In this document: piece after piece, positions 1 to 18,841 of the stretch
Layout: the number at the start of each line of letters is the position of its first letter
Position numbering within the stretch: the first letter of the stretch is position 1
IMG/VR virus record: IMGVR_UViG_2718217868_000006
Strand: one strand, 5' to 3'
Length of the DNA stretch: 18,841 nucleotides
DNA from: a virus
Taxonomy: Duplodnaviria; Heunggongvirae; Uroviricota; Caudoviricetes
Notes under the pieces: generated by a model
Database searches by the model: none
What the model saw: the letters and a program-made list of their open reading frames with translations, nothing else
What the model was told of the DNA's origin: nothing
Made by a program: the position numbers and the translations under genes

Positions 1-585
1 CTATTCGATAATGGGTACTGTTGGCCATTCAATATCCGGTGCAGTTGTTGTATTAACACGGTTCAGCAACACCCGATATTTTTTCCAGGCTTCCAGCAAT
101 GAGGTTTCTTCCTCCGTTGCGATCTCCAGATCTACAGCATCCTGAAGTGGCGCTATATGCTCACTGGCTACCTGCATCAGGCTGTTTTTTGTTTCGTCCG
201 CCTCCCGGATCCGGAACAGTTTTTCTGCTTCCGTATCCTTCACCCAGGCTGTGCCGTTCCACTTCTGATATTCCCCTTCCGGCGATAACCAGGTGACATT
301 TTCCGGTAACGGACCGAGTTCAGAAATAAATAACGCGTCGCCGGAAGCCACGTCATAGACGGTTTTTCCCCGATGATCTTCAACGAGATGCCACGATGCC
401 TCATCACTGTTGAAAACAGCCACAAAGCCAGCCGGAATATCTGGCGGTGCAATATCGGTACTGTTTGCTGGCAGACCTGTATGAGGCGGAATATATGCGT
501 CACCTTCACCAATAAATTCATTAGTTCCGGCCAGCAGATTATAAATTTTTATGGTCCGTGGTTGTTCACTCATTCTGAATGCCAT
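1..585 (-). CDS. tfa: Tail fiber assembly protein (Tfa family)
   Basis: 194-aa ORF, ATG at 585..583, stop at 3..1. Translation recognised as lambdoid tail fiber assembly chaperone; immediately follows a tail-fiber C-terminal ORF with a TAATG stop/start overlap. Confidence 0.8.
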
Positions 586-1151
586 TATGCAAGCCTCACA
601 ATATAGTTAAATGCGATGTTTTTGACGGTGTTTTCCGCGTTACCAGCAGCGTTAACGGTGATGGTGTGTCCATGTGAACCAATCGCAACGGAGTGCGTGT
701 GTGCACCAATACCGACAGTATGTGCGTGTGCACCTGCAGATGCTGCTGTGCCGGACAGTGAGTGGCTATGGTTACCATCTGTACTGGTATTAGCTAACGC
801 CCCCGTAGACATACCTACTGAGCCTTGTACACCCCAGGTATTTTGACCTGAGCTTGTATAACCATATTGATAAGTATCTTTAAAAACACTGGGGTTAAAT
901 CGACGGCCATCTCTATGGCTGTGATTACCAGCTGCATTCGTGCTGCCACTTAAACTATGGGTATGCGCACCAGTGTTATTCGTGGATTTAGTGCCGTAAT
1001 CAAACGACGATGTGGTTTTCGTCCCCAAATCAGTACTGGATGCGCTGGCGCTGTGGGTATGCGATTTTATGCCGTCCTGTTCCTGAGACAATACGGCACG
1101 ACCACTGGCGGGCTTGCCCTTAATCGTCCAGCCACGCATATCAGGGATCAC
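585..1151 (-). CDS. Side tail fiber protein, C-terminal fragment (His-rich HxH repeats); likely a 5'-truncated remnant
   Basis: Translation is Gly/Ser/Thr/His-rich with repeated HTHS/HSHS/GAHTH motifs typical of phage tail-fiber distal domains. Frame stays open upstream to 1208 with no ATG (only GTG at 1151 or ATG at 1139), and no upstream tail genes exist. Confidence 0.65.
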
Positions 1152-1267
1152 GCCTGACGGATAAGCGGCTGCAAGTTTCGGGTATCGTATTAATTGATCT
1201 GCATCAACTTAACGTAAAAACAACTTCAGACAATACAAATCAGCGACACTGAATACGGGACAACCTC

Positions 1268-1501
1268 ATGTCAACGAAGAACAGAACCCGCAGAACAACA
1301 ACCCGCAACATCCGCTTTCCTAACCAAATGATTGAACAAATTAACATCGCTCTTGATCAAAAAGGGTCCGGGAATTTCTCAGCCTGGGTCATTGAAGCCT
1401 GCCGCCGGAGACTGTGCTCAGAAAAAAGAGTTTCTCCTGAAGCAAACAAAGAAAAGAGTGACATTACTGAATTGCTCAGAAAACAGATCAGACCAGATTG
1501 A
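1268..1501 (+). CDS. Small basic prophage protein with ribbon-helix-helix-like motif (YnfO/YlcI-like)
   Basis: 77-aa ORF with a basic N-terminus followed by an RFPNQMIEQINIALD...FSAWVIEACRRRL segment resembling a beta-strand/helix RHH fold. Family assignment is from memory of DLP12/Qin small ORFs. Confidence 0.5.
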   Translation: MSTKNRTRRTTTRNIRFPNQMIEQINIALDQKGSGNFSAWVIEACRRRLCSEKRVSPEANKEKSDITELLRKQIRPD

Positions 1502-1542
1502 AGCAATTTAGATAATCGTGCAGACTACGCCCCTCATATCAC

Positions 1543-1968
1543 ATGGAAGGTACTACAATGGCTCAGGTTGCCATTTTTAAACAAATATTCGATAAAGTGC
1601 GAAATAATTTAAACTATCACTGGTTTTATTCTGAACTAAAACGTCACAATGTCTCACATTACATTTACTATTTAGCCACAGAGAATATTCATCTTGTTCT
1701 TGAAAACGATAATACGGTTTTAATAAAAGGACAGGGTAAGGTTGTAAATGTAAGATTTTCAAAAAATAAATGCCTTATAGAAGCCACCTTAAAAGGATTC
1801 AAATCAGGAGAGTTATCATTTTACGAATACAGGAAAAATCTTGCTACAGCAGGGGTTTTCAGATGGATTACAAATATCCACGAAAACAAAAGGTATTACT
1901 ATACCTTTGATAATTCATTACTCTTTACTGAGAACATTCAGAACACTACACAAATATTTCCGCACTAA
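1543..1968 (+). CDS. DUF1398-family prophage protein (YdfO/YbcV-like)
   Basis: 141-aa ORF, AT-rich; translation resembles DLP12/Qin YbcV/YdfO proteins. True start may be the second Met at 1558. Confidence 0.55.
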
Positions 1969-2260
1969 ATCATAACGTCCGGTTTCTTCCGTGCCAGAAC
2001 CGGACTCGCTGGCATGATGAAATATGTGTACCCGGTAACCCCGGTGTGCATCGTTTTTGATTATTCCCGCACACTCGCGCAGAAGGAGTTCCCCGTCGGG
2101 CTACGGTCTCTGTTAATACGGGAATACGGCGACGATACAGCGCATGATGTGTCAGGCTTGAATACCTTTATCCTTTAAAAGGGATATCAGTTAAGTTATC
2201 CCGTGTAGGGTATAAGCCATTATCAAAGCCACTCTGTAGGAAGTGGCTTTTGTAATGGCA

Positions 2261-2285
2261 ATAAAAAGCCCCGCGAATGCGAGGC
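2261..2285 (-). terminator. Putative intrinsic terminator downstream of the lysis cassette
   Basis: On the - strand: AGCCUCGC-AUUC-GCGGGGCU stem-loop (one G-U wobble) followed by UUUUUAUU, about 175 nt after the Rz stop. Confidence 0.45.
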
Positions 2286-2459
2286 TAAATCCTGGTATTT
2301 GTAATGACTGGCTCTTATCTCAACGCAGCCCCTTACCGCGCGCAAAATGCTCAATATCAAGCATCAGCAATGAGATGTTTAATCTGGATTCACTCCAGAA
2401 GTGAGCACCACCCTGTCTACAGAGCCAGATGTGAAGGATGATGAGTAAAATTATCGCTA

Positions 2460-2927
2460 TCATCGAAGGCATTGCGTCCTGATGTATTCCTGAAGCGTTC
2501 TCAGTGCTGTTTGGTCGCGGATAATTCCGTCCCGGATACCGAGAACGTTTCGTCCAGCAACTGGAGAGAGTTCGACGGTGGCATCATTGCCCATGCCGGA
2601 GGCGCTGGAGGTTTCGGCTGAGGATGGCACAGGGCATTTTCCTTTGACGAGCACCCGACCACCATTATCAAGCTTGCGCCGAAGAGCATCATTTTCAGCT
2701 TTCGCATCAGCTAACTCCTTCGTATATTTATCATCGAGTGCATCAGCATCACGCTGGCGCTGCTGCATGTCAGTAATGGTGGCGTTCGCCTTCTCCAGTT
2801 CACTGGCCTTGTTATCGCGCTGTTCTTTGTAGGCGATTGCATTATCACGGTAATGATTAACAGCCCATGACAGGCAGACGATGATGCAGATAACCAGAGC
2901 GGAGATAATCGCGGTTACCCTGCTCAT
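2460..2927 (-). CDS. Rz: Rz i-spanin (inner-membrane spanin subunit)
   Basis: N-terminal transmembrane segment then a charged coiled-coil region; ATG at 2927 overlaps the endolysin stop (ATGA). The ORF track extends to 2939 but 2927 (MSRV...) gives the classic overlap. Contains an embedded Rz1 ORF. Confidence 0.85.
2501..2707 (-). CDS. Rz1: Rz1 o-spanin (outer-membrane lipoprotein), embedded in Rz in another frame
   Basis: 68-aa ORF wholly inside Rz. Signal peptide with lipobox VVGC-S and a proline-rich mature region ([11 protein letters not shown]), like lambda Rz1. Confidence 0.85.
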
Positions 2928-3421
2928 TGTTGCCCCCACAAACAGACCTCACGCTCAATCTCACGACGAGTCATCAGGCCTTTCCATTGCTTACCGCCAG
3001 CGTATGCCCAGCGACGTAGCTGGTCACATGCGCCCTTGATATCGCCCTGGTTTATTTTGCGAAGAAGAGTAGATGTTCTGAAATTGCCTGCGCCCACGTT
3101 ATAGACGAACGAGTAAAGAGCGCCGCGCGTTGTTTCCGGTATATCGACTTTGATGTACGGGTTAATTTGTCTGGCTACCGTGGCAAGGTCTTTATTCAGG
3201 AGGGCTTTGCATTCTGCTTCGGTATACGTTTTACCGGGAATGATGTCTTTTCCTGTATGCCCGTGACATACAGTCCATACGCCAACGATATCTTTGTATG
3301 GTATGTAGCTGACACCTTCCAGACCATCGTTACCACTTGGGCCAGTGATTAACACTGATGCTATAGCAATTGCTCCGCCACCAATAGCAGCAGCAACGGC
3401 TTTTCGTAATGATGGAGGCAT
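2924..3421 (-). CDS. R: SAR endolysin (phage lysozyme, phage 21 R-like)
   Basis: 165-aa ORF with a Gly/Ala-rich N-terminal signal-anchor-release segment ([18 protein letters not shown]) followed by a T4-lysozyme-like domain. Start overlaps the holin stop at 3421. Confidence 0.9.
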
Positions 3422-3636
3422 TATTCACCTCTCGCAGCCTTGCGCTTATCTTCTTTAATCTTGAAATAAAGGTTTGTCAGGTACGTCAGCAGGCCAAATA
3501 CCAGGCTACCCAGCACACCTATTGCTGCCCACTGTGAGGGCGTGACTTTATCGAGCAGCTGTAAAAACCAGTAACCGGCACTACCTGCTGAGGTGCCATA
3601 GGCGACACCCGTTGTTAACTTATCCATGGATTTCAT
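3421..3636 (-). CDS. S: Class II holin/pinholin (phage 21 S-like) with dual-start motif
   Basis: 71-aa ORF beginning MKSM (Met1 at 3636, Met4 at 3627), two transmembrane segments and a charged C-terminus; closely matches remembered S21. SD GGAGGTGAGG upstream. Confidence 0.9.
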
Positions 3637-3730
3637 AGCCTCACCTCCGCAAATAACGGATGGTGTACACGGTTCGGAACGAAGAGGAAAGGTATAGAAG
3701 TTACATTAGCGTAAGGCTTGAACATCTATT

Positions 3731-3761
3731 CAAAAAGAAAAACGCCGCGATTATTCTGGCG
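3731..3761 (-). terminator. Putative intrinsic terminator after the AraC-family gene
   Basis: On the - strand: short GC stem (CGCC...GGCG) followed by UUUUUCUUUUU, about 60 nt after the AraC-type ORF stop. Confidence 0.4.
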
Positions 3762-3823
3762 TAGCTGAAAGCATCATACAATTATCAAATACGAAAATTA
3801 CAAAATCATTAAAACGCATCACG

Positions 3824-4411
3824 TTACATCATGTCTTTTTCTAAAAAAAATCTTGATGAATATTGATGGAGAGGAACACCAAAATACCTTCTGAAAACAC
3901 TTACAAAATATGACGTGTTTTCATAACCGCATATCTCAGCAACTTTTCCAACAGAATATAAATTGTAGCTTAATAACCTTTCCGCCATCACCATTCGCTC
4001 TTCAAGAATTAACTTACTAAATGATAAGCCTTCGTGCTTTAATTTTCTTTTTAACAGACTTTCACTCAGATACAGTCTTGAAGATATATCACAAAGTCTC
4101 CATGCTGCAGATATATCCGTATGAATAATAGCCTTAACTTTACTTCCTAAACTATTAAGACATCCAAATAAAAAACTTTGCACTATTTTCTCTGAAGATA
4201 AGATAGCAAGACATGCAAGTGATATTTGATTTCTAACAAAATCCACAGTTCTGCCATCACAATTCAAGCATGCAATCAAGTTCTTTAACAATGAAAAATC
4301 TTCACATTCCACCATCAAGTATGCCGGATAAAACCTTCTTACAGAAAAAGGTGAGAGTGTGTTGCTTTTAAAGAAATCATTAACTGTTTTCTCTTCAACA
4401 TCTACGATCAT
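3824..4411 (-). CDS. AraC/XylS-family transcriptional regulator (short, AT-rich cargo gene)
   Basis: 195-aa ORF with a C-terminal double helix-turn-helix region typical of AraC-family proteins (…SFSKLILEERMVMAERLL…VGKVAEICGYENTSYFVSVFRRYFGVPLHQY). Markedly AT-rich coding and flanking DNA. Confidence 0.7.
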   Translation of the reverse strand: MIVDVEEKTVNDFFKSNTLSPFSVRRFYPAYLMVECEDFSLLKNLIACLNCDGRTVDFVRNQISLACLAILSSEKIVQSFLFGCLNSLGSKVKAIIHTDISAAWRLCDISSRLYLSESLLKRKLKHEGLSFSKLILEERMVMAERLLSYNLYSVGKVAEICGYENTSYFVSVFRRYFGVPLHQYSSRFFLEKDMM

Positions 4412-4904
4412 TACATGATCTATATTTGATGAAAAAAATCTTTTAAATTGTAATCAATGAGAACAGCACTTCCTTTTTAAACAAAATATCTTCTTTACCA
4501 ATTCGGACATCAAACGAGTTCAACACCAAAATAATAGAACATATGTATGGCATATTATCCACCTGATATCATTGGGGTTACACCAGGTAAGTATAGGTGG
4601 AAAATCAATATTCGCCAGTTCAACAATAAGGAAAATTTCATTGCATCACAAGTATAAAATTATGTATTTAACTCACAAAGACAAATTATTAAACCAATCT
4701 GTTATATTATATATAGCTGCGTGGAATCATAATATTATATATTTTGACTGGCATGTTTACCAACTTTAAGTTGCATCTCAATTGTTTCTTCAGCGTAAAC
4801 AGAGTTTTTATACAAACTGACACTCTGGGTATCATAGTGTAGTTTTTACGATTGTAAATATCCTGCATGCAGGAACTCATCCTTTTGGATGATATCGCAT
4901 ACAA

Positions 4905-5864
4905 TTAATTTACCATCAGTCTTAGAGCCAGTTCGTCCGGATAGGGATCGAAGTAATTCTGTGTAAGCAAGTAATCATTAGGATACTCACCCAGATAATG
5001 CTTCAGCAGAGTCAACGGCGCAAGAAGAGGTAATGTGCCAGAACGATAGTTAAGTATAACCTCGCTCAACTCTTTACGCTGGCGTGTACTTAAGTAGTTA
5101 CTAAAATACCCCTGTATATGCATCAGCACATTCGTGTGATTTTTACGTGATGCAGGTTTTCTGAGAATCGCCATCAGCTTATCACGATACACCTCAAAGT
5201 ATGATTCAAGGTCCGCCCACTCGTGTATTGCAGCCACAAATGGTCCCATATCTTTATAGCCTGCCTGACTATGCGCCAACAACTGAAGCTTATAACGACT
5301 ATGAAAAGCTAATAACTCTCTTCTTGATAATTTCTCCTTGTAAAGGTGATTGAGCTCATGCAAAGCAAAAACTCTTTCAACAAAATTCTCACGAAGCACT
5401 GGATCATGTAATCGCCCATCCTCTTCAACCGGTAGCCAGGAAAACTTTTCCATCAAAGTGCTCGTAAATAGTCCCACTCCATCTTTACGACCTCGATTAC
5501 CATTTTCATCATAGACACGCACGCGCTCCATGCCACAGCTGGGAGATTTAGCACAAACCACAAACCCCGATACATCCTTTAATTTGTCCATATAAGAACG
5601 ACTAAACTCTGTCATTCTCTCTGTCACATCCTCATTCTGGTCGTGGCTGAAACACATCCGTATATTTCCTTGCATCGAGCGCACAAGACGTAGAGCAGGA
5701 CGCGGAACTGGCAGCCCTATAGCCATTTCCGGACATACTGGTCTGAATGTTACCCATTCCACTAATTTGTCCATTAAAAAGTCAGCTCTTTTGTGACCAC
5801 CATCAAAACGAACAGCAGAACCGGCCAAACAACCGCTGATTCCAATCACAGGTTTTTTTATCAT
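4905..5864 (-). CDS. DUF523(TudS-like)/DUF1722 fusion protein, putative [4Fe-4S] thionucleoside desulfidase (RudS-like)
   Basis: 319-aa ORF. N-terminal half has the three-Cys signature of DUF523/TudS (GISGCLAG, RPVCPE, SPSCG); C-terminal half resembles YbgA-type DUF1722. SD AGGGGGAGAAT upstream of ATG at 5864. Confidence 0.65.
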   Translation of the reverse strand: MIKKPVIGISGCLAGSAVRFDGGHKRADFLMDKLVEWVTFRPVCPEMAIGLPVPRPALRLVRSMQGNIRMCFSHDQNEDVTERMTEFSRSYMDKLKDVSGFVVCAKSPSCGMERVRVYDENGNRGRKDGVGLFTSTLMEKFSWLPVEEDGRLHDPVLRENFVERVFALHELNHLYKEKLSRRELLAFHSRYKLQLLAHSQAGYKDMGPFVAAIHEWADLESYFEVYRDKLMAILRKPASRKNHTNVLMHIQGYFSNYLSTRQRKELSEVILNYRSGTLPLLAPLTLLKHYLGEYPNDYLLTQNYFDPYPDELALRLMVN

Positions 5865-6056
5865 ATTCTCCCCCTTGACTAATTCATTAACACATAAACT
5901 GTGTAGTGCACGGAATAAATTGCCTTTCTGGCGTCATCACTGACAATTTTTCTGTTATGGACTATTCCTAATATAGTATGAAAGTTCTTTAAGTGATCGG
6001 TCGTAATCATCTATCTTTCATACTTACTCTCAACTATCAAAAGTACAGGATTTATT

Positions 6057-6581
6057 ATGAAGTTATGGCCTGTGTTGACTGGCATTGCACTCTCTTTCAC
6101 TCTTATAGCATGTAAGGCCCCGACACCACCTAAAGGTGTGCAGCCGATTACAAATTTTGACGCCAACCGCTACCTCGGAAAATGGTATGAAATAGCTCGC
6201 CTCGAGAACCGGTTCGAACGTGGTCTGGAACAGGTCAGCGCTACTTATGGAAAACGGAACGACGGAGGGATTCGTGTACTTAACCGTGGATACGATCCAA
6301 CGAAAAATAAATGGAGCGAGAGCGAAGGTAAAGCATACTTTACTGGAGATACTAAAACTGCAGCATTGAAGGTTTCGTTTTTTGGCCCCTTCTATGGTGG
6401 CTATAATGTAATCAAACTGGATGATGAGTATAAGTATGCTCTTGTCAGTGGTCCGAACAGAGAATACCTATGGATTCTGGCAAGGACCCCAACTATTCCA
6501 GATAAAGTAAAAGCAGACTATGTGCGAACCGCTCAAAAGTTGGGATTCAATGTCAATGAATTATTATGGGTTAAACAATAA
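6057..6581 (+). CDS. Bacterial lipocalin (Blc-like outer-membrane lipoprotein)
   Basis: 174-aa ORF with lipoprotein signal (lipobox LIAC) and strong similarity to remembered E. coli Blc (…FDANRYLGKWYEIARLENRFERGLE…KVSFFGPFYGGYNVI…YLWILARTP…). Encoded opposite to late transcription. Confidence 0.85.
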   Translation: MKLWPVLTGIALSFTLIACKAPTPPKGVQPITNFDANRYLGKWYEIARLENRFERGLEQVSATYGKRNDGGIRVLNRGYDPTKNKWSESEGKAYFTGDTKTAALKVSFFGPFYGGYNVIKLDDEYKYALVSGPNREYLWILARTPTIPDKVKADYVRTAQKLGFNVNELLWVKQ

Positions 6582-6609
6582 AATCCCTACCCGAAATAAT
6601 ACTTATTAG

Positions 6610-6636
6610 AAAAAAACCAGCCTTTGGGGAGGCTGG
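6610..6636 (-). terminator. Intrinsic terminator downstream of Q (tR'-like)
   Basis: On the - strand: CCAGCC-UCCCCAAA-GGCUGG hairpin followed by U7, about 100 nt after the Q stop, where a lambdoid late-leader terminator is expected. Confidence 0.55.
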
Positions 6637-6736
6637 CTAAATCAGGAAACAAGCTGTTATATGATAATAACTACGTTGCGATTCCAACATTTAAAATGTT
6701 AGACTAATGACAATCAGACAGCAACTTTTCCTTTAA
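6637..6736 (-). promoter_or_regulatory. Putative late promoter PR' / Q-utilisation region
   Basis: Position only: between the Q stop and the tR'-like terminator. Candidate -35/-10 hexamers (TTGCTG, 17-nt spacer, TAACAT on the - strand) are weak and not verified. Confidence 0.35.
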
Positions 6737-7129
6737 TTATTTCGAACAATCAGCATCCATCTCCAATCGGAGATCCAACACCATCAGCATACCCTCCACT
6801 ACGCCCTCAGCTTTCTGAAGCATCCTGCCAACCCAACAATCAGATCGCCCATGCTTACGTGCAAGCGCCATAAAAGTCATGCCGCCGACATAATAGTCCA
6901 CCAATAAATCATGCAAATCGCTGTTGTTCTTTTTCAGACGGGCCATGCACCCGCAAATGATCATCGCGTCATCGTCACAACATTGTGGGCGAGATTTTAC
7001 TTTTGAAGGAATTAATCCCTTAAAACCGGCGGCAATGGACGACCAGGTCACATCTTCATGATTATTAGCCGCCCACGCTCCCCAACGCTCAAGAACCATC
7101 TGAATATCACGCATCAACTTACTCCACAA
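6737..7129 (-). CDS. Q: Late-gene antiterminator Q (DLP12 QuuD / phage 21-82 type)
   Basis: 130-aa ORF with a Cys-rich segment ([12 protein letters not shown]) and similarity to remembered QuuD; sits between rusA/ylcG and the lysis genes. Start may be the internal Met at 7114. Confidence 0.75.
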
Positions 7130-7199
7130 AACTCAGACCAGAACGCCAATTACAAGCAAAAATCAACAAAACAGTATTAGTTGATTGTTATCTCTGACT

Positions 7200-7340
7200 T
7201 CATACTCCTGCTCCTGTCAGTGTTTTGGCGTAATTCTTCAGTATTCGGTAATCGGTCAAAACAGAACCGGGGAAACGATATAAGCGCAGACGCCCCCAGC
7301 GGTGGCGAAGAAGTTCTGCCATATTAAACTCAAACATCAT
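7200..7340 (-). CDS. ylcG: YlcG-like small protein (46 aa)
   Basis: Not on the ORF track (under 60 aa). ATG at 7340 overlaps the rusA stop (ATGA); translation [46 protein letters not shown] matches remembered DLP12 YlcG, between rusA and Q. Confidence 0.6.
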
Positions 7341-7699
7341 TCATTCCCCATTTCGGTGATGGTCAGTTCCAGCCTCCCACCTTTGGTAACAGGCATCTTC
7401 ACAACGCGGTAATCAACGACCTGAGCATCATCCAGCCAGAAACCTGCTTTAGTGAGTGCGTCAAAAGCGGCTTTTTGCAGATTATCCAGGTCACGGCGAC
7501 GGCGATCCGGCATGTGGCACTCAATGCGGATTTTCACAGGCATAGTCAGGCCGATATCCAGCATTGCGTTTTTAATGATTCGGGCGACGTTATCGCGGTA
7601 TGCCTGCCCCTCTGCGCTGACGTGCGTGCGCCCGCGATTATGGCGGTAATAGCGATTATTGCTCGGAGGCCAGGGTAATGTGATGCTGTAGGTATTCAC
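7337..7699 (-). CDS. rusA: Holliday junction resolvase RusA
   Basis: 120-aa ORF, GTG start, near-identical to remembered E. coli RusA ([26 protein letters not shown]…). Confidence 0.9.
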
Positions 7700-7788
7700 G
7701 CCTTAATAACCCCCTCTTTCAGCCAGATACGCTCCTGTCCGGCAAAGTTACCTCTGCCGAAGTTGAGTATTTTTGCTGTATTTGTCAT
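7696..7788 (-). pseudogene. O: Replication initiator O remnant: first 20 codons of lambda O fused to 10 unrelated codons
   Basis: ATG at 7788 with lambda O N-terminus MTNTAKILNFGRGNFAGQER, then divergence ([10 protein letters not shown], stop) running into the rusA GTG. No iterons/ori or P gene follow. Confidence 0.8.
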
Positions 7789-7798
7789 AATGACTCCT

Positions 7799-7875
7799 GT
7801 TGATAGATCCAGTAATGACCTCAGAACTCCATCTGGATTTGTTCAGAACGCTCGGTTGCCGCCGGGCGTTTTTTA
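7799..7875 (+). ncRNA. oop: oop antisense RNA (about 77 nt) overlapping the 3' end of cII
   Basis: + strand sequence GTTGATAGATCCAGTAATGACCTCAGAACTCCATCTGGATTTGTTCAGAACGCTCGGTTGCCGCCGGGCGTTTTTTAT matches remembered lambda oop RNA with its terminator. Candidate po promoter: -35 TTGAGT 7763..7768, -10 CATAAT 7786..7791. Confidence 0.7.
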
Positions 7876-8114
7876 TTGGTGAGAATCGCAGCAACTTGTC
7901 GCGCCAATCGAGCCATGTCGTCGTCAACGACCCCCCATTCAAGAACAGCAAGCAGCATTGAGAACTTTGGAATCCAGTCCCTCTTCCACCTGCTGATCTG
8001 CGACTTATCAACGCCCACAGCTTCCGCTGTCTTCTCAGTTCCAAGCATTGCGATTTTGTTAAGCAACGCACTCTCGATTCGTAGAGCCTCGTTGCGTTTG
8101 TTTGCACGAACCAT
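7821..8114 (-). CDS. cII: Transcriptional activator CII
   Basis: Translation from the ATG at 8114 (MVRANKRNEALRIESALLNKIAMLGTEKTAEAVGVDKSQISRWKRDWIPKFSMLLAVLEWGVVDDDMARLARQVAAILTNKKRPAATERSEQIQMEF, 97 aa) matches remembered lambda CII. The track ORF extends upstream to 8174, but the phage start is 8114. Confidence 0.9.
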   Translation of the reverse strand: MVRANKRNEALRIESALLNKIAMLGTEKTAEAVGVDKSQISRWKRDWIPKFSMLLAVLEWGVVDDDMARLARQVAAILTNKKRPAATERSEQIQMEF

Positions 8115-8193
8115 ATGTAAGTATTTCCTTAGATAACAATTGATTGAATGTATGCAAATAAATGCATACACCATAGGTGTGGTTTAATTTGAT

Positions 8194-8225
8194 GCCCTTT
8201 TTCAGGGCTGGGATGTGTAAGAGCG
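8194..8225 (-). promoter_or_regulatory. nutR (boxA CGCTCTTA and boxB GCCCTGAAAAAGGGC)
   Basis: On the - strand between cro and cII: boxA at 8225..8218, boxB hairpin at 8208..8194, matching the lambda nutR consensus. Confidence 0.8.
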
Positions 8226-8233
8226 GGAATGTC

Positions 8234-9588
<1,355 letters not shown>

Positions 9589-9638
9589 TCCCCACCTCAA
9601 TCTCGATAACCAAAAAACAAACTATTTTCCGTTTAAAA

Positions 9639-9707
9639 ACAATGGAGTTTGTTTTTCACGCCCCTTTTTTACAATATTTCTTGTTTACAACATACAATCT
9701 TTCTTGT
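9639..9707. promoter_or_regulatory. OL operator region (three 434-type operators) with PL
   Basis: Three ACAA-N6-TTGT 14-mers at 9639..9652 (ACAATGGAGTTTGT), 9671..9684 (ACAATATTTCTTGT), 9694..9707 (ACAATCTTTCTTGT). Candidate PL: -35 TTTACA 9685..9690, -10 TAATTT 9708..9713, directed toward N. Confidence 0.75.
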
Positions 9708-9752
9708 AATTTTAAGCCATCAGCAGGACGCACTGACCACCATTGAAGGTGA

Positions 9753-9783
9753 TGCTCTTAAAAATTAAGCCCTGAAGAAGGGC
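9753..9783 (+). promoter_or_regulatory. nutL (boxA variant TGCTCTTA and boxB GCCCTGAAGAAGGGC)
   Basis: boxB hairpin at 9769..9783 identical to the lambda nutL boxB; boxA at 9753..9760 differs from the CGCTCTTA consensus at its first base. Confidence 0.8.
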
Positions 9784-9941
9784 AGCATTCAAAGCAGAAG
9801 GCTTTGGGGTGTGTGATACGAAACGAAGCATTGGCCGGAAGTGCGAATCCGGATTAGCTGCAAATGAGCCAATCGTGGGGTGTTTTCGTTCAGGACTACG
9901 ACTCACACACACCACCAAAGCTAACTGACAAGAGAATCCAG

Positions 9942-10265
9942 ATGGATGCACAAACACGCCGCCGCGAACGTCGCGCAGAGAAACAGGCTCAATGGAAAGC
10001 AGCAAATCCCCTGTTGGTTGGGGTAAGCGCAAAACCAGTTAACCGCCCTATTCTCTCGCTGAATCGCAAACCGAAATCACGAGTAGAAAGCGCACTGAAT
10101 CCGATAGACCTTACGGTGCTGGCTGAATACCACGAACAGATTGAAAGCAACCTGCAACGTATTGAGCGCAAGAATCATCGAGTTTGGTATAGCAAGCCAA
10201 GTGAGTTCGGTATAACTTGTCAAGGAAGACAAAAGGTTAAAGGGAAATCCATTCCATTGGCATGA
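9942..10265 (+). CDS. N: Antitermination protein N (lambda-like)
   Basis: Translation from the ATG at 9942 begins MDAQTRRRERRAEKQAQWKAANPLL, the arginine-rich boxB-binding motif of lambda N; 107 aa. The track ORF starts upstream at 9864. Confidence 0.9.
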   Translation: MDAQTRRRERRAEKQAQWKAANPLLVGVSAKPVNRPILSLNRKPKSRVESALNPIDLTVLAEYHEQIESNLQRIERKNHRVWYSKPSEFGITCQGRQKVKGKSIPLA

Positions 10266-10273
10266 GGTACGTA

Positions 10274-11143
10274 ATGAAGAAAATTGATTACAAGTCCATA
10301 CCAAAACCAATAGACTCAGCATCAGAGCGAAAAAAACACAAAAAAGAGGCTGAAAAATTAGCAAATTATATCAGTTTTATTAGAAACAATGCTCACGGCG
10401 ATGGCGACAGGAAGTTGCTTTCAGATGCCCGGACCCAAGCGTTCAGCATACTTCGTAAGCAGATGCAATATCGTCTTCATCCAGGCTACATAATTGAAAT
10501 TCGCCCGACTGAAAGACAATTGTTCTTATTAAACTCTGTCTTTGACTTTGTAAACGTAGTTGGAGATCTTATCGACAGGTCTGTAGATAAGGCTCCTGAT
10601 ACAAATAGTTTTCTTCTAACAAATAAAGAATACTTATATGGTAAATTTGGTATAAACGGATGGCAAAAATATGTACGATTCTTACGTGCATTCGTTGATG
10701 CGTATAAAAATTCCGACATGATTTATACATATTTGCCTGGTGGTAATAATTGTACGCTTTCGGCAGACAATAGAATATTCATACCTATACTTGGTCTTGG
10801 GCTGATTAATGCAGTAAATGAAAGAGATGTTATAATTGTTAAGCAGTGGCGAAAGCATGAGGGATATAGATATCTGCCATGCTTTGATATATTAAAAATA
10901 CAGAATAAATTCTATGTAAAAATTAAATATAAAGAAGATGTTTTCTTCCTCAGAAAAAACAAAGATCTTTTACAAGAACTTTCTGGGACAATAGATGTCA
11001 TCGTAGGTTCTAGGTTTATAAAAGAACTGAAAGAAAGCAGGTCTTTCTCTCGTGTAGAGATAAGCGAGTCAGAGTTATGGGGTATATCAAATAATCCTGT
11101 AAACCACGCTCACCAACGAAATCCAAACAAAAAGTGGTCATAA
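10274..11143 (+). CDS. Hypothetical protein, 289 aa, AT-rich; unrecognised gene in the N-to-ea10 slot
   Basis: Long ORF immediately after N (alternative ATG at 10262 overlaps the N stop; ATG at 10274 has a GAGG SD). No family recognised by eye; rich in Lys/Asn/Tyr/Phe. Followed by a strong terminator. Confidence 0.6.
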   Translation: MKKIDYKSIPKPIDSASERKKHKKEAEKLANYISFIRNNAHGDGDRKLLSDARTQAFSILRKQMQYRLHPGYIIEIRPTERQLFLLNSVFDFVNVVGDLIDRSVDKAPDTNSFLLTNKEYLYGKFGINGWQKYVRFLRAFVDAYKNSDMIYTYLPGGNNCTLSADNRIFIPILGLGLINAVNERDVIIVKQWRKHEGYRYLPCFDILKIQNKFYVKIKYKEDVFFLRKNKDLLQELSGTIDVIVGSRFIKELKESRSFSRVEISESELWGISNNPVNHAHQRNPNKKWS

Positions 11144-11166
11144 CCCGCTCAGGCGGGTTTCATTTT
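11143..11166 (+). terminator. Intrinsic terminator after the 289-aa gene
   Basis: ACCCGC-TCAG-GCGGGT hairpin followed by TTCATTTT immediately after the stop codon. Confidence 0.65.
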
Positions 11167-11285
11167 CACGCAAACAACAGAATAAACACTGCACTGTGTA
11201 TTCATTCCAACGAGTGAATACACGGAGCAATGTCGCTCGTAACTAAACAGGAGTCGACTTGTTCTGATTATTGGAAATCTTCTTT

Positions 11286-11311
11286 GCCCTCCAGTATGAG
11301 GGCGATTTTTT
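11286..11311 (+). terminator. Putative intrinsic terminator (tL2-like position)
   Basis: GCCCTC-CAGTAT-GAGGGC hairpin followed by GATTTTTT, upstream of the ea10-like gene. Confidence 0.5.
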
Positions 11312-11331
11312 ATCTGTGAGGATATGAATAG

Positions 11332-11700
11332 ATGTCAAACATCAAAAAATACATCATTGATTACGACTGGAAAGCATCAATAGAAATTGAAATCGACCAT
11401 GACGTAATGACAGAGGAAAAACTTCACCAGATTAATAATTTCTGGTCAGACTCTGAATACCGACTCAATAAACACGGCTCTGTATTAAATGCTGTATTAA
11501 TCATGCTGGCGCAACATGCTCTGCTTATAGCAATTTCAAGCGACTTAAATGCATATGGTGTTGTGTGTGAGTTCGACTGGAATGATGGAAATGGTCAGGA
11601 AGGATGGCCTCCAATGGATGGTAGCGAAGGAATAAGAATTACCGATATCGATACATCAGGAATATTTGATTCAGATGATATGACTATCAAAGCCGCCTGA
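11332..11700 (+). CDS. ea10: Ea10-like early protein (122 aa)
   Basis: 122-aa acidic ORF with SD GAGGA, adjacent to cIII as in lambda. Assignment rests on position and length; the sequence itself is not recalled with certainty. Confidence 0.5.
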   Translation: MSNIKKYIIDYDWKASIEIEIDHDVMTEEKLHQINNFWSDSEYRLNKHGSVLNAVLIMLAQHALLIAISSDLNAYGVVCEFDWNDGNGQEGWPPMDGSEGIRITDIDTSGIFDSDDMTIKAA

Positions 11701-11772
11701 GCGCGGCGTTACCGCATACCAATAACGCTTCACTCGAGGCGTTTTTCGTTATGTATAAATAAGGAGCACACC

Positions 11773-11937
11773 ATGCAATATGCCATTGCAGGGTGGCCTG
11801 TTGCTGGCTGCCCTTCCGAATCTTTACTTGAACGAATCACCCGTAAATTACGTGACGGATGGAAACGCCTTATCGACATACTTAATCAGCCAGGAGTCCC
11901 AAAAAATGGATCAAACACTTATGGCTATCCAGACTAA
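11773..11937 (+). CDS. cIII: CIII (FtsH/HflB inhibitor stabilising CII)
   Basis: Not on the ORF track (54 aa). Translation [54 protein letters not shown] matches remembered lambda CIII; SD AAGGAG upstream. Confidence 0.9.
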   Translation: MQYAIAGWPVAGCPSESLLERITRKLRDGWKRLIDILNQPGVPKNGSNTYGYPD

Positions 11938-12049
11938 ATTCACTATCGCCACTTTTATTGGCGATGAAAAGATGTTTCGTGAGGCCGTCGACGCTTATAA
12001 AAAATGGATATTAATACTGAAACTGAGATCAAGCAAAAGCATTCACTAA
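11906..12049 (+). CDS. kil: Kil (host cell-division inhibitor)
   Basis: 47-aa [50 protein letters not shown], overlapping the 3' end of cIII and the 5' end of gam as in lambda. Confidence 0.8.
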
Positions 12050-12420
12050 CCTCCTTTCCTGTTTTCCTAATCAGCCCGGCATTTCGCGGGCGATATTTTC
12101 ACAGCTATTTCAGGAGTTCAGCCATGAACGCTTATTACATTCAGGATCGTCTTGAGGCTCAGAGCTGGACGCGTCACTACCAGCAGATCGCCCGTGAAGA
12201 GAAAGAGGCAGAACTGGCAGACGACATGGAAAAAGGTCTGCCCCAGCACCTGTTTGAATCACTCTGCATCGATCATTTACAACGCCACGGGGCCAGCAAA
12301 AAAGCCATTACCCGTGCGTTTGATGACGATGTTGAGTTTCAGGAGCGCATGGCAGAACACATCCGGTACATGGTTGAAACCATTGCTCACCACCAGGTTG
12401 ATATTGATTCAGAGGTATAA
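12004..12420 (+). CDS. gam: Gam (RecBCD inhibitor)
   Basis: 138-aa ORF near-identical to remembered lambda Gam ([16 protein letters not shown]…[10 protein letters not shown]), including the internal Met for the short form. Confidence 0.95.
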
Positions 12421-12425
12421 AACGG

Positions 12426-13211
12426 ATGAGTACAGCACTCGCAACGCTGGCTGGGAAGCTGGCTGAACGCGTCGGCATGGATTCTGTCGACCCACAGGAA
12501 CTGATCACCACTCTTCGCCAGACGGCATTTAAAGGTGATGCCAGCGATGCGCAGTTCATCGCATTGCTGATCGTCGCCAACCAGTACGGCCTTAATCCGT
12601 GGACGAAAGAAATTTACGCCTTCCCTGACAAGCAGAACGGCATCGTTCCGGTGGTGGGCGTTGATGGCTGGTCCCGTATCATCAATGAAAACCAGCAGTT
12701 TGATGGCATGGACTTTGAGCAGGACAATGAATCCTGCACATGCCGGATTTACCGCAAAGACCGCAATCATCCGATCTGCGTTACCGAGTGGATGGATGAA
12801 TGCCGCCGCGAACCATTCAAAACCCGCGAAGGCAGAGAAATCACGGGGCCGTGGCAGTCGCATCCCAAACGGATGTTACGGCATAAAGCCATGATTCAGT
12901 GTGCCCGTCTCGCCTTCGGATTTGCTGGTATCTATGACAAGGATGAAGCCGAGCGCATTGTCGAAAATACCGCATACACTGCAGAACGTCAGCCGGAACG
13001 CGACATCACTCCGGTTAACGATGAAACCATGCAGGAGATTAACACTCTGCTGATTGCCCTGGATAAAACATGGGATGACGACTTATTGCCGCTCTGTTCC
13101 CAGATATTTCGCCGCGACATTCGCGCATCGTCAGAACTGACACAGGCCGAAGCAGTGAAAGCTCTTGGATTCCTGAAACAGAAAGCCACTGAGCAGAAGG
13201 TGGCTGCATGA
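12426..13211 (+). CDS. bet: Bet (Red-beta single-strand annealing recombinase)
   Basis: 261-aa ORF near-identical to remembered lambda Bet ([37 protein letters not shown]…). Confidence 0.95.
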
Positions 13212-13888
13212 CACCGGACATTATCCTGCAGCGTACCGGAATCGACGTGAGAGCTGTCGAACAGGGGGATGATGCGTGGCACAAATTACGGCTCGGCGTC
13301 ATCACCGCTTCAGAAGTTCACAATGTGATAGCAAAACCCCGCTCCGGAAAAAAGTGGCCTGACATGAAAATGTCCTACTTCCACACCCTGCTGGCTGAGG
13401 TTTGCACCGGTGTGGCTCCGGAAGTTAATGCTAAGGCGCTGGCATGGGGAAAACAGTACGAGAACGACGCCAGAACTCTGTTTGAATTCACTTCCGGCGT
13501 GAATGTTACTGAATCCCCGATCATCTAACGCGACGAAAGTATGCGTACCGCCTGCTCTCCCGATGGTTTATGCAGTGACGGCAATGGCCTTGAGCTGAAA
13601 TGCCCGTTTACCTCCCGGGATTTCATGAAGTTCCGGCTCGGTGGTTTCGAGGCCATAAAGTCGGCTTACATGGCCCAGGTGCAGTACAGCATGTGGGTGA
13701 CGCGAAAAGATGCCTGGTACTTTGCCAACTATGACCCGCGTATGAAGCGTGAAGGCCTGCATTATGTCGTGGTTGAGCGGGATGAAAAGTACATGGCGAG
13801 TTTTGACGAGATGGTGCCGGAGTTCATCGAAAAAATGGACGAGGCACTGGCTGAAATTGGTTTTGTATTTGGGGAGCAATGGCGATGA
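13208..13888 (+). pseudogene. exo: exo (lambda Red 5'-3' exonuclease) interrupted by an in-frame ochre codon at 13526..13528
   Basis: A single frame of 226 codons matches lambda Exo throughout ([11 protein letters not shown]…GEQWR), but codon 107 is TAA where lambda has Tyr (…ESPII[15 protein letters not shown]…). The ORF track shows the two halves as 13208..13528 and 13541..13888. Confidence 0.85.
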
Positions 13889-14067
13889 AGCATCCTCACG
13901 ATAATATCCGGGTAGGTGCGATCACTTTCGTCTACTCCGTTACAAAGCGAGGCTGGGTATTTCCCGGCCTTTCTGTTATCAGAAATCCCCTGAAAGCACA
14001 GCGGCTGGCTGAGGAGATAAATAATAAACGGGGGGCTGTATGCACAAAGCATCTCCTGTTGAGTTAA
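13885..14067 (+). CDS. Lambda early-left small ORF (orf60a-like)
   Basis: Small ORF overlapping the end of exo in lambda-like arrangement. Start assigned to the second Met (60 aa) by analogy with lambda; it could be 13879. Confidence 0.55.
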
Positions 14068-14231
14068 GAACGTGTATCGAGATGGCACATAGCCTCGCTC
14101 AAATTGGAGTCAGGTTTGTGCCAATACCAGTAGAAACAGACGAAGAATTTCATACGTTAGCCGCATCCCTTTCACAAAAGCTGGAAATGATGGTGGCGAA
14201 AGCAGAAGCAGATGAGAGAGACCAGGTATGA
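14040..14231 (+). CDS. Lambda early-left small ORF (orf63-like)
   Basis: 63-aa ORF in the lambda-like position between exo and ea22. Confidence 0.6.
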   Translation: MHKASPVELRTCIEMAHSLAQIGVRFVPIPVETDEEFHTLAASLSQKLEMMVAKAEADERDQV

Positions 14232-14307
14232 CAACCACTGAATGCATTTTTCTGGCAGCGGGCTTCATATTCTGTGTGCTTATGCTTGCCGACATGGGGC
14301 TTGTTCA

Positions 14308-14523
14308 ATGACACCTCAGCAAGAAAACGCCCTTCGCAGCATTGCCCGTCAGGCTAATTCTGAAATCAAAAAAGCCAGACAGCAGTTTCCGGATAAAAAC
14401 GTCGATGACATTTGCCGTAGCGTACTGAAGAAGCACCGCGAAACGGTAACGCTGATGGGATTCACACCGACTCATTTAAGCCTGGCGATCGGCATGTTAA
14501 ACGGCGTCTTTAAGGAACGGTGA
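14308..14523 (+). CDS. Lambda early-left small ORF (orf61-like); start uncertain
   Basis: Track ORF 14242..14523; the internal ATG at 14308 (MTPQQENALRSIARQANSEIKKARQQF…) is the more plausible start. Name assigned by position only. Confidence 0.45.
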   Translation: MTPQQENALRSIARQANSEIKKARQQFPDKNVDDICRSVLKKHRETVTLMGFTPTHLSLAIGMLNGVFKER

Positions 14524-14621
14524 GCATGAAAAACAAAATCATCATGGAGCTACAGGCTCCTTTTTTATTATTCGCATTCACCCTCAAGCGTATTAACCAA
14601 CAATTCAGGGATTAATGAAAG

Positions 14622-14843
14622 ATGGCAGACATCATTGATTCAGCATCAGAAATTGAAGAATTACAGCGCAACACAGCAATAAAAATGCGCCGCCTGAACC
14701 ACCAGGCTATATCTGCCACTCATTGTTGTGAGTGTGGCGATCCGATAGATGAACGAAGACGCTTGGCCGTTCAGGGTTGTCGGACTTGTGCAAGTTGCCA
14801 GGAGGATCTGGAACTTATCAGTAAACAGAGAGGTTCGAAGTGA
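14622..14843 (+). CDS. TraR/DksA-family C4 zinc-finger protein (lambda orf73-like)
   Basis: 73-aa ORF with a CxxC…CxxC motif (CCECGDPIDERRRLAVQGCRTCASC) characteristic of the TraR/DksA zinc finger; position matches lambda orf73. Confidence 0.8.
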   Translation: MADIIDSASEIEELQRNTAIKMRRLNHQAISATHCCECGDPIDERRRLAVQGCRTCASCQEDLELISKQRGSK

Positions 14844-15388
14844 GCGAAATTAACTCTCAGGCACTGCGTGAAGCGGCAGAGCAGGCAATGCATGACGACT
14901 GGGGATTTGACGCAGACCTTTTCCATGAATTGGTAACACCATCGATTGTGCTGGAACTGCTGGATGAACGGGAAAGAAACCAGCAATACATCAAACGCCG
15001 CGACCAGGAGAACGAGGATATTGCGCTAACAGTAGGGAAACTGCGTGTTGAGCTTGAAACAGCAAAATCAAAACTCAACGAGCAGCGTGAGTATTACGAA
15101 GGTGTTATCTCGGATGGGAGTAAGCGTATTGCTAAACTGGAAAGCAACGAAGTCCGTGAAGACGGAAACCAGTTTCTTGTTGTTCGCCATCCTGGGAAGA
15201 CTCCTGTTATCAAGCACTGCACTGGTGACCTGGAAGAGTTTCTGCGGCAGTTAATCGAACAAGACCCGTTAGTAACTATCGACATCATTACGCATCGCTA
15301 TTACGGGGTTGGAGGTCAATGGGTTCAGGATGCAGGTGAGTATCTGCATATGATGTCTGACGCTGGCATTCGCATCAAAGGAGAGTGA
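14840..15388 (+). CDS. ea22: Ea22 early protein
   Basis: 182-aa ORF in the lambda ea22 position with matching length and a central coiled-coil-like segment; start overlaps the preceding stop. Confidence 0.75.
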   Translation: MSEINSQALREAAEQAMHDDWGFDADLFHELVTPSIVLELLDERERNQQYIKRRDQENEDIALTVGKLRVELETAKSKLNEQREYYEGVISDGSKRIAKLESNEVREDGNQFLVVRHPGKTPVIKHCTGDLEEFLRQLIEQDPLVTIDIITHRYYGVGGQWVQDAGEYLHMMSDAGIRIKGE

Positions 15389-15579
15389 GATCGGTTTTGT
15401 AAAAGATAACGCTTGTGAAAATGCTGAATTTCGCGTCGTCTTCACAGCGATGCCAGAGTCTGTAGTGTCAGATGATGACCGTACTCAAACATCGGGTTGA
15501 GTATTATCTTACTGTTTCTTTACATAAACATTGCTGATACCGTTTAGCTGAAACGACATACATTGCAAGGAGTTTATAA

Positions 15580-15861
15580 ATGAGTATCAATGAGTTAGAG
15601 TCTGAGCAAAAAGATTGGGCGTTATCAATGTTGTGCAGATCCGGTGTCTTGTCTCCATGCAGACATCACGAAGGTGTTTATGTAGATGAAGGTATAGATA
15701 TAGAGTCGGCATACAAATATTCCATGAAGGTTTATAAGTCTAATGAAGACAAATCCCCATTCTGCAATGTGCGAGAAATGACTGATACCGTGCAAAATTA
15801 TTATCACGAGTACGGTGGAAACGATACTTGCCCTCTCTGTACAAAACATATAGATGATTAA
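15580..15861 (+). CDS. ea8.5: Ea8.5 early protein (Cys/His-containing)
   Basis: 93-aa ORF in the lambda ea8.5 position and length, with Cys/His pairs (CRHHEG…CPLCTKH) suggesting a metal site. Confidence 0.75.
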   Translation: MSINELESEQKDWALSMLCRSGVLSPCRHHEGVYVDEGIDIESAYKYSMKVYKSNEDKSPFCNVREMTDTVQNYYHEYGGNDTCPLCTKHIDD

Positions 15862-15949
15862 ACCCAATATTACATAACAATCCTCGCACTCGCGGGGATT
15901 TATTTTATCTGAACTCGCTACGGCGGGTTTTGTTTTATGGAGATGATAA

Positions 15950-16117
15950 ATGCACTTCCGAGTCACAGGAGAATGGAATGGAGAGCCATTCAACAGAGTT
16001 ATCGAAGCGGAGAACATCAACGACTGCTACGACCACTGGATGATATGGGCGCAGATAGCACATGCAGACATAACCAATATTCGAATTGAAGAACTGAAAG
16101 AACACCAAGCCGCCTGA
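15950..16117 (+). CDS. Small ORF (55 aa) between ea8.5 and xis (lambda orf55-like)
   Basis: Not on the ORF track. ATG at 15950, translation MHFRVTGEWNGEPFNRVIEAENINDCYDHWMIWAQIAHADITNIRIEELKEHQAA, stop at 16115..16117 embedded in a terminator hairpin. Confidence 0.5.
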   Translation: MHFRVTGEWNGEPFNRVIEAENINDCYDHWMIWAQIAHADITNIRIEELKEHQAA

Positions 16118-16129
16118 TGGCGGTTTTTT
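16109..16129 (+). terminator. Intrinsic terminator upstream of xis
   Basis: CCGCC-TGAT-GGCGG hairpin followed by TTTTTT. Confidence 0.6.
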
Positions 16130-16156
16130 CTTGCGTGTAATTGCGGAGACTTTGCG

Positions 16157-16375
16157 ATGTACTTGACACTTCAGGAGTGGAACGCTCGCCAGCGACGCCC
16201 AAGAAGCCTTGAAACAGTTCGTCGATGGGTGCGCGAATGCAGGATATTCCCTCCTCCGGTTAAGGATGGAAGAGAATATCTGTTCCACGAATCAGCGGTA
16301 AAGGTTGACTTAAATCGACCAGTAACAGGTAGCCTTTTGAAGAGGATCAGAAATGGGAAGAAGGCGAAGTCATGA
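16157..16375 (+). CDS. xis: Excisionase Xis
   Basis: 72-aa ORF matching remembered lambda Xis (MYLTLQEWNARQRRPRSLETVRRWVRECRIFPPPVKDGREYLFHESAVKVDLNRP…), overlapping the int start. Confidence 0.95.
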   Translation: MYLTLQEWNARQRRPRSLETVRRWVRECRIFPPPVKDGREYLFHESAVKVDLNRPVTGSLLKRIRNGKKAKS

Positions 16376-17423
16376 GCGCCGGGATTTACCCCCTAACCTT
16401 TATATAAGAAACAATGGATATTACTGCTACAGGGACCCAAGGACGGGTAAAGAGTTTGGATTAGGCAGAGACAGGCGAATCGCAATCACTGAAGCCATAC
16501 AGGCCAACATTGAGTTATTCTCAGGACACAAACACAAGCCTCTGACAGCGAGAATCAACAGTGATAATTCCGTTACGTTACATTCATGGCTTGATCGCTA
16601 CGAAAAAATCCTGGCCAGCAGAGGAATCAAGCAGAAGACACTCATAAATTACATGAGCAAAATTAAAGCAATAAGGAGGGGGCTGCCTGATGCTCCACTT
16701 GAAGACATCACCACAAAAGAAATTGCGGCAATGCTCAATGGATACATAGACGAGGGCAAGGCGGCGTCAGCCAAGTTAATCAGATCAACACTGAGCGATG
16801 CATTCCGAGAGGCAATAGCTGAAGGCCATATAACAACAAACCCTGTCGCTGCCACTCGCGCAGCAAAATCAGAGGTAAGGAGATCAAGACTTACGGCTGA
16901 CGAATACCTGAAAATTTATCAAGCAGCAGAATCATCACCATGTTGGCTCAGACTTGCAATGGAACTGGCTGTTGTTACCGGGCAACGAGTTGGTGATTTA
17001 TGCGAAATGAAGTGGTCTGATATCGTAGATGGATATCTTTATGTCGAGCAAAGCAAAACAGGCGTAAAAATTGCCATCCCAACAACATTGCATGTTGATG
17101 CTCTCGGGATATCAATGAAGGAAACACTTGATAAATGCAAAGAGATTCTTGGCGGAGAAACCATAATTGCATCTACTCGTCGTGAACCGCTTTCATCCGG
17201 CACAGTATCAAGGTATTTTATGCGCGCACGAAAAGCATCAGGTCTTTCCTTCGAAGGGGATCCGCCTACCTTTCACGAGTTGCGCAGTTTGTCTGCAAGA
17301 CTCTATGAGAAGCAGATAAGCGATAAGTTTGCTCAACATCTTCTCGGGCATAAGTCGGACACCATGGCATCACAGTATCGTGATGACAGAGGCAGGGAGT
17401 GGGACAAAATTGAAATCAAATAA
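16353..17423 (+). CDS. int: Integrase Int (tyrosine recombinase)
   Basis: 356-aa ORF matching remembered lambda Int, with catalytic Tyr in the …ASQYRDDRG… context and the RHR triad region present. Confidence 0.95.
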   Translation: MGRRRSHERRDLPPNLYIRNNGYYCYRDPRTGKEFGLGRDRRIAITEAIQANIELFSGHKHKPLTARINSDNSVTLHSWLDRYEKILASRGIKQKTLINYMSKIKAIRRGLPDAPLEDITTKEIAAMLNGYIDEGKAASAKLIRSTLSDAFREAIAEGHITTNPVAATRAAKSEVRRSRLTADEYLKIYQAAESSPCWLRLAMELAVVTGQRVGDLCEMKWSDIVDGYLYVEQSKTGVKIAIPTTLHVDALGISMKETLDKCKEILGGETIIASTRREPLSSGTVSRYFMRARKASGLSFEGDPPTFHELRSLSARLYEKQISDKFAQHLLGHKSDTMASQYRDDRGREWDKIEIK

Positions 17424-17511
17424 TGATTTTATTTTGACTGATAGTGACCTGTTCGTTGCAACAAATTGATAAGCAATGCTTTTTTATAATGTCAACTTAG
17501 TATAAAAAAGC
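17424..17511. promoter_or_regulatory. Prophage-host junction: P' arm with Int arm-type sites plus the 15-bp core (attL-type junction)
   Basis: Sequence after the int stop matches the lambda P' arm (…GACTGATAGTGACCTGTTCGTTGCAACAAATTGATAAGCAATGC…). Core TTAGTATAAAAAAGC (reverse complement of GCTTTTTTATACTAA) at 17497..17511 is followed by AGGCTTCA, matching the bacterial attB side. Confidence 0.9.
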
Positions 17512-17557
17512 AGGCTTCAACGGATTCATTTTTCTATTTCATAGCCCGGAGCAACCT

Positions 17558-18841
17558 GTGAACACATTTTCAGTTTCCCGTCTGGCGCTGGCATTGGCTT
17601 TTGGCGTGACGCTGACCGCCTGTAGCTCAACCCCGCCCGATCAACGTCCTTCTGATCAAACCGCGCCTGGTACCTCTTCTCGCCCGATTCTGTCGGCAAA
17701 AGAAGCGCAGAATTTCGATGCTCAACACTATTTTGCATCCCTGACACCAGGTGCTGCAGCGTGGAATCCTTCCCCGATTACCCTGCCTGCGCAACCTGAC
17801 TTTGTTGTCGGCCCGGCGGGCACTCAAGGTGTAACGCATACCACGATTCAGGCGGCGGTAGATGCGGCAATTATCAAGCGTACCAACAAGCGCCAGTATA
17901 TTGCCGTGATGCCTGGTGAGTATCAGGGAACGGTATATGTCCCTGCCGCTCCGGGTGGAATTACTCTGTACGGTACAGGTGAAAAACCGATTGATGTGAA
18001 GATTGGGCTTTCCCTTGATGGTGGCATGAGCCCTGCCGACTGGCGTCACGACGTCAACCCGCGCGGCAAATATATGCCAGGTAAACCAGCGTGGTATATG
18101 TACGATAGCTGCCAGAGCAAACGCAGCGACAGTATCGGTGTTCTCTGCTCTGCGGTCTTCTGGTCACAAAACAATGGCCTGCAACTGCAAAATCTGACCA
18201 TCGAAAACACGCTGGGCGATAGCGTAGATGCAGGTAACCATCCGGCGGTGGCACTGCGTACTGATGGTGACCAGGTACAGATTAACAACGTTAACATTCT
18301 CGGTCGTCAGAACACCTTCTTTGTCACCAACAGCGGTGTGCAGAACCGTCTGGAAACGAATCGTCAGCCGCGTACGCTGGTGACCAACAGCTACATTGAA
18401 GGGGATGTGGATATCGTTTCTGGTCGCGGCGCAGTGGTGTTCGATAACACCGAATTCCGCGTGGTGAACTCACGTACTCAGCAAGAAGCGTATGTGTTTG
18501 CACCGGCTACGCTGTCCAACATTTACTACGGTTTCCTCGCCGTAAACAGCCGTTTCAATGCTTTCGGTGATGGTGTGGCGCAACTGGGCCGCTCGCTGGA
18601 TGTTGATGCCAATACCAACGGTCAGGTGGTGATCCGTGATAGCGCCATCAACGAAGGTTTTAACACGGCTAAACCGTGGGCCGATGCGGTGATCTCTAAT
18701 CGTCCGTTTGCGGGTAATACCGGCAGCGTAGATGATAACGACGAAATACAGCGCAATCTGAATGACACTAACTACAACCGCATGTGGGAATACAATAACC
18801 GCGGCGTGGGTAGTAAAGTGGTTGCAGAGGCGAAGAAGTAA
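17558..18841 (+). CDS. ybhC: Host lipoprotein YbhC (pectinesterase-family acyl-CoA thioesterase-like outer-membrane lipoprotein)
   Basis: 427-aa ORF with GTG start and lipobox LTAC, matching remembered E. coli YbhC, the gene flanking attB-lambda on the gal side. Confidence 0.9.
   Translation: MNTFSVSRLALALAFGVTLTACSSTPPDQRPSDQTAPGTSSRPILSAKEAQNFDAQHYFASLTPGAAAWNPSPITLPAQPDFVVGPAGTQGVTHTTIQAAVDAAIIKRTNKRQYIAVMPGEYQGTVYVPAAPGGITLYGTGEKPIDVKIGLSLDGGMSPADWRHDVNPRGKYMPGKPAWYMYDSCQSKRSDSIGVLCSAVFWSQNNGLQLQNLTIENTLGDSVDAGNHPAVALRTDGDQVQINNVNILGRQNTFFVTNSGVQNRLETNRQPRTLVTNSYIEGDVDIVSGRGAVVFDNTEFRVVNSRTQQEAYVFAPATLSNIYYGFLAVNSRFNAFGDGVAQLGRSLDVDANTNGQVVIRDSAINEGFNTAKPWADAVISNRPFAGNTGSVDDNDEIQRNLNDTNYNRMWEYNNRGVGSKVVAEAKK

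Follow-up and report, generated by a model that had tools for sequence, protein, structure and literature searches.

A lipocalin, RudS and AraC-type regulator cassette in the Q-to-holin slot of a defective Escherichia coli lambdoid prophage

Lambdoid phages carry host-changing genes, for example Shiga toxin, in the slot that separates the late antiterminator gene Q from the lysis genes; the expression of stx is Q-dependent. Two of the genes that occupy this slot in the locus described here have already been published: more than 50% of a set of 19 lambda phages from the infant gut have blc listed among their morons (PMC6969025), and RudS_vir, the gp66 product of phage 1H12, lowers tRNA 4-thiouridine (s4U) when overexpressed in E. 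coli, its tRNA activity being below that of other RudS proteins despite good expression (PMC11417400). In RudS_vir and RudS_ST a [4Fe-4S] cluster is bound by Cys12, Cys44 and Cys110, and overexpression of RudS diminishes the UVA-induced growth delay (PMC11417400). For AraC-like prophage regulators, it has been reported that PatE and PsrB activate gadE/hdeA, and the same study mentions ‘six additional Psr homologs’ (PMC10877973).

We analysed a stretch of 18,841 nucleotides (the window), which carries a defective E. coli lambdoid prophage at the lambda attachment site, with the O, P and nin region deleted and the head and tail genes absent. The first-pass annotation placed a three-gene cargo island at 3637-6736, between Q/tR' and the holin. 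Q (PF06530) and a P21-type holin were confirmed on either side of this interval, and the three open reading frames run as had been described: 3824-4411 and 4905-5864 on the minus strand and 6057-6581 on the plus strand. The features are as follows.

2460-2939: Rz, the lysis gene after lysozyme (Pfam)
2924-3421: lysozyme, the next lysis gene after the holin (Pfam)
3421-3636, minus strand: holin essD (PF04971, 121 bits), the first lysis gene after the cargo
3637-3823, minus strand: spacer ahead of the holin, with a weak hairpin and T-run at ~3745-3775
3824-4553, minus strand: PatE/Psr-like AraC-family regulator gene, frameshifted; remnant ORF of 195 aa at 3824-4411
4554-4904, minus strand: AT-rich spacer upstream of the regulator (32% GC), with two 10/12 sigma-70-like sites at 4858-4831 and 4763-4734
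4905-5864, minus (late) strand: rudS, a TudS(DUF523)-DUF1722 fusion assigned as tRNA 4-thiouridine desulfidase
5865-6056: divergent intergenic region between lipocalin and rudS, 192 bp, with a perfect 10-nt inverted repeat (5975-5984 / 6015-6024)
6057-6581, plus strand: Blc-type lipocalin lipoprotein, antisense to late transcription
6607-6638, minus strand: intrinsic terminator tR', with a 9-bp G+C-rich stem at 6615-6638, a 6-nt loop and U7
6696-6724, minus strand: pR', a late promoter candidate (TTGCTG-17 nt-TAACAT) picked out by eye
6737-7114, minus strand: late antiterminator Q; 125 aa when started at ATG, with the mechanical ORF reaching a TTG at 7129

The three-gene lipocalin/RudS/regulator island in the Q-to-holin slot is real, but it is ordinary and already partly described. 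We read it as a lysogenic-conversion (‘moron’) cassette of two origins in the hypervariable Q-pR'-tR'-to-holin slot of an E. coli lambdoid prophage, and would put the probability of this reading at about 0.8.

The flanks are those of a lambdoid late region. Q scores 173 bits against PF06530, has a distant match to the Q21 structures 6P18/6JNX and is 98% identical to Q of phage 1H12; compared to K-12 quuD it is nearly identical over ~230 nt at the 5' end and divergent after that. The label Q/tR' is correct, since a strong intrinsic terminator, detected by the terminator scan and with a folding dG of -14.9 kcal/mol, sits on the late strand 100-130 nt downstream of Q. The assignment of TTGCTG-17 nt-TAACAT as pR' is our inference from the sequence, and the element thus stays a candidate; it occurs once in the window, with no second copy closer to the holin. 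The 141-nt segment from the Q stop codon to tR' shows 97-100% identity in 81 of 83 related loci. A search for structured RNAs or sRNAs in the spacers returned two sub-threshold Rfam matches, both at or beside the tR' hairpin, which we judged to be chance. The cargo differs in composition from the phage backbone, with a GC content of 31.5% for the regulator, 43% for RudS and 44% for the lipocalin versus 48-50% in Q and the lysis genes, and other DNA is found at the same position in relatives that share the flanks. K-12 DLP12 has nmpC between these same flanks, in agreement with the accessory-cargo reading of the first-pass annotation, and homology to DLP12 starts again only at the essD ribosome-binding site.

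The three genes do travel as a unit, a point that the first-pass annotation had proposed to check by comparison with other lambdoid prophages. At a coverage of at least 80%, 1042 of 5426 complete E. coli genomes have the lipocalin and 1064 have rudS, while the regulator and the whole island are each found in 992; a query that also takes in Q and the holin has matches in 4506 of the 5426. The order Q-lipocalin-rudS-regulator-holin, in the same orientation, is found in 73 of 80 IMG/VR contigs (of the other seven, three end too early and four are without a detectable regulator or holin), and 12 isolated phages have the island. The 992 genomes with the full island include three sequence types of it, at ~99, 93 and 89% identity. 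The cII-rusA deletion junction of the window's prophage is present in just 2 of the 5426 genomes, ruling out a domesticated remnant of wide occurrence; the defect is specific to the strain, whereas the cassette is common. The idea that the three genes are a conserved core module required for the phage life cycle could draw on their constant order and on their presence in more than half of one gut lambda phage collection, but it is already contradicted and we regard it as extremely improbable. DLP12 carries nmpC in place of the cassette, the island is missing from ~80% of complete E. coli genomes even though most match the query containing Q and the holin, and the encoded domains (lipocalin, desulfidase, AraC) are cellular ones with chromosomal counterparts. 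Nor does any of the three proteins match a defence-system model (PADLOC), which also disposes of an anti-phage defence system.

Both halves of the DUF523/DUF1722 fusion were confirmed by Pfam: PF04463 (2-thiour_desulf, DUF523) covers residues 7-149 at 137 bits and PF08349 (DUF1722) residues 192-309 at 140 bits. This combination of an N-terminal TudS/DUF523 and a C-terminal DUF1722 domain, with Cys12, Cys44 and Cys110 present, the CPE and SPSC motifs intact and 93% identity to RudS_vir, identifies the protein as RudS, a tRNA 4-thiouridine desulfidase whose function is no longer unknown (PMC11417400). As has been shown for RudS_vir, it is expected to convert s4U8 of host tRNA to U. E. coli YbgA lacks the desulfidase domain and matches RudS in the DUF1722 half only (49% identical); it was inactive in the published growth assay (PMC11417400). 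A photolyase linkage like that of E. coli ybgA-phr, known also from Pseudomonas, was rejected for rudS: a Phr homologue is absent within 4 kb of the gene at 63 enterobacterial loci.

The identification of the plus-strand gene as a Blc-like lipocalin lipoprotein likewise stands, with 150 bits to Lipocalin_2 (PF08212) and 316 bits to NCBIfam Blc NF007786 over residues 1-174 (cutoff 267). Its signal, MKLWPVLTGIALSFTLIAC/KAP as read from the sequence, lines up with that of Blc and has the lipobox LIAC, Cys19 and Lys at position +2; by eye, this non-Asp residue at +2 fits sorting to the outer membrane. E. coli Blc shares fold family and lipoprotein signal with the phage protein, and K-12 Blc is 60% identical to it. 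The phage lipocalin is nearer to the RudS-linked paralogues of other genera (78-82% identical in Enterobacter and Leclercia) than to E. coli Blc; its counterpart in phage 1H12, gp65, is 97% identical. By homology to Blc, it is expected to bind lipids (lysophospholipids/fatty acids) in the outer membrane.

The third gene had been described as a short AraC-type regulator. It is instead what is left of a 243-aa gene after two frameshifts in homopolymer runs, A6 to A5 at 4474-4478 and T8 to T7 at 4432-4438, with a stop after 38 codons. Both were located by aligning the gene to the 732-bp alleles that are intact in phages IdasGreatGrand and Lambda_2E9. PGAP also labels the gene ‘frameshifted’, and no Shine-Dalgarno sequence precedes the ATG of the 195-aa remnant ORF. 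The reading frame is not intact in the window, and the regulator is inactivated by the frameshifts. The C-terminal double helix-turn-helix typical of AraC proteins is retained (Pfam HTH_18 at residues 110-185 and HTH_AraC at 152-183 of the 195-aa ORF). The best NCBIfam match is YdeO, below cutoff, and scores far below cutoff exclude an identity with YdeO/GadX. Over 235 residues the intact IdasGreatGrand protein shares 54% identity with Sakai Sp1 ECs_0287, which is probably PatE, an equation based only on its place in Sp1/OI-8, and 39% with PsrA; identity to PsrA (ECs_1087) is 39-47%, too low for an orthologue. On these alignments the gene is a PatE/Psr homologue but a clearly separate paralogue, and the intact form is expected, by analogy, to turn on acid-resistance genes of the GAD/hdeAB type. 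The term ‘non-phage’ used in the first-pass annotation is doubtful for this gene, since the PatE/Psr family is itself typical of prophages.

It had also been proposed that the three genes are unrelated. This does not apply to the lipocalin and RudS, whose genes are conserved as a divergent pair on the chromosomes of Enterobacter, Leclercia, Citrobacter and others. Of 63 enterobacterial species loci, 41 have a lipocalin gene upstream of rudS and divergent from it, and in 36 of these the genes run lipocalin(-), MerR/MlrA(+), transthyretin-like(+), rudS(+); only a spacer of ~190-230 bp separates the pair in Citrobacter sedlakii and Citrobacter sp. JGM124, where it sits amid housekeeping genes. 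As divergent chromosomal neighbours in so many loci, the two were probably captured together from an enterobacterial chromosome; the MerR/MlrA-type regulator usual between them there is missing from the phage version. The AT-rich PatE/Psr-like gene, which is nearly confined to Escherichia prophages, lies downstream of the pair. Its homologues were found in Escherichia only, plus rare Salmonella and Shigella entries, and it is absent from the chromosomal lipocalin/rudS loci; on this distribution, and with a GC content of 31.5% against 43-44% for the pair, it is a separate, Escherichia-restricted addition. Two observations speak against the capture account. The nearest chromosomal relatives are 66-76% (RudS) and 69-82% (lipocalin) identical, which is why we name no donor, and intergenic DNA is not conserved with the chromosomal pairs. 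For the same reason we rejected an operator conserved between the phage and chromosomal intergenic regions: at the DNA level, nothing was alignable to the Citrobacter counterparts.

The cassette had been suggested to combine expression in the lysogen with Q-dependent read-through. In the lysogen, every cargo gene would be read from its own promoter. Upon induction, Q-modified RNA polymerase from pR' would pass tR' and cross the lipocalin gene in antisense, and the same late transcript would then cover rudS and the regulator en route to the lysis genes. Because the lipocalin gene is antisense to the late strand, read-through cannot express it, and the proposal, made for the island genes at large, is possible only for RudS and the regulator. 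The divergent arrangement of lipocalin and DUF523/DUF1722 gene is as described, although the spacing is 192 bp (5865-6056) rather than 193 bp. A single promoter-like site was picked up in this region, at 6033-6006 of the minus strand, and rudS is preceded by a strong Shine-Dalgarno sequence. Against the own-promoter view, promoter matches across the island are at consensus level only and as frequent as in shuffled sequence, and the sigma-70-like sites at 4554-4904 are likewise consensus matches whose count equals the shuffle expectation. By terminator scan and folding, neither rudS nor the regulator is followed by a clear terminator; on the late strand from tR' to the holin the scan found no further terminator-like site, with the weak hairpin and T-run at ~3745-3775 failing it.

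These data bear on a different view of rudS, namely that it is mainly an auxiliary gene of the late operon: after induction by UV or sunlight, RudS would erase the near-UV-sensitive s4U8, so that s4U8-C13 cross-linking, and with it the stringent response and growth delay, is prevented and late translation continues. We consider both the role and this mechanism unlikely. In each of the 80 viral contigs, rudS comes straight after tR' and points the same way as Q and the holin, nothing terminator-like separates tR' from the holin, the phage version is without the chromosomal MerR-type regulator, and RudS overexpression reduces the UVA growth delay (PMC11417400). However, SOS induction results from UVB, UVC or other DNA damage while s4U cross-linking requires UVA, and late expression begins minutes before lysis, leaving little time for turnover of the tRNA pool. 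Moreover, rudS is kept under purifying selection in defective prophages like that of the window, which are unable to make phage, and the strong Shine-Dalgarno sequence and 192-bp upstream region fit independent expression. Equally speculative is a wider scenario, in which the lipocalin-rudS pair would be a functional light/photo-oxidative stress module rewired by lambdoid phages, through loss of the MerR-type sensor and placement behind Q: a sunlight-induced prophage might erase UVA-sensitive s4U so that translation lasts until lysis, and the near-UV growth-delay response of the lysogen might be blunted.

Returning to the moron cassette, comparison of alleles with dS of 0.2-0.37 gave dN/dS of 0.06 for the lipocalin, 0.11 for RudS and 0.25 for the regulator, and in the same comparison Q came out at 0.10 and the holin at 0.05; by this measure, all three cargo genes are under purifying selection. 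The selection is not absolute, because insertion sequences and frameshifts are found in a number of genomes. IS1, IS2, IS3, IS5 and IS200 have inserted within the island in several of them; in BL21(DE3) all that remains is Q, the lipocalin and a rudS stump, beside an IS3; and the regulator T-run is of another length in 8 of 49 scored IMG/VR alleles. Together with the frameshifted regulator of the window and the tie of the island to one Q allele, which 79 of 80 contigs share at 97-100% identity, such decay would fit a selectively neutral passenger that is carried along by a successful Q/pR' allele while it slowly erodes. We hold this to be quite improbable, as the dN/dS values are low, like those of Q and the holin, the full island is retained in 992 genomes, including the three sequence types, and the RudS orthologue is enzymatically active.

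From the cassette, about one fifth of sequenced E. coli strains receive an eraser of a tRNA modification, a lipoprotein of the envelope and a regulator of the acid-resistance type, and this could alter near-UV tolerance, envelope behaviour and acid tolerance among otherwise similar strains. Full-length rudS in about one fifth of complete genomes (1064/5426) runs against the published statement that E. coli is without RudS. That E. coli is not uniformly RudS-free is relevant for work on tRNA s4U in non-K-12 strains; BL21(DE3) has the Q-adjacent lipocalin and a truncated rudS. The chromosomal lipocalin-rudS linkage offers a clue, open to experiment, as to what bacterial lipocalins do.

Among known systems, the closest are gp65-gp67 of phage 1H12 and its relatives Lambda_2E9 and IdasGreatGrand, which have the same three genes in the same order and orientation and the same flanks (Q, ylcG and rusA upstream, holin downstream). 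The DNA allele of the window is 89% identical to 1H12 and 99% to IdasGreatGrand; unlike in this group, its regulator is frameshifted and the prophage defective. In the chromosomal lipocalin/MerR(MlrA-like)/transthyretin-like/rudS cluster of Enterobacter, Leclercia, Lelliottia and Citrobacter, to which Salmonella orf242-orf319 (RudS_ST) is related, the lipocalin is likewise divergent from rudS. In the phage version, neither the MerR-type regulator nor the transthyretin-like gene is present, the intergenic sequence is unrelated, and the AraC-type gene has been gained downstream. PatE, PsrA and PsrB, the AraC-like regulators of E. coli O157:H7 prophages, resemble the third gene in size class (237-247 aa) and AT-rich prophage location, and PsrA of Sakai Sp4 also lies between Q and the lysis genes; unlike them, the regulator is not linked to effector or pch genes and is inactivated in the window. 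Finally, stx of Stx phages and nmpC of DLP12 differ from the cassette, whose cargo is neither a toxin nor a porin, but they share its slot, which follows Q/pR'/tR' and precedes the holin, and nmpC, like the lipocalin gene, lies on the strand opposite to late transcription.

The stretch between Q with its downstream terminator tR' and the holin gene (3637-6736) carries a lipocalin gene, rudS and an AraC-type regulator gene, and all three open reading frames lie where the first-pass annotation had placed them; while this observation stands, its interpretation holds only in part.

2460-2939, minus: Rz
2924-3421, minus: lysozyme
3421-3636, minus: holin, essD
3824-4411, minus: AraC-type helix-turn-helix ORF, remnant of the regulator gene
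4905-5864, minus: rudS, 2-thiouracil desulfurase (DUF523) domain plus DUF1722 domain
6057-6581, plus: Blc-type lipocalin (Lipocalin_2 match; NCBIfam Blc 316 bits, cutoff 267)
6737-7114, minus: Q (PF06530)

The lipocalin has a lipoprotein signal with the lipobox LIAC and is 60% identical to E. coli Blc; of 19 gut lambda phages, more than half were already reported to have blc as a moron (Mathieu et al. 2020, PMC6969025). Judged by its sequence, the DUF523/DUF1722 protein is RudS, a TudS desulfidase-DUF1722 fusion for which a 2024 study demonstrated removal of 4-thiouridine from tRNA and a lessening of UVA-induced growth delay (PMC11417400): it is 93% identical to RudS_vir (gp66 of phage 1H12), one of the proteins assayed in that study, and retains Cys12, Cys44 and Cys110. 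The same paper states that E. coli is without RudS. This is true of K-12, which has nothing beyond YbgA, a protein matching just the DUF1722 half of RudS at 49% identity, and untrue of the species: a full-length copy is present in 1064 of 5426 complete E. coli genomes (at least 80% coverage). In BL21(DE3), a second, Qin-type prophage with the same Q allele and lipocalin (NC_012971.2 1588189-1589585) has rudS reduced to its first ~49 codons, abutting an IS3 element; this expression strain thus has the phage lipocalin and no functional RudS.

The cassette is common in E. coli. At the same coverage threshold, 1042 of the 5426 genomes contain the lipocalin, while the regulator and the complete island are each present in 992, with island alleles of three sequence types (~99%, 93% and 89% identity). 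Q, lipocalin, rudS, regulator and holin follow each other in constant order and orientation in 73 of 80 IMG/VR contigs; three of the others end too early, and four have no detectable regulator or holin. Twelve isolated phages carry the island, among them IdasGreatGrand (99%) and infant-gut lambda phages (89%). The first-pass annotation had left it to comparison whether the three genes travel together: they co-occur across E. coli genomes, IMG/VR contigs and isolated phages. Comparison with phage 1H12 gave dN/dS values of 0.11 (RudS) and 0.06 (lipocalin) for the alleles of the window and of 0.25 for the regulator, the last with the intact IdasGreatGrand allele in place of the window copy; dS was 0.2-0.37, and the flanking Q and holin give 0.10 and 0.05. 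These low values show that all three cargo genes have stayed functional while moving together, and they contradict a cassette carried along as a neutral hitch-hiker.

In the K-12 prophage DLP12, homology to the window covers rusA, ylcG and ~230 nt at the start of Q and picks up again at the ribosome-binding site of essD, but the interval between these common flanks is filled by nmpC interrupted by IS5. This contradicts the reading of the cassette as a core phage module and bears out its earlier description as cargo. Since homology ends mid-Q and resumes at the holin, the exchanged block extends from mid-Q to the holin start: the cargo travels as a single unit together with pR'/tR' and the C-terminal half of Q. 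The same Q allele (97-100% identity) is joined to the cassette in 79 of the 80 viral contigs; their holin is variable (90-100% identity) and their endolysin is one of two unrelated types.

On the late (minus) strand, a strong intrinsic terminator (stem 6615-6638, U7 tract, dG -14.9) is located 100-130 nt past the Q stop codon, the position expected for tR'. Over the 141 nt that start at the Q stop and extend beyond this terminator, 81 of 83 related loci show 97-100% identity. We read the promoter-like TTGCTG-17-TAACAT at 6696-6724 as a candidate pR'. A terminator scan of the late strand from tR' to the holin detected no further terminator-like site. GC content is 31.5% in the regulator gene, 43-44% in the other two cargo genes and 48-50% in Q and the lysis genes. 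The divergent lipocalin/rudS spacer (5865-6056, 192 bp) holds a perfect 10-nt inverted repeat, 5975-5984 / 6015-6024 (AGTATGAAAG / CTTTCATACT, separation 30 nt), which may be an operator or mere chance in AT-rich DNA.

In the lysogen, each cargo gene would be read from its own predicted promoter; in both candidate regions, the 192-bp divergent spacer and the AT-rich spacer of 351 bp, promoter-consensus matches are no commoner than in shuffled sequences. After induction, Q-modified polymerase would start at pR', pass tR', cross the lipocalin antisense and then read rudS and the regulator gene, reaching the lysis genes last. As the lipocalin is antisense to late transcription, Q read-through could raise RudS and the regulator, not the lipocalin, a correction to the scheme of the first-pass annotation. 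Established parts of this scheme are the gene order, the placement of tR' directly upstream of the cargo, the negative terminator scan up to the holin and the enzymatic activity of the 93%-identical RudS. An attractive, if rather improbable, reading is that RudS is a late auxiliary gene sustaining translation after sunlight induction. A search with defence models gave no support for a defence system.

The prophage of the window is defective and its regulator gene broken; of the cargo, no more than the lipocalin and RudS could be active there. E. coli strain H6 is 100% identical to the window, and its defective lambda-like prophage occupies the lambda attachment site, with bioA/ybhB on one side and ybhC on the other. 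Head and tail genes are absent, and a deletion between cII (7821-8114) and rusA (7337-7699) has removed the replication genes O and P, ren and the greater part of the nin region, leaving cII abutting rusA (7560-7960). Of 5426 complete E. coli genomes, just two, those of strains H6 and H5, have this junction; the defect is strain-specific, whereas the cassette is common. The lambda exonuclease gene (13208-13888, plus), a pseudogene according to PGAP, is split by an internal stop into two ORFs (13208-13528 and 13541-13888), which is more evidence for prophage decay. Immediately downstream of N, an AT-rich (30-37% GC) ORF of 293 aa (10262-11143, plus) belongs to phrog_12139 (unknown function); Pfam and PADLOC searches returned no match, over its final 20 residues it shows a weak similarity to the C-terminal end of Nun-like termination factors (phrog_5632, E=4e-5), and it may be another moron or exclusion gene.

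In intact phages the regulator gene is 732 bp long and encodes 243 aa. The window copy lacks one base in each of two homopolymers, an A6 run (4474-4478, here A5) and a T8 run (4432-4438), giving an early stop, and PGAP annotates it as frameshifted. The 'short' regulator described earlier is therefore the downstream remnant of a frameshifted gene, a 195-aa ORF with no Shine-Dalgarno sequence ahead of its ATG. Among IMG/VR loci of this allele, the T run is T8 in 41, T7 in five, T6 in two and T9 in one; in protein clusters, the truncated 195-aa form has 623 member sequences and the 243-aa form 1131. Such variation could be a mutational (slippage) hot spot, phase variation or homopolymer sequencing error.

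Homologues of the intact regulator are almost confined to Escherichia. Full-length identity is 54% to the Sakai protein ECs_0287 (prophage Sp1), which by its place in OI-8 is probably PatE; to PsrA (ECs_1087, Sakai Sp4), which is likewise positioned between Q and the lysis genes, identity is 39-47%. PatE and PsrB activate gadE and hdeA (PMC10877973). YdeO, HilD and GadX were the best NCBIfam matches, yet far below cutoff. The Sakai RefSeq record annotates psrA with 195 aa (locus L154, 13804-14391); counted from an ATG further upstream (13678), the open frame spans 237 aa, the added residues align with the N-terminal part of the 243-aa regulator, and the annotated start may be too short.

The three genes had been called unrelated, but the lipocalin and rudS are linked on enterobacterial chromosomes. 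Across loci from 63 enterobacterial species (RudS 66-76% identical to that of the window), a lipocalin (69-82% identical) lies divergently upstream of rudS in 41, with the order lipocalin(-), MerR/MlrA-type regulator(+), transthyretin-like protein(+), rudS(+) in 36 of these; in Citrobacter sedlakii and Citrobacter sp. JGM124 the lipocalin directly adjoins rudS (~190-230 bp between), the C. sedlakii pair being flanked by transporter and pseudouridine-synthase genes. The phage lipocalin is nearer to the RudS-linked lipocalins than to E. coli Blc. Intergenic lipocalin/rudS DNA is not conserved between phage and chromosomes, and the AraC-type regulator is absent from all surveyed chromosomal loci. 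The pair was probably captured jointly from an enterobacterial chromosome, minus the MerR-type regulator, and the AT-rich regulator gene was presumably a separate addition. Genes next to chromosomal rudS have a tRNA or stress flavour: directly downstream in C. sedlakii is a gene for a pseudouridine synthase with an S4 domain (L013, 7101-7994), and upstream in Enterobacter are genes for a MerR regulator resembling MlrA and for a transthyretin/HIUase-like protein (L029, 4663-5898).

For this same cassette in phage 1H12, earlier publications had already drawn attention to two of the three genes. Added here are the lipocalin-rudS linkage on chromosomes, the PatE/Psr-type identity of the regulator and its broken state, the prevalence figures for the cassette, and the strand logic of late transcription across it.

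Follow-up and report, generated by a model that had tools for sequence, protein, structure and literature searches.

A probable pseudogene of a PatE/Psr/AppY-type AraC regulator between Q and the holin gene of a defective lambdoid prophage

The locus at positions 3731-4904 of the window, by which we mean the whole 18,841-nt stretch of viral DNA that was analysed, is very probably a pseudogene of a prophage cargo gene for an AraC/XylS-family regulator, and the regulator is dead in this copy. As a reference we used the intact allele of strain 63-2 (WP_001146308.1; 732 bp, 243 aa), and its alignment with the window showed exactly two 1-bp homopolymer gaps and three SNPs. Positions 3640-4904 match the chromosomes of Escherichia coli H5 and H6 (CP010169, CP010170) with 100% identity, and the region is matched by 1085 of 5426 complete E. 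coli genomes. The pseudogene status itself is already known, in that RefSeq marks the gene as frameshifted: the CDS RG48_RS17805 of strain H6, which maps onto the whole broken gene (Table 1), carries the PGAP label 'frameshifted' and the product name 'helix-turn-helix domain-containing protein, frameshifted'. The original GenBank annotation of H5 and H6 gives the truncated ORF as a protein. Database entries for exactly this 195-aa product (APK62500.1, APK67634.1) bear the name 'AraC family transcriptional regulator', and a further comparison placed 623 database sequences in its cluster.

The 195-aa AraC-family ORF described in the original prediction is present on the minus strand. Its residues 110-185 matched the Pfam models HTH_18 (50.6 bits, cut-off 33.6) and HTH_AraC (40.9 bits, cut-off 26.6), and the ORF contains the C-terminal ~100 aa with two helix-turn-helix (HTH) motifs that define the AraC/XylS family, while an intact frame encoding both domains of such a regulator is absent from the window locus. 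The prediction had also considered the protein short for its family, with little room for a ligand-binding domain. This did not hold, in that the product of the intact gene has 243 aa and a complete N-terminal domain; a naturally short regulator was ruled out by the alignment to intact alleles, and the short length is an artefact of pseudogenisation. As the opposite of a functional regulator, the prediction had named a non-functional remnant, a 5'-truncated fragment of a longer AraC gene that lacks a promoter or transcript. What we found is indeed a truncated remnant of a longer AraC gene with its reading frame destroyed, but the putative promoter region is still there.

Table 1 Features of the AraC locus and of the cargo slot around it (positions in the window)
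Feature	Position	Strand	Description
Holin EssD (phage 21 S-type)	3421..3636	-	Downstream boundary of the slot; lysozyme and Rz/Rz1 next
Terminator-like hairpin	3732..3762	-	Stem ACGCC/GGCGU, 5 bp, G+C, 11-nt loop, then U5CU5; downstream of the stop codon
195-aa ORF	3824..4411	-	Residues 49-243 of the intact protein
Whole broken gene	3824..4553	-	243-codon AraC-family regulator gene, 730 bp instead of 732 bp
P229L	3869..3871	-	Codon 229, CTC (Leu) for CCC (Pro), SNP at 3870
Second frameshift	4432..4438	-	Coding-strand T7, T8 in intact alleles
5' fragment	4443..4553	-	Codons 1-27 native, then nine out-of-frame codons and TAA at 4445-4443
First frameshift	4474..4478	-	Coding-strand A5, A6 in intact alleles
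True upstream intergenic region	4554..4904	-	351 bp, G+C 0.32
YbgA-family protein, intact	4905..5864	-	319 aa; DUF523 (2-thiouracil desulfurase, TudS-like) fused to DUF1722
Blc-type lipocalin lipoprotein, intact	6057..6581	+	NF007786, 316 bits, cut-off 267
Late-gene antiterminator Q	6737..7114	-	Upstream boundary of the cargo slot

The true start of the gene is the ATG at 4553, which is preceded by a Shine-Dalgarno sequence, AGGTGG, at 4564-4559. Minus-strand translation from 4553 gives MPYICSIILVLNSFDVRIGKEDILFKK, followed by the out-of-frame EVLFSLITI and the stop, and the N-terminus of this 5' fragment fits the family motif M..(I/V)CS(I/V)I. The two deletions are 41 bp apart. With the 1-bp deletion in the A6 run the frame is lost after codon 27, with a stop nine codons on, and the 1-bp deletion in the T8 run farther downstream brings about a second frame change. 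The 195-aa ORF is the longest ATG-started remnant in the original frame, and in its DNA-binding domain the invariant Pro229 is replaced by Leu. This proline is conserved in every member of a 15-member family alignment and also in YdeO, GadW, GadX, AppY, EnvY and YbcM.

It seems unlikely that the 195-aa ORF is nevertheless translated to yield an N-terminally truncated regulator, consisting of the DNA-binding domain and a partial N-terminal domain, which could be constitutive or could interfere with GadX, GadW, YdeO and AppY at shared sites. Such a product would keep the complete two-HTH domain, and in MarA and SoxS an AraC-type DNA-binding domain alone can activate transcription. Transcription of the locus probably continues, since the putative promoter region and the ribosome-binding site of the true start are both intact, and the internal ATG at 4411 lies ~32 nt past the premature stop, so that re-initiation is conceivable. 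However, no Shine-Dalgarno-like sequence was found upstream of this ATG, and the P229L substitution falls on an invariant residue of the DNA-binding domain. An AlphaFold prediction for the intact protein (mean pLDDT 75) shows that residues 1-48 contribute four beta-strands and one helix to the N-terminal domain; a product starting from M49 would have a mutilated N-terminal domain that lacks these four strands and would probably misfold. Among solved structures, those of Rns and ToxT are the closest, and both proteins require the N-terminal domain to be active. Because the internal start has no ribosome-binding site and about one-third of the N-terminal domain is missing, a functional regulator is not expected from the window allele.

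Homopolymer runs are typical sites of indel errors in long-read sequencing and pyrosequencing, and both deletions might be errors of this kind in the H5 and H6 assemblies, with the gene in fact intact. We consider this very unlikely from the distribution of the alleles. Exact matches to an 80-82-bp stretch across both runs were counted in the 5426 complete genomes, and the intact T8/A6 allele was present in 246 of them, the T7/A6 allele with one deletion in 228 and the doubly deleted T7/A5 allele of the window in 7. The identical double-deletion 80-mer thus recurs in genomes from four unrelated projects (H5/H6, MB10/MB50, ET151/ET450 and HH194M), and the one-deletion allele is tied to a haplotype of five linked SNPs, which is common to strains WCHEC020031 and EAEC 042. 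On the basis of these allele counts over independent assemblies, the sequencing-error explanation was rejected. The two-deletion alleles of the window and of HH194M do not have the five SNPs and show the haplotype of the intact 63-2 allele. T7 thus occurs on two SNP haplotypes, and the loss of one base from T8 has most likely happened at least twice.

EAEC 042 contains, in addition, an IS2 element inside the AraC gene. The IS1 element of strain ET82 was ruled out as a further disruption; it lies downstream, and the ET82 gene is intact. At least 1000 contigs encode exactly the intact protein. Within this allele group, about half of the genomes carry an inactivated gene (228 with T7/A6 and 7 with T7/A5, versus 246 intact). 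These patterns indicate that the lesions are real and that the gene has been inactivated repeatedly.

The near parity of alleles raises another explanation, in which the homopolymer runs form an ON/OFF switch that works by slipped-strand phase variation or by transcriptional slippage, comparable to the T9 run of Shigella mxiE. The ON and OFF alleles are about equally frequent (246 versus at least 235 genomes), and the step from T8 to T7 is found on two SNP haplotypes with at least two origins, as a switch would have it. Efficient slippage requires a homopolymer run of 8-9 or more. The window has T7 and A5, and the long run expected of phase variation or mxiE-like slippage is not conserved among sister alleles: T4CT4 and A7 are found at these sites in phage 1H12 and T6 in the PatE-like gene described below, and PsrA contains neither run. 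Moreover, each of the two lesions of the window allele would have to be corrected by its own +1 event, in one case within a run of only 5, which makes rescue by slippage negligible; no T9 allele and no within-clone variation was seen in these alleles, and P229L as well as the IS2 insertion in strain 042 resemble decay. An evolved phase-variation tract was rejected in that the runs are not conserved in sister alleles, and a switch of either kind is highly improbable.

A related idea, which we regard as very unlikely, is that the T8 and A6 runs are a mutational hot spot exploited by selection, through which lysogens repeatedly switch a costly regulator off and perhaps on. If true, this would account for the near-equal frequencies of ON and OFF alleles in E. 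coli, the T7 allele might trickle full-length protein by transcriptional slippage as in Shigella MxiE, and the double-deletion allele of the window would represent the locked-OFF end state.

The pseudogene of the window is best understood from its intact counterpart. The best NCBIfam model for the intact protein is that of YdeO (the equivalog NF007407, residues 1-236), with a score of 127.3 bits versus a cut-off of 348; the protein is therefore not a YdeO orthologue, and with a score so far under the equivalog cut-offs it is the orthologue of none among AppY, YdeO, GadW and GadX. The reconstructed and intact genes show full-length homology, including the N-terminal domain and the M..(V/I)CS(V/I)I motif, to the AR2-type AraC subgroup. 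From these sequence features we assign the intact gene to the YdeO/GadW/AppY/PatE/Psr subgroup as a two-domain AraC/XylS regulator. In BLASTP, the intact protein is 54% identical to Sakai ECs_0287 over 235 residues, and 39% and 32% identical over the full length to PsrA (ECs_1087 extended to a 237-aa ORF) and AppY, respectively. In alignments, its identity is 33% to GadW, 31% to YdeO, 26% to GadX, 25% to EnvY and 15% to YbcM. The DNA-binding domain is closer, with 72% identity to the PatE-like protein, 56% to PsrA and 41-47% to AppY, YdeO, GadW and GadX (~41% for GadX).

We infer that ECs_0287 is PatE (Z0321 of E. coli O157:H7, on OI-8/CP-933H) because Sp1, which corresponds in Sakai to OI-8/CP-933H, has no other AraC-type gene. 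Like the intact protein, it is a prophage-borne AraC/XylS regulator, of ~245 aa, with a homologous N-terminus of the M..CS(V/I)IL(V/I)L.SFDV type, and the 5' leader just before its start codon is homologous to that of the window gene. However, the PatE-like gene is located at the prophage end in Sp1 while the window gene is in the slot between Q and the holin gene, the N-terminal domains are only 40% identical, and the window copy is a pseudogene; the window gene is a paralogue different from PatE.

PsrA and PsrB correspond to Z1789 and Z2104, and the Sakai locus of PsrA is ECs_1087. Similar to the window gene, the AraC-like psrA gene belongs to a lambdoid prophage, where it is flanked by the antiterminator gene Q on one side and by the lysis genes on the other. 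Its neighbours in Sp4 are a CAAX protease gene and tRNA genes, whereas those of the window gene encode a lipocalin and a YbgA-family protein, and unlike the window gene, psrA is intact in O157 and much more diverged in sequence. We also observed that psrA (18678-19391 of the Sakai locus) is annotated with 195 aa and that its ORF extends upstream to 237 aa, with the extension opening with the family N-terminus MVVVCSVIMV. The annotated psrA start is probably too far downstream. The shared length of 195 aa between annotated PsrA and the window ORF is a coincidence.

AppY (encoded on DLP12), YdeO, GadW and GadX have the two-domain architecture and the N-terminal motif in common with the intact protein, and the full-length identities of AppY, YdeO and GadW to it are 30-33%. 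The window prophage and DLP12, the prophage of AppY, also have a common Q-lysis backbone (essD, rrrD). A Foldseek search with the model of the intact protein returned CsvR, Rns and ToxT as the best full-length matches (E 2e-11 to 1e-7). These proteins match by sequence as well (E 6e-18 to 1e-9), but their identity to the intact protein is only 18-20% and the TM-score is ~0.4, owing to a different predicted arrangement of the two domains relative to each other. For the DNA-binding domain of GadX (3mkl), the sequence E-value was 2.5e-20 and the structural TM-score 0.85. The alignment with named regulators that had been suggested for this gene thus gave AppY at 32% over the full length, GadX at ~41% in the DNA-binding domain, and Rns, with CsvR and ToxT, as the best structural match. 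The resemblance to regulators of acid resistance and virulence was borne out too, since the closest characterised relatives are PatE and PsrA, which are linked to acid resistance and type III secretion.

PatE and PsrB activate gadE and hdeA, AppY activates gadE directly, and PsrA works through GadE and YhiF as a repressor of type III secretion (PMC10877973, PMC10057817). PsrA acts via the GAD acid-stress regulators (PMC10877973), and the authors of the AppY study noted the recurrent integration of AraC regulators from prophages into the AR2 system (PMC10877973, PMC10057817). From the homologues PatE, PsrA/PsrB and AppY, of which PsrA and the PatE-like protein are 39-54% identical, we infer the regulon: the intact protein is most likely a further prophage-encoded activator of host acid-resistance promoters. 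Its binding sites would be AT-rich promoters in the host's regulon of glutamate-dependent acid resistance (gadE, hdeA), and in this way it would link the acid resistance of the lysogen to the prophage.

The element that carries the gene is a lambdoid prophage, which is defective and occupies the lambda attachment site. In H6 it is located between bioA/ybhB and ybhC, which is the lambda attachment region, and its genes include int, xis, exo, bet, gam, kil, cIII, N, cI, cro, cII, rusA and Q. The exo gene is a pseudogene with an internal stop, and the lysis cassette carries the DLP12 names essD and rrrD. Apart from tail-fibre remnants, the H6 prophage annotation contains no head or tail genes, and the prophage is therefore defective. 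In the window, positions 1-3636 pass directly from the lysis cassette to DUF1398/YlcI-like genes and then to tail-fibre remnants; the picture is that of a decaying prophage with a Q-lysis backbone similar to that of DLP12, in which nmpC occupies the corresponding Q-holin slot. Rfam searches matched IS009 (RF02111) at 44-242 on the minus strand with 221 bits against a gathering score of 117; at this end of the prophage, the match lies within the tail-fibre assembly gene or overlaps it. They also matched the lambda cIII thermoregulator element (RF01804) at 11760-11818 on the plus strand with 88.5 bits, which fits the lambda-like early-left operon of the prophage.

The AraC gene is the last of three cargo genes in a block with the order Q, lipocalin, YbgA, AraC and holin. 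It has two marks of a moron, in that it sits between conserved phage genes and deviates from them in base composition (G+C of 0.32 in the AraC gene region versus 0.48 in Q and 0.48 in the holin gene). Isolated temperate phages have this block too, with an intact AraC gene, namely IdasGreatGrand, whose AraC protein is 99.2% identical, and 1H12/Lambda_ev, where it is 82.7% identical. Between the window and phage 1H12, the identity is 97% for the lipocalin, 93% for YbgA and 83% for the AraC protein. Nothing on the lipocalin-YbgA-AraC block was found in the literature searched.

The locus had been placed in the most AT-rich DNA of the window, and indeed 3731-4904 holds the stretch of lowest G+C (0.319 versus 0.450 for the whole window). 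Among segments of 1174 bp, those with the lowest G+C begin near 3688, and the lowest 500-bp segment begins at 4362 (0.292). The mean G+C of E. coli is ~0.51. The position of the AraC gene on a prophage agrees with the proposed horizontal acquisition of this AT-rich DNA. [quoted passage not shown]

A non-coding AT-rich region of about 490 bp had been described upstream of the ORF. The gap of 493 bp between the 195-aa ORF and the next upstream ORF (4905) is real, but 142 bp of it (4412-4553) belong to the AraC gene as its disrupted 5' coding sequence, which leaves a true intergenic region of 351 bp. Two 65-aa ORFs in this region, at 4572-4769 (+) and 4707-4904 (-), were treated as non-coding; PGAP annotates neither, and in phage 1H12, whose version of the region contains indels, only 38 aa remain of the minus-strand ORF. 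The best promoter-like site, TTTACA-16 nt-TATGAT, was found at 4858-4831 on the minus strand with a consensus score of 10/12. Promoter-like hits in the upstream region are as numerous as expected from shuffled sequence. The TTTACA-TATGAT site is part of a 29-bp island that is conserved in the 83%-identical allele of phage 1H12, while the flanks are diverged and contain indels, and the sequence around the ribosome-binding site is conserved in this phage as well. Judged by this conservation, the arrangement fits an independently transcribed cargo unit with a putative promoter and a ~270-nt leader.

The AGGTGG of the ribosome-binding site can pair with a CCACCT ~35 nt upstream (4559-4600, minus strand). 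Both arms are conserved in phage 1H12, with a different loop, and the PatE-like gene has a similar CATCC/GGATG arrangement. A hairpin that sequesters the Shine-Dalgarno sequence was considered; with -13.5 kcal/mol it folds no better than shuffled sequence (z -0.74), and we make no claim for it. At the other end of the gene, the hairpin and U5CU5 tract of the predicted downstream terminator are present, but the hairpin was not reported by the consensus scan and its folding energy of ~-8 kcal/mol is no better than that of shuffled sequence (z -0.43). A terminator at this site is plausible but weak. No RNA element was found in 3731-4904 by Rfam at gathering thresholds.

For the window itself, the consequences are small, since this copy of the gene is dead, and the case cautions that what a single reading frame presents as a 'short AraC regulator' can be left over from a frameshift. 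The region is carried by about one-fifth of the complete E. coli genomes, and the frequent inactivation of the gene hints that the regulator may impose a fitness cost on lysogens. The intact 243-aa paralogue, on the other hand, is an uncharacterised relative of PatE, Psr and AppY that occurs in functional lambdoid phages together with lipocalin and YbgA/TudS-like genes, and it would be a reasonable candidate for a further link from prophages to the network of acid resistance.

Follow-up and report, generated by a model that had tools for sequence, protein, structure and literature searches.

RudS proteins, in which an N-terminal TudS/DUF523 domain is fused to a C-terminal DUF1722 domain, were described as tRNA 4-thiouridine (s4U) desulfidases in a study whose activity results were all obtained by overexpression (PMC11417400). 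There, RudS_vir (gp66, H3V29_gp66, of Escherichia phage 1H12) decreased the s4U content of E. coli tRNA, as did the five other orthologs tested, with reductions ranging from 4.7- to 26-fold, and neither stand-alone TudS nor E. coli YbgA affected tRNA s4U (PMC11417400). Further, overexpression of RudS_KT shortened the growth delay caused by UVA from ~105 to ~60 min (PMC11417400). Among the RudS proteins tested, RudS_vir displayed the lowest tRNA activity relative to protein level, together with the fastest adaptation to 4-thiouracil of the six orthologs (PMC11417400); its preferred in vivo substrate may therefore be other than tRNA. According to both that study and a 2026 MMBR review, RudS is absent from E. 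coli. Our literature search retrieved no work on the biology of phage RudS.

Here, we analyzed a rudS gene located in an 18,841-base stretch of DNA (hereafter, the window) that is 100% identical to positions 3399121-3417961 of the E. coli H6 chromosome (NZ_CP010170). Taken as a whole, the data are best explained by a RudS enzyme that would desulfurate s4U8, would be transcribed with the phage late operon and would thereby prevent near-UV crosslinks, a reading to which we assign a probability of about 85%.

The rudS gene and its product

The gene and the domains of its product are located as follows.

4905..5864, minus strand: rudS coding sequence, a TudS-DUF1722 fusion (ORF; Pfam; 93% identity to RudS_vir; WP_000592543.1)
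5418..5846, minus strand: TudS/DUF523 catalytic domain, residues 7-149 (PF04463; 6z92 alignment)
4938..5291, minus strand: DUF1722 helical domain, residues 192-309 (PF08349, E = 5.8e-41; role according to PMC11417400)
5868..5876, minus strand: Shine-Dalgarno-like AAGGGGGAG 5' of the rudS ATG (read from the sequence)

The ORF starts with the ATG at its 5864 end, encodes 319 aa and includes its stop codon within the span. The first-pass annotation had described this ORF with its three cysteine motifs, which we located as GISGC12LAG, RPVC44PE and SPSC110G, and had left its strand, the minus strand, unstated. The fusion of a TudS/DUF523 to a DUF1722 domain that it proposed was likewise borne out, as both Pfam models matched over their full length: PF04463 (2-thiouracil desulfurase/DUF523) at residues 7-149 (profile positions 1-141 of 141, E = 4.5e-40) and PF08349 (DUF1722) at residues 192-309 (1-117 of 117, E = 5.8e-41), in both cases far beyond the curated cut-offs. 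The two domains are thus found in the order and in the single polypeptide by which RudS was defined, with each match being longer than 80 aa at E < 0.001 (PMC11417400). The NCBIfam equivalog model for YbgA matched only residues 160-315, in the C-terminal half (190.8 bits, cut-off 237), which accounts for the RefSeq name 'YbgA family protein' (WP_000592543.1). Both under that name and in PHROG 3275, the function of the RudS protein is still labelled unknown, and the functional name RudS could be propagated to both.

Assignment of the product to the RudS family of tRNA 4-thiouridine desulfidases is supported by its sequence and was already known. In line with this, the earlier interpretation of the protein as a TudS-type desulfidase acting on s4U-tRNA is supported by the family match and by the 93% identity to RudS_vir, a tested enzyme. 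The label 'candidate' given to it understates the case, as the s4U assay then proposed has, in essence, already been performed for phage RudS. For close relatives, both the desulfidase chemistry and the action on tRNA are established; the same would be expected of the window allele on the basis of its sequence.

The numbering of Cys12, Cys44 and Cys110 is identical to that in RudS_vir and RudS_ST (PMC11417400, Table 1), and the cysteines predicted to ligate the cluster in RudS_KT are Cys17, Cys49 and Cys114 (PMC11417400, Table 1). Replacement of E51, R60, S111 or S113 of RudS_KT with methionine abolished activity (PMC11417400); the equivalents of these residues in the rudS product, Glu46, Arg55, Ser107 and Ser109, are all present. 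To these was added Arg19, the counterpart in the alignment of TudS Arg17, which binds phosphate. Conservation was assessed in an alignment of 140 sequences: the rudS product and 139 full-length representatives at 37-56% identity, selected from the 1166 representatives that the family has below E = 1e-30.

Cys12: conserved in 138 of 140
Cys44: conserved in 138 of 140
Cys110: conserved in 136 of 140
Glu46: conserved in 139 of 140
Arg55: conserved in 138 of 140
Ser107: conserved in 139 of 140
Ser109: conserved in 132 of 140
Arg19: conserved in 138 of 140

Within the DUF1722 domain, RudS_KT makes contacts to the anticodon region through S243 and R244, and also through N202, N203 and T246 (PMC11417400). 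Ser239 and Arg240 of the window protein align with Ser243 and Arg244 of proxies that share the RudS_KT cysteine numbering and that drift by one residue between positions 150 and 205; tentatively, they are the probable equivalents of the RudS_KT pair. The only solved relative detected by sequence was TudS (6z92; E = 1.3e-5, residues 6-58 of the rudS product). An AlphaFold2 model, built from a shallow alignment of 22 homologs that were all at least 70% identical, had a mean pLDDT of 50.6, with moderate confidence limited to the helical C-terminal half; this is too low to confirm the TudS-like alpha/beta fold expected of the N-terminal domain.

By analogy with these relatives, Cys12, Cys44 and Cys110 would ligate a [4Fe-4S] cluster and leave its fourth iron unoccupied; to this iron, a flipped-out s4U would bind through its thiocarbonyl sulfur. 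Glu46, positioned by Arg55, Ser107 and Ser109, would activate a water molecule for attack on C4, after which the sulfur would exit via a [4Fe-5S] intermediate, leaving uridine. Docking of the helical DUF1722 domain on the anticodon arm may be what turns a small-molecule desulfidase of the TudS type into a tRNA enzyme.

Comparison of the window allele with that of 1H12 revealed 298 identical residues out of 319 (93%) and no gaps, with 9 of the 21 substitutions in residues 1-155 and 12 in the 164 residues from 156 to 319. At the nucleotide level, 50.5 synonymous and 23.5 non-synonymous changes were counted (dS 0.29, dN 0.032, dN/dS 0.11), a pattern that indicates that rudS is under purifying selection. 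The ORF was also full-length and stop-free in all 80 related IMG/VR loci; together with the dN/dS value, this excludes a chance ORF. Complete isolated phages that carry rudS include 1H12 and IdasGreatGrand (99.4% protein identity).

The host prophage and the late-operon position of rudS

The first-pass annotation had called the gene prophage-borne, and the identity of the window to E. coli H6 confirmed this: it belongs to the remnant of a lambdoid prophage at attλ, flanked by bioA/ybhB on one side and ybhC on the other. At least 80% of this remnant is shared by only 12 complete E. coli genomes. In H6, cII is directly followed by rusA, so that O, P and the nin genes have been lost; of the head and tail genes, only a fragment of the tail-fibre gene and a gene for tail-fibre assembly are left, and exo contains an internal stop. 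The H6 prophage is thus defective. The genes for the CI repressor, cro, cII, N, Q, holin, lysozyme and Rz are intact. The features relevant to the expression of rudS are the following.

8555..9187, plus strand: CI-type repressor with HTH and S24 peptidase domains (Pfam; RAG, GDSM and FKKL motifs)
6737..7114, minus strand: Q antiterminator of the Q21 family, 5' of rudS (PF06530, E = 2.5e-51; PDB 6p18, E = 1.9e-8; RefSeq)
6615..6638, minus strand: 9-pair hairpin with U-run, a tR'-like terminator (terminator scan; fold z = -2.9)
6057..6581, plus strand: blc-like lipocalin lipoprotein gene, divergent from rudS (PF08212, E = 7e-44; synteny)
3824..4553, minus strand: AraC-family regulator gene 3' of rudS, a frameshifted pseudogene (tblastn: two pieces in different frames)
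2460..3636, minus strand: lysis cassette with holin (3421-3636), lysozyme (2924-3421) and Rz-like gene (2460-2927) (ORFs; RefSeq essD/rrrD/lysis protein)

The tR'-like hairpin lies ~100 nt beyond the stop codon of Q, where the tR' of a lambdoid phage is expected. In 74 of 80 viral loci, the order Q, blc (on the opposite strand), rudS, araC-like gene, holin and lysozyme was found, and phages 1H12 and IdasGreatGrand showed the same gene order as the window, followed by terminase. In these two phages the araC-like gene is intact (243 aa), and the lysis and terminase genes can be reached from Q only through rudS. The blc gene, which is antisense to the late transcript, accompanied rudS in 79 of the 80 viral loci and in 13 chromosomal loci. 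Given the arrangement of Q, rudS and holin in 74 of 80 loci, Q-dependent late expression is likely.

No terminator-like site was detected between rudS and the holin gene by the terminator scan, and the promoter scan returned 12 sites, no excess over the 10.8 ± 3.2 obtained with shuffled sequences. The 192-bp blc-rudS intergenic region contained a single weak sigma-70-like site (9 of 12 matches). A search of Rfam gave no match above threshold; the only match, on the terminator hairpin, scored 28.6 bits (cut-off 50) and was treated as chance. Gene order and consensus scans together suggest that rudS is likely transcribed as part of the late operon through antitermination by Q.

In the phage, rudS is the first sense gene past a Q21-type antiterminator and a tR'-like terminator, and the holin, endolysin and virion genes come after it. 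According to the preferred reading, rudS would most likely be transcribed with the late operon upon inactivation of CI, for example by RecA after DNA damage, and late removal of s4U from host tRNA would preclude the near-UV s4U8-C13 crosslinks and the translation slowdown that ensues. The CI motifs RAG, GDSM and FKKL are the cleavage site and the Ser/Lys dyad, as in LexA and lambda CI; with such LexA-like motifs and a late-operon location, SOS-linked expression of rudS is plausible. We infer both this expression pattern and a benefit of RudS to the phage, and the wider connection to UV and SOS biology drawn in the earlier annotation is speculation. Derepression by the SOS response could switch on the late operon in H6, where phage production is impossible, and since the H6 prophage is defective, the notion of a benefit to the phage does not apply in that strain.

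Distribution, origin and alternative roles of the module

Of 5426 complete E. coli genomes, 1153 (~21%) contained, on prophages, a 2.2-kb stretch spanning rudS and blc; at least 80% of the stretch was covered in 1044 of them, and almost all copies were chromosomal. In addition, 126 viral contigs in IMG/VR carried a close relative of rudS, and the full gene was present in 12 deposited E. coli phage genomes. The published view that E. coli lacks RudS is thus true of K-12 and false for the species as a whole.

The nearest relatives outside E. coli were chromosomal RudS proteins of Enterobacterales (~69-76% identity). Two chromosomal contexts were seen. The first is that of Citrobacter, Klebsiella and Serratia, where rudS closes a cluster of genes for SnoaL, SDR, amine oxidase, DUF1365, CFA synthase, DUF2878 and DUF3833 proteins. 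A 175-aa unannotated ORF in the Citrobacter cluster was considered as a counterpart of the lipocalin and rejected, as it showed no similarity to it and had only a weak chalcone-isomerase-like match. The second context is that of Enterobacter, Leclercia, Lelliottia, Buttiauxella and Kluyvera, where blc and rudS point away from each other just as they do in the phage, and the chromosomal blc products are 74-82% identical to the window lipocalin. Directly 5' of rudS and on the same strand, 13 chromosomal loci carried a MerR/MlrA-like regulator gene; these include most of the blc-bearing loci and Salmonella enterica subsp. diarizonae. Salmonella RudS_ST (ORF319) is controlled by a regulator of the MerR family (PMC11417400). 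This regulator was absent from the window and from all 80 viral loci. Based on the blc-rudS pairing without MerR, it appears that the phage took up an Enterobacter-type unit and swapped its regulator for late control. GC content was 30-32% in the araC-like gene, 42-45% in rudS and blc and ~50% in the flanking phage genes. No conserved regulatory sequence 5' of rudS common to the phage and Kluyvera was found, intergenic conservation being limited to the phage alleles.

A prophage of Proteus myxofaciens also carried rudS 3' of a Q homolog and of a phage lysozyme gene, beside a gene resembling pertussis toxin S1. Its RudS is 57% identical to the window protein and 85% identical to RudS of Providencia, where no phage genes lie near the locus. 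This closer relationship to Providencia points to a separate acquisition. A broader proposal, that a Q-dependent late rudS was acquired separately in at least two lineages and erases host s4U8 during SOS-induced lytic growth, would build on these data; as a whole, we consider it rather unlikely. The sources envisaged there are an Enterobacter-like blc-merR-rudS locus for the lambdoid phages of E. coli and a Morganellaceae gene for the Proteus prophage.

Other roles for the gene were weighed against the preferred reading. A blc-rudS cassette for lysogenic conversion, which would be transcribed from a promoter of its own while the prophage is repressed and would benefit the bacterium, e.g., by shortening the near-UV growth delay, and not lytic growth, is a possible, if doubtful, alternative. 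It would agree with an intact rudS (dN/dS 0.11) in a remnant that has lost O/P and the virion genes and whose exo, tail-fibre and araC-like genes are pseudogenized, with the occurrence of the divergent blc-rudS pair, as a unit, on the chromosomes of Enterobacter, Leclercia, Lelliottia and Kluyvera, with a module base composition unlike that of the phage backbone and with the retention of rudS in ~21% of complete E. coli genomes. However, the 192-bp intergenic region offers one weak sigma-70-like site, promoter-like sites occur at the frequency of shuffled sequence, neither the window nor any of the 80 viral loci has the MerR/MlrA-like regulator of the 13 chromosomal loci, and both position and strand of rudS are those of a late-operon passenger. 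Lysogenic conversion and late-operon read-through of rudS can coexist. A copy of rudS at attλ of BL21(DE3), the host of the RudS study (PMC11417400), considered with regard to silence in lysogens, was ruled out at the locus, which holds the DE3 lambda derivative only. PADLOC did not link RudS, Blc or the AraC-like protein to any defence system. The same pseudogenes, namely the frameshifted araC-like gene, exo with its internal stop and the truncated tail fibre, could also be taken as a sign that rudS has lost its function and is decaying along with the dead prophage that carries it. This is barely credible in view of a full-length ORF with all catalytic residues present, its intactness in 80 of 80 viral loci, the dN/dS of 0.11 and the viable isolated phages that carry the gene.

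It is also improbable that phage RudS is no tRNA eraser and serves mainly in TudS-like salvage of free 4-thiouracil, of 4-thio-UMP or of products of RNA breakdown, by which uracil nucleotides would be supplied to phage synthesis. The proposal draws on the lag of a uracil auxotroph on 4-thiouracil, which was shortest with RudS_vir among the six orthologs, on the smaller drop in tRNA s4U with RudS_vir despite relatively high protein levels (PMC11417400) and on the preference of stand-alone TudS for 4-thio-UMP. However, RudS_vir still lowered tRNA s4U significantly, no RudS matched the growth support provided by TudS, and the authors concluded that thiouracils are not the primary substrates (PMC11417400). 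Besides, the DUF1722 domain is complete and constrained, with 12 substitutions in residues 156-319 and an overall dN/dS of 0.11, and the probable anticodon contacts Ser239 and Arg240 are kept.

Identification of the protein as RudS adds little in itself, as the family, its activity and a near-identical phage ortholog have already been published. What is new here is the carriage of the gene by ~21% of E. coli genomes, the blc-rudS unit without a MerR regulator and the apparently separate acquisition downstream of Q in a Proteus prophage. Carriage in E. coli bears on how near-UV and s4U physiology is to be interpreted in different strains and makes a native genetic system available, and the fixed place of rudS in the late operon suggests a role at the time of induction. 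Were the broader proposal of separately acquired, SOS-induced erasure true, the phage would be editing host tRNA modification such that near-UV damage is no longer coupled to translation and ppGpp signalling, and the near-UV response would be altered in about one-fifth of the strains of a species that textbooks describe as RudS-free.

Comparison with known systems

In Stx phages, stx is located between Q and the lysis genes. The rudS gene occupies the equivalent position, between Q and the holin gene; Stx phages differ in that they carry tRNA genes there, and no tRNA genes were found between Q and the lysis genes of the window.

Chromosomal rudS genes of Enterobacterales either have a MerR/MlrA-like regulator gene 5' or stand at the end of the SDR-amine oxidase-DUF1365-CFA synthase-DUF3833 cluster, whereas phage rudS has neither context and lies under the Q antiterminator. 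RudS_ST (ORF319, STM1389) of Salmonella enterica shares the length of 319 aa and the cysteine numbering with the window protein. RudS_KT (PP_0741) of Pseudomonas putida KT2440 has the same two-domain layout, the catalytic Glu, Arg and two Ser residues and the three cysteines, but its lineage is much more distant, with aligned proxies 37-56% identical to the window protein. Asn26 and Tyr25 of RudS_KT are replaced with Asp21 and Phe20 in the window protein; the Y25F mutant of RudS_KT behaved like the wild type (PMC11417400). In Pseudomonas, rudS is found within a light-inducible LitR/PhrB operon (PMC11417400).

TudS (6z92) and the window protein share the catalytic domain and, as judged by alignment, probably also the three-cysteine [4Fe-4S] site with its free iron and the Glu/Ser/Ser set. 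In contrast, TudS has no DUF1722 domain, its preferred substrates are 4-thio-UMP and thiouracils, and it fails to reduce tRNA s4U in vivo. E. coli YbgA (b0707) is a stand-alone DUF1722 protein that resembles the C-terminal half of the window protein; it differs in having no catalytic domain and in leaving s4U unaffected. Finally, while 1H12 is a complete phage and the window copy resides in a defective prophage next to a frameshifted araC-like gene, RudS_vir shares with the window protein its 319 aa and Cys12, Cys44 and Cys110, and both genes lie in the same module of Q, blc, rudS, araC-like gene and holin.

State of the prophage remnant

The lambdoid prophage of E. coli H6 is a remnant in which rusA comes immediately after cII, and an internal stop interrupts exo:

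1-17423, prophage remnant at attλ
7337-7699, rusA
7821-8114, cII
13208-13888, exo

Neither O/P nor nin genes were found in the prophage (window 1-17423), and, apart from a tail-fibre fragment and a tail-fibre assembly gene, head and tail genes were also absent from this interval. Since CI, cro, cII, N, Q and the lysis genes (holin, lysozyme and Rz genes) are intact, and O/P and the head and tail genes are missing, SOS derepression of the remnant could, to judge from its gene content, still drive Q-dependent lysis without virions.

Genes adjoining rudS

Two neighbours of rudS, the gene for a TudS-DUF1722 fusion of the tRNA 4-thiouridine desulfidase family, were analyzed:

3824-4553, minus strand, AraC-family gene downstream of rudS, with a frameshift near 4431-4450
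6057-6581, plus strand, Blc-like lipocalin gene, with a lipoprotein-type signal (…LIAC)

The AraC-family gene is very AT-rich (30-32% GC). It is unbroken in most of the 80 related IMG/VR loci and also, encoding 243 aa, in 1H12 and IdasGreatGrand, both isolated complete phages with rudS; its product was assigned to PHROG 1450, labelled there as of unknown function. The Blc-like lipocalin gene partners rudS in phages and, among chromosomes, in 13 loci from Enterobacter-like genera; in the window, it runs antisense to what is presumed to be the late transcript.

Occurrence of rudS in E. coli

RudS was stated to be absent from E. coli in PMC11417400 and PMC13602947. In contrast, the rudS-blc stretch was prophage-borne in 1153 of 5426 complete E. 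coli genomes. The product of one E. coli record (P0002), 403 aa long, matches RudS at 100% identity across 92% of the query and has an additional GGDEF domain (PF00990). Because a diguanylate cyclase gene borders the prophage in strain H6, this protein may be a deletion-generated fusion; alternatively, it may be an annotation artefact.

Occurrence of rudS in other genomes

Contigs with rudS were also found in two non-enterobacterial bins, a 'Candidatus Nanosynbacter' MAG (L115) and 'uncultured Clostridiales' (L092). Their content is either rudS, araC-like and holin genes of the E. coli-phage type (94-100% identity) or an enterobacterial CFA-synthase cluster together with rudS, and L115 and L092 are probably mis-binned or contaminant.

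A different prophage with rudS was detected in Proteus myxofaciens ATCC 19692:

2373-8754 of locus L156, DUF968, Q homolog (44% identical), phage lysozyme/amidase, rudS and the genes after rudS

Its RudS is 57% identical to that of the window and 85% to a Providencia RudS, and rudS is followed by a pertussis-toxin-S1-like ADP-ribosyltransferase gene and two small ORFs. Here rudS, lying downstream of Q and beside a toxin moron, was apparently acquired a second time and separately.

In Salmonella Derby and a metagenome contig (L006/L007), rudS, whose product is 74% identical to that of the window, adjoins both a DUF1367 phage-type gene and ttcA, the gene for tRNA 2-thiocytidine synthase. Sited elsewhere than SPI-2 ORF319, this locus may be another prophage remnant.

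Lastly, the chromosomal rudS of Citrobacter braakii (L003-L005) is the last gene of a nine-gene cluster, preceded by SnoaL, SDR, amine oxidase, DUF1365, CFA synthase, DUF2878, a 175-aa ORF (for which a lipocalin identity was rejected) and DUF3833. Similar clusters, linked to light and oxidative stress, are named in PMC11417400.

Follow-up and report, generated by a model that had tools for sequence, protein, structure and literature searches.

Sequence and structure comparisons confirmed that the window (the whole 18,841-nt stretch of viral DNA analysed here) carries a real and intact gene for a Blc-type lipocalin, predicted to reside in the outer membrane, and tree and identities showed this to be a second enterobacterial paralogue, separate from the orthologue of the ampC–blc–sugE locus. 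The gene is linked to that for RudS, a tRNA 4-thiouridine de-modifying enzyme, and is under strong purifying selection. Our preferred reading, to which we would give a probability of roughly 0.45, is that the lipocalin is one half of a captured two-gene stress module and that it would be expressed in the lysogen and overrun by antisense transcription on induction; the promoter, the lysogen-specific expression, the antisense silencing, the ligand and the stress role are what we infer for its function. The features discussed are collected in Table 1.

Table 1. Features of the lipocalin locus, in window coordinates.
Feature	Position	Strand	Basis
Lysis genes (holin 3421–3636, lysozyme 2924–3421, Rz 2460–2927)	2460..3636	−	RefSeq annotation
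AraC-family (YdeO/GadX-like) regulator, frameshifted in the window; third conserved cargo gene of the Q-to-lysis block	3824..4553	−	Profiles, annotation
RudS (TudS desulfidase domain + DUF1722), tRNA 4-thiouridine de-modifying enzyme	4905..5864	−	Pfam PF04463 + PF08349
RudS–lipocalin divergent intergenic region, 192 bp, presumed site of both promoters	5865..6056		Fixed gap and alignment
TGCACTACAC 10-mer, 46 nt upstream of the RudS start codon	5901..5910	−	Motif comparison
Lipocalin-proximal 125 nt, unusually conserved across phage alleles	5932..6056	+	Comparison with phage 1H12
AATATAGTATGAAAGTT, counterpart of the conserved AATATACTACGAAT box that adjoins the merR start codon in chromosomal loci	5970..5986		Alignment
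CATACTTA, weak candidate −10 of a putative lipocalin promoter	6019..6026	+	Aligns with chromosomal CTACACTTAA
Predicted lipoprotein signal peptide, residues 1–19	6057..6113	+	Lipobox L16-I17-A18-C19, Lys at +2
Lipocalin CDS, Blc family, MerR/RudS-linked paralogue	6057..6581	+	ATG start, 174 aa; profile, structure and tree
Intrinsic terminator, tR'-like, late strand	6610..6638	−	9-bp stem (6615–6638), then seven U
Q-stop-to-terminator region, expected to hold pR' and the Q-loading site	6639..6736	−	Position; promoter candidates only
Antiterminator Q, QuuD-like, 125 aa	6737..7114	−	Pfam Phage_antitermQ E = 2.5e-51, RefSeq annotation

The lipocalin and its closest relatives

The ORF matches Pfam Lipocalin_2 (PF08212, calycin; E = 7e-44, 149.7 bits against a cut-off of 24) over residues 35–174 and the NCBIfam model 'outer membrane lipoprotein Blc' (NF007786; 316.1 bits against a cut-off of 267) over profile positions 1–174 of 176, and its match to E. 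coli Blc (3MBT) has E = 3.5e-69. The AlphaFold (AF2) model (mean pLDDT 81.5) predicts a lipocalin barrel of eight strands (residues 41–142) followed by a C-terminal helix (residues 149–161); it fits the Blc structures 3MBT, 2ACO and 1QWD with an rmsd of 1.2–1.6 Å, and Foldseek TM-scores to wild-type Blc structures are 0.87–0.95 when normalised to the target. The G-x-W motif of the first structurally conserved region, at the start of strand A, is present as G41-K-W43-YEIAR, with G41 and W43 invariant across the lipocalin alignments. Profiles, the 3MBT match and the predicted fold thus agree with the conserved lipocalin core of the original prediction, and the lipoprotein signal with a LIAC lipobox that it had also described was upheld. 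The signal is made up of Lys2, a hydrophobic core and L-I-A-C with Cys19 and Lys at +2; a PROSITE PS51257-type rule is satisfied by the window lipocalin and by every relative checked, and Cys19 is shared by all the close relatives aligned. Lipidation is predicted, and the absence of Asp at +2 agrees with the sequence rule for outer-membrane sorting of the Blc subfamily. E. coli Blc (1QWD, 2ACO, 3MBT) resembles the window lipocalin in fold, length, position of the Cys19 lipobox and PTPP linker, but has Ser instead of Lys at +2, and at its polymorphic G84/E84 site the window lipocalin has Asn (read off the alignment).

Comparison with phage 1H12 gives a dN/dS of 0.06 and pooling of 21 alleles one of 0.14, and none of the 80 viral contigs carries a disrupted copy. 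A chance ORF is excluded because the frame is intact in all 80 contigs at these values of dN/dS. The gene is also intact in the window itself, where it lies in a decayed prophage whose neighbouring genes include pseudogenes.

The original prediction took the gene for a diverged copy of blc and not the chromosomal gene. The second part stands, as the protein is only 57–61% identical to Blc proteins encoded next to ampC and sugE (59–60% for that of E. coli); the first does not, since it represents a separate paralogue linked to merR and rudS and not a diverged blc. Its identity to the MerR-linked lipocalins is 74–82%, and in a neighbour-joining tree the phage protein is nested in the MerR-linked clade in 98/100 bootstraps; tree and identities both argue against orthology with the blc of the ampC–blc–sugE locus, and the window gene lies in another genomic setting. 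Both paralogues are present in Buttiauxella izardii (loci L017 and L022). Near-identity to the host blc was looked for and not found, and recent capture of that gene is ruled out by a nucleotide identity of ~66%, a level that is borderline for blastn detection.

The lipocalin had also been described as unusual in such a place, a view that its distribution contradicts. At ≥95% identity it is present in ~1045 of 5426 complete E. coli genomes (about 19%) and in many isolated lambda-like phages, where it is annotated as lipocalin or Blc, and Mathieu et al. (2020, PMC6969025) reported the moron blc from >50% of lambda phages of the gut. The gene is thus already known, from RefSeq and phage-record annotation as well as from that study as a frequent lambda moron. 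A literature search on prophage or lambdoid lipocalins returned mostly host lipocalin-2, with Mathieu et al. the sole relevant work found, and PMC7724020, a 2026 bioRxiv preprint about hybridisation of prophages, PMC13308129 and PMC8733641 proved to have no bearing on the gene; transcript, protein or phenotype data for the prophage lipocalin were not found, and the strain-dependent 'Blc' of STEC proteomics (A0A7U9G1P7, PMC9731836) was absent from the cluster listing that was checked for a tie to it. One of these morons, gp65 of phage 1H12, is the same gene (97% amino acid and about 95% nucleotide identity) and lies between Q and gp66, matching the position in the window; the differences are allelic only. 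The carriers differ, that in the window being what remains of a defective prophage at the attachment site of lambda.

Linkage to RudS and the MerR-linked loci

The window RudS is 93% identical to RudS_vir of phage 1H12 and contains both of the fused domains, and therefore qualifies as a RudS. Enzymes of this type remove the UVA-sensitive 4-thiouridine (s4U) from tRNA, and RudS_vir lowers tRNA s4U, being active although weaker than other RudS enzymes (PMC11417400). The order RudS(−), lipocalin(+), Q(−) with fixed spacings was found in 80 of the 80 IMG/VR viral contigs examined, and the first two genes are nearly equal in GC content (lipocalin 43.8%, RudS 43.3%). In the Qin prophage of AS19, a strain derived from E. 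coli B, RudS is split by IS3 and the lipocalin is intact; since E. coli B has thus kept the lipocalin after losing RudS, the two need not act together.

The paralogue is found on the chromosomes of Enterobacter, Leclercia, Buttiauxella and Raoultella and on IS26-bounded plasmid segments, where it adjoins an MlrA-like MerR regulator and RudS. The chromosomal order (loci L004 and L009–L018) is RudS(−), (transthyretin-like(−)), MerR(−), lipocalin(+), with RudS proteins 69–73% identical to that of the window, and on an E. coli plasmid the four-gene locus (RudS, transthyretin-like, MerR, lipocalin) is flanked by copies of IS26. In Cedecea and Scandinavium the regulator is followed, instead of by RudS, by an operon of SnoaL-like, SDR, FAD-oxidase, DUF1365 and CFA-synthase-like genes. 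The MerR-linked lipocalins of all six genera and of the IS26 plasmid segments share the 174-aa architecture of the phage copy, and a RudS-containing divergent neighbourhood and promoter-proximal homology are common to these loci and the phage. The phage locus differs in lacking the MerR regulator and the transthyretin-like gene, in the lower GC content of its lipocalin (44% vs 51–60%) and in that the TGCACTACACTTAA box of the MerR-linked loci is degenerate 5' of the gene. Taken together the comparisons indicate that the lipocalin arrived jointly with the adjacent RudS from a light- or oxidative-stress locus of other enterobacteria, and not from E. coli blc. Enterobacter was ruled out as the direct donor (GC 57–60% vs 44%, amino acid identity only about 80%).

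A parallel is offered by photo-oxidative-stress operons under sigmaE–ChrR or MerR control, in which a lipocalin is co-regulated with CFA-synthase-like, FAD-oxidase and related genes, as for S. maltophilia Smlt2367, which shows 165-fold co-induction with two CFA synthases under sigmaEc–ChrR (PMC11832516). The neighbours of the Cedecea and Scandinavium orthologues are of the same kind, whereas the phage lipocalin retains RudS as its sole partner; the likeness drawn here is one of gene context. In two distant MAGs the gene directly upstream of the lipocalin encodes a photolyase, and the majority of the distant lipocalin loci (~50 examined) are without light- or oxidative-stress neighbours. A literature search on DUF1365 together with lipocalin found nothing. 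The connection of the lipocalin with light or oxidative stress is one of guilt by association.

Orientation, late transcription and the upstream region

The genes cro, cII, rusA, ylcG, Q, RudS, holin, lysozyme and Rz all lie on the minus strand and the lipocalin on the plus strand, convergent with Q, to which it is linked in all 80 viral loci. The terminator between them (−14.9 kcal/mol, z = −3.3) lies 99 nt past the Q stop codon and 34 nt past that of the lipocalin, and in phage 1H12 it is identical save for the length of the A/T run. Gene strands and a minus-strand terminator where tR' is expected bear out the earlier claim that the lipocalin is antisense to the late transcript and faces a tR'-like terminator, although the feature had been drawn to position 6636, which is 55 nt beyond the lipocalin stop codon and inside the terminator hairpin. 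The label tR' is one of position and strand, because pR' was not pinned down: a scan gave a computed candidate (TGGAGA-18-AATAAT, 6765..6736), a second was picked from the sequence by eye (TTGCTG-17-TAACAT), and alignment with DLP12/434B downstream of quuD, confined to the end of Q and a short stretch, TATATAACAG, did not identify the promoter. On the plus strand no terminator with a U tract was found for the lipocalin, the hairpin in that direction having none. An Rfam search of positions 5700–6900 returned nothing at or above threshold; its only hits were a spurious one to mir-7 and one on the terminator that fell below the cut-off.

From the annotation, the lysis genes depend on late transcription that traverses the cargo block. 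In DLP12/434B the slot between Q and the lysis genes is taken by nmpC in opposite orientation, and in 57 of 69 phage records the Q gene region is shared and the lipocalin region unmatched (at the megablast level), which makes this a variable cargo slot; in base composition the lipocalin is not distinct from its phage flanks (43.8% GC, against 45% for the window). Of the 80 viral loci, 75 yielded the AraC-family regulator, and most of the remaining contigs end short of it. By analogy, an envelope moron that is expressed in lysogens normally runs antisense to late transcription: among genes for outer-membrane proteins, the nmpC/lc porin genes, lambda bor and Bor-like genes also lie opposite the late operon in or near the lysis region, and the Bor-like gene of phage 1H12 is likewise opposite to the lysis genes. 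The proteins of bor and nmpC/lc are unrelated to the lipocalin and presumably expressed in lysogens; unlike those genes, the lipocalin is accompanied by a sense-oriented partner, RudS.

Upstream of the lipocalin the intergenic gap (reported as 193) is constant in 77 of 78 viral loci, and the phage region aligns with the chromosomal merR–lipocalin intergenic region. Between the window and phage 1H12 the 125 nt nearest the gene differ at 5 positions (4%), whereas synonymous sites of the lipocalin differ by 17.8% (binomial P = 3e-6); so low a divergence could reflect mosaic allele history and not constraint. In the chromosomal orthologues a sigmaS-like CTACACTTAA box is conserved about 44 nt before the ATG, and at that place the phage has CATACTTA. 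E. coli blc is reportedly RpoS-dependent, an observation credited to Bishop in 1995, and the box of the orthologues resembles that. Against a promoter here it counts that the candidate −10, CATACT, is without the conserved −12 T and that this base varies between alleles, the first base of the candidate being C in the window and A in 1H12; a promoter scan found no strong sigma70 match upstream of the lipocalin. Of the other conserved elements, AATATAGTATGAAAGTT may be a remnant of the merR promoter that now faces RudS; as for TGCACTACAC, each of 12 MerR-linked loci (chromosomal, plasmid or metagenomic) has a single copy about 44 nt 5' of the lipocalin ATG, Raoultella carrying the variant TGCACGACAC. 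Because the chromosomal MerR regulator is absent from the phage, expression of the lipocalin could be constitutive or weak, or could require a host factor.

Loss of the accompanying regulator, the weakness of the candidate promoter and the lack of any known phenotype would all suit a neutral hitch-hiker without a role for phage or host, kept through its place between Q and the RudS and lysis genes. We consider this improbable, given the low dN/dS over 21 alleles (0.06–0.14), the 0 of 80 copies disrupted, the survival of the gene intact in degraded prophages with pseudogene neighbours and the conservation of the upstream region.

Possible roles of the lipocalin

The original prediction pointed to superinfection exclusion or envelope protection as common roles of phage-encoded outer-membrane lipoproteins. 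In an exclusion or phage-defence role the lipocalin would block adsorption or DNA entry of other phages, as Cor or Llp do. Phage-encoded outer-membrane lipoproteins with exclusion roles exist (Cor, Llp), the gene has the orientation of a lysogen-type gene, and the PHROGs entry phrog_2809 reads 'unknown function', so that nothing there speaks against such a role. On the other side, there was no match in PADLOC-DB at E ≤ 0.01, no receptor-binding feature was found in the lipocalin, and the closest relatives (about 80% identity) are chromosomal genes of a conserved stress locus with no obvious phage context. Blc, moreover, sits on the periplasmic face of the outer membrane and not on the cell surface. 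We consider exclusion very unlikely, the least probable of the explanations considered here.

A second copy of ordinary Blc activity deserves more weight, though we regard it as doubtful. The lipocalin would then bind lysophospholipids at the outer membrane in stationary phase and possibly alter gut lysophosphatidylethanolamine (LPE), the linkage to RudS being historical only and without any tie to light or oxidative stress. Consistent with this, the protein passes the NCBIfam Blc subfamily model, has 60% identity and an rmsd of 1.2–1.6 Å to E. coli Blc, is kept intact where IS3 splits RudS, and has chromosomal orthologues with the sigmaS-like CTACACTTAA box; E. coli Blc itself binds lysophospholipids and affects gut LPE (PMC7026729). 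A role not redundant with that of Blc is argued by the fact that E. coli already has blc and that the phage copy derives from a paralogue maintained in its own right, which coexists with blc in Buttiauxella. The universal tight linkage to RudS in phages, and to MerR with RudS or CFA-synthase-like genes in chromosomes, likewise tells against a generic Blc.

According to the captured-module reading that we prefer, RudS and the lipocalin would have been taken up by a lambdoid phage as one module, without the regulator, and placed in the cargo slot that separates Q/pR'/tR' from the lysis genes, after which recombination among lambdoid phages would have spread the cargo block. In the lysogen the lipocalin would be transcribed from its own conserved upstream region while transcripts from pR' end at tR'; on induction, Q-modified polymerase would pass tR', cross the lipocalin antisense and then read RudS in sense as the first late gene. 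The lipocalin would bind hydrophobic molecules of the envelope, such as lysophospholipids or fatty acids and possibly oxidised lipids or tetrapyrroles, and would thereby help the envelope to withstand stationary-phase stress and photo-oxidative stress from UVA or blue light, as a complement to RudS. The ligands reported for E. coli Blc are lysophospholipids and heme or another tetrapyrrole (PMC7026729, PMC8177097), and the biochemical role of Blc is unsettled between lysophospholipid and tetrapyrrole, which counts against our preferred reading.

More speculatively, and with no great confidence, we suggest that RudS and the lipocalin could form a prophage-borne module for UVA or photo-oxidative tolerance that is otherwise absent from E. 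coli, with expression split by orientation. The lipocalin would guard the envelope of the lysogen by handling oxidised lipids, lysolipids or photosensitising tetrapyrroles, and RudS, the first of the Q-dependent late genes to be read once UV-type induction has occurred, would strip cross-linkable s4U from tRNA so that translation of the late proteins is not stalled.

The bare observation of a lipocalin changes little. What is gained is a testable hypothesis, that about one-fifth of complete E. coli genomes carry a RudS–lipocalin pair on a lambdoid prophage, derived from a MerR-controlled enterobacterial stress locus. The statement that E. coli is without RudS homologues (PMC11417400) is qualified by this prophage RudS. 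The pair also gives a functional context for a paralogue of Blc, a family whose physiological role has been unclear since 1995, and it suggests that lysogeny could alter the survival of E. coli under sunlight or oxidative stress outside the gut.

The prophage remnant and its cargo block

The window gave a 100% match (over a 1.7-kb query) to a defective lambda-like prophage of E. coli strain H6 that occupies the lambda attachment site, flanked by the bio/ybhB side and ybhC. In several other genomes an IS2 or IS3 was inserted within the 1.7-kb query segment. On the minus strand of the prophage the early-right and late genes lie in the order cro, cII, rusA, ylcG, Q, a 3-kb cargo block, holin, lysozyme and Rz. 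The prophage is a remnant: the O and P replication genes and nearly all structural genes are absent, cII being followed directly by rusA, and the only head or tail genes left are one for tail-fibre assembly and one fragment. The exo gene (internal stop) and an AraC-like gene are pseudogenes and ea22 is truncated; by their annotation cI (LexA family), N, cIII, kil, gam, bet, xis and int are still intact.

Features of the window and their coordinates
Feature	Position	Strand	Description
IS009	44-242	-	Rfam, 221 bits, above gathering score; inside tail-fibre assembly gene
lysozyme	2924-3421	-	prophage annotation; Rz next
holin	3421-3636	-	prophage annotation
AraC-family regulator gene	3824-4553	-	frameshifted here; best partial matches YdeO, HilD, GadX
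RudS (annotated 'YbgA family')	4905-5864	-	TudS desulfidase domain fused to DUF1722
lipocalin CDS	6057-6581	+	ORF, 174 aa
Q	6737-7114	-	prophage annotation
ylcG	7200-7340	-	prophage annotation
rusA	7337-7699	-	prophage annotation
lambda cIII thermoregulator element	11760-11818	+	Rfam, 88 bits, above gathering score

Identity, orientation and prevalence of the lipocalin gene

The original prediction described the ORF as a Blc-like lipocalin with an LIAC lipobox, diverged from chromosomal blc and antisense to the late genes; this description was accurate, and its interpretation partly correct. The product was matched by Pfam Lipocalin_2 (E = 7e-44), scored above the curated cut-off of NCBIfam NF007786 ('outer membrane lipoprotein Blc') and gave a sequence match to the solved E. 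coli Blc structure with E = 3.5e-69. Blc structures superposed at 1.2-1.6 A on its AlphaFold model (mean pLDDT 81.5), in which eight strands are followed by a C-terminal helix, and the N-terminus satisfies a PROSITE-type lipoprotein rule (Lys2, hydrophobic core, L-I-A-C with Cys19, Lys at +2). Identity to the ampC-linked chromosomal blc is 59-60% for protein and only ~66% for DNA, which rules out recent capture of the host gene.

The gene is on the plus strand, and Q and the lysis genes are on the minus strand. The lipocalin faces, as predicted, a canonical intrinsic minus-strand terminator located between it and Q, 34 nt past its stop codon (9-bp stem and seven U, -14.9 kcal/mol, z = -3.3); the plus-strand reading of the same hairpin lacks the U tract. 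The late promoter pR' was not confidently located in the window. Antisense placement has precedents in nmpC of DLP12/434B (same slot, opposite orientation) and in the Bor-like gene of the isolated lambda-like phage 1H12, which is oriented against the lysis genes.

Of 5426 complete E. coli genomes, roughly 1045 have the gene at 95% nucleotide identity or above, and the exact protein is encoded on at least 1000 contigs. Carriers among isolated lambda-like phages are 1H12, the Lambda_ev series and IdasGreatGrand, several with the annotation 'Lipocalin Blc', and phrog_2809 of PHROGs is a matching full-length family. Mathieu et al. (2020; PMC6969025) named blc as a moron carried by over half of the gut lambda phages in their study. 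The lipocalin is thus a frequent lambda moron that had been described before and, given the antisense precedents also, there is no justification for calling it unusual. In an STEC proteomics study two STEC strains had 4-6 fold higher levels of 'Outer membrane lipoprotein Blc' (A0A7U9G1P7) than EDL933 (PMC9731836); the strains could differ here in whether they carry the prophage lipocalin, and not in regulation.

A MerR/RudS-linked paralogue, probably captured together with RudS

The nearest relatives outside E. coli (74-82% identical) do not adjoin ampC. Enterobacter spp., Leclercia, Huaxiibacter, Buttiauxella and Raoultella have the gene order RudS-type (-), transthyretin-like (-), MerR-family (-), lipocalin (+). 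In Cedecea and Scandinavium the genes that come after MerR are instead SnoaL-like, SDR, FAD amine-oxidase, DUF1365 and CFA-synthase-like. A neighbour-joining tree placed the phage lipocalin within this MerR-linked clade (98 of 100 bootstraps), of which it is a member; canonical Blc (ampC/sugE-linked) forms a separate clade, and Buttiauxella izardii carries both paralogues. The whole four-gene set of RudS, a hydroxyisourate-hydrolase-like gene, MerR and lipocalin is found, together with an AAA ATPase gene, in the MerR-linked locus L004 and on E. coli plasmid pZ1323HEC0108-3 (L173, 1352-6008), where all of these sit between IS26 copies adjoining a class 1 integron remnant, so the module is mobile on plasmids as well as on phages. 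Two distant Bacteroidota MAGs have a lipocalin gene directly preceded, on the same strand, by one for photolyase (L065, 6584-7849; L087, 6682-7944), and in a further locus (L043) there is a RudS-like gene at a distance of 3 kb. Such cases hint weakly at a recurrence, outside Enterobacterales, of the link between lipocalins and light-response genes.

The window RudS is 69-73% identical to the RudS-type proteins of chromosomal lipocalin loci and 93% identical to gp66 of 1H12, tested as 'RudS_vir' by Jamontas et al. (PMC11417400), who did not mention the lipocalin and stated that E. coli lacks RudS homologues. Lysogens are an exception to that statement, since the RudS-start/lipocalin/Q segment occurs in about 1053 of 5426 complete E. 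coli genomes. The 80 IMG/VR contigs retrieved all share one type of Q and one arrangement, and in most the complete series lysozyme (-), holin (-), AraC-like (-), RudS (-), lipocalin (+), Q (-) is seen; spacing is fixed between RudS and lipocalin in 77 of 78 viral loci and identical between lipocalin and Q in 65 of 80. The AraC-like gene, intact in phages (~243 aa), is the third gene of this block in 75 of 80 viral contigs and was not found near chromosomal RudS-lipocalin loci. GC content of both lipocalin and RudS is ~44%, as against 51-60% in chromosomal orthologues. The simplest history is that a RudS-lipocalin module was captured once, that the regulator was lost and that recombination among lambdoid phages then spread the module.

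The 125 nt upstream of the phage lipocalin can be aligned with the region between merR and lipocalin in chromosomal loci. About 44 nt ahead of the ATG these loci share TGCACTACACTTAA, a good match to the sigmaS-type -10 consensus, and the phage has CATACTTA at this position. The 10-mer TGCACTACAC occurs once per locus in the lipocalin promoter region, ~44 nt upstream of the gene, in 12 loci of the MerR-linked type (chromosomal, plasmid or metagenomic; within L004-L018 and L173), and in the window is found instead on the other strand, 46 nt upstream of RudS (5901-5910, minus strand; chance expectation in 192 bp ~4e-4), where 1H12 has TGTACTACAC. The chromosomal RudS genes (L009-L018) are preceded by a conserved dyad, TTGGACA-N12-TGTGTAA, overlapping the likely promoter and resembling the E. 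coli MlrA box TTGTACA-N12-TGTACAA; it is absent from the phage locus. Together with the adjoining MerR protein, 39% identical to E. coli MlrA over its full length, the dyad suggests an MlrA-paralogue regulon that would include RudS.

Selection and a possible role in light stress

Relative to the 1H12 allele (gp65) the lipocalin has 26 nucleotide differences and only five amino-acid changes (dN/dS 0.06; 0.14 pooled over 21 alleles). None of 80 copies is disrupted, and the gene is intact within the decayed prophage studied here. In the Qin prophage of strain AS19, an E. coli B derivative, RudS is split by an IS3 and the adjoining lipocalin is intact (L172, 6588-9525). Purifying selection on the gene contradicts the alternative that lipocalin is a neutral hitch-hiker. 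The 125 nt upstream of the lipocalin differ from 1H12 at five positions, against ~22 expected at the synonymous-site rate (P = 3e-6); a mosaic history could contribute to this low divergence.

In the lysogen, lipocalin would be expressed from a promoter of its own and, after lipidation at Cys19, would go to the outer membrane; constitutive pR' transcripts would end at the terminator. The lysis genes lie beyond the cargo block, so on induction Q-modified polymerase would have to pass through it, reading lipocalin in antisense and RudS in sense. The biochemical role would be that of the Blc family, E. coli Blc having as ligands lysophospholipids and heme or another tetrapyrrole (PMC7026729, PMC8177097). 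Lipocalins are also found in oxidative-stress lipid-modification operons (PMC11832516). The suggested superinfection-exclusion role is an alternative against which stand the lack of a PADLOC match for the lipocalin and its nearest relatives, which are chromosomal stress-locus genes. The RudS/MerR context points to a tie with UVA or blue-light stress, RudS being a tRNA 4-thiouridine desulfidase; this tie is a proposal from guilt by association, and another alternative is a generic second Blc unconnected to RudS. What is new is that the frequent lambda lipocalin belongs to the MerR/RudS-linked paralogue and was probably co-captured with RudS, which leads to a testable stress-module hypothesis.

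Follow-up and report, generated by a model that had tools for sequence, protein, structure and literature searches.

A single recent, lineage-specific deletion has very probably removed the replication module from an imm434 lambdoid prophage that was already defective and that occupies the lambda attachment site of E. coli strains H5 and H6. The window, which is the whole 18,841-nucleotide stretch of DNA that was analysed, corresponds to positions 3399121–3417961 of the H6 chromosome (NZ_CP010170) and is also present in identical form in strain H5. It covers nearly all of a prophage situated between ybhB/bio and ybhC, which is bounded by two 15-bp lambda att cores, GCTTTTTTATACTAA, one at window position 17497 and the other just outside the window at L001 10742 (10742 and 30298 in L001 coordinates). 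The cores delimit an element of 19.56 kb that has kept its early genes and lost the essentials of the lytic cycle, as is typical of a defective lambdoid prophage: head and tail genes, cos, O, P and ori are all absent.

The scar of the deletion is a 30-codon open reading frame on the minus strand (translated from window 7788 to 7696) in which codons 1–20 of O run in frame into the final 10 codons of ybcO (DUF1364), giving the composition O(1-20)::YbcO(87-96). Window positions 7728–7798 correspond base for base to lambda 38676–38746, a stretch that takes in the pO region, the Shine-Dalgarno sequence of O and nucleotides 1–61 of the gene; the promoter-proximal context, the Shine-Dalgarno and the first codons are those of lambda, and the start is that of authentic O. 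The 20 retained residues are 100% identical to O of the prophage in strain AR_0369, the closest relative, which is 99.4–99.5% identical to H6 on both sides of the junction. The full-length O of AR_0369 matched PF04492 (Phage_rep_O) at residues 22–115, so that this N-terminal DNA-binding domain, which recognises the ori iterons, begins at O residue 22 and is missing from a stub that ends at residue 20. Similarly, the full-length YbcO of AR_0369 (96 aa) matched PF07102 with an E-value of 6.3e-41 over a domain of approximately 92 residues, of which the stub contains the last 10 only. In the relatives a 96-codon YbcO/DUF1364 gene precedes rusA with the same GTGA overlap that is seen in H6, where the stop codon of the stub (TGA, 7698–7696) overlaps the GTG start of rusA (7699–7697). 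The chimeric reading frame is missing from the RefSeq annotation and had no Pfam or PHROG match; this unannotated O'-'ybcO stub deserves to be flagged as a deletion scar. The initial annotation had located the authentic O start, the truncation after codon 20 and the stop overlapping the rusA GTG, and the identity to lambda and the GTGA overlap show its coordinates and description to be accurate. It had also described the sequence after codon 20 as divergent; the sequence does depart from O at this point, but that description understated the tail, which is the true C-terminal end of YbcO (PF07102), read in its own frame.

Alignment to lambda, which had been proposed as a check, and to the relatives fixed the breakpoint at window 7728–7729. 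These two positions hold a TA dinucleotide common to both parents, being nucleotides 60–61 of O (lambda 38745–38746) and the boundary of ybcO codons 86/87; similarity to the rusA side of the relatives reaches position 7729, and similarity on the O side starts at 7728. The megablast alignments overlapped by 8–11 nucleotides (window 7719/7722–7729), and longer homology at the junction was considered; examined base by base, the resemblance was imperfect and gapped, CAGCCAGAT-AC against CTGCCACATTAC, with an exact overlap of TA only. When random junctions were simulated from the same sequences, microhomology of at least 2 bp arose at a frequency that places the observed overlap at chance level (P = 0.16), and an in-frame join is expected once in three by chance. 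These two features are the only chance-level parts of the scar, the rest of which is deterministic rather than statistical. Homology-driven recombination was rejected because the exact overlap is limited to TA and is of a length expected at random. An IS-mediated deletion was likewise rejected, as no IS sequence or remnant was found at the junction, in contrast to strain A23, where a deletion occurred through IS1. From the sequence of the junction we infer that the deletion arose by illegitimate, essentially homology-independent recombination, in which one event at the 2-bp TA overlap would have joined O and ybcO in frame by chance.

A collapse or misassembly of the H5 and H6 sequences, with the real prophage still carrying O, P and the nin genes, is very unlikely. 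Both records carry the junction as a clean in-frame join in finished circular chromosomes, and the breakpoints have just 2 bp in common, which leaves no repeat to collapse. The two genomes do come from one project and are 100% identical over the whole 18.8-kb window, so they do not confirm each other independently and were counted as a single lineage; the two assemblies agree, but the strains are probably clonal.

The content of the missing segment was examined in the att-lambda prophages of AR_0369 and TUM1881, which occupy the same chromosomal site as the H6 element and are 99.4–99.8% identical to it in the imm434-cII and rusA-ylcG-Q blocks. These prophages differ from H6 in keeping O, P, the nin region and cos. 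The distance between the positions of the two breakpoints is 4261 bp in AR_0369 and 3557 bp in TUM1881, which carries a different nin mosaic; the deletion therefore measures approximately 3.6–4.3 kb, with the content and length of the ancestral segment uncertain because the nin region is mosaic. The segment in AR_0369 contains O residues 21–299 with ori (four iterons), P, a ren pseudogene, a VasI/TagO-like moron, two small open reading frames, ybcN, ninE and ybcO codons 1–86, and the loss in H6 would accordingly have taken in O codons 21–299 with ori, P, ren, the small moron, ybcN, ninE and the first 86 codons of ybcO. The VasI/TagO-like (type VI secretion-associated) moron of the relatives lies between ren and the nin genes (L003 16036–16530, minus strand) and has its own strong terminator.

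The initial annotation had stated that the origin iterons, the remainder of O, P, ren and the nin genes upstream of rusA were absent, and this was borne out by an iteron scan and by the comparison with AR_0369. With up to 3 mismatches allowed, the iteron ATCCCTCAAAACGAGGGA matched nowhere in the window; the four 18-bp iterons inside O that define ori-lambda are present in phage 434 and lambda and are lacking here. Searches of the 41-kb locus with the deleted segment and its proteins gave no blastn or tblastn match except O residues 1–20 and the last 10–15 or so residues of YbcO. Neither the RefSeq annotation of the 19.6-kb prophage nor Pfam and PHROGs scans of its hypothetical open reading frames showed a further initiator, a helicase loader or a primase for replication; a second initiator of this kind had been named in the initial annotation as grounds for rejecting its interpretation.

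The last of these results bears on whether the short reading frame and the adjacency of cII and rusA could derive from a complete phage whose replication module is of another type and lies elsewhere, a possibility that had been named at the outset as one that would overturn the interpretation. Lambdoid phages are mosaic, and their nin regions differ greatly among relatives. Nevertheless, such an origin is exceedingly improbable: the halves of the reading frame match parts of O and ybcO exactly, cos and every virion gene are missing from the element, and no replication family was present among its annotated or scanned reading frames. The junction was absent from 50,697 phage records, none of which covers 80% or more of window 7200–8200, so the tail was not recovered as a genuine short gene of any complete phage in that set. 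No viral contig carries the junction either, and an exact 28-mer across it gave 0 matches in IMG/VR, in the JGI metagenomes and in the GTDB species representatives.

Part of window 7200–8200 was matched in 3970 of the 5426 complete E. coli genomes, and only two of them, H5 and H6, span the junction. The arrangement imm434-cII-O with O running past the breakpoint was found in 142 genomes, and a nearly complete AR_0369-type segment in 54. The deletion is recent and private to the H5/H6 lineage. An accession-based literature search on H5 and H6 found nothing; the specific allele is new to the searched literature, while the kind of event is ordinary and well understood.

Lacking ori, O and P, the element would be incapable of lambda-type theta replication either in situ or after excision, as judged from the biology of lambda, and because ori is cis-acting, O and P supplied by a helper phage could not rescue it. 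The host would at the same time be freed from ori-dependent 'replicative killing' and from the toxicity of P on derepression, which may have aided persistence of the deletion. A derepressed, trapped cryptic lambda fragment with ori, O and P kills its host, the cells that survive have an insertion or deletion in O or P, and P alone is toxic (PMC3640518). The replicative-killing-resistant (RK-) mutants of the Hayes laboratory are comparable to the H6 allele in that O, P or ori is inactivated in a defective lambda prophage and killing on derepression is abolished (PMC3640518); to this functional class the H6 allele adds a deletion that arose naturally. The RK- constructs differ in being without int, xis, kil and att and in having been selected by cI857 thermal induction, while the H6 element is natural, imm434 and excisable, has no known selection and is not a 'trapped' fragment. 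A modest selective benefit of the deletion is plausible, and neutral decay fits equally well; the deletion, being confined to a single lineage, gives no signal of selection. The H6 prophage is a base-pair-resolved natural case of a lambdoid prophage losing its cis-acting origin and trans-acting initiators in one deletion, and it parallels the laboratory survivors of 'replicative killing'.

The genes on either side of the scar were well preserved, as had been noted initially for cII, oop and rusA. The cII gene (7821–8114, minus strand) encodes a protein identical to lambda CII, and the 77-nucleotide oop antisense RNA (7799–7875, plus strand) is identical to lambda 38675–38599, as are its terminator hairpin (7845–7872) and the 71 nucleotides of upstream DNA that contain its promoter region. 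The oop RNA is annotated in phage 434; an Rfam search for it returned nothing at the gathering score. The pO promoter-like hexamers TTGAGT-17-CATAAT (7763–7791, plus strand) lie in the kept stub of O, in a region identical to lambda. Upstream, the immunity region (cI, cro and operators) is 98.7–99.4% identical to that of phage 434 and includes a 434-type cro (8234–8449, minus strand), pR upstream of it at about 8505–8477, and an intact 434-type cI repressor gene of the LexA family (8555–9187, plus strand). Reading frames of normal length were found for cI, cro, N, Q, holin, endolysin, Rz, int and xis.

The rusA gene (7337–7699, minus strand) has a GTG start, is intact and matched PF05866 with an E-value of 2.6e-23 over residues 9–114. 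Its product aligned over 120/120 residues with the crystallised E. coli enzyme (PDB 1Q8R), with 119 residues identical and one change, A52T. It retains R69, D70, D72, N73, K76, D90 and D91, which include the catalytic residues as listed, with their roles, in PMC1636454, and by its sequence RusA is an intact Holliday-junction resolvase. Downstream of rusA lie the small gene ylcG (7200–7340, minus strand; RefSeq, phrog_2705) and an annotated gene for a Q-family antiterminator (6737–7114, minus strand), which matched PF06530 with an E-value of 2.5e-51. The early-right genes run along the minus strand of the window, and the order of the pR operon is now pR-cro-nutR/tR1-cII-O'::'ybcO-rusA-ylcG-Q, with rusA 1.2 kb from the repressor-controlled pR and Q approximately 1.35 kb downstream of this promoter instead of approximately 5.6 kb. 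Compared with the early-right operon of lambda and 434 (pR-cro-cII-O-P-ren-nin-Q), the H6 prophage has 434-type cI, cro and operators and lambda-identical cII, oop, pO and O nucleotides 1–61, and it shares with lambda the integration site, att core and int/xis. It differs from both in lacking O residues 21–299, ori, P, ren, the nin genes up to rusA, cos and the virion genes, and from lambda also in having rusA as the resolvase gene of the nin region in place of ninG/rap.

Since the deletion leaves rusA and Q near the 434 repressor/pR switch, which responds to SOS, the prophage could have been domesticated, with the deletion selected for this proximity and for the removal of toxic replication genes and intervening terminators, leaving the host with a damage-inducible Holliday-junction resolvase cassette. 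The product would be a small SOS-inducible cassette unable to replicate, 434 cI/pR-cro-cII-O'::'ybcO-rusA-ylcG-Q, with the synthesis of RusA coupled at the level of translation to an O' stub that is initiated efficiently, and H5 and H6 would gain a damage-inducible back-up resolvase together with terminator-free access to Q and the intact lysis genes. Both the selection and the cassette are improbable. In their favour, RusA is intact and differs very little from the active enzyme, cI, cro, N and nutR have been kept, a strong terminator-like hairpin inside the deleted DNA (L003 16019–15998, minus strand) was lost with the segment, and the in-frame fusion preserves the GTGA overlap behind the strong Shine-Dalgarno of O. 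The rusA gene of K-12 stays silent unless IS2 or IS10 inserts upstream and switches on its transcription; the activated gene then suppresses ruv defects (PMC1636454), and this activation resembles the easier induction of rusA and Q from the 434 switch that may apply in H6. Set against this, the deletion is found in one lineage only, the microhomology and the reading frame of the join are what chance would give, neighbouring genes are decaying (the exo nonsense mutation and the HTH frameshift described below) and the host presumably has ruvABC. Moreover, the undeleted relatives already have rusA in a pR operon with N, so the wiring is not qualitatively new.

Under the favoured reading, rusA would keep its native stop/start coupling geometry, with ribosomes now arriving from the AGGAG Shine-Dalgarno of O. 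The DLP12 prophage of E. coli K-12 (ybcO-rusA-ylcG-quuD) is similar in being a defective lambdoid prophage with a rusA-ylcG-Q-type block, its RusA being identical at 119/120 residues. DLP12 occupies a different chromosomal site and is not known to carry a cI-cro-cII-O region. Its rusA is also transcriptionally silent (PMC1636454), in contrast to the position of the H6 gene near a repressor-controlled promoter. The lambda nin5 deletion resembles that of H6 in falling in the P-Q interval, a region carrying transcription terminators; a nin5 phage still has intact O, P and ori and is viable, however, whereas the H6 deletion begins inside O and destroys replication. The nin5 deletion removes tR2 and makes expression of Q less dependent on N. 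Phages carrying nin5 and a pR-cro-O-P-ren-tR2 construct are mentioned in PMC3640518. The understanding of phage and host biology is unchanged by the H6 allele, which offers a minor lead on rusA expression.

The prophage carries several further lesions private to H6, and these bear on the view, put forward in the initial annotation, that loss of the replication genes had made the element cryptic and locked it into the chromosome. Neither part of this view held. The AR_0369 prophage keeps O and P yet has already lost the genes for head and tail, with nu1' joined to 'lom, so the element was cryptic before the replication module was lost. Excision is still possible, since the reading frames of int (356 aa) and xis (72 aa) are intact, as are the two 15-bp att cores; the excised circle would simply be lost. 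A second, larger deletion in the late region of H6 has its junction at approximately 1180/1181, where a tail-fibre fragment (585–1184) adjoins the ylcI region, and all head and tail genes, nu1 and cos, GGGCGGCGACCT, are absent. The relatives L002, L003 and L004 keep cos approximately 124 bp past the start of homology to the window. Without cos, head or tail genes the H6 element would be unpackageable even by a helper phage.

The lambda-type exo gene (13208–13888, plus strand) carries a Y107* nonsense mutation in H6 that is absent from AR_0369, while bet and gam are intact. An AraC-like HTH gene (3824–4553, minus strand), flanked by the YbgA gene and the lysis cassette, has a frameshift in H6 and is intact (243 aa) in AR_0369 and A23. 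Strain A23 has independently lost the interval from Q' to N of the same att-lambda prophage through IS1 copies (L004 8059–10750); this loss starts within the 5' part of Q, extends past N and takes in rusA, the replication genes and all of the immunity region, and it is a parallel route of decay. The exo Y107* mutation, the HTH frameshift and the loss of cos point to decay that is still continuing in H6, as part of an erosion that is stepwise and lineage-specific. Large surveys have found that incomplete prophages preferentially lose replication, packaging and release genes (PMC7744054), and the H6 element illustrates such stepwise prophage decay.

A block of cargo ('moron') genes was observed between Q and the lysis genes (4905–6581), containing a YbgA/DUF523-DUF1722 gene (4905–5864, minus strand) and a gene for a Blc-like lipocalin lipoprotein (6057–6581, plus strand). 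In other lambdoids the interval between Q and the lysis genes carries stx or nmpC. A gene for a diguanylate cyclase with a sensor domain lies outside the window in the b-region, between the tail-fibre assembly gene and attR (L001 11397–12728), and is probably also prophage cargo. Two RNA elements scored above the Rfam gathering threshold, IS009 inside the tail-fibre assembly gene (44–242, minus strand; 221 bits) and the lambda cIII thermoregulator (11760–11818, plus strand; 88.5 bits). Adjoining N is a gene for a 289-aa protein (10274–11143, plus strand) whose C-terminal 20 residues match a Nun-like transcription termination factor (phrog_5632); its equivalent in phage 434 is annotated as 'Nun C-terminal peptide-containing protein'.

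Follow-up and report, generated by a model that had tools for sequence, protein, structure and literature searches.

Between the genes N and ea10 of this phage-434-type prophage lies one long open reading frame, raising the question of what its product does and whether it could serve in exclusion or defence. The window, by which we mean the whole 18,841-nucleotide stretch of viral DNA that was analysed, places this gene (hereafter X) between lambda-type flanks, in agreement with an earlier sequence-only reading of the locus. Annotations of phage 434 and of an identical E. coli locus both name N 'antitermination protein N'. The features of the locus are these:

9942..10265, plus strand: N, lambda-type antiterminator gene, directly upstream of X in the same transcription unit; its translation begins MDAQTRRRERRAEKQ
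10264..10267, plus strand: Shine-Dalgarno GAGG, read from the sequence, overlapping the N stop and ending 6 nt before ATG 10274
10274..11143, plus strand: gene X, after N, 289 codons and a stop, from the ORF list
11142..11169, plus strand: intrinsic terminator (hairpin 11142-11159 and T tract), the positional equivalent of tL1
11332-11700: ea10, the downstream flank of X

Gene X and its place in the pL operon

The plus-strand frame is open without interruption from 10262 to 11143 and, counted from its first ATG, would specify 293 amino acids. The sequence-only reading had described an ORF of 289 residues within 10262 to 11166; the ORF is real, its end lies at 11143, and its start is most likely ATG 10274 rather than the in-frame upstream ATG at 10262. 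The later start agrees with the annotation of phage 434 and with the N-termini of all homologues, and a ribosome-binding site is annotated at the same position in the phage 434 record. The overlap with the N stop that had been remarked upon is that of the GAGG with the TGA at 10263-10265, ATG 10274 itself lying downstream. X has a GC content of 35.1% (GC3 30.7%), against 48.1% for N, 52.9% for bet and 45.0% for the whole window. It is thus more AT-rich than its flanking genes, as had been noted, and its description as a self-contained accessory gene at a variable site near PL holds.

The gene had been called unrecognised, but its product is 96.9% identical to that of CPT_434_48 of phage 434 (OL657226), from which X differs by 9 synonymous and 9 non-synonymous codons, and GenBank annotates the latter as a 'Nun C-terminal peptide-containing protein'. 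PHROG 12139 matches X over its full length (E 3e-203), and in length X is matched by homologues of 36-68% identity. A literature search for X or its relatives found no relevant paper. Searches of Pfam, NCBIfam and PADLOC gave no match for X or for any of 28 family members. Likewise, PADLOC v2 returned no defence-model match for X or 8 homologues, apart from a chance-level match to Cas3 (E 0.04). A weak phmmer match to D-Ala-D-Ala ligases (E ~0.08) was dismissed, as it was absent with the family profile. X shares with lambda SieB and Ral the N-ea10 interval and the character of a non-essential accessory gene, but it has no sequence or profile similarity to them (Pfam, NCBIfam, PHROGs).

All the homologues examined sit in the leading part of the pL operon, behind N or, in the nun slot, behind putL, each with a terminator next. 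N is the immediate upstream neighbour of X in the window, phage 434 and four further loci (L004, L129, L145, L170), and in two HK022-like loci (L005, L053) X occupies the nun slot after putL. In phage PA28 and a Hafnia phage it is nun that comes after N, and in L004 a short Nun-like gene and X form a tandem pair. Diverged homologues have a terminator each of their own, different in sequence and identical in place. In the window, the hairpin at 11142-11159 stands directly after the X stop (7 bp, -11.8 kcal/mol, z = -4.3), and its T tract is interrupted, reading UUUCAUUUUC. The terminator said to close the gene is therefore present, but it is moderate rather than strong.

The arrangement pL-nutL-N-X-terminator predicts immediate-early expression upon infection or induction. 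Expression from PL in a lysogen, which the sequence-only reading had assumed, is not borne out. PL is repressed by cI in lysogens, and a promoter scan of the window found no productive promoter for X, the sole candidate (10257-10284) being one that would initiate downstream of the start codon. Scans of L004 and L005 likewise gave no convincing promoter upstream of X. PNun is said to lie just upstream of nun; in L005 and L053 the HK022 homology ends after putL, and the stretch just upstream of nun is not shared. SieB, which has a promoter of its own, is active in lysogens. Thus, expression of X in a lysogen is doubtful, and a classical Nun-like role in prophage exclusion is not established for it.

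The Nun-type tail and the predicted core fold

The protein encoded by X is laid out as follows:

10274..10480, plus strand: N-terminal helical hairpin, residues 1-69 (helices 16-38 and 43-65), from the AlphaFold model and alignments
10481..10933, plus strand: core domain, residues 70-220, predicted to be WED+REC-like, pLDDT about 80-95 (AlphaFold)
10934..11047, plus strand: long linker helix, residues 221-258, joining the core to the C-terminal module, where pLDDT falls to about 50-60 (AlphaFold)
11033..11065, plus strand: motif ESRSFSRVEIS, residues 254-264, conserved in the subfamilies with the Nun tail and with the GGLPSLGKRR tail
11099..11140, plus strand: Nun-type C-terminal peptide, residues 276-289, VNHAHQRNPNKKWS, identical to residues 96-109 of HK022 Nun

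A phmmer search of the PDB with X matched chain 6alg_N through the tail, and PHROG 5632 ('Nun-like') matches the last 20 amino acids; both matches are limited to the last 20-27 residues of X. The tail pattern occurs once in the window, where none is expected by chance. In the polymerase complex only residues 87-109 of Nun are seen, and they make contact through N97, H98, H100, R102, K106, K107 and W108, whereas the control substitution N103A kept 96% of activity (Kang et al. 2017). In X the residues V276, N277, H278, A279, H280, R282, K286, K287 and W288 are invariant across homologues. Among homologues of 36-97% identity the Nun contact positions are thus all invariant, while the equivalents of 101, 103, 104 and 105 vary.

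The sequence-only reading had also proposed that the structure of the product be modelled and searched. An AlphaFold model built from 25 sequences (a 5-sequence model reached a pLDDT of only 50) gave TnpB, 8bf8_A, as its best Foldseek match in the PDB, with a probability of 0.99. In a search of BFVD, three of the six top matches were giant-virus proteins named 'Transposase'. Profile alignments with hhalign place X residues 72-104 on beta1/alpha1 of TnpB, weakly (E 0.004 over 33 columns); the matches to TnpB span 28-40 columns with E 0.004-0.027 and are in the correct register. HMMER with the X family against the PDB returned no TnpB, and Pfam OrfB_IS605 and OrfB_Zn_ribbon matched none of the 28 family members. 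The model thus predicts that the core of X resembles the WED+REC nucleic-acid-recognition lobe of TnpB and Cas12. Together with PHROG 12139 and the phage 434 annotation, the Nun-type tail and this predicted fold run counter to the statement that X can be placed in no family.

Set beside TnpB and Cas12f (ISDra2 TnpB, 8H1J/8BF8; RdCas12n, 9UDI), X would share the WED+REC recognition lobe, and the N-terminal motif 'L-P-x-x-x-Q-x-x-x-L' aligns in register. X differs in lacking RuvC, the zinc finger/TNB, the catalytic residues, a detectable guide RNA and a Pfam OrfB/TnpB match, and in not lying in a transposon; after the core the AlphaFold model has only the helix and the tail. The core is the region common to X and its distant relatives in profile searches. 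The N-terminal hairpin, in contrast, is confined to the phage subfamily with the Nun tail, and the basic stretch at about residues 15-28, Lys-rich in X and Arg-rich in L004 and L170, is poorly conserved. Within the motif that precedes the tail, E254, S255, S257, F258, R260, E262, I263 and S264 are invariant among homologues, and distant relatives carry a matching 'S..YSRVDF'.

Proposed transcription arrest and the competing readings

Nun is the textbook example of a rival being shut out when a phage protein jams RNA polymerase, and to our knowledge its tail has so far been described only on small RNA-binding peptides. Like HK022 Nun (PDB 6ALG chain N; PHROG 5632), X combines a targeting part with a tail at the extreme C-terminus that is predicted to be disordered, and the last 14 residues of the two are identical, including all those shown to matter for arrest. 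Both genes stand at the head of the pL operon with the same terminator next, in HK022-like relatives of X in exactly the nun slot. The two proteins differ in size, Nun having 109 residues (the C-terminal 23 ordered in the polymerase complex) and X 289, with a folded domain of ~220. X has this folded domain at its N-terminus and no boxB-binding arginine-rich motif. Ahead of the shared 14 residues, the Nun residues that touch upstream DNA, H93 and R94, are not conserved and correspond to N and N in X, and a constitutive promoter is not evident for X.

The TnpB/Cas12-like core joined to a tail identical to that of Nun leads us to read X as an arrest factor that would act on RNA polymerase in the manner of Nun and be targeted by a TnpB-like domain, a modular transcription-arrest (exclusion) factor of a new type. 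Judging from alignments and a structural model, we give this reading a probability of about one half. The disordered peptide 276-289 would thread into the active-site cleft of the elongating RNA polymerase, as that of Nun does, and would tie the polymerase to the RNA/DNA hybrid and to DNA, so that translocation is blocked. The folded domain would take the place of the short boxB-docking arginine-rich motif of Nun, and its WED+REC-like core would select which transcription complexes are hit; in TnpB and Cas12 this lobe holds structured RNA, the RNA-DNA duplex and adjacent DNA. X comes second in the immediate-early pL transcript, behind N (behind putL in HK022-like phages) and ahead of the first terminator, so that its product would appear alongside the antitermination device of the phage. 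The N- or put-modified polymerases of the phage itself would probably be spared, while X would arrest those unmodified complexes that its domain recognises, from rival phages and from the host alike. Polymerase modified by put reads past Nun-dependent stops, and lambda N's C-terminus extends alongside the hybrid within the catalytic cavity.

A possible though distinctly less probable reading is that X is an untargeted polymerase poison, serving in early host shut-off during lytic growth or as an abortive-infection toxin that stalls transcription complexes of every kind, with a folded domain that regulates or senses instead of picking out particular transcripts. For non-specific elongation complexes Nun has a Kd of about 300 nM, and at high concentration it arrests them; X sits in an immediate-early pL unit without a promoter of its own, and its relatives occur in defence islands, a common setting for abortive-infection effectors. 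However, a conserved nucleic-acid-recognition fold of ~220 residues exceeds the needs of a plain poison. Targeting is also favoured by a search for the tail codons across IMG/VR. It gave 118 matches representing 60 distinct proteins, and the tail forms the extreme C-terminus of every ORF read to its stop. Its carriers have only two architectures, that of X and that of short proteins with diverse RNA-targeting arginine-rich motifs (67-123 aa, fragments of X being excluded from this range); X falls outside the small Nun-type size class of about 70-125 residues. The gene is, moreover, intact in a defective prophage with no signs of counter-selection, which weighs weakly against a poison.

We think it improbable, more so than a poison, that the tail is not the working part and that X is a DNA/RNA-binding regulator of phage development acting through its TnpB-like domain. 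The tail would then be a peptide for docking or stability, or a remnant of recombination at the junction of nun and terminator. Relatives with another tail retain the same core, and a segment shared with HK022 has the look of a typical mosaic junction:

11098..11210, plus strand: 113-bp segment, mosaic junction, 96% identical (blastn) to the HK022 nun 3' end, terminator and downstream DNA

The segment differs from HK022 at four positions, all synonymous and all in the 14 shared codons, with none in the 68 nt downstream, and the homology stops at IS903 in HK022. Comparison of lineages shows synonymous differences in the tail codons and unrelated DNA downstream of them, indicating selection on the peptide and not on the DNA. 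The persistence of the tail at the protein level in lineages down to 36% identity, and the coincidence of its conserved positions with those required for Nun activity, both speak against a bystander. This conservation shows that the tail has a function, not which function.

It is very unlikely that X is an RNA-guided factor like TldR or dCas12f-sigma, in which a guide RNA finds the target DNA and polymerase is blocked. The core fold resembles TnpB/Cas12 WED+REC, and TldR and dCas12f-sigma are likewise TnpB-family relatives recruited for transcription control, some TldRs being prophage-encoded in enterobacteria (PMC10705468). But TldRs retain a mutated, truncated RuvC lobe and have a guide RNA of about 100 nt adjoining the gene (PMC10705468), whereas X entirely lacks the RuvC lobe and the zinc finger, parts that serve to hold the guide RNA scaffold as well. 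The locus offers no non-coding room for a guide, as N abuts the start of X and the terminator abuts its stop. No Rfam match was found at the X locus, and a search of its 3' end for conserved RNA structure gave the terminator and nothing else (-8.5 kcal/mol, covariation term -0.8). X, in contrast to TldR and dCas12f-sigma, would work through a peptide directed at elongating polymerase and not by promoter occupancy.

Distant relatives in BREX operons and defence islands

Distant relatives of X, with identities of 17-24%, are found inside BREX operons, in the order brxA-brxB-brxC-X-pglX. They keep the core and end in GGLPSLGKRR in place of the Nun tail. In a search with a narrow alignment, which found only 4 genomes, BREX lineages with an X-type gene were placed only in Betaproteobacteria. 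The position between brxC and pglX likens these homologues to BREX accessory genes such as BrxU and PARIS; in contrast, the gene of the window lies outside a BREX locus, and the BREX-type homologues carry the GGLPSLGKRR tail and match no PADLOC model. Literature searches on BREX with TnpB and on BREX with HSP70 gave nothing relevant. Since the tail of the distant relatives differs, their defence context is not simply transferable to X.

The homologues embedded in BREX operons, and the frequency with which early genes adjoining N counter host defences (lambda ral, for example), would suit a phage counter-defence protein such as a decoy related to these homologues, but we give this little credence, as the BREX lineages concerned were, among the 4 genomes found, placed only in Betaproteobacteria, the phage subfamily is set apart precisely by its Nun tail, and X replaces nun, an exclusion gene, in HK022-like phages.

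An exclusion or defence role, first put forward by the sequence-only reading, is retained here as the best reading of X; the Nun tail, the nun slot in HK022-like phages and the distant relatives in BREX operons and defence islands are consistent with it. Selection on a Nun tail carried by a predicted TnpB-like fold suggests that the arrest peptide is a portable effector, joined to different targeting devices. If transcription arrest through a TnpB-like targeting domain is true of X, it would be the third and most reduced reuse of TnpB parts for transcription control, after TldR and dCas12f-sigma. The idea is directly testable, because X is present in phage 434, a classic laboratory phage, and the Nun-resistant rpoC mutants beta' R322H, D264G and D329G exist.

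The BREX-embedded relatives with their second modular tail suggest that BREX, a defence system with a poorly understood mechanism, has an accessory not yet described. The GGLPSLGKRR tail is also found on small basic phage proteins, which have no consistent genomic neighbourhood. As a tentative and rather improbable extension, X and its relatives may form an undescribed class made of a targeting domain and a C-terminal warhead peptide. A reduced, TnpB-derived lobe would read RNA, an RNA-DNA hybrid or a DNA motif and deliver the peptide into a core machine. The Nun tail of enterobacterial phages would stall polymerase on chosen transcripts, and GGLPSLGKRR, in betaproteobacterial BREX and on the small phage proteins, would act analogously. 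Such a class would link BREX-type immunity to direct transcription arrest and would supply a second natural peptide that plugs polymerase or acts similarly. Other distant relatives of X lie beside a DISARM-like set, beside Pycsar and in a P4-like island.

The X gene and its C-terminal peptide

The window consists of a defective lambdoid prophage of imm434 type, located at ybhC (att-lambda) in E. coli, and its plus strand is the leftward (pL) reading direction of the prophage. Genes follow in the order cro, cI(434), hex, pL/nutL, N, X, ea10, cIII, kil, gam and bet, where X denotes the gene between N and ea10 and its product. The O, P and nin region is missing, with cII followed directly by rusA/ylcG/Q, tail-fibre genes persist only as remnants (1-1184), and exo is interrupted by a stop codon, as annotated in RefSeq for an identical locus. 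Defects were noted at 7821-8114 to 7337-7699 and at 13208-13888. X, N, cI, gam and bet are intact.

Features around X in the window
9942-10265, plus strand: N, directly 5' of X
10262-11143, plus strand: open frame of X
11160-11331: X-ea10 spacer, with a second terminator-like hairpin at 11284-11305 (-12.9 kcal/mol)
about 11196-11225: perfect 9-bp inverted repeat in the spacer, GTGTATTCA...TGAATACAC
11332-11700, plus strand: ea10, 3' of X
11760-11818, plus strand: lambda cIII thermoregulator RNA element RF01804 (88 bits) at the start of cIII, as expected of a lambda-like early left operon

Translation of X likely starts at ATG 10274, giving 289 residues; a GAGG 6 nt before this ATG overlaps the N stop codon, and the start agrees with the phage 434 annotation and with all homologues. 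The gene has 35.1% GC (GC3 30.7%); N has 48.1% and the window as a whole 45.0%. Directly 3' of its stop is a 7-bp GC-rich hairpin (-11.8 kcal/mol, z -4.3) followed by an interrupted T tract. The sequence-only reading thus described the locus correctly overall, except for the start codon and for a terminator that it called strong.

That reading could place X in no family. The protein has no match in Pfam or NCBIfam, nor in PADLOC, the defence catalogue check it had named. X is nevertheless no orphan: it matches phrog_12139, a PHROGs family of unknown function, over its full length, its C-terminal 20 residues match phrog_5632, a Nun-like family, and a phage 434 gene (OL657226) that is 96.9% identical is annotated 'Nun C-terminal peptide-containing protein'. 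The phage 434 genome announcement does not discuss this gene, and our literature search found no paper on it. Of 5,426 complete E. coli genomes, 80 contain the N-X-ea10 stretch, as do about 30 IMG/VR contigs; among the 5.8 billion proteins of one database, the close X family comprises only five clusters.

The last 14 residues of X, VNHAHQRNPNKKWS, are identical to Nun 96-109 of phage HK022 (PDB 6ALG chain N). Only Nun residues 87-109 were visible in the polymerase complex, where N97, H98, H100, R102, K106, K107 and W108 appear to make important interactions, and Nun N103A retained 96% activity (Kang et al., eLife 2017). The equivalents of these seven residues, together with V96 and A99, are invariant in X homologues of 68, 49, 42 and 36% identity, and those of Nun 101, 103, 104 and 105 vary. 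Tail codons differ synonymously between X lineages and the DNA 3' of the stop is unrelated, so it is the peptide, not the DNA, that is conserved. Window and HK022 share a 113-bp segment (96% DNA identity) that starts at the first codon in common and takes in the terminator, a mosaic junction of the kind typical of lambdoid phages; on the HK022 side it stops at IS903, and within the spacer this homology includes only the first arm of the 9-bp repeat and ends at 11210, where IS903 interrupts HK022.

Operon position and spread of the Nun tail

X lies directly 3' of an N-like gene in the window, in phage 434 and in four further loci (L004, L129, L145 and L170). The exceptions among the X loci examined are two HK022-like phages, L005 and L053, in which X follows putL, exactly in the nun slot; they carry an HK022-type repressor, no N, and 73.5% DNA identity over pL-putL. 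Each X copy in these loci is followed at once by its own terminator. This places X in the immediate-early pL transcript, together with the phage's antitermination device. Expression from PL in a lysogen, as had been suggested, does not fit, since pL is repressed in lysogens and a promoter search of the window found no productive promoter of X's own. In one E. coli 72-kb contig, a predicted 96-aa protein (P0009) consists of the N-terminal 23 residues of Bet fused to the C-terminal 73 of X; as bet lies downstream of X, this points to a rearrangement in one genome.

Scanning IMG/VR with the tail codons gave at least 118 matches, representing at least 60 distinct proteins. Among the matches listed, the tail stands at the extreme C-terminus of every ORF read to its stop, and only two architectures carry it: short Nun-like proteins of 67-123 residues, whose arginine-rich motifs are of many different kinds, and the X family, about 289 residues long; the remainder are truncated ORFs or fragments of these. 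The Nun tail is thus a module. Tail-bearing genes also occur in tandem. In Hafnia phage Pocitis76 (L019, 2138-3180) a pair of short Nun-like genes that differ in their arginine-rich motifs comes after N, and in phage PA28 Nun lies directly 3' of N. In L004, X is followed by an unannotated gene:

11037-11345 of L004, plus strand: 102-aa ORF directly 3' of the X homologue, with arginine-rich motif KGRRRALRMQQRR, Nun tail VVNHAHQRRPNKKWS and its own terminator

The N-terminus of one Pocitis76 Nun-like gene is nearly identical to the lambda N arginine-rich motif (MDAQARRREKRKAKQ). This phage also has a tRNA-Gly gene between the repressor region and N.

Predicted fold and distant relatives

The AlphaFold model of X, built on an alignment of 25 sequences, is confident (mean pLDDT 78; 80-95 over residues 11-220), with the Nun tail disordered. 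Its top Foldseek match in the PDB is TnpB (8bf8_A, probability 0.99); three of the six top matches among viral models are giant-virus proteins named 'Transposase', which we take to be TnpB/Fanzor-like. The modelled core, one strand, three helices and a strand-rich part, fits the WED-REC-WED domain order of TnpB. With hhalign, X 72-104 aligns weakly (E 0.004-0.027) with TnpB beta1/alpha1 ('L-P-x-x-x-Q-x-x-x-L') in both subfamilies. Together these results suggest that the core is TnpB-like in predicted fold, and homology is likely. Unlike TnpB, X lacks the space for a RuvC or zinc-finger domain, Pfam gave no match to either, and no guide-RNA-like element was found; we do not assign it to the TnpB or TldR family.

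Searching 1.8 billion representative proteins with a profile yielded 27 proteins; the distant ones among them (184-473 residues) share the region of X residues ~70-226 and a motif, 'S..YSRVDF', corresponding to X 254-264. Unlike X, they end in GGLPSLGKRR. Four relatives of this type, 64-84% mutually identical, sit between brxC and pglX in operons confirmed by PADLOC:

3128-16867 of L010, likewise in L007, L011, L012 and L015: unusual BREX operon brxA-brxB-brxC-X-pglX

In L007, L010 and L011, whose contigs reach that far, two genes that match no family (376 and 423 aa) come next, then one for an HSP70 homologue (610 aa) and another pglX-like gene; pglZ is absent from the available stretch. Other relatives adjoin a DISARM-like gene set, lie directly 5' of a Pycsar pair, are cargo of a P4-like island in Burkholderia, or reside on a plasmid/ICE-like element. 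The GGLPSLGKRR type is rare (4 of 185,579 species genomes, all Betaproteobacteria) and matched no PADLOC model. In BREX-type relatives (P0011-P0049) '(V/T)SGGLPSLGKRR' forms the extreme C-terminus. GGLPSLGKRR also ends small basic phage proteins of 54-127 aa (IMG/VR; L183, L185, L186, L188, L189, L190) whose N-terminal parts are unrelated (arginine/lysine-rich in some, CxxC-like in others) and whose gene neighbourhoods show no consistent pattern. The peptide is a second modular tail.

Proposed action of X

The most economical reading, to which we give a probability of about one half, is that X acts like Nun through another targeting device. The folded TnpB-like domain would recognise some nucleic-acid feature in certain transcription complexes, after which the tail would insert into the cleft of the polymerase and prevent translocation. 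X would be made together with N (or put). Published work shows that put-modified polymerase reads through Nun-dependent stops and that, in the catalytic cavity, the C-terminus of lambda N follows the hybrid; immunity of the phage's own antiterminated complexes is thus plausible. X would then exclude competing phages, in line with Nun and with the tandem arrays of tail-bearing genes; the main rival explanation is that it serves general host shut-off or abortive infection. On this reading X would be an arrest factor of the Nun type whose targeting domain is new, and phage 434 offers a direct way to test it.

A GenBank annotation already records the gene together with its Nun-like end. In the literature searched, the tail's conservation pattern, the predicted TnpB-like fold, the fixed operon position, the spread of the Nun tail over two architectures (among the matches listed) and the BREX-embedded relatives with their second modular tail appear undescribed.

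Two further features of the prophage were observed:

44-242, minus strand: full-length Rfam match to RF02111 (IS009; 221 bits) in the tail-fibre-assembly gene region at the prophage end
9184-9588, plus strand: hex-like gene after cI, annotated in 434 as 'repressor protection protein'; the RefSeq call is a shorter ORF, 9277-9588

Read from the 434 start, the N-terminal 20 residues of the hex-like product resemble a signal peptide, which is unexpected in a protein described as acting on RecA-mediated cleavage of repressor.

Follow-up and report, generated by a model that had tools for sequence, protein, structure and literature searches.

An ochre codon in exo of a 434/lambda-type Red operon in a prophage remnant of Escherichia coli

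The DNA analysed here, referred to as the window, is a stretch of 18,841 nucleotides that carries a Red operon of the 434/lambda type in which gam and bet are intact and exo is interrupted by one premature stop codon. It is very probable that a genuine nonsense mutation confined to one lineage, from TAT to TAA, converted Tyr107 to a stop and thereby made exo a pseudogene. Over all 18,841 bases, the window agrees exactly with the chromosomes of E. coli H5 and H6 (NZ_CP010169 and NZ_CP010170), two separately assembled genomes that apparently come from sister isolates. The pseudogene status as such is already known, as the RefSeq entry for exo in H5/H6 reads 'lambda exonuclease family protein, pseudo, internal stop'.

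The exo pseudogene (lambda exonuclease/YqaJ family) occupies positions 13208..13888 on the plus strand. It has 226 codons with an internal ochre stop at codon 107 (13526..13528, +), which is a tyrosine codon in the relatives; the derived base is the A at 13528. According to both the ORF list and the sequence, the stop leaves two open reading frames, an N-terminal one of 106 aa followed by TAA (13208..13528, +) and a C-terminal one of 115 aa followed by TGA, which begins at Met112 (13541..13888, +). The two lie in one frame and are 12 nt apart, with codons 108-111 between them. A sequence-only reading of the window had described these 106- and 115-codon halves, and had also stated that lambda has TAT where the window has TAA; the ORFs are as it described them, and direct comparison with the lambda genome (NC_001416) confirms the codon difference. 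TAT is also found at codon 107 in phage 434 and in the nearest intact allele.

The same reading held that the whole 226-codon frame matches lambda. This is borne out by the conceptual translation, which is colinear with lambda Exo and can be aligned with its structures over the full length. The intact sister allele aligns with PDB entries 6M9K, 1AVQ, 3SLP and 3SM4 over residues 1-226 (E-values of ca 1e-155), and the homology to the PD-(D/E)XK nucleases of the YqaJ family (PF09588) covers the whole protein. Between the window's exo and the nearest intact allele that was compared directly (L003, from strain 120899), the only difference is at 13528, where L003 has T instead of A, and the lesion is indeed the single point nonsense that had been proposed. 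Neither half of exo contains a second lesion. In RefSeq, the intact L003 allele is named WP_000186848.1, with 108 further complete-genome records at ≥99% identity.

Upstream of exo, gam (12004..12420, +) is intact in its long form of 138 aa, a 98-aa form starting at 12124, and bet (12426..13211, +) is likewise intact and encodes a RecT-family annealase of 261 aa, its stop overlapping the exo start (ATGA). Both genes have the lambda lengths and contain no indels, and the Pfam matches to RecT and Gam are full length in Bet and Gam, in agreement with the earlier statement that the flanking genes are full length. The claim that the operon is 'otherwise lambda-identical' was, on the other hand, overstated. 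The identity to lambda is 97-98%: 97.5% at the nucleotide level for exo (17 of 681 bases differ), 97.2% for bet and 98.1% for gam. At the protein level, exo has the changes N168D, I189V and I202M besides Y107*, bet has A255T as its sole change, and gam has four changes.

The early-left region as a whole is in fact phage-434-like. Positions 7719..14855 are colinear with phage 434 and 98.1% identical to it over 7.1 kb (imm434), and the features common to the two comprise the CI repressor, hex, the operators, PL, nutL and N, and further the genes for the 'Nun C-terminal peptide-containing protein', ea10, cIII, kil, gam, bet and exo. Bet shows no amino-acid difference from phage 434 Bet. Compared to the Red operons of lambda and phage 434 (gam-bet-exo under PL), the gene order, the gene lengths and the overlapping stop/start junctions are alike, while codon 107 of exo is a stop in the window and the element is a fixed chromosomal remnant without replication genes and almost without structural genes. 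On the downstream side, the start of orf60a (DUF1317; 13885..14067, +) overlaps the exo stop (ATGA). This gene has its own Shine-Dalgarno sequence, so any polar effect of the exo stop would likely be modest.

We now turn to the control region. The 434-type CI repressor (8555..9187, +), a protein of 210 aa with HTH and Peptidase_S24 domains, is intact and differs from 434 CI by one amino acid. The 434-type OL operators, PL and the nutL boxB, which drive the transcript from N to exo, were mapped from the annotated phage 434 record to 9639..9784 (+). Within this segment oL3 is exact (9639-9652), oL2 and oL1 have one mismatch each relative to phage 434, the transcription start maps near 9719, and nutL maps to 9768-9784. 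The antiterminator gene N follows at 9942..10265 (+), and gam, bet and exo lie in this order, with coupled junctions, downstream of PL, nutL and N. A generic sigma-70 scan returned 11 sites compared to 10.7 expected from shuffled sequence, which is no excess, and PL and OL were therefore placed by their homology to the annotated phage. By comparison with that record, CI, the OR and OL operators, PL, nutL and N all appear intact. Derepression, as in an SOS response, should still lead to transcription from N through gam, bet and the exo pseudogene, and Gam and Bet would be made without Exo.

Terminator-like hairpins number 14 in the segment 8100..14300, about twice the 6.1 expected from shuffled sequence. 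They include the nutL boxB stem, and the hairpin at 11284..11305 corresponds to a terminator that the phage 434 record places after the Nun-C-peptide gene.

Two accessory ORFs adjoin cI and N. The first, of 134 aa (9184..9588, +), follows cI in the rex slot and differs by two amino acids from its phage 434 counterpart, the 'repressor protection protein (Hex)'. The second, of 289 aa (10274..11143, +), lies directly after N in the slot of lambda sieB and ral. The final 20 residues (...VNHAHQRNPNKKWS) match the C-terminus of the PHROG family 'Nun-like transcription termination factor', and its phage 434 counterpart, 96.9% identical, is annotated 'Nun C-terminal peptide-containing protein'. The ORF could encode an exclusion factor in which a Nun-type tail for RNA-polymerase arrest is joined to a much larger protein body. 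A PADLOC scan of the two ORFs gave no match.

The distribution of the stop codon was examined with a 31-mer centred on the TAA, so that any megablast seed has to contain the variant base. This 31-mer matches 2 of 5,426 complete E. coli genomes, namely H5 and H6 only, while the same 31-mer with TAT matches 3,090 complete E. coli genomes. In metagenome contigs, with the third base of the codon left free, TAT was found in 120 and TAA in none of the first 120 matches listed. Beyond H5 and H6, the TAA is nevertheless present, with exo otherwise base-identical, in the ENA metagenome scaffolds ERZ28603213 (L005), ERZ14889830 (L010) and ERZ28603543 (L021) and in the Logan assemblies SRR6072696 (L006, a contig recorded in seven samples), ERR11509701 (one contig, L009/L026) and SRR6106825 (L012). 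The independent carriers thus amount to at least six assemblies or metagenome scaffolds from different sequencing projects. Relative to the window, these contigs have 1 to 4 substitutions over lengths of 3.7 to 9.2 kb.

Codon 107 is accordingly a sense codon in close and in distant relatives and a stop in one lineage, with the base confirmed independently. The TAA is a genuine derived point mutation and TAT the ancestral state, and the allele is rare and lineage-specific, marking a small lineage within which a few SNPs separate the members. The answer to the question raised in the sequence-only reading, whether the TAA is conserved in related isolates, is thus divided: it is shared beyond this isolate by the members of one lineage, whereas 3,090 genomes have TAT.

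It is important to point out that protein records of the right length can be misleading here. Records of the exact 106-aa product exist for 31 contigs. A second 106-aa variant (P0012) was considered as an independent nonsense event in codon 107 and rejected, as all six places shown are contigs that end at codon 106/107. A query of exactly 106 aa selects contigs that end at this point in exo, and such ends, within 2 bases, were seen in L007, L008, L011, L013 and L015-L020, which come from unrelated assemblies. They are likely explained by the exact-length query combined with breaks in the assembly graph where multi-copy exo alleles diverge, and are unrelated to the TAA.

Concerning the age of the mutation, the absence of secondary decay in exo fits an evolutionarily recent inactivation, and the earlier proposal to this effect is consistent with the finding that no further lesion has accumulated in the gene. 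Taken with the diversity among the carriers, the sequences fit an inactivation that would be recent on an evolutionary timescale and yet older than the diversification of the carriers. A near-identical TAT version of the same prophage was sought in order to date the mutation, and none was found among the complete genomes. The closest TAT-bearing complete genomes are only ca 99.1% identical over 11264-17624, which does not allow finer dating.

Lesions in exo are also found in other E. coli. Codon 80 is changed from TGG to TAG (W80*) in L022 and L024, L023 and L027-L029 lack the 5' part of exo, with or without bet, through deletions, and a rearranged segment is found in L025. In L023 and L027-L029 bet is truncated or deleted as well, so that several other remnants have also lost bet, as general decay predicts. 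To judge from these contigs, exo loss is not unusual in E. coli prophages, and independent lesions recur. Cryptic lambdoid remnants of E. coli with decayed recombination modules are alike in their piecemeal point mutations and deletions; compared to the other decayed remnants, the exo lesion of the window stands out as a single clean nonsense codon in a gene that is otherwise undecayed.

The element in H5/H6 is itself a remnant of ca 17.5 kb located at attB-lambda. The lambda att core (attL) is at 17497..17511 (-), between int (16353..17423) and ybhC. At position 17492, in the attL arm and 5 bases from the core, H5/H6 have T, while the TAA contigs L005 and L009 have C. The gene run leads from cII directly to rusA, ylcG and Q, continues with two cargo genes, a frameshifted HTH gene and the lysis cassette, and ends with a truncated gene for the tail fibre and one for its assembly. 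O, P, the nin genes and terminase are missing, and the head and tail genes are gone except for the tail-fibre remnant.

Part of this loss can be located by comparison with L006, the TAA-bearing contig that keeps ninX, dam, ninB, ren, P and O. Relative to it, the window has a deletion of ca 3.5 kb (ninX-dam-ninB-ren-P-O) with its junction at 7719..7729, so that, between rusA and cII, P and the larger part of O are gone. The microhomology at the junction is at most 2-3 bases, and from 7719 onwards, beginning within the 5' end of O, the sequence is homologous to phage 434. With the O/P region deleted, the remnant in H5/H6 cannot replicate. Since L006 retains O and P, the TAA allele may in some hosts sit in a more complete, possibly inducible prophage.

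Other features of the remnant were noted along its length. The AraC-type HTH gene, frameshifted according to RefSeq (3824..4553, -), and the YbgA/DUF1722 (4905..5864, -) and lipocalin (6057..6581, +) cargo genes lie between Q and the lysis cassette. The tail-fibre assembly gene and the 5'-truncated tail-fibre gene form the left end of the element (1..1184 of the window and 1..720 of L001). A gene for a sensor diguanylate cyclase adjoins the left end just outside the window. The gene dgcX sits at attB-lambda, always beside lambdoid prophage DNA (PMC4287979), and the cyclase gene may be dgcX.

In H5/H6, the genes for replication and almost all of those for morphogenesis are gone as well, a context that the sequence-only reading did not take into account. 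The loss of exo is thus one of several lesions, and is best interpreted as a step in the neutral decay of a cryptic prophage, and not as something regulated or adaptive. We have also considered the case where the loss of Exo was selected, for example by removal of a toxic nuclease from an SOS-inducible remnant, with Bet and Gam kept for the host as a form of domestication. Several observations would agree with this: bet and gam are intact, with a Bet protein identical to that of phage 434, the control region is intact as well, exo has been inactivated independently in other strains, and the allele has been maintained throughout a lineage that shows some diversity. However, bet is itself truncated or deleted in L023 and L027-L029, the TAA allele is very rare, a single mutation in a single lineage constitutes no selection signal, and the toxic kil has been retained too. 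We consider this scenario highly improbable, and none of the observations points to it specifically. The more specific idea that the exo-null, bet+ gam+ state is kept by selection behind the SOS-responsive 434-type repressor is given even less credence; if it were true, the locus would be a natural Beta-only annealase, with ssDNA-templated recombination or repair during DNA damage and without end resection by Exo.

The consequences for the protein can be judged from the structural literature. For lambda Exo, a structure-function review (PMC7496540) names Glu85, Asp119 and Lys131 as active-site residues, Trp24 and Arg28 as the 5'-phosphate pocket, Leu78 as the wedge, and Arg45, Lys49, Met53, Lys76 and Arg137 as channel residues. 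In the window, the N-terminal fragment holds Trp24, Arg28, Arg45, Lys76, Leu78 and Glu85 and lacks Asp119, Glu129 and Lys131, whereas the C-terminal fragment holds Asp119, Glu129, Lys131 and Arg137. All of the listed residues are conserved but divided by the stop, and the active site (Glu85, Asp119, Glu129 and Lys131) and the pocket do not occur in one chain. The single Pfam YqaJ domain is split in the same way, with profile positions 2-78 in the N-terminal and 90-149 in the C-terminal fragment. With the TAA at codon 107, no uninterrupted polypeptide with a complete nuclease domain is encoded.

Translation from the bet-coupled exo start would stop after 106 residues, giving a fragment that has the 5'-phosphate pocket and Glu85 while Asp119, Glu129 and the catalytic Lys131 are missing. 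The last 115 codons would be readable only via inefficient re-initiation 12 nt past the stop, which would yield a product without the N-terminal half. The ATG at 13541 has an anti-SD pairing energy of −0.4 kcal/mol, i.e. essentially none, compared to −6.9 to −9.4 kcal/mol for the starts of gam, bet, exo, orf60a and orf63. As the active site is incomplete in both fragments and the downstream ATG lacks a ribosome-binding site, the allele is almost certainly Exo null, as judged from the sequence together with the published structure-function work, and an active toroidal exonuclease would not be expected.

The same results bear on two ways in which Exo activity could survive the stop, both of which we regard as very improbable. 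In one, both halves are made, the second by re-initiation at Met112, and assemble into a working split enzyme. The two ORFs are indeed in the same frame, 12 nt apart and both called by gene callers, and each half keeps part of the active site. However, the Met112 codon has practically no Shine-Dalgarno pairing, residues 107-111 would be absent, and the break falls mid-way in one compact YqaJ/PD-(D/E)XK domain. The arrangement is, moreover, not conserved outside one lineage, and other lineages simply delete or truncate exo. In the other, an ochre suppressor tRNA or programmed readthrough bypasses the stop, and full-length Exo continues to be produced. Against this, UAA is the stop codon at which translation terminates most efficiently in E. 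coli. Neither a conserved stop nor a cognate suppressor tRNA was found: the stop is limited to one lineage and absent from the 3,090 genomes and the 120 of 120 contigs with TAT, a tRNA scan of the window found no tRNA gene within it, and RefSeq calls exo a pseudogene. Least probable of all, to the point of being negligible, is that the TAA arose from an error in sequencing or assembly and exo is in reality intact, since, even though the complete genomes with TAA are only two apparent sisters, identical over the whole window, the same base is seen in the three Logan assemblies and three ENA metagenome scaffolds named above with an otherwise identical exo, which excludes a read error.

We thus return to an exo gene inactivated by a genuine nonsense mutation. 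Beta alone anneals ssDNA and supports recombination with ssDNA oligos, whereas recombination at dsDNA ends needs Exo. In an SOS-derepressed remnant of this type, Red-dependent resection of dsDNA ends, and hence dsDNA recombination, would be lost, while annealing of pre-existing ssDNA by Beta would stay. A Bet-only single-strand annealing phenotype is therefore plausible, as it would follow from Red biology. Since the element can neither replicate nor build virions, this Bet-only state is irrelevant to phage propagation in H5/H6.

The exo-null, bet+ (gam+) genotype is the same as that of the laboratory nonsense mutants of lambda red (exo) and of Beta-only recombineering constructs. Unlike the laboratory red mutants, the allele of the window is natural, belongs to a wild E. 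coli lineage and is under native CI repression. Laboratory work on Exo-null, Bet-positive genotypes goes back decades, and the exo TAA raises no new question on Red biology, its significance being little beyond bookkeeping. It is a clean and well-supported case of a gene inactivated in a single step within a cryptic prophage that is decaying, and it can be used to mark the lineage. For native Red-dependent recombination in H5/H6-like strains, no Exo activity would be expected.
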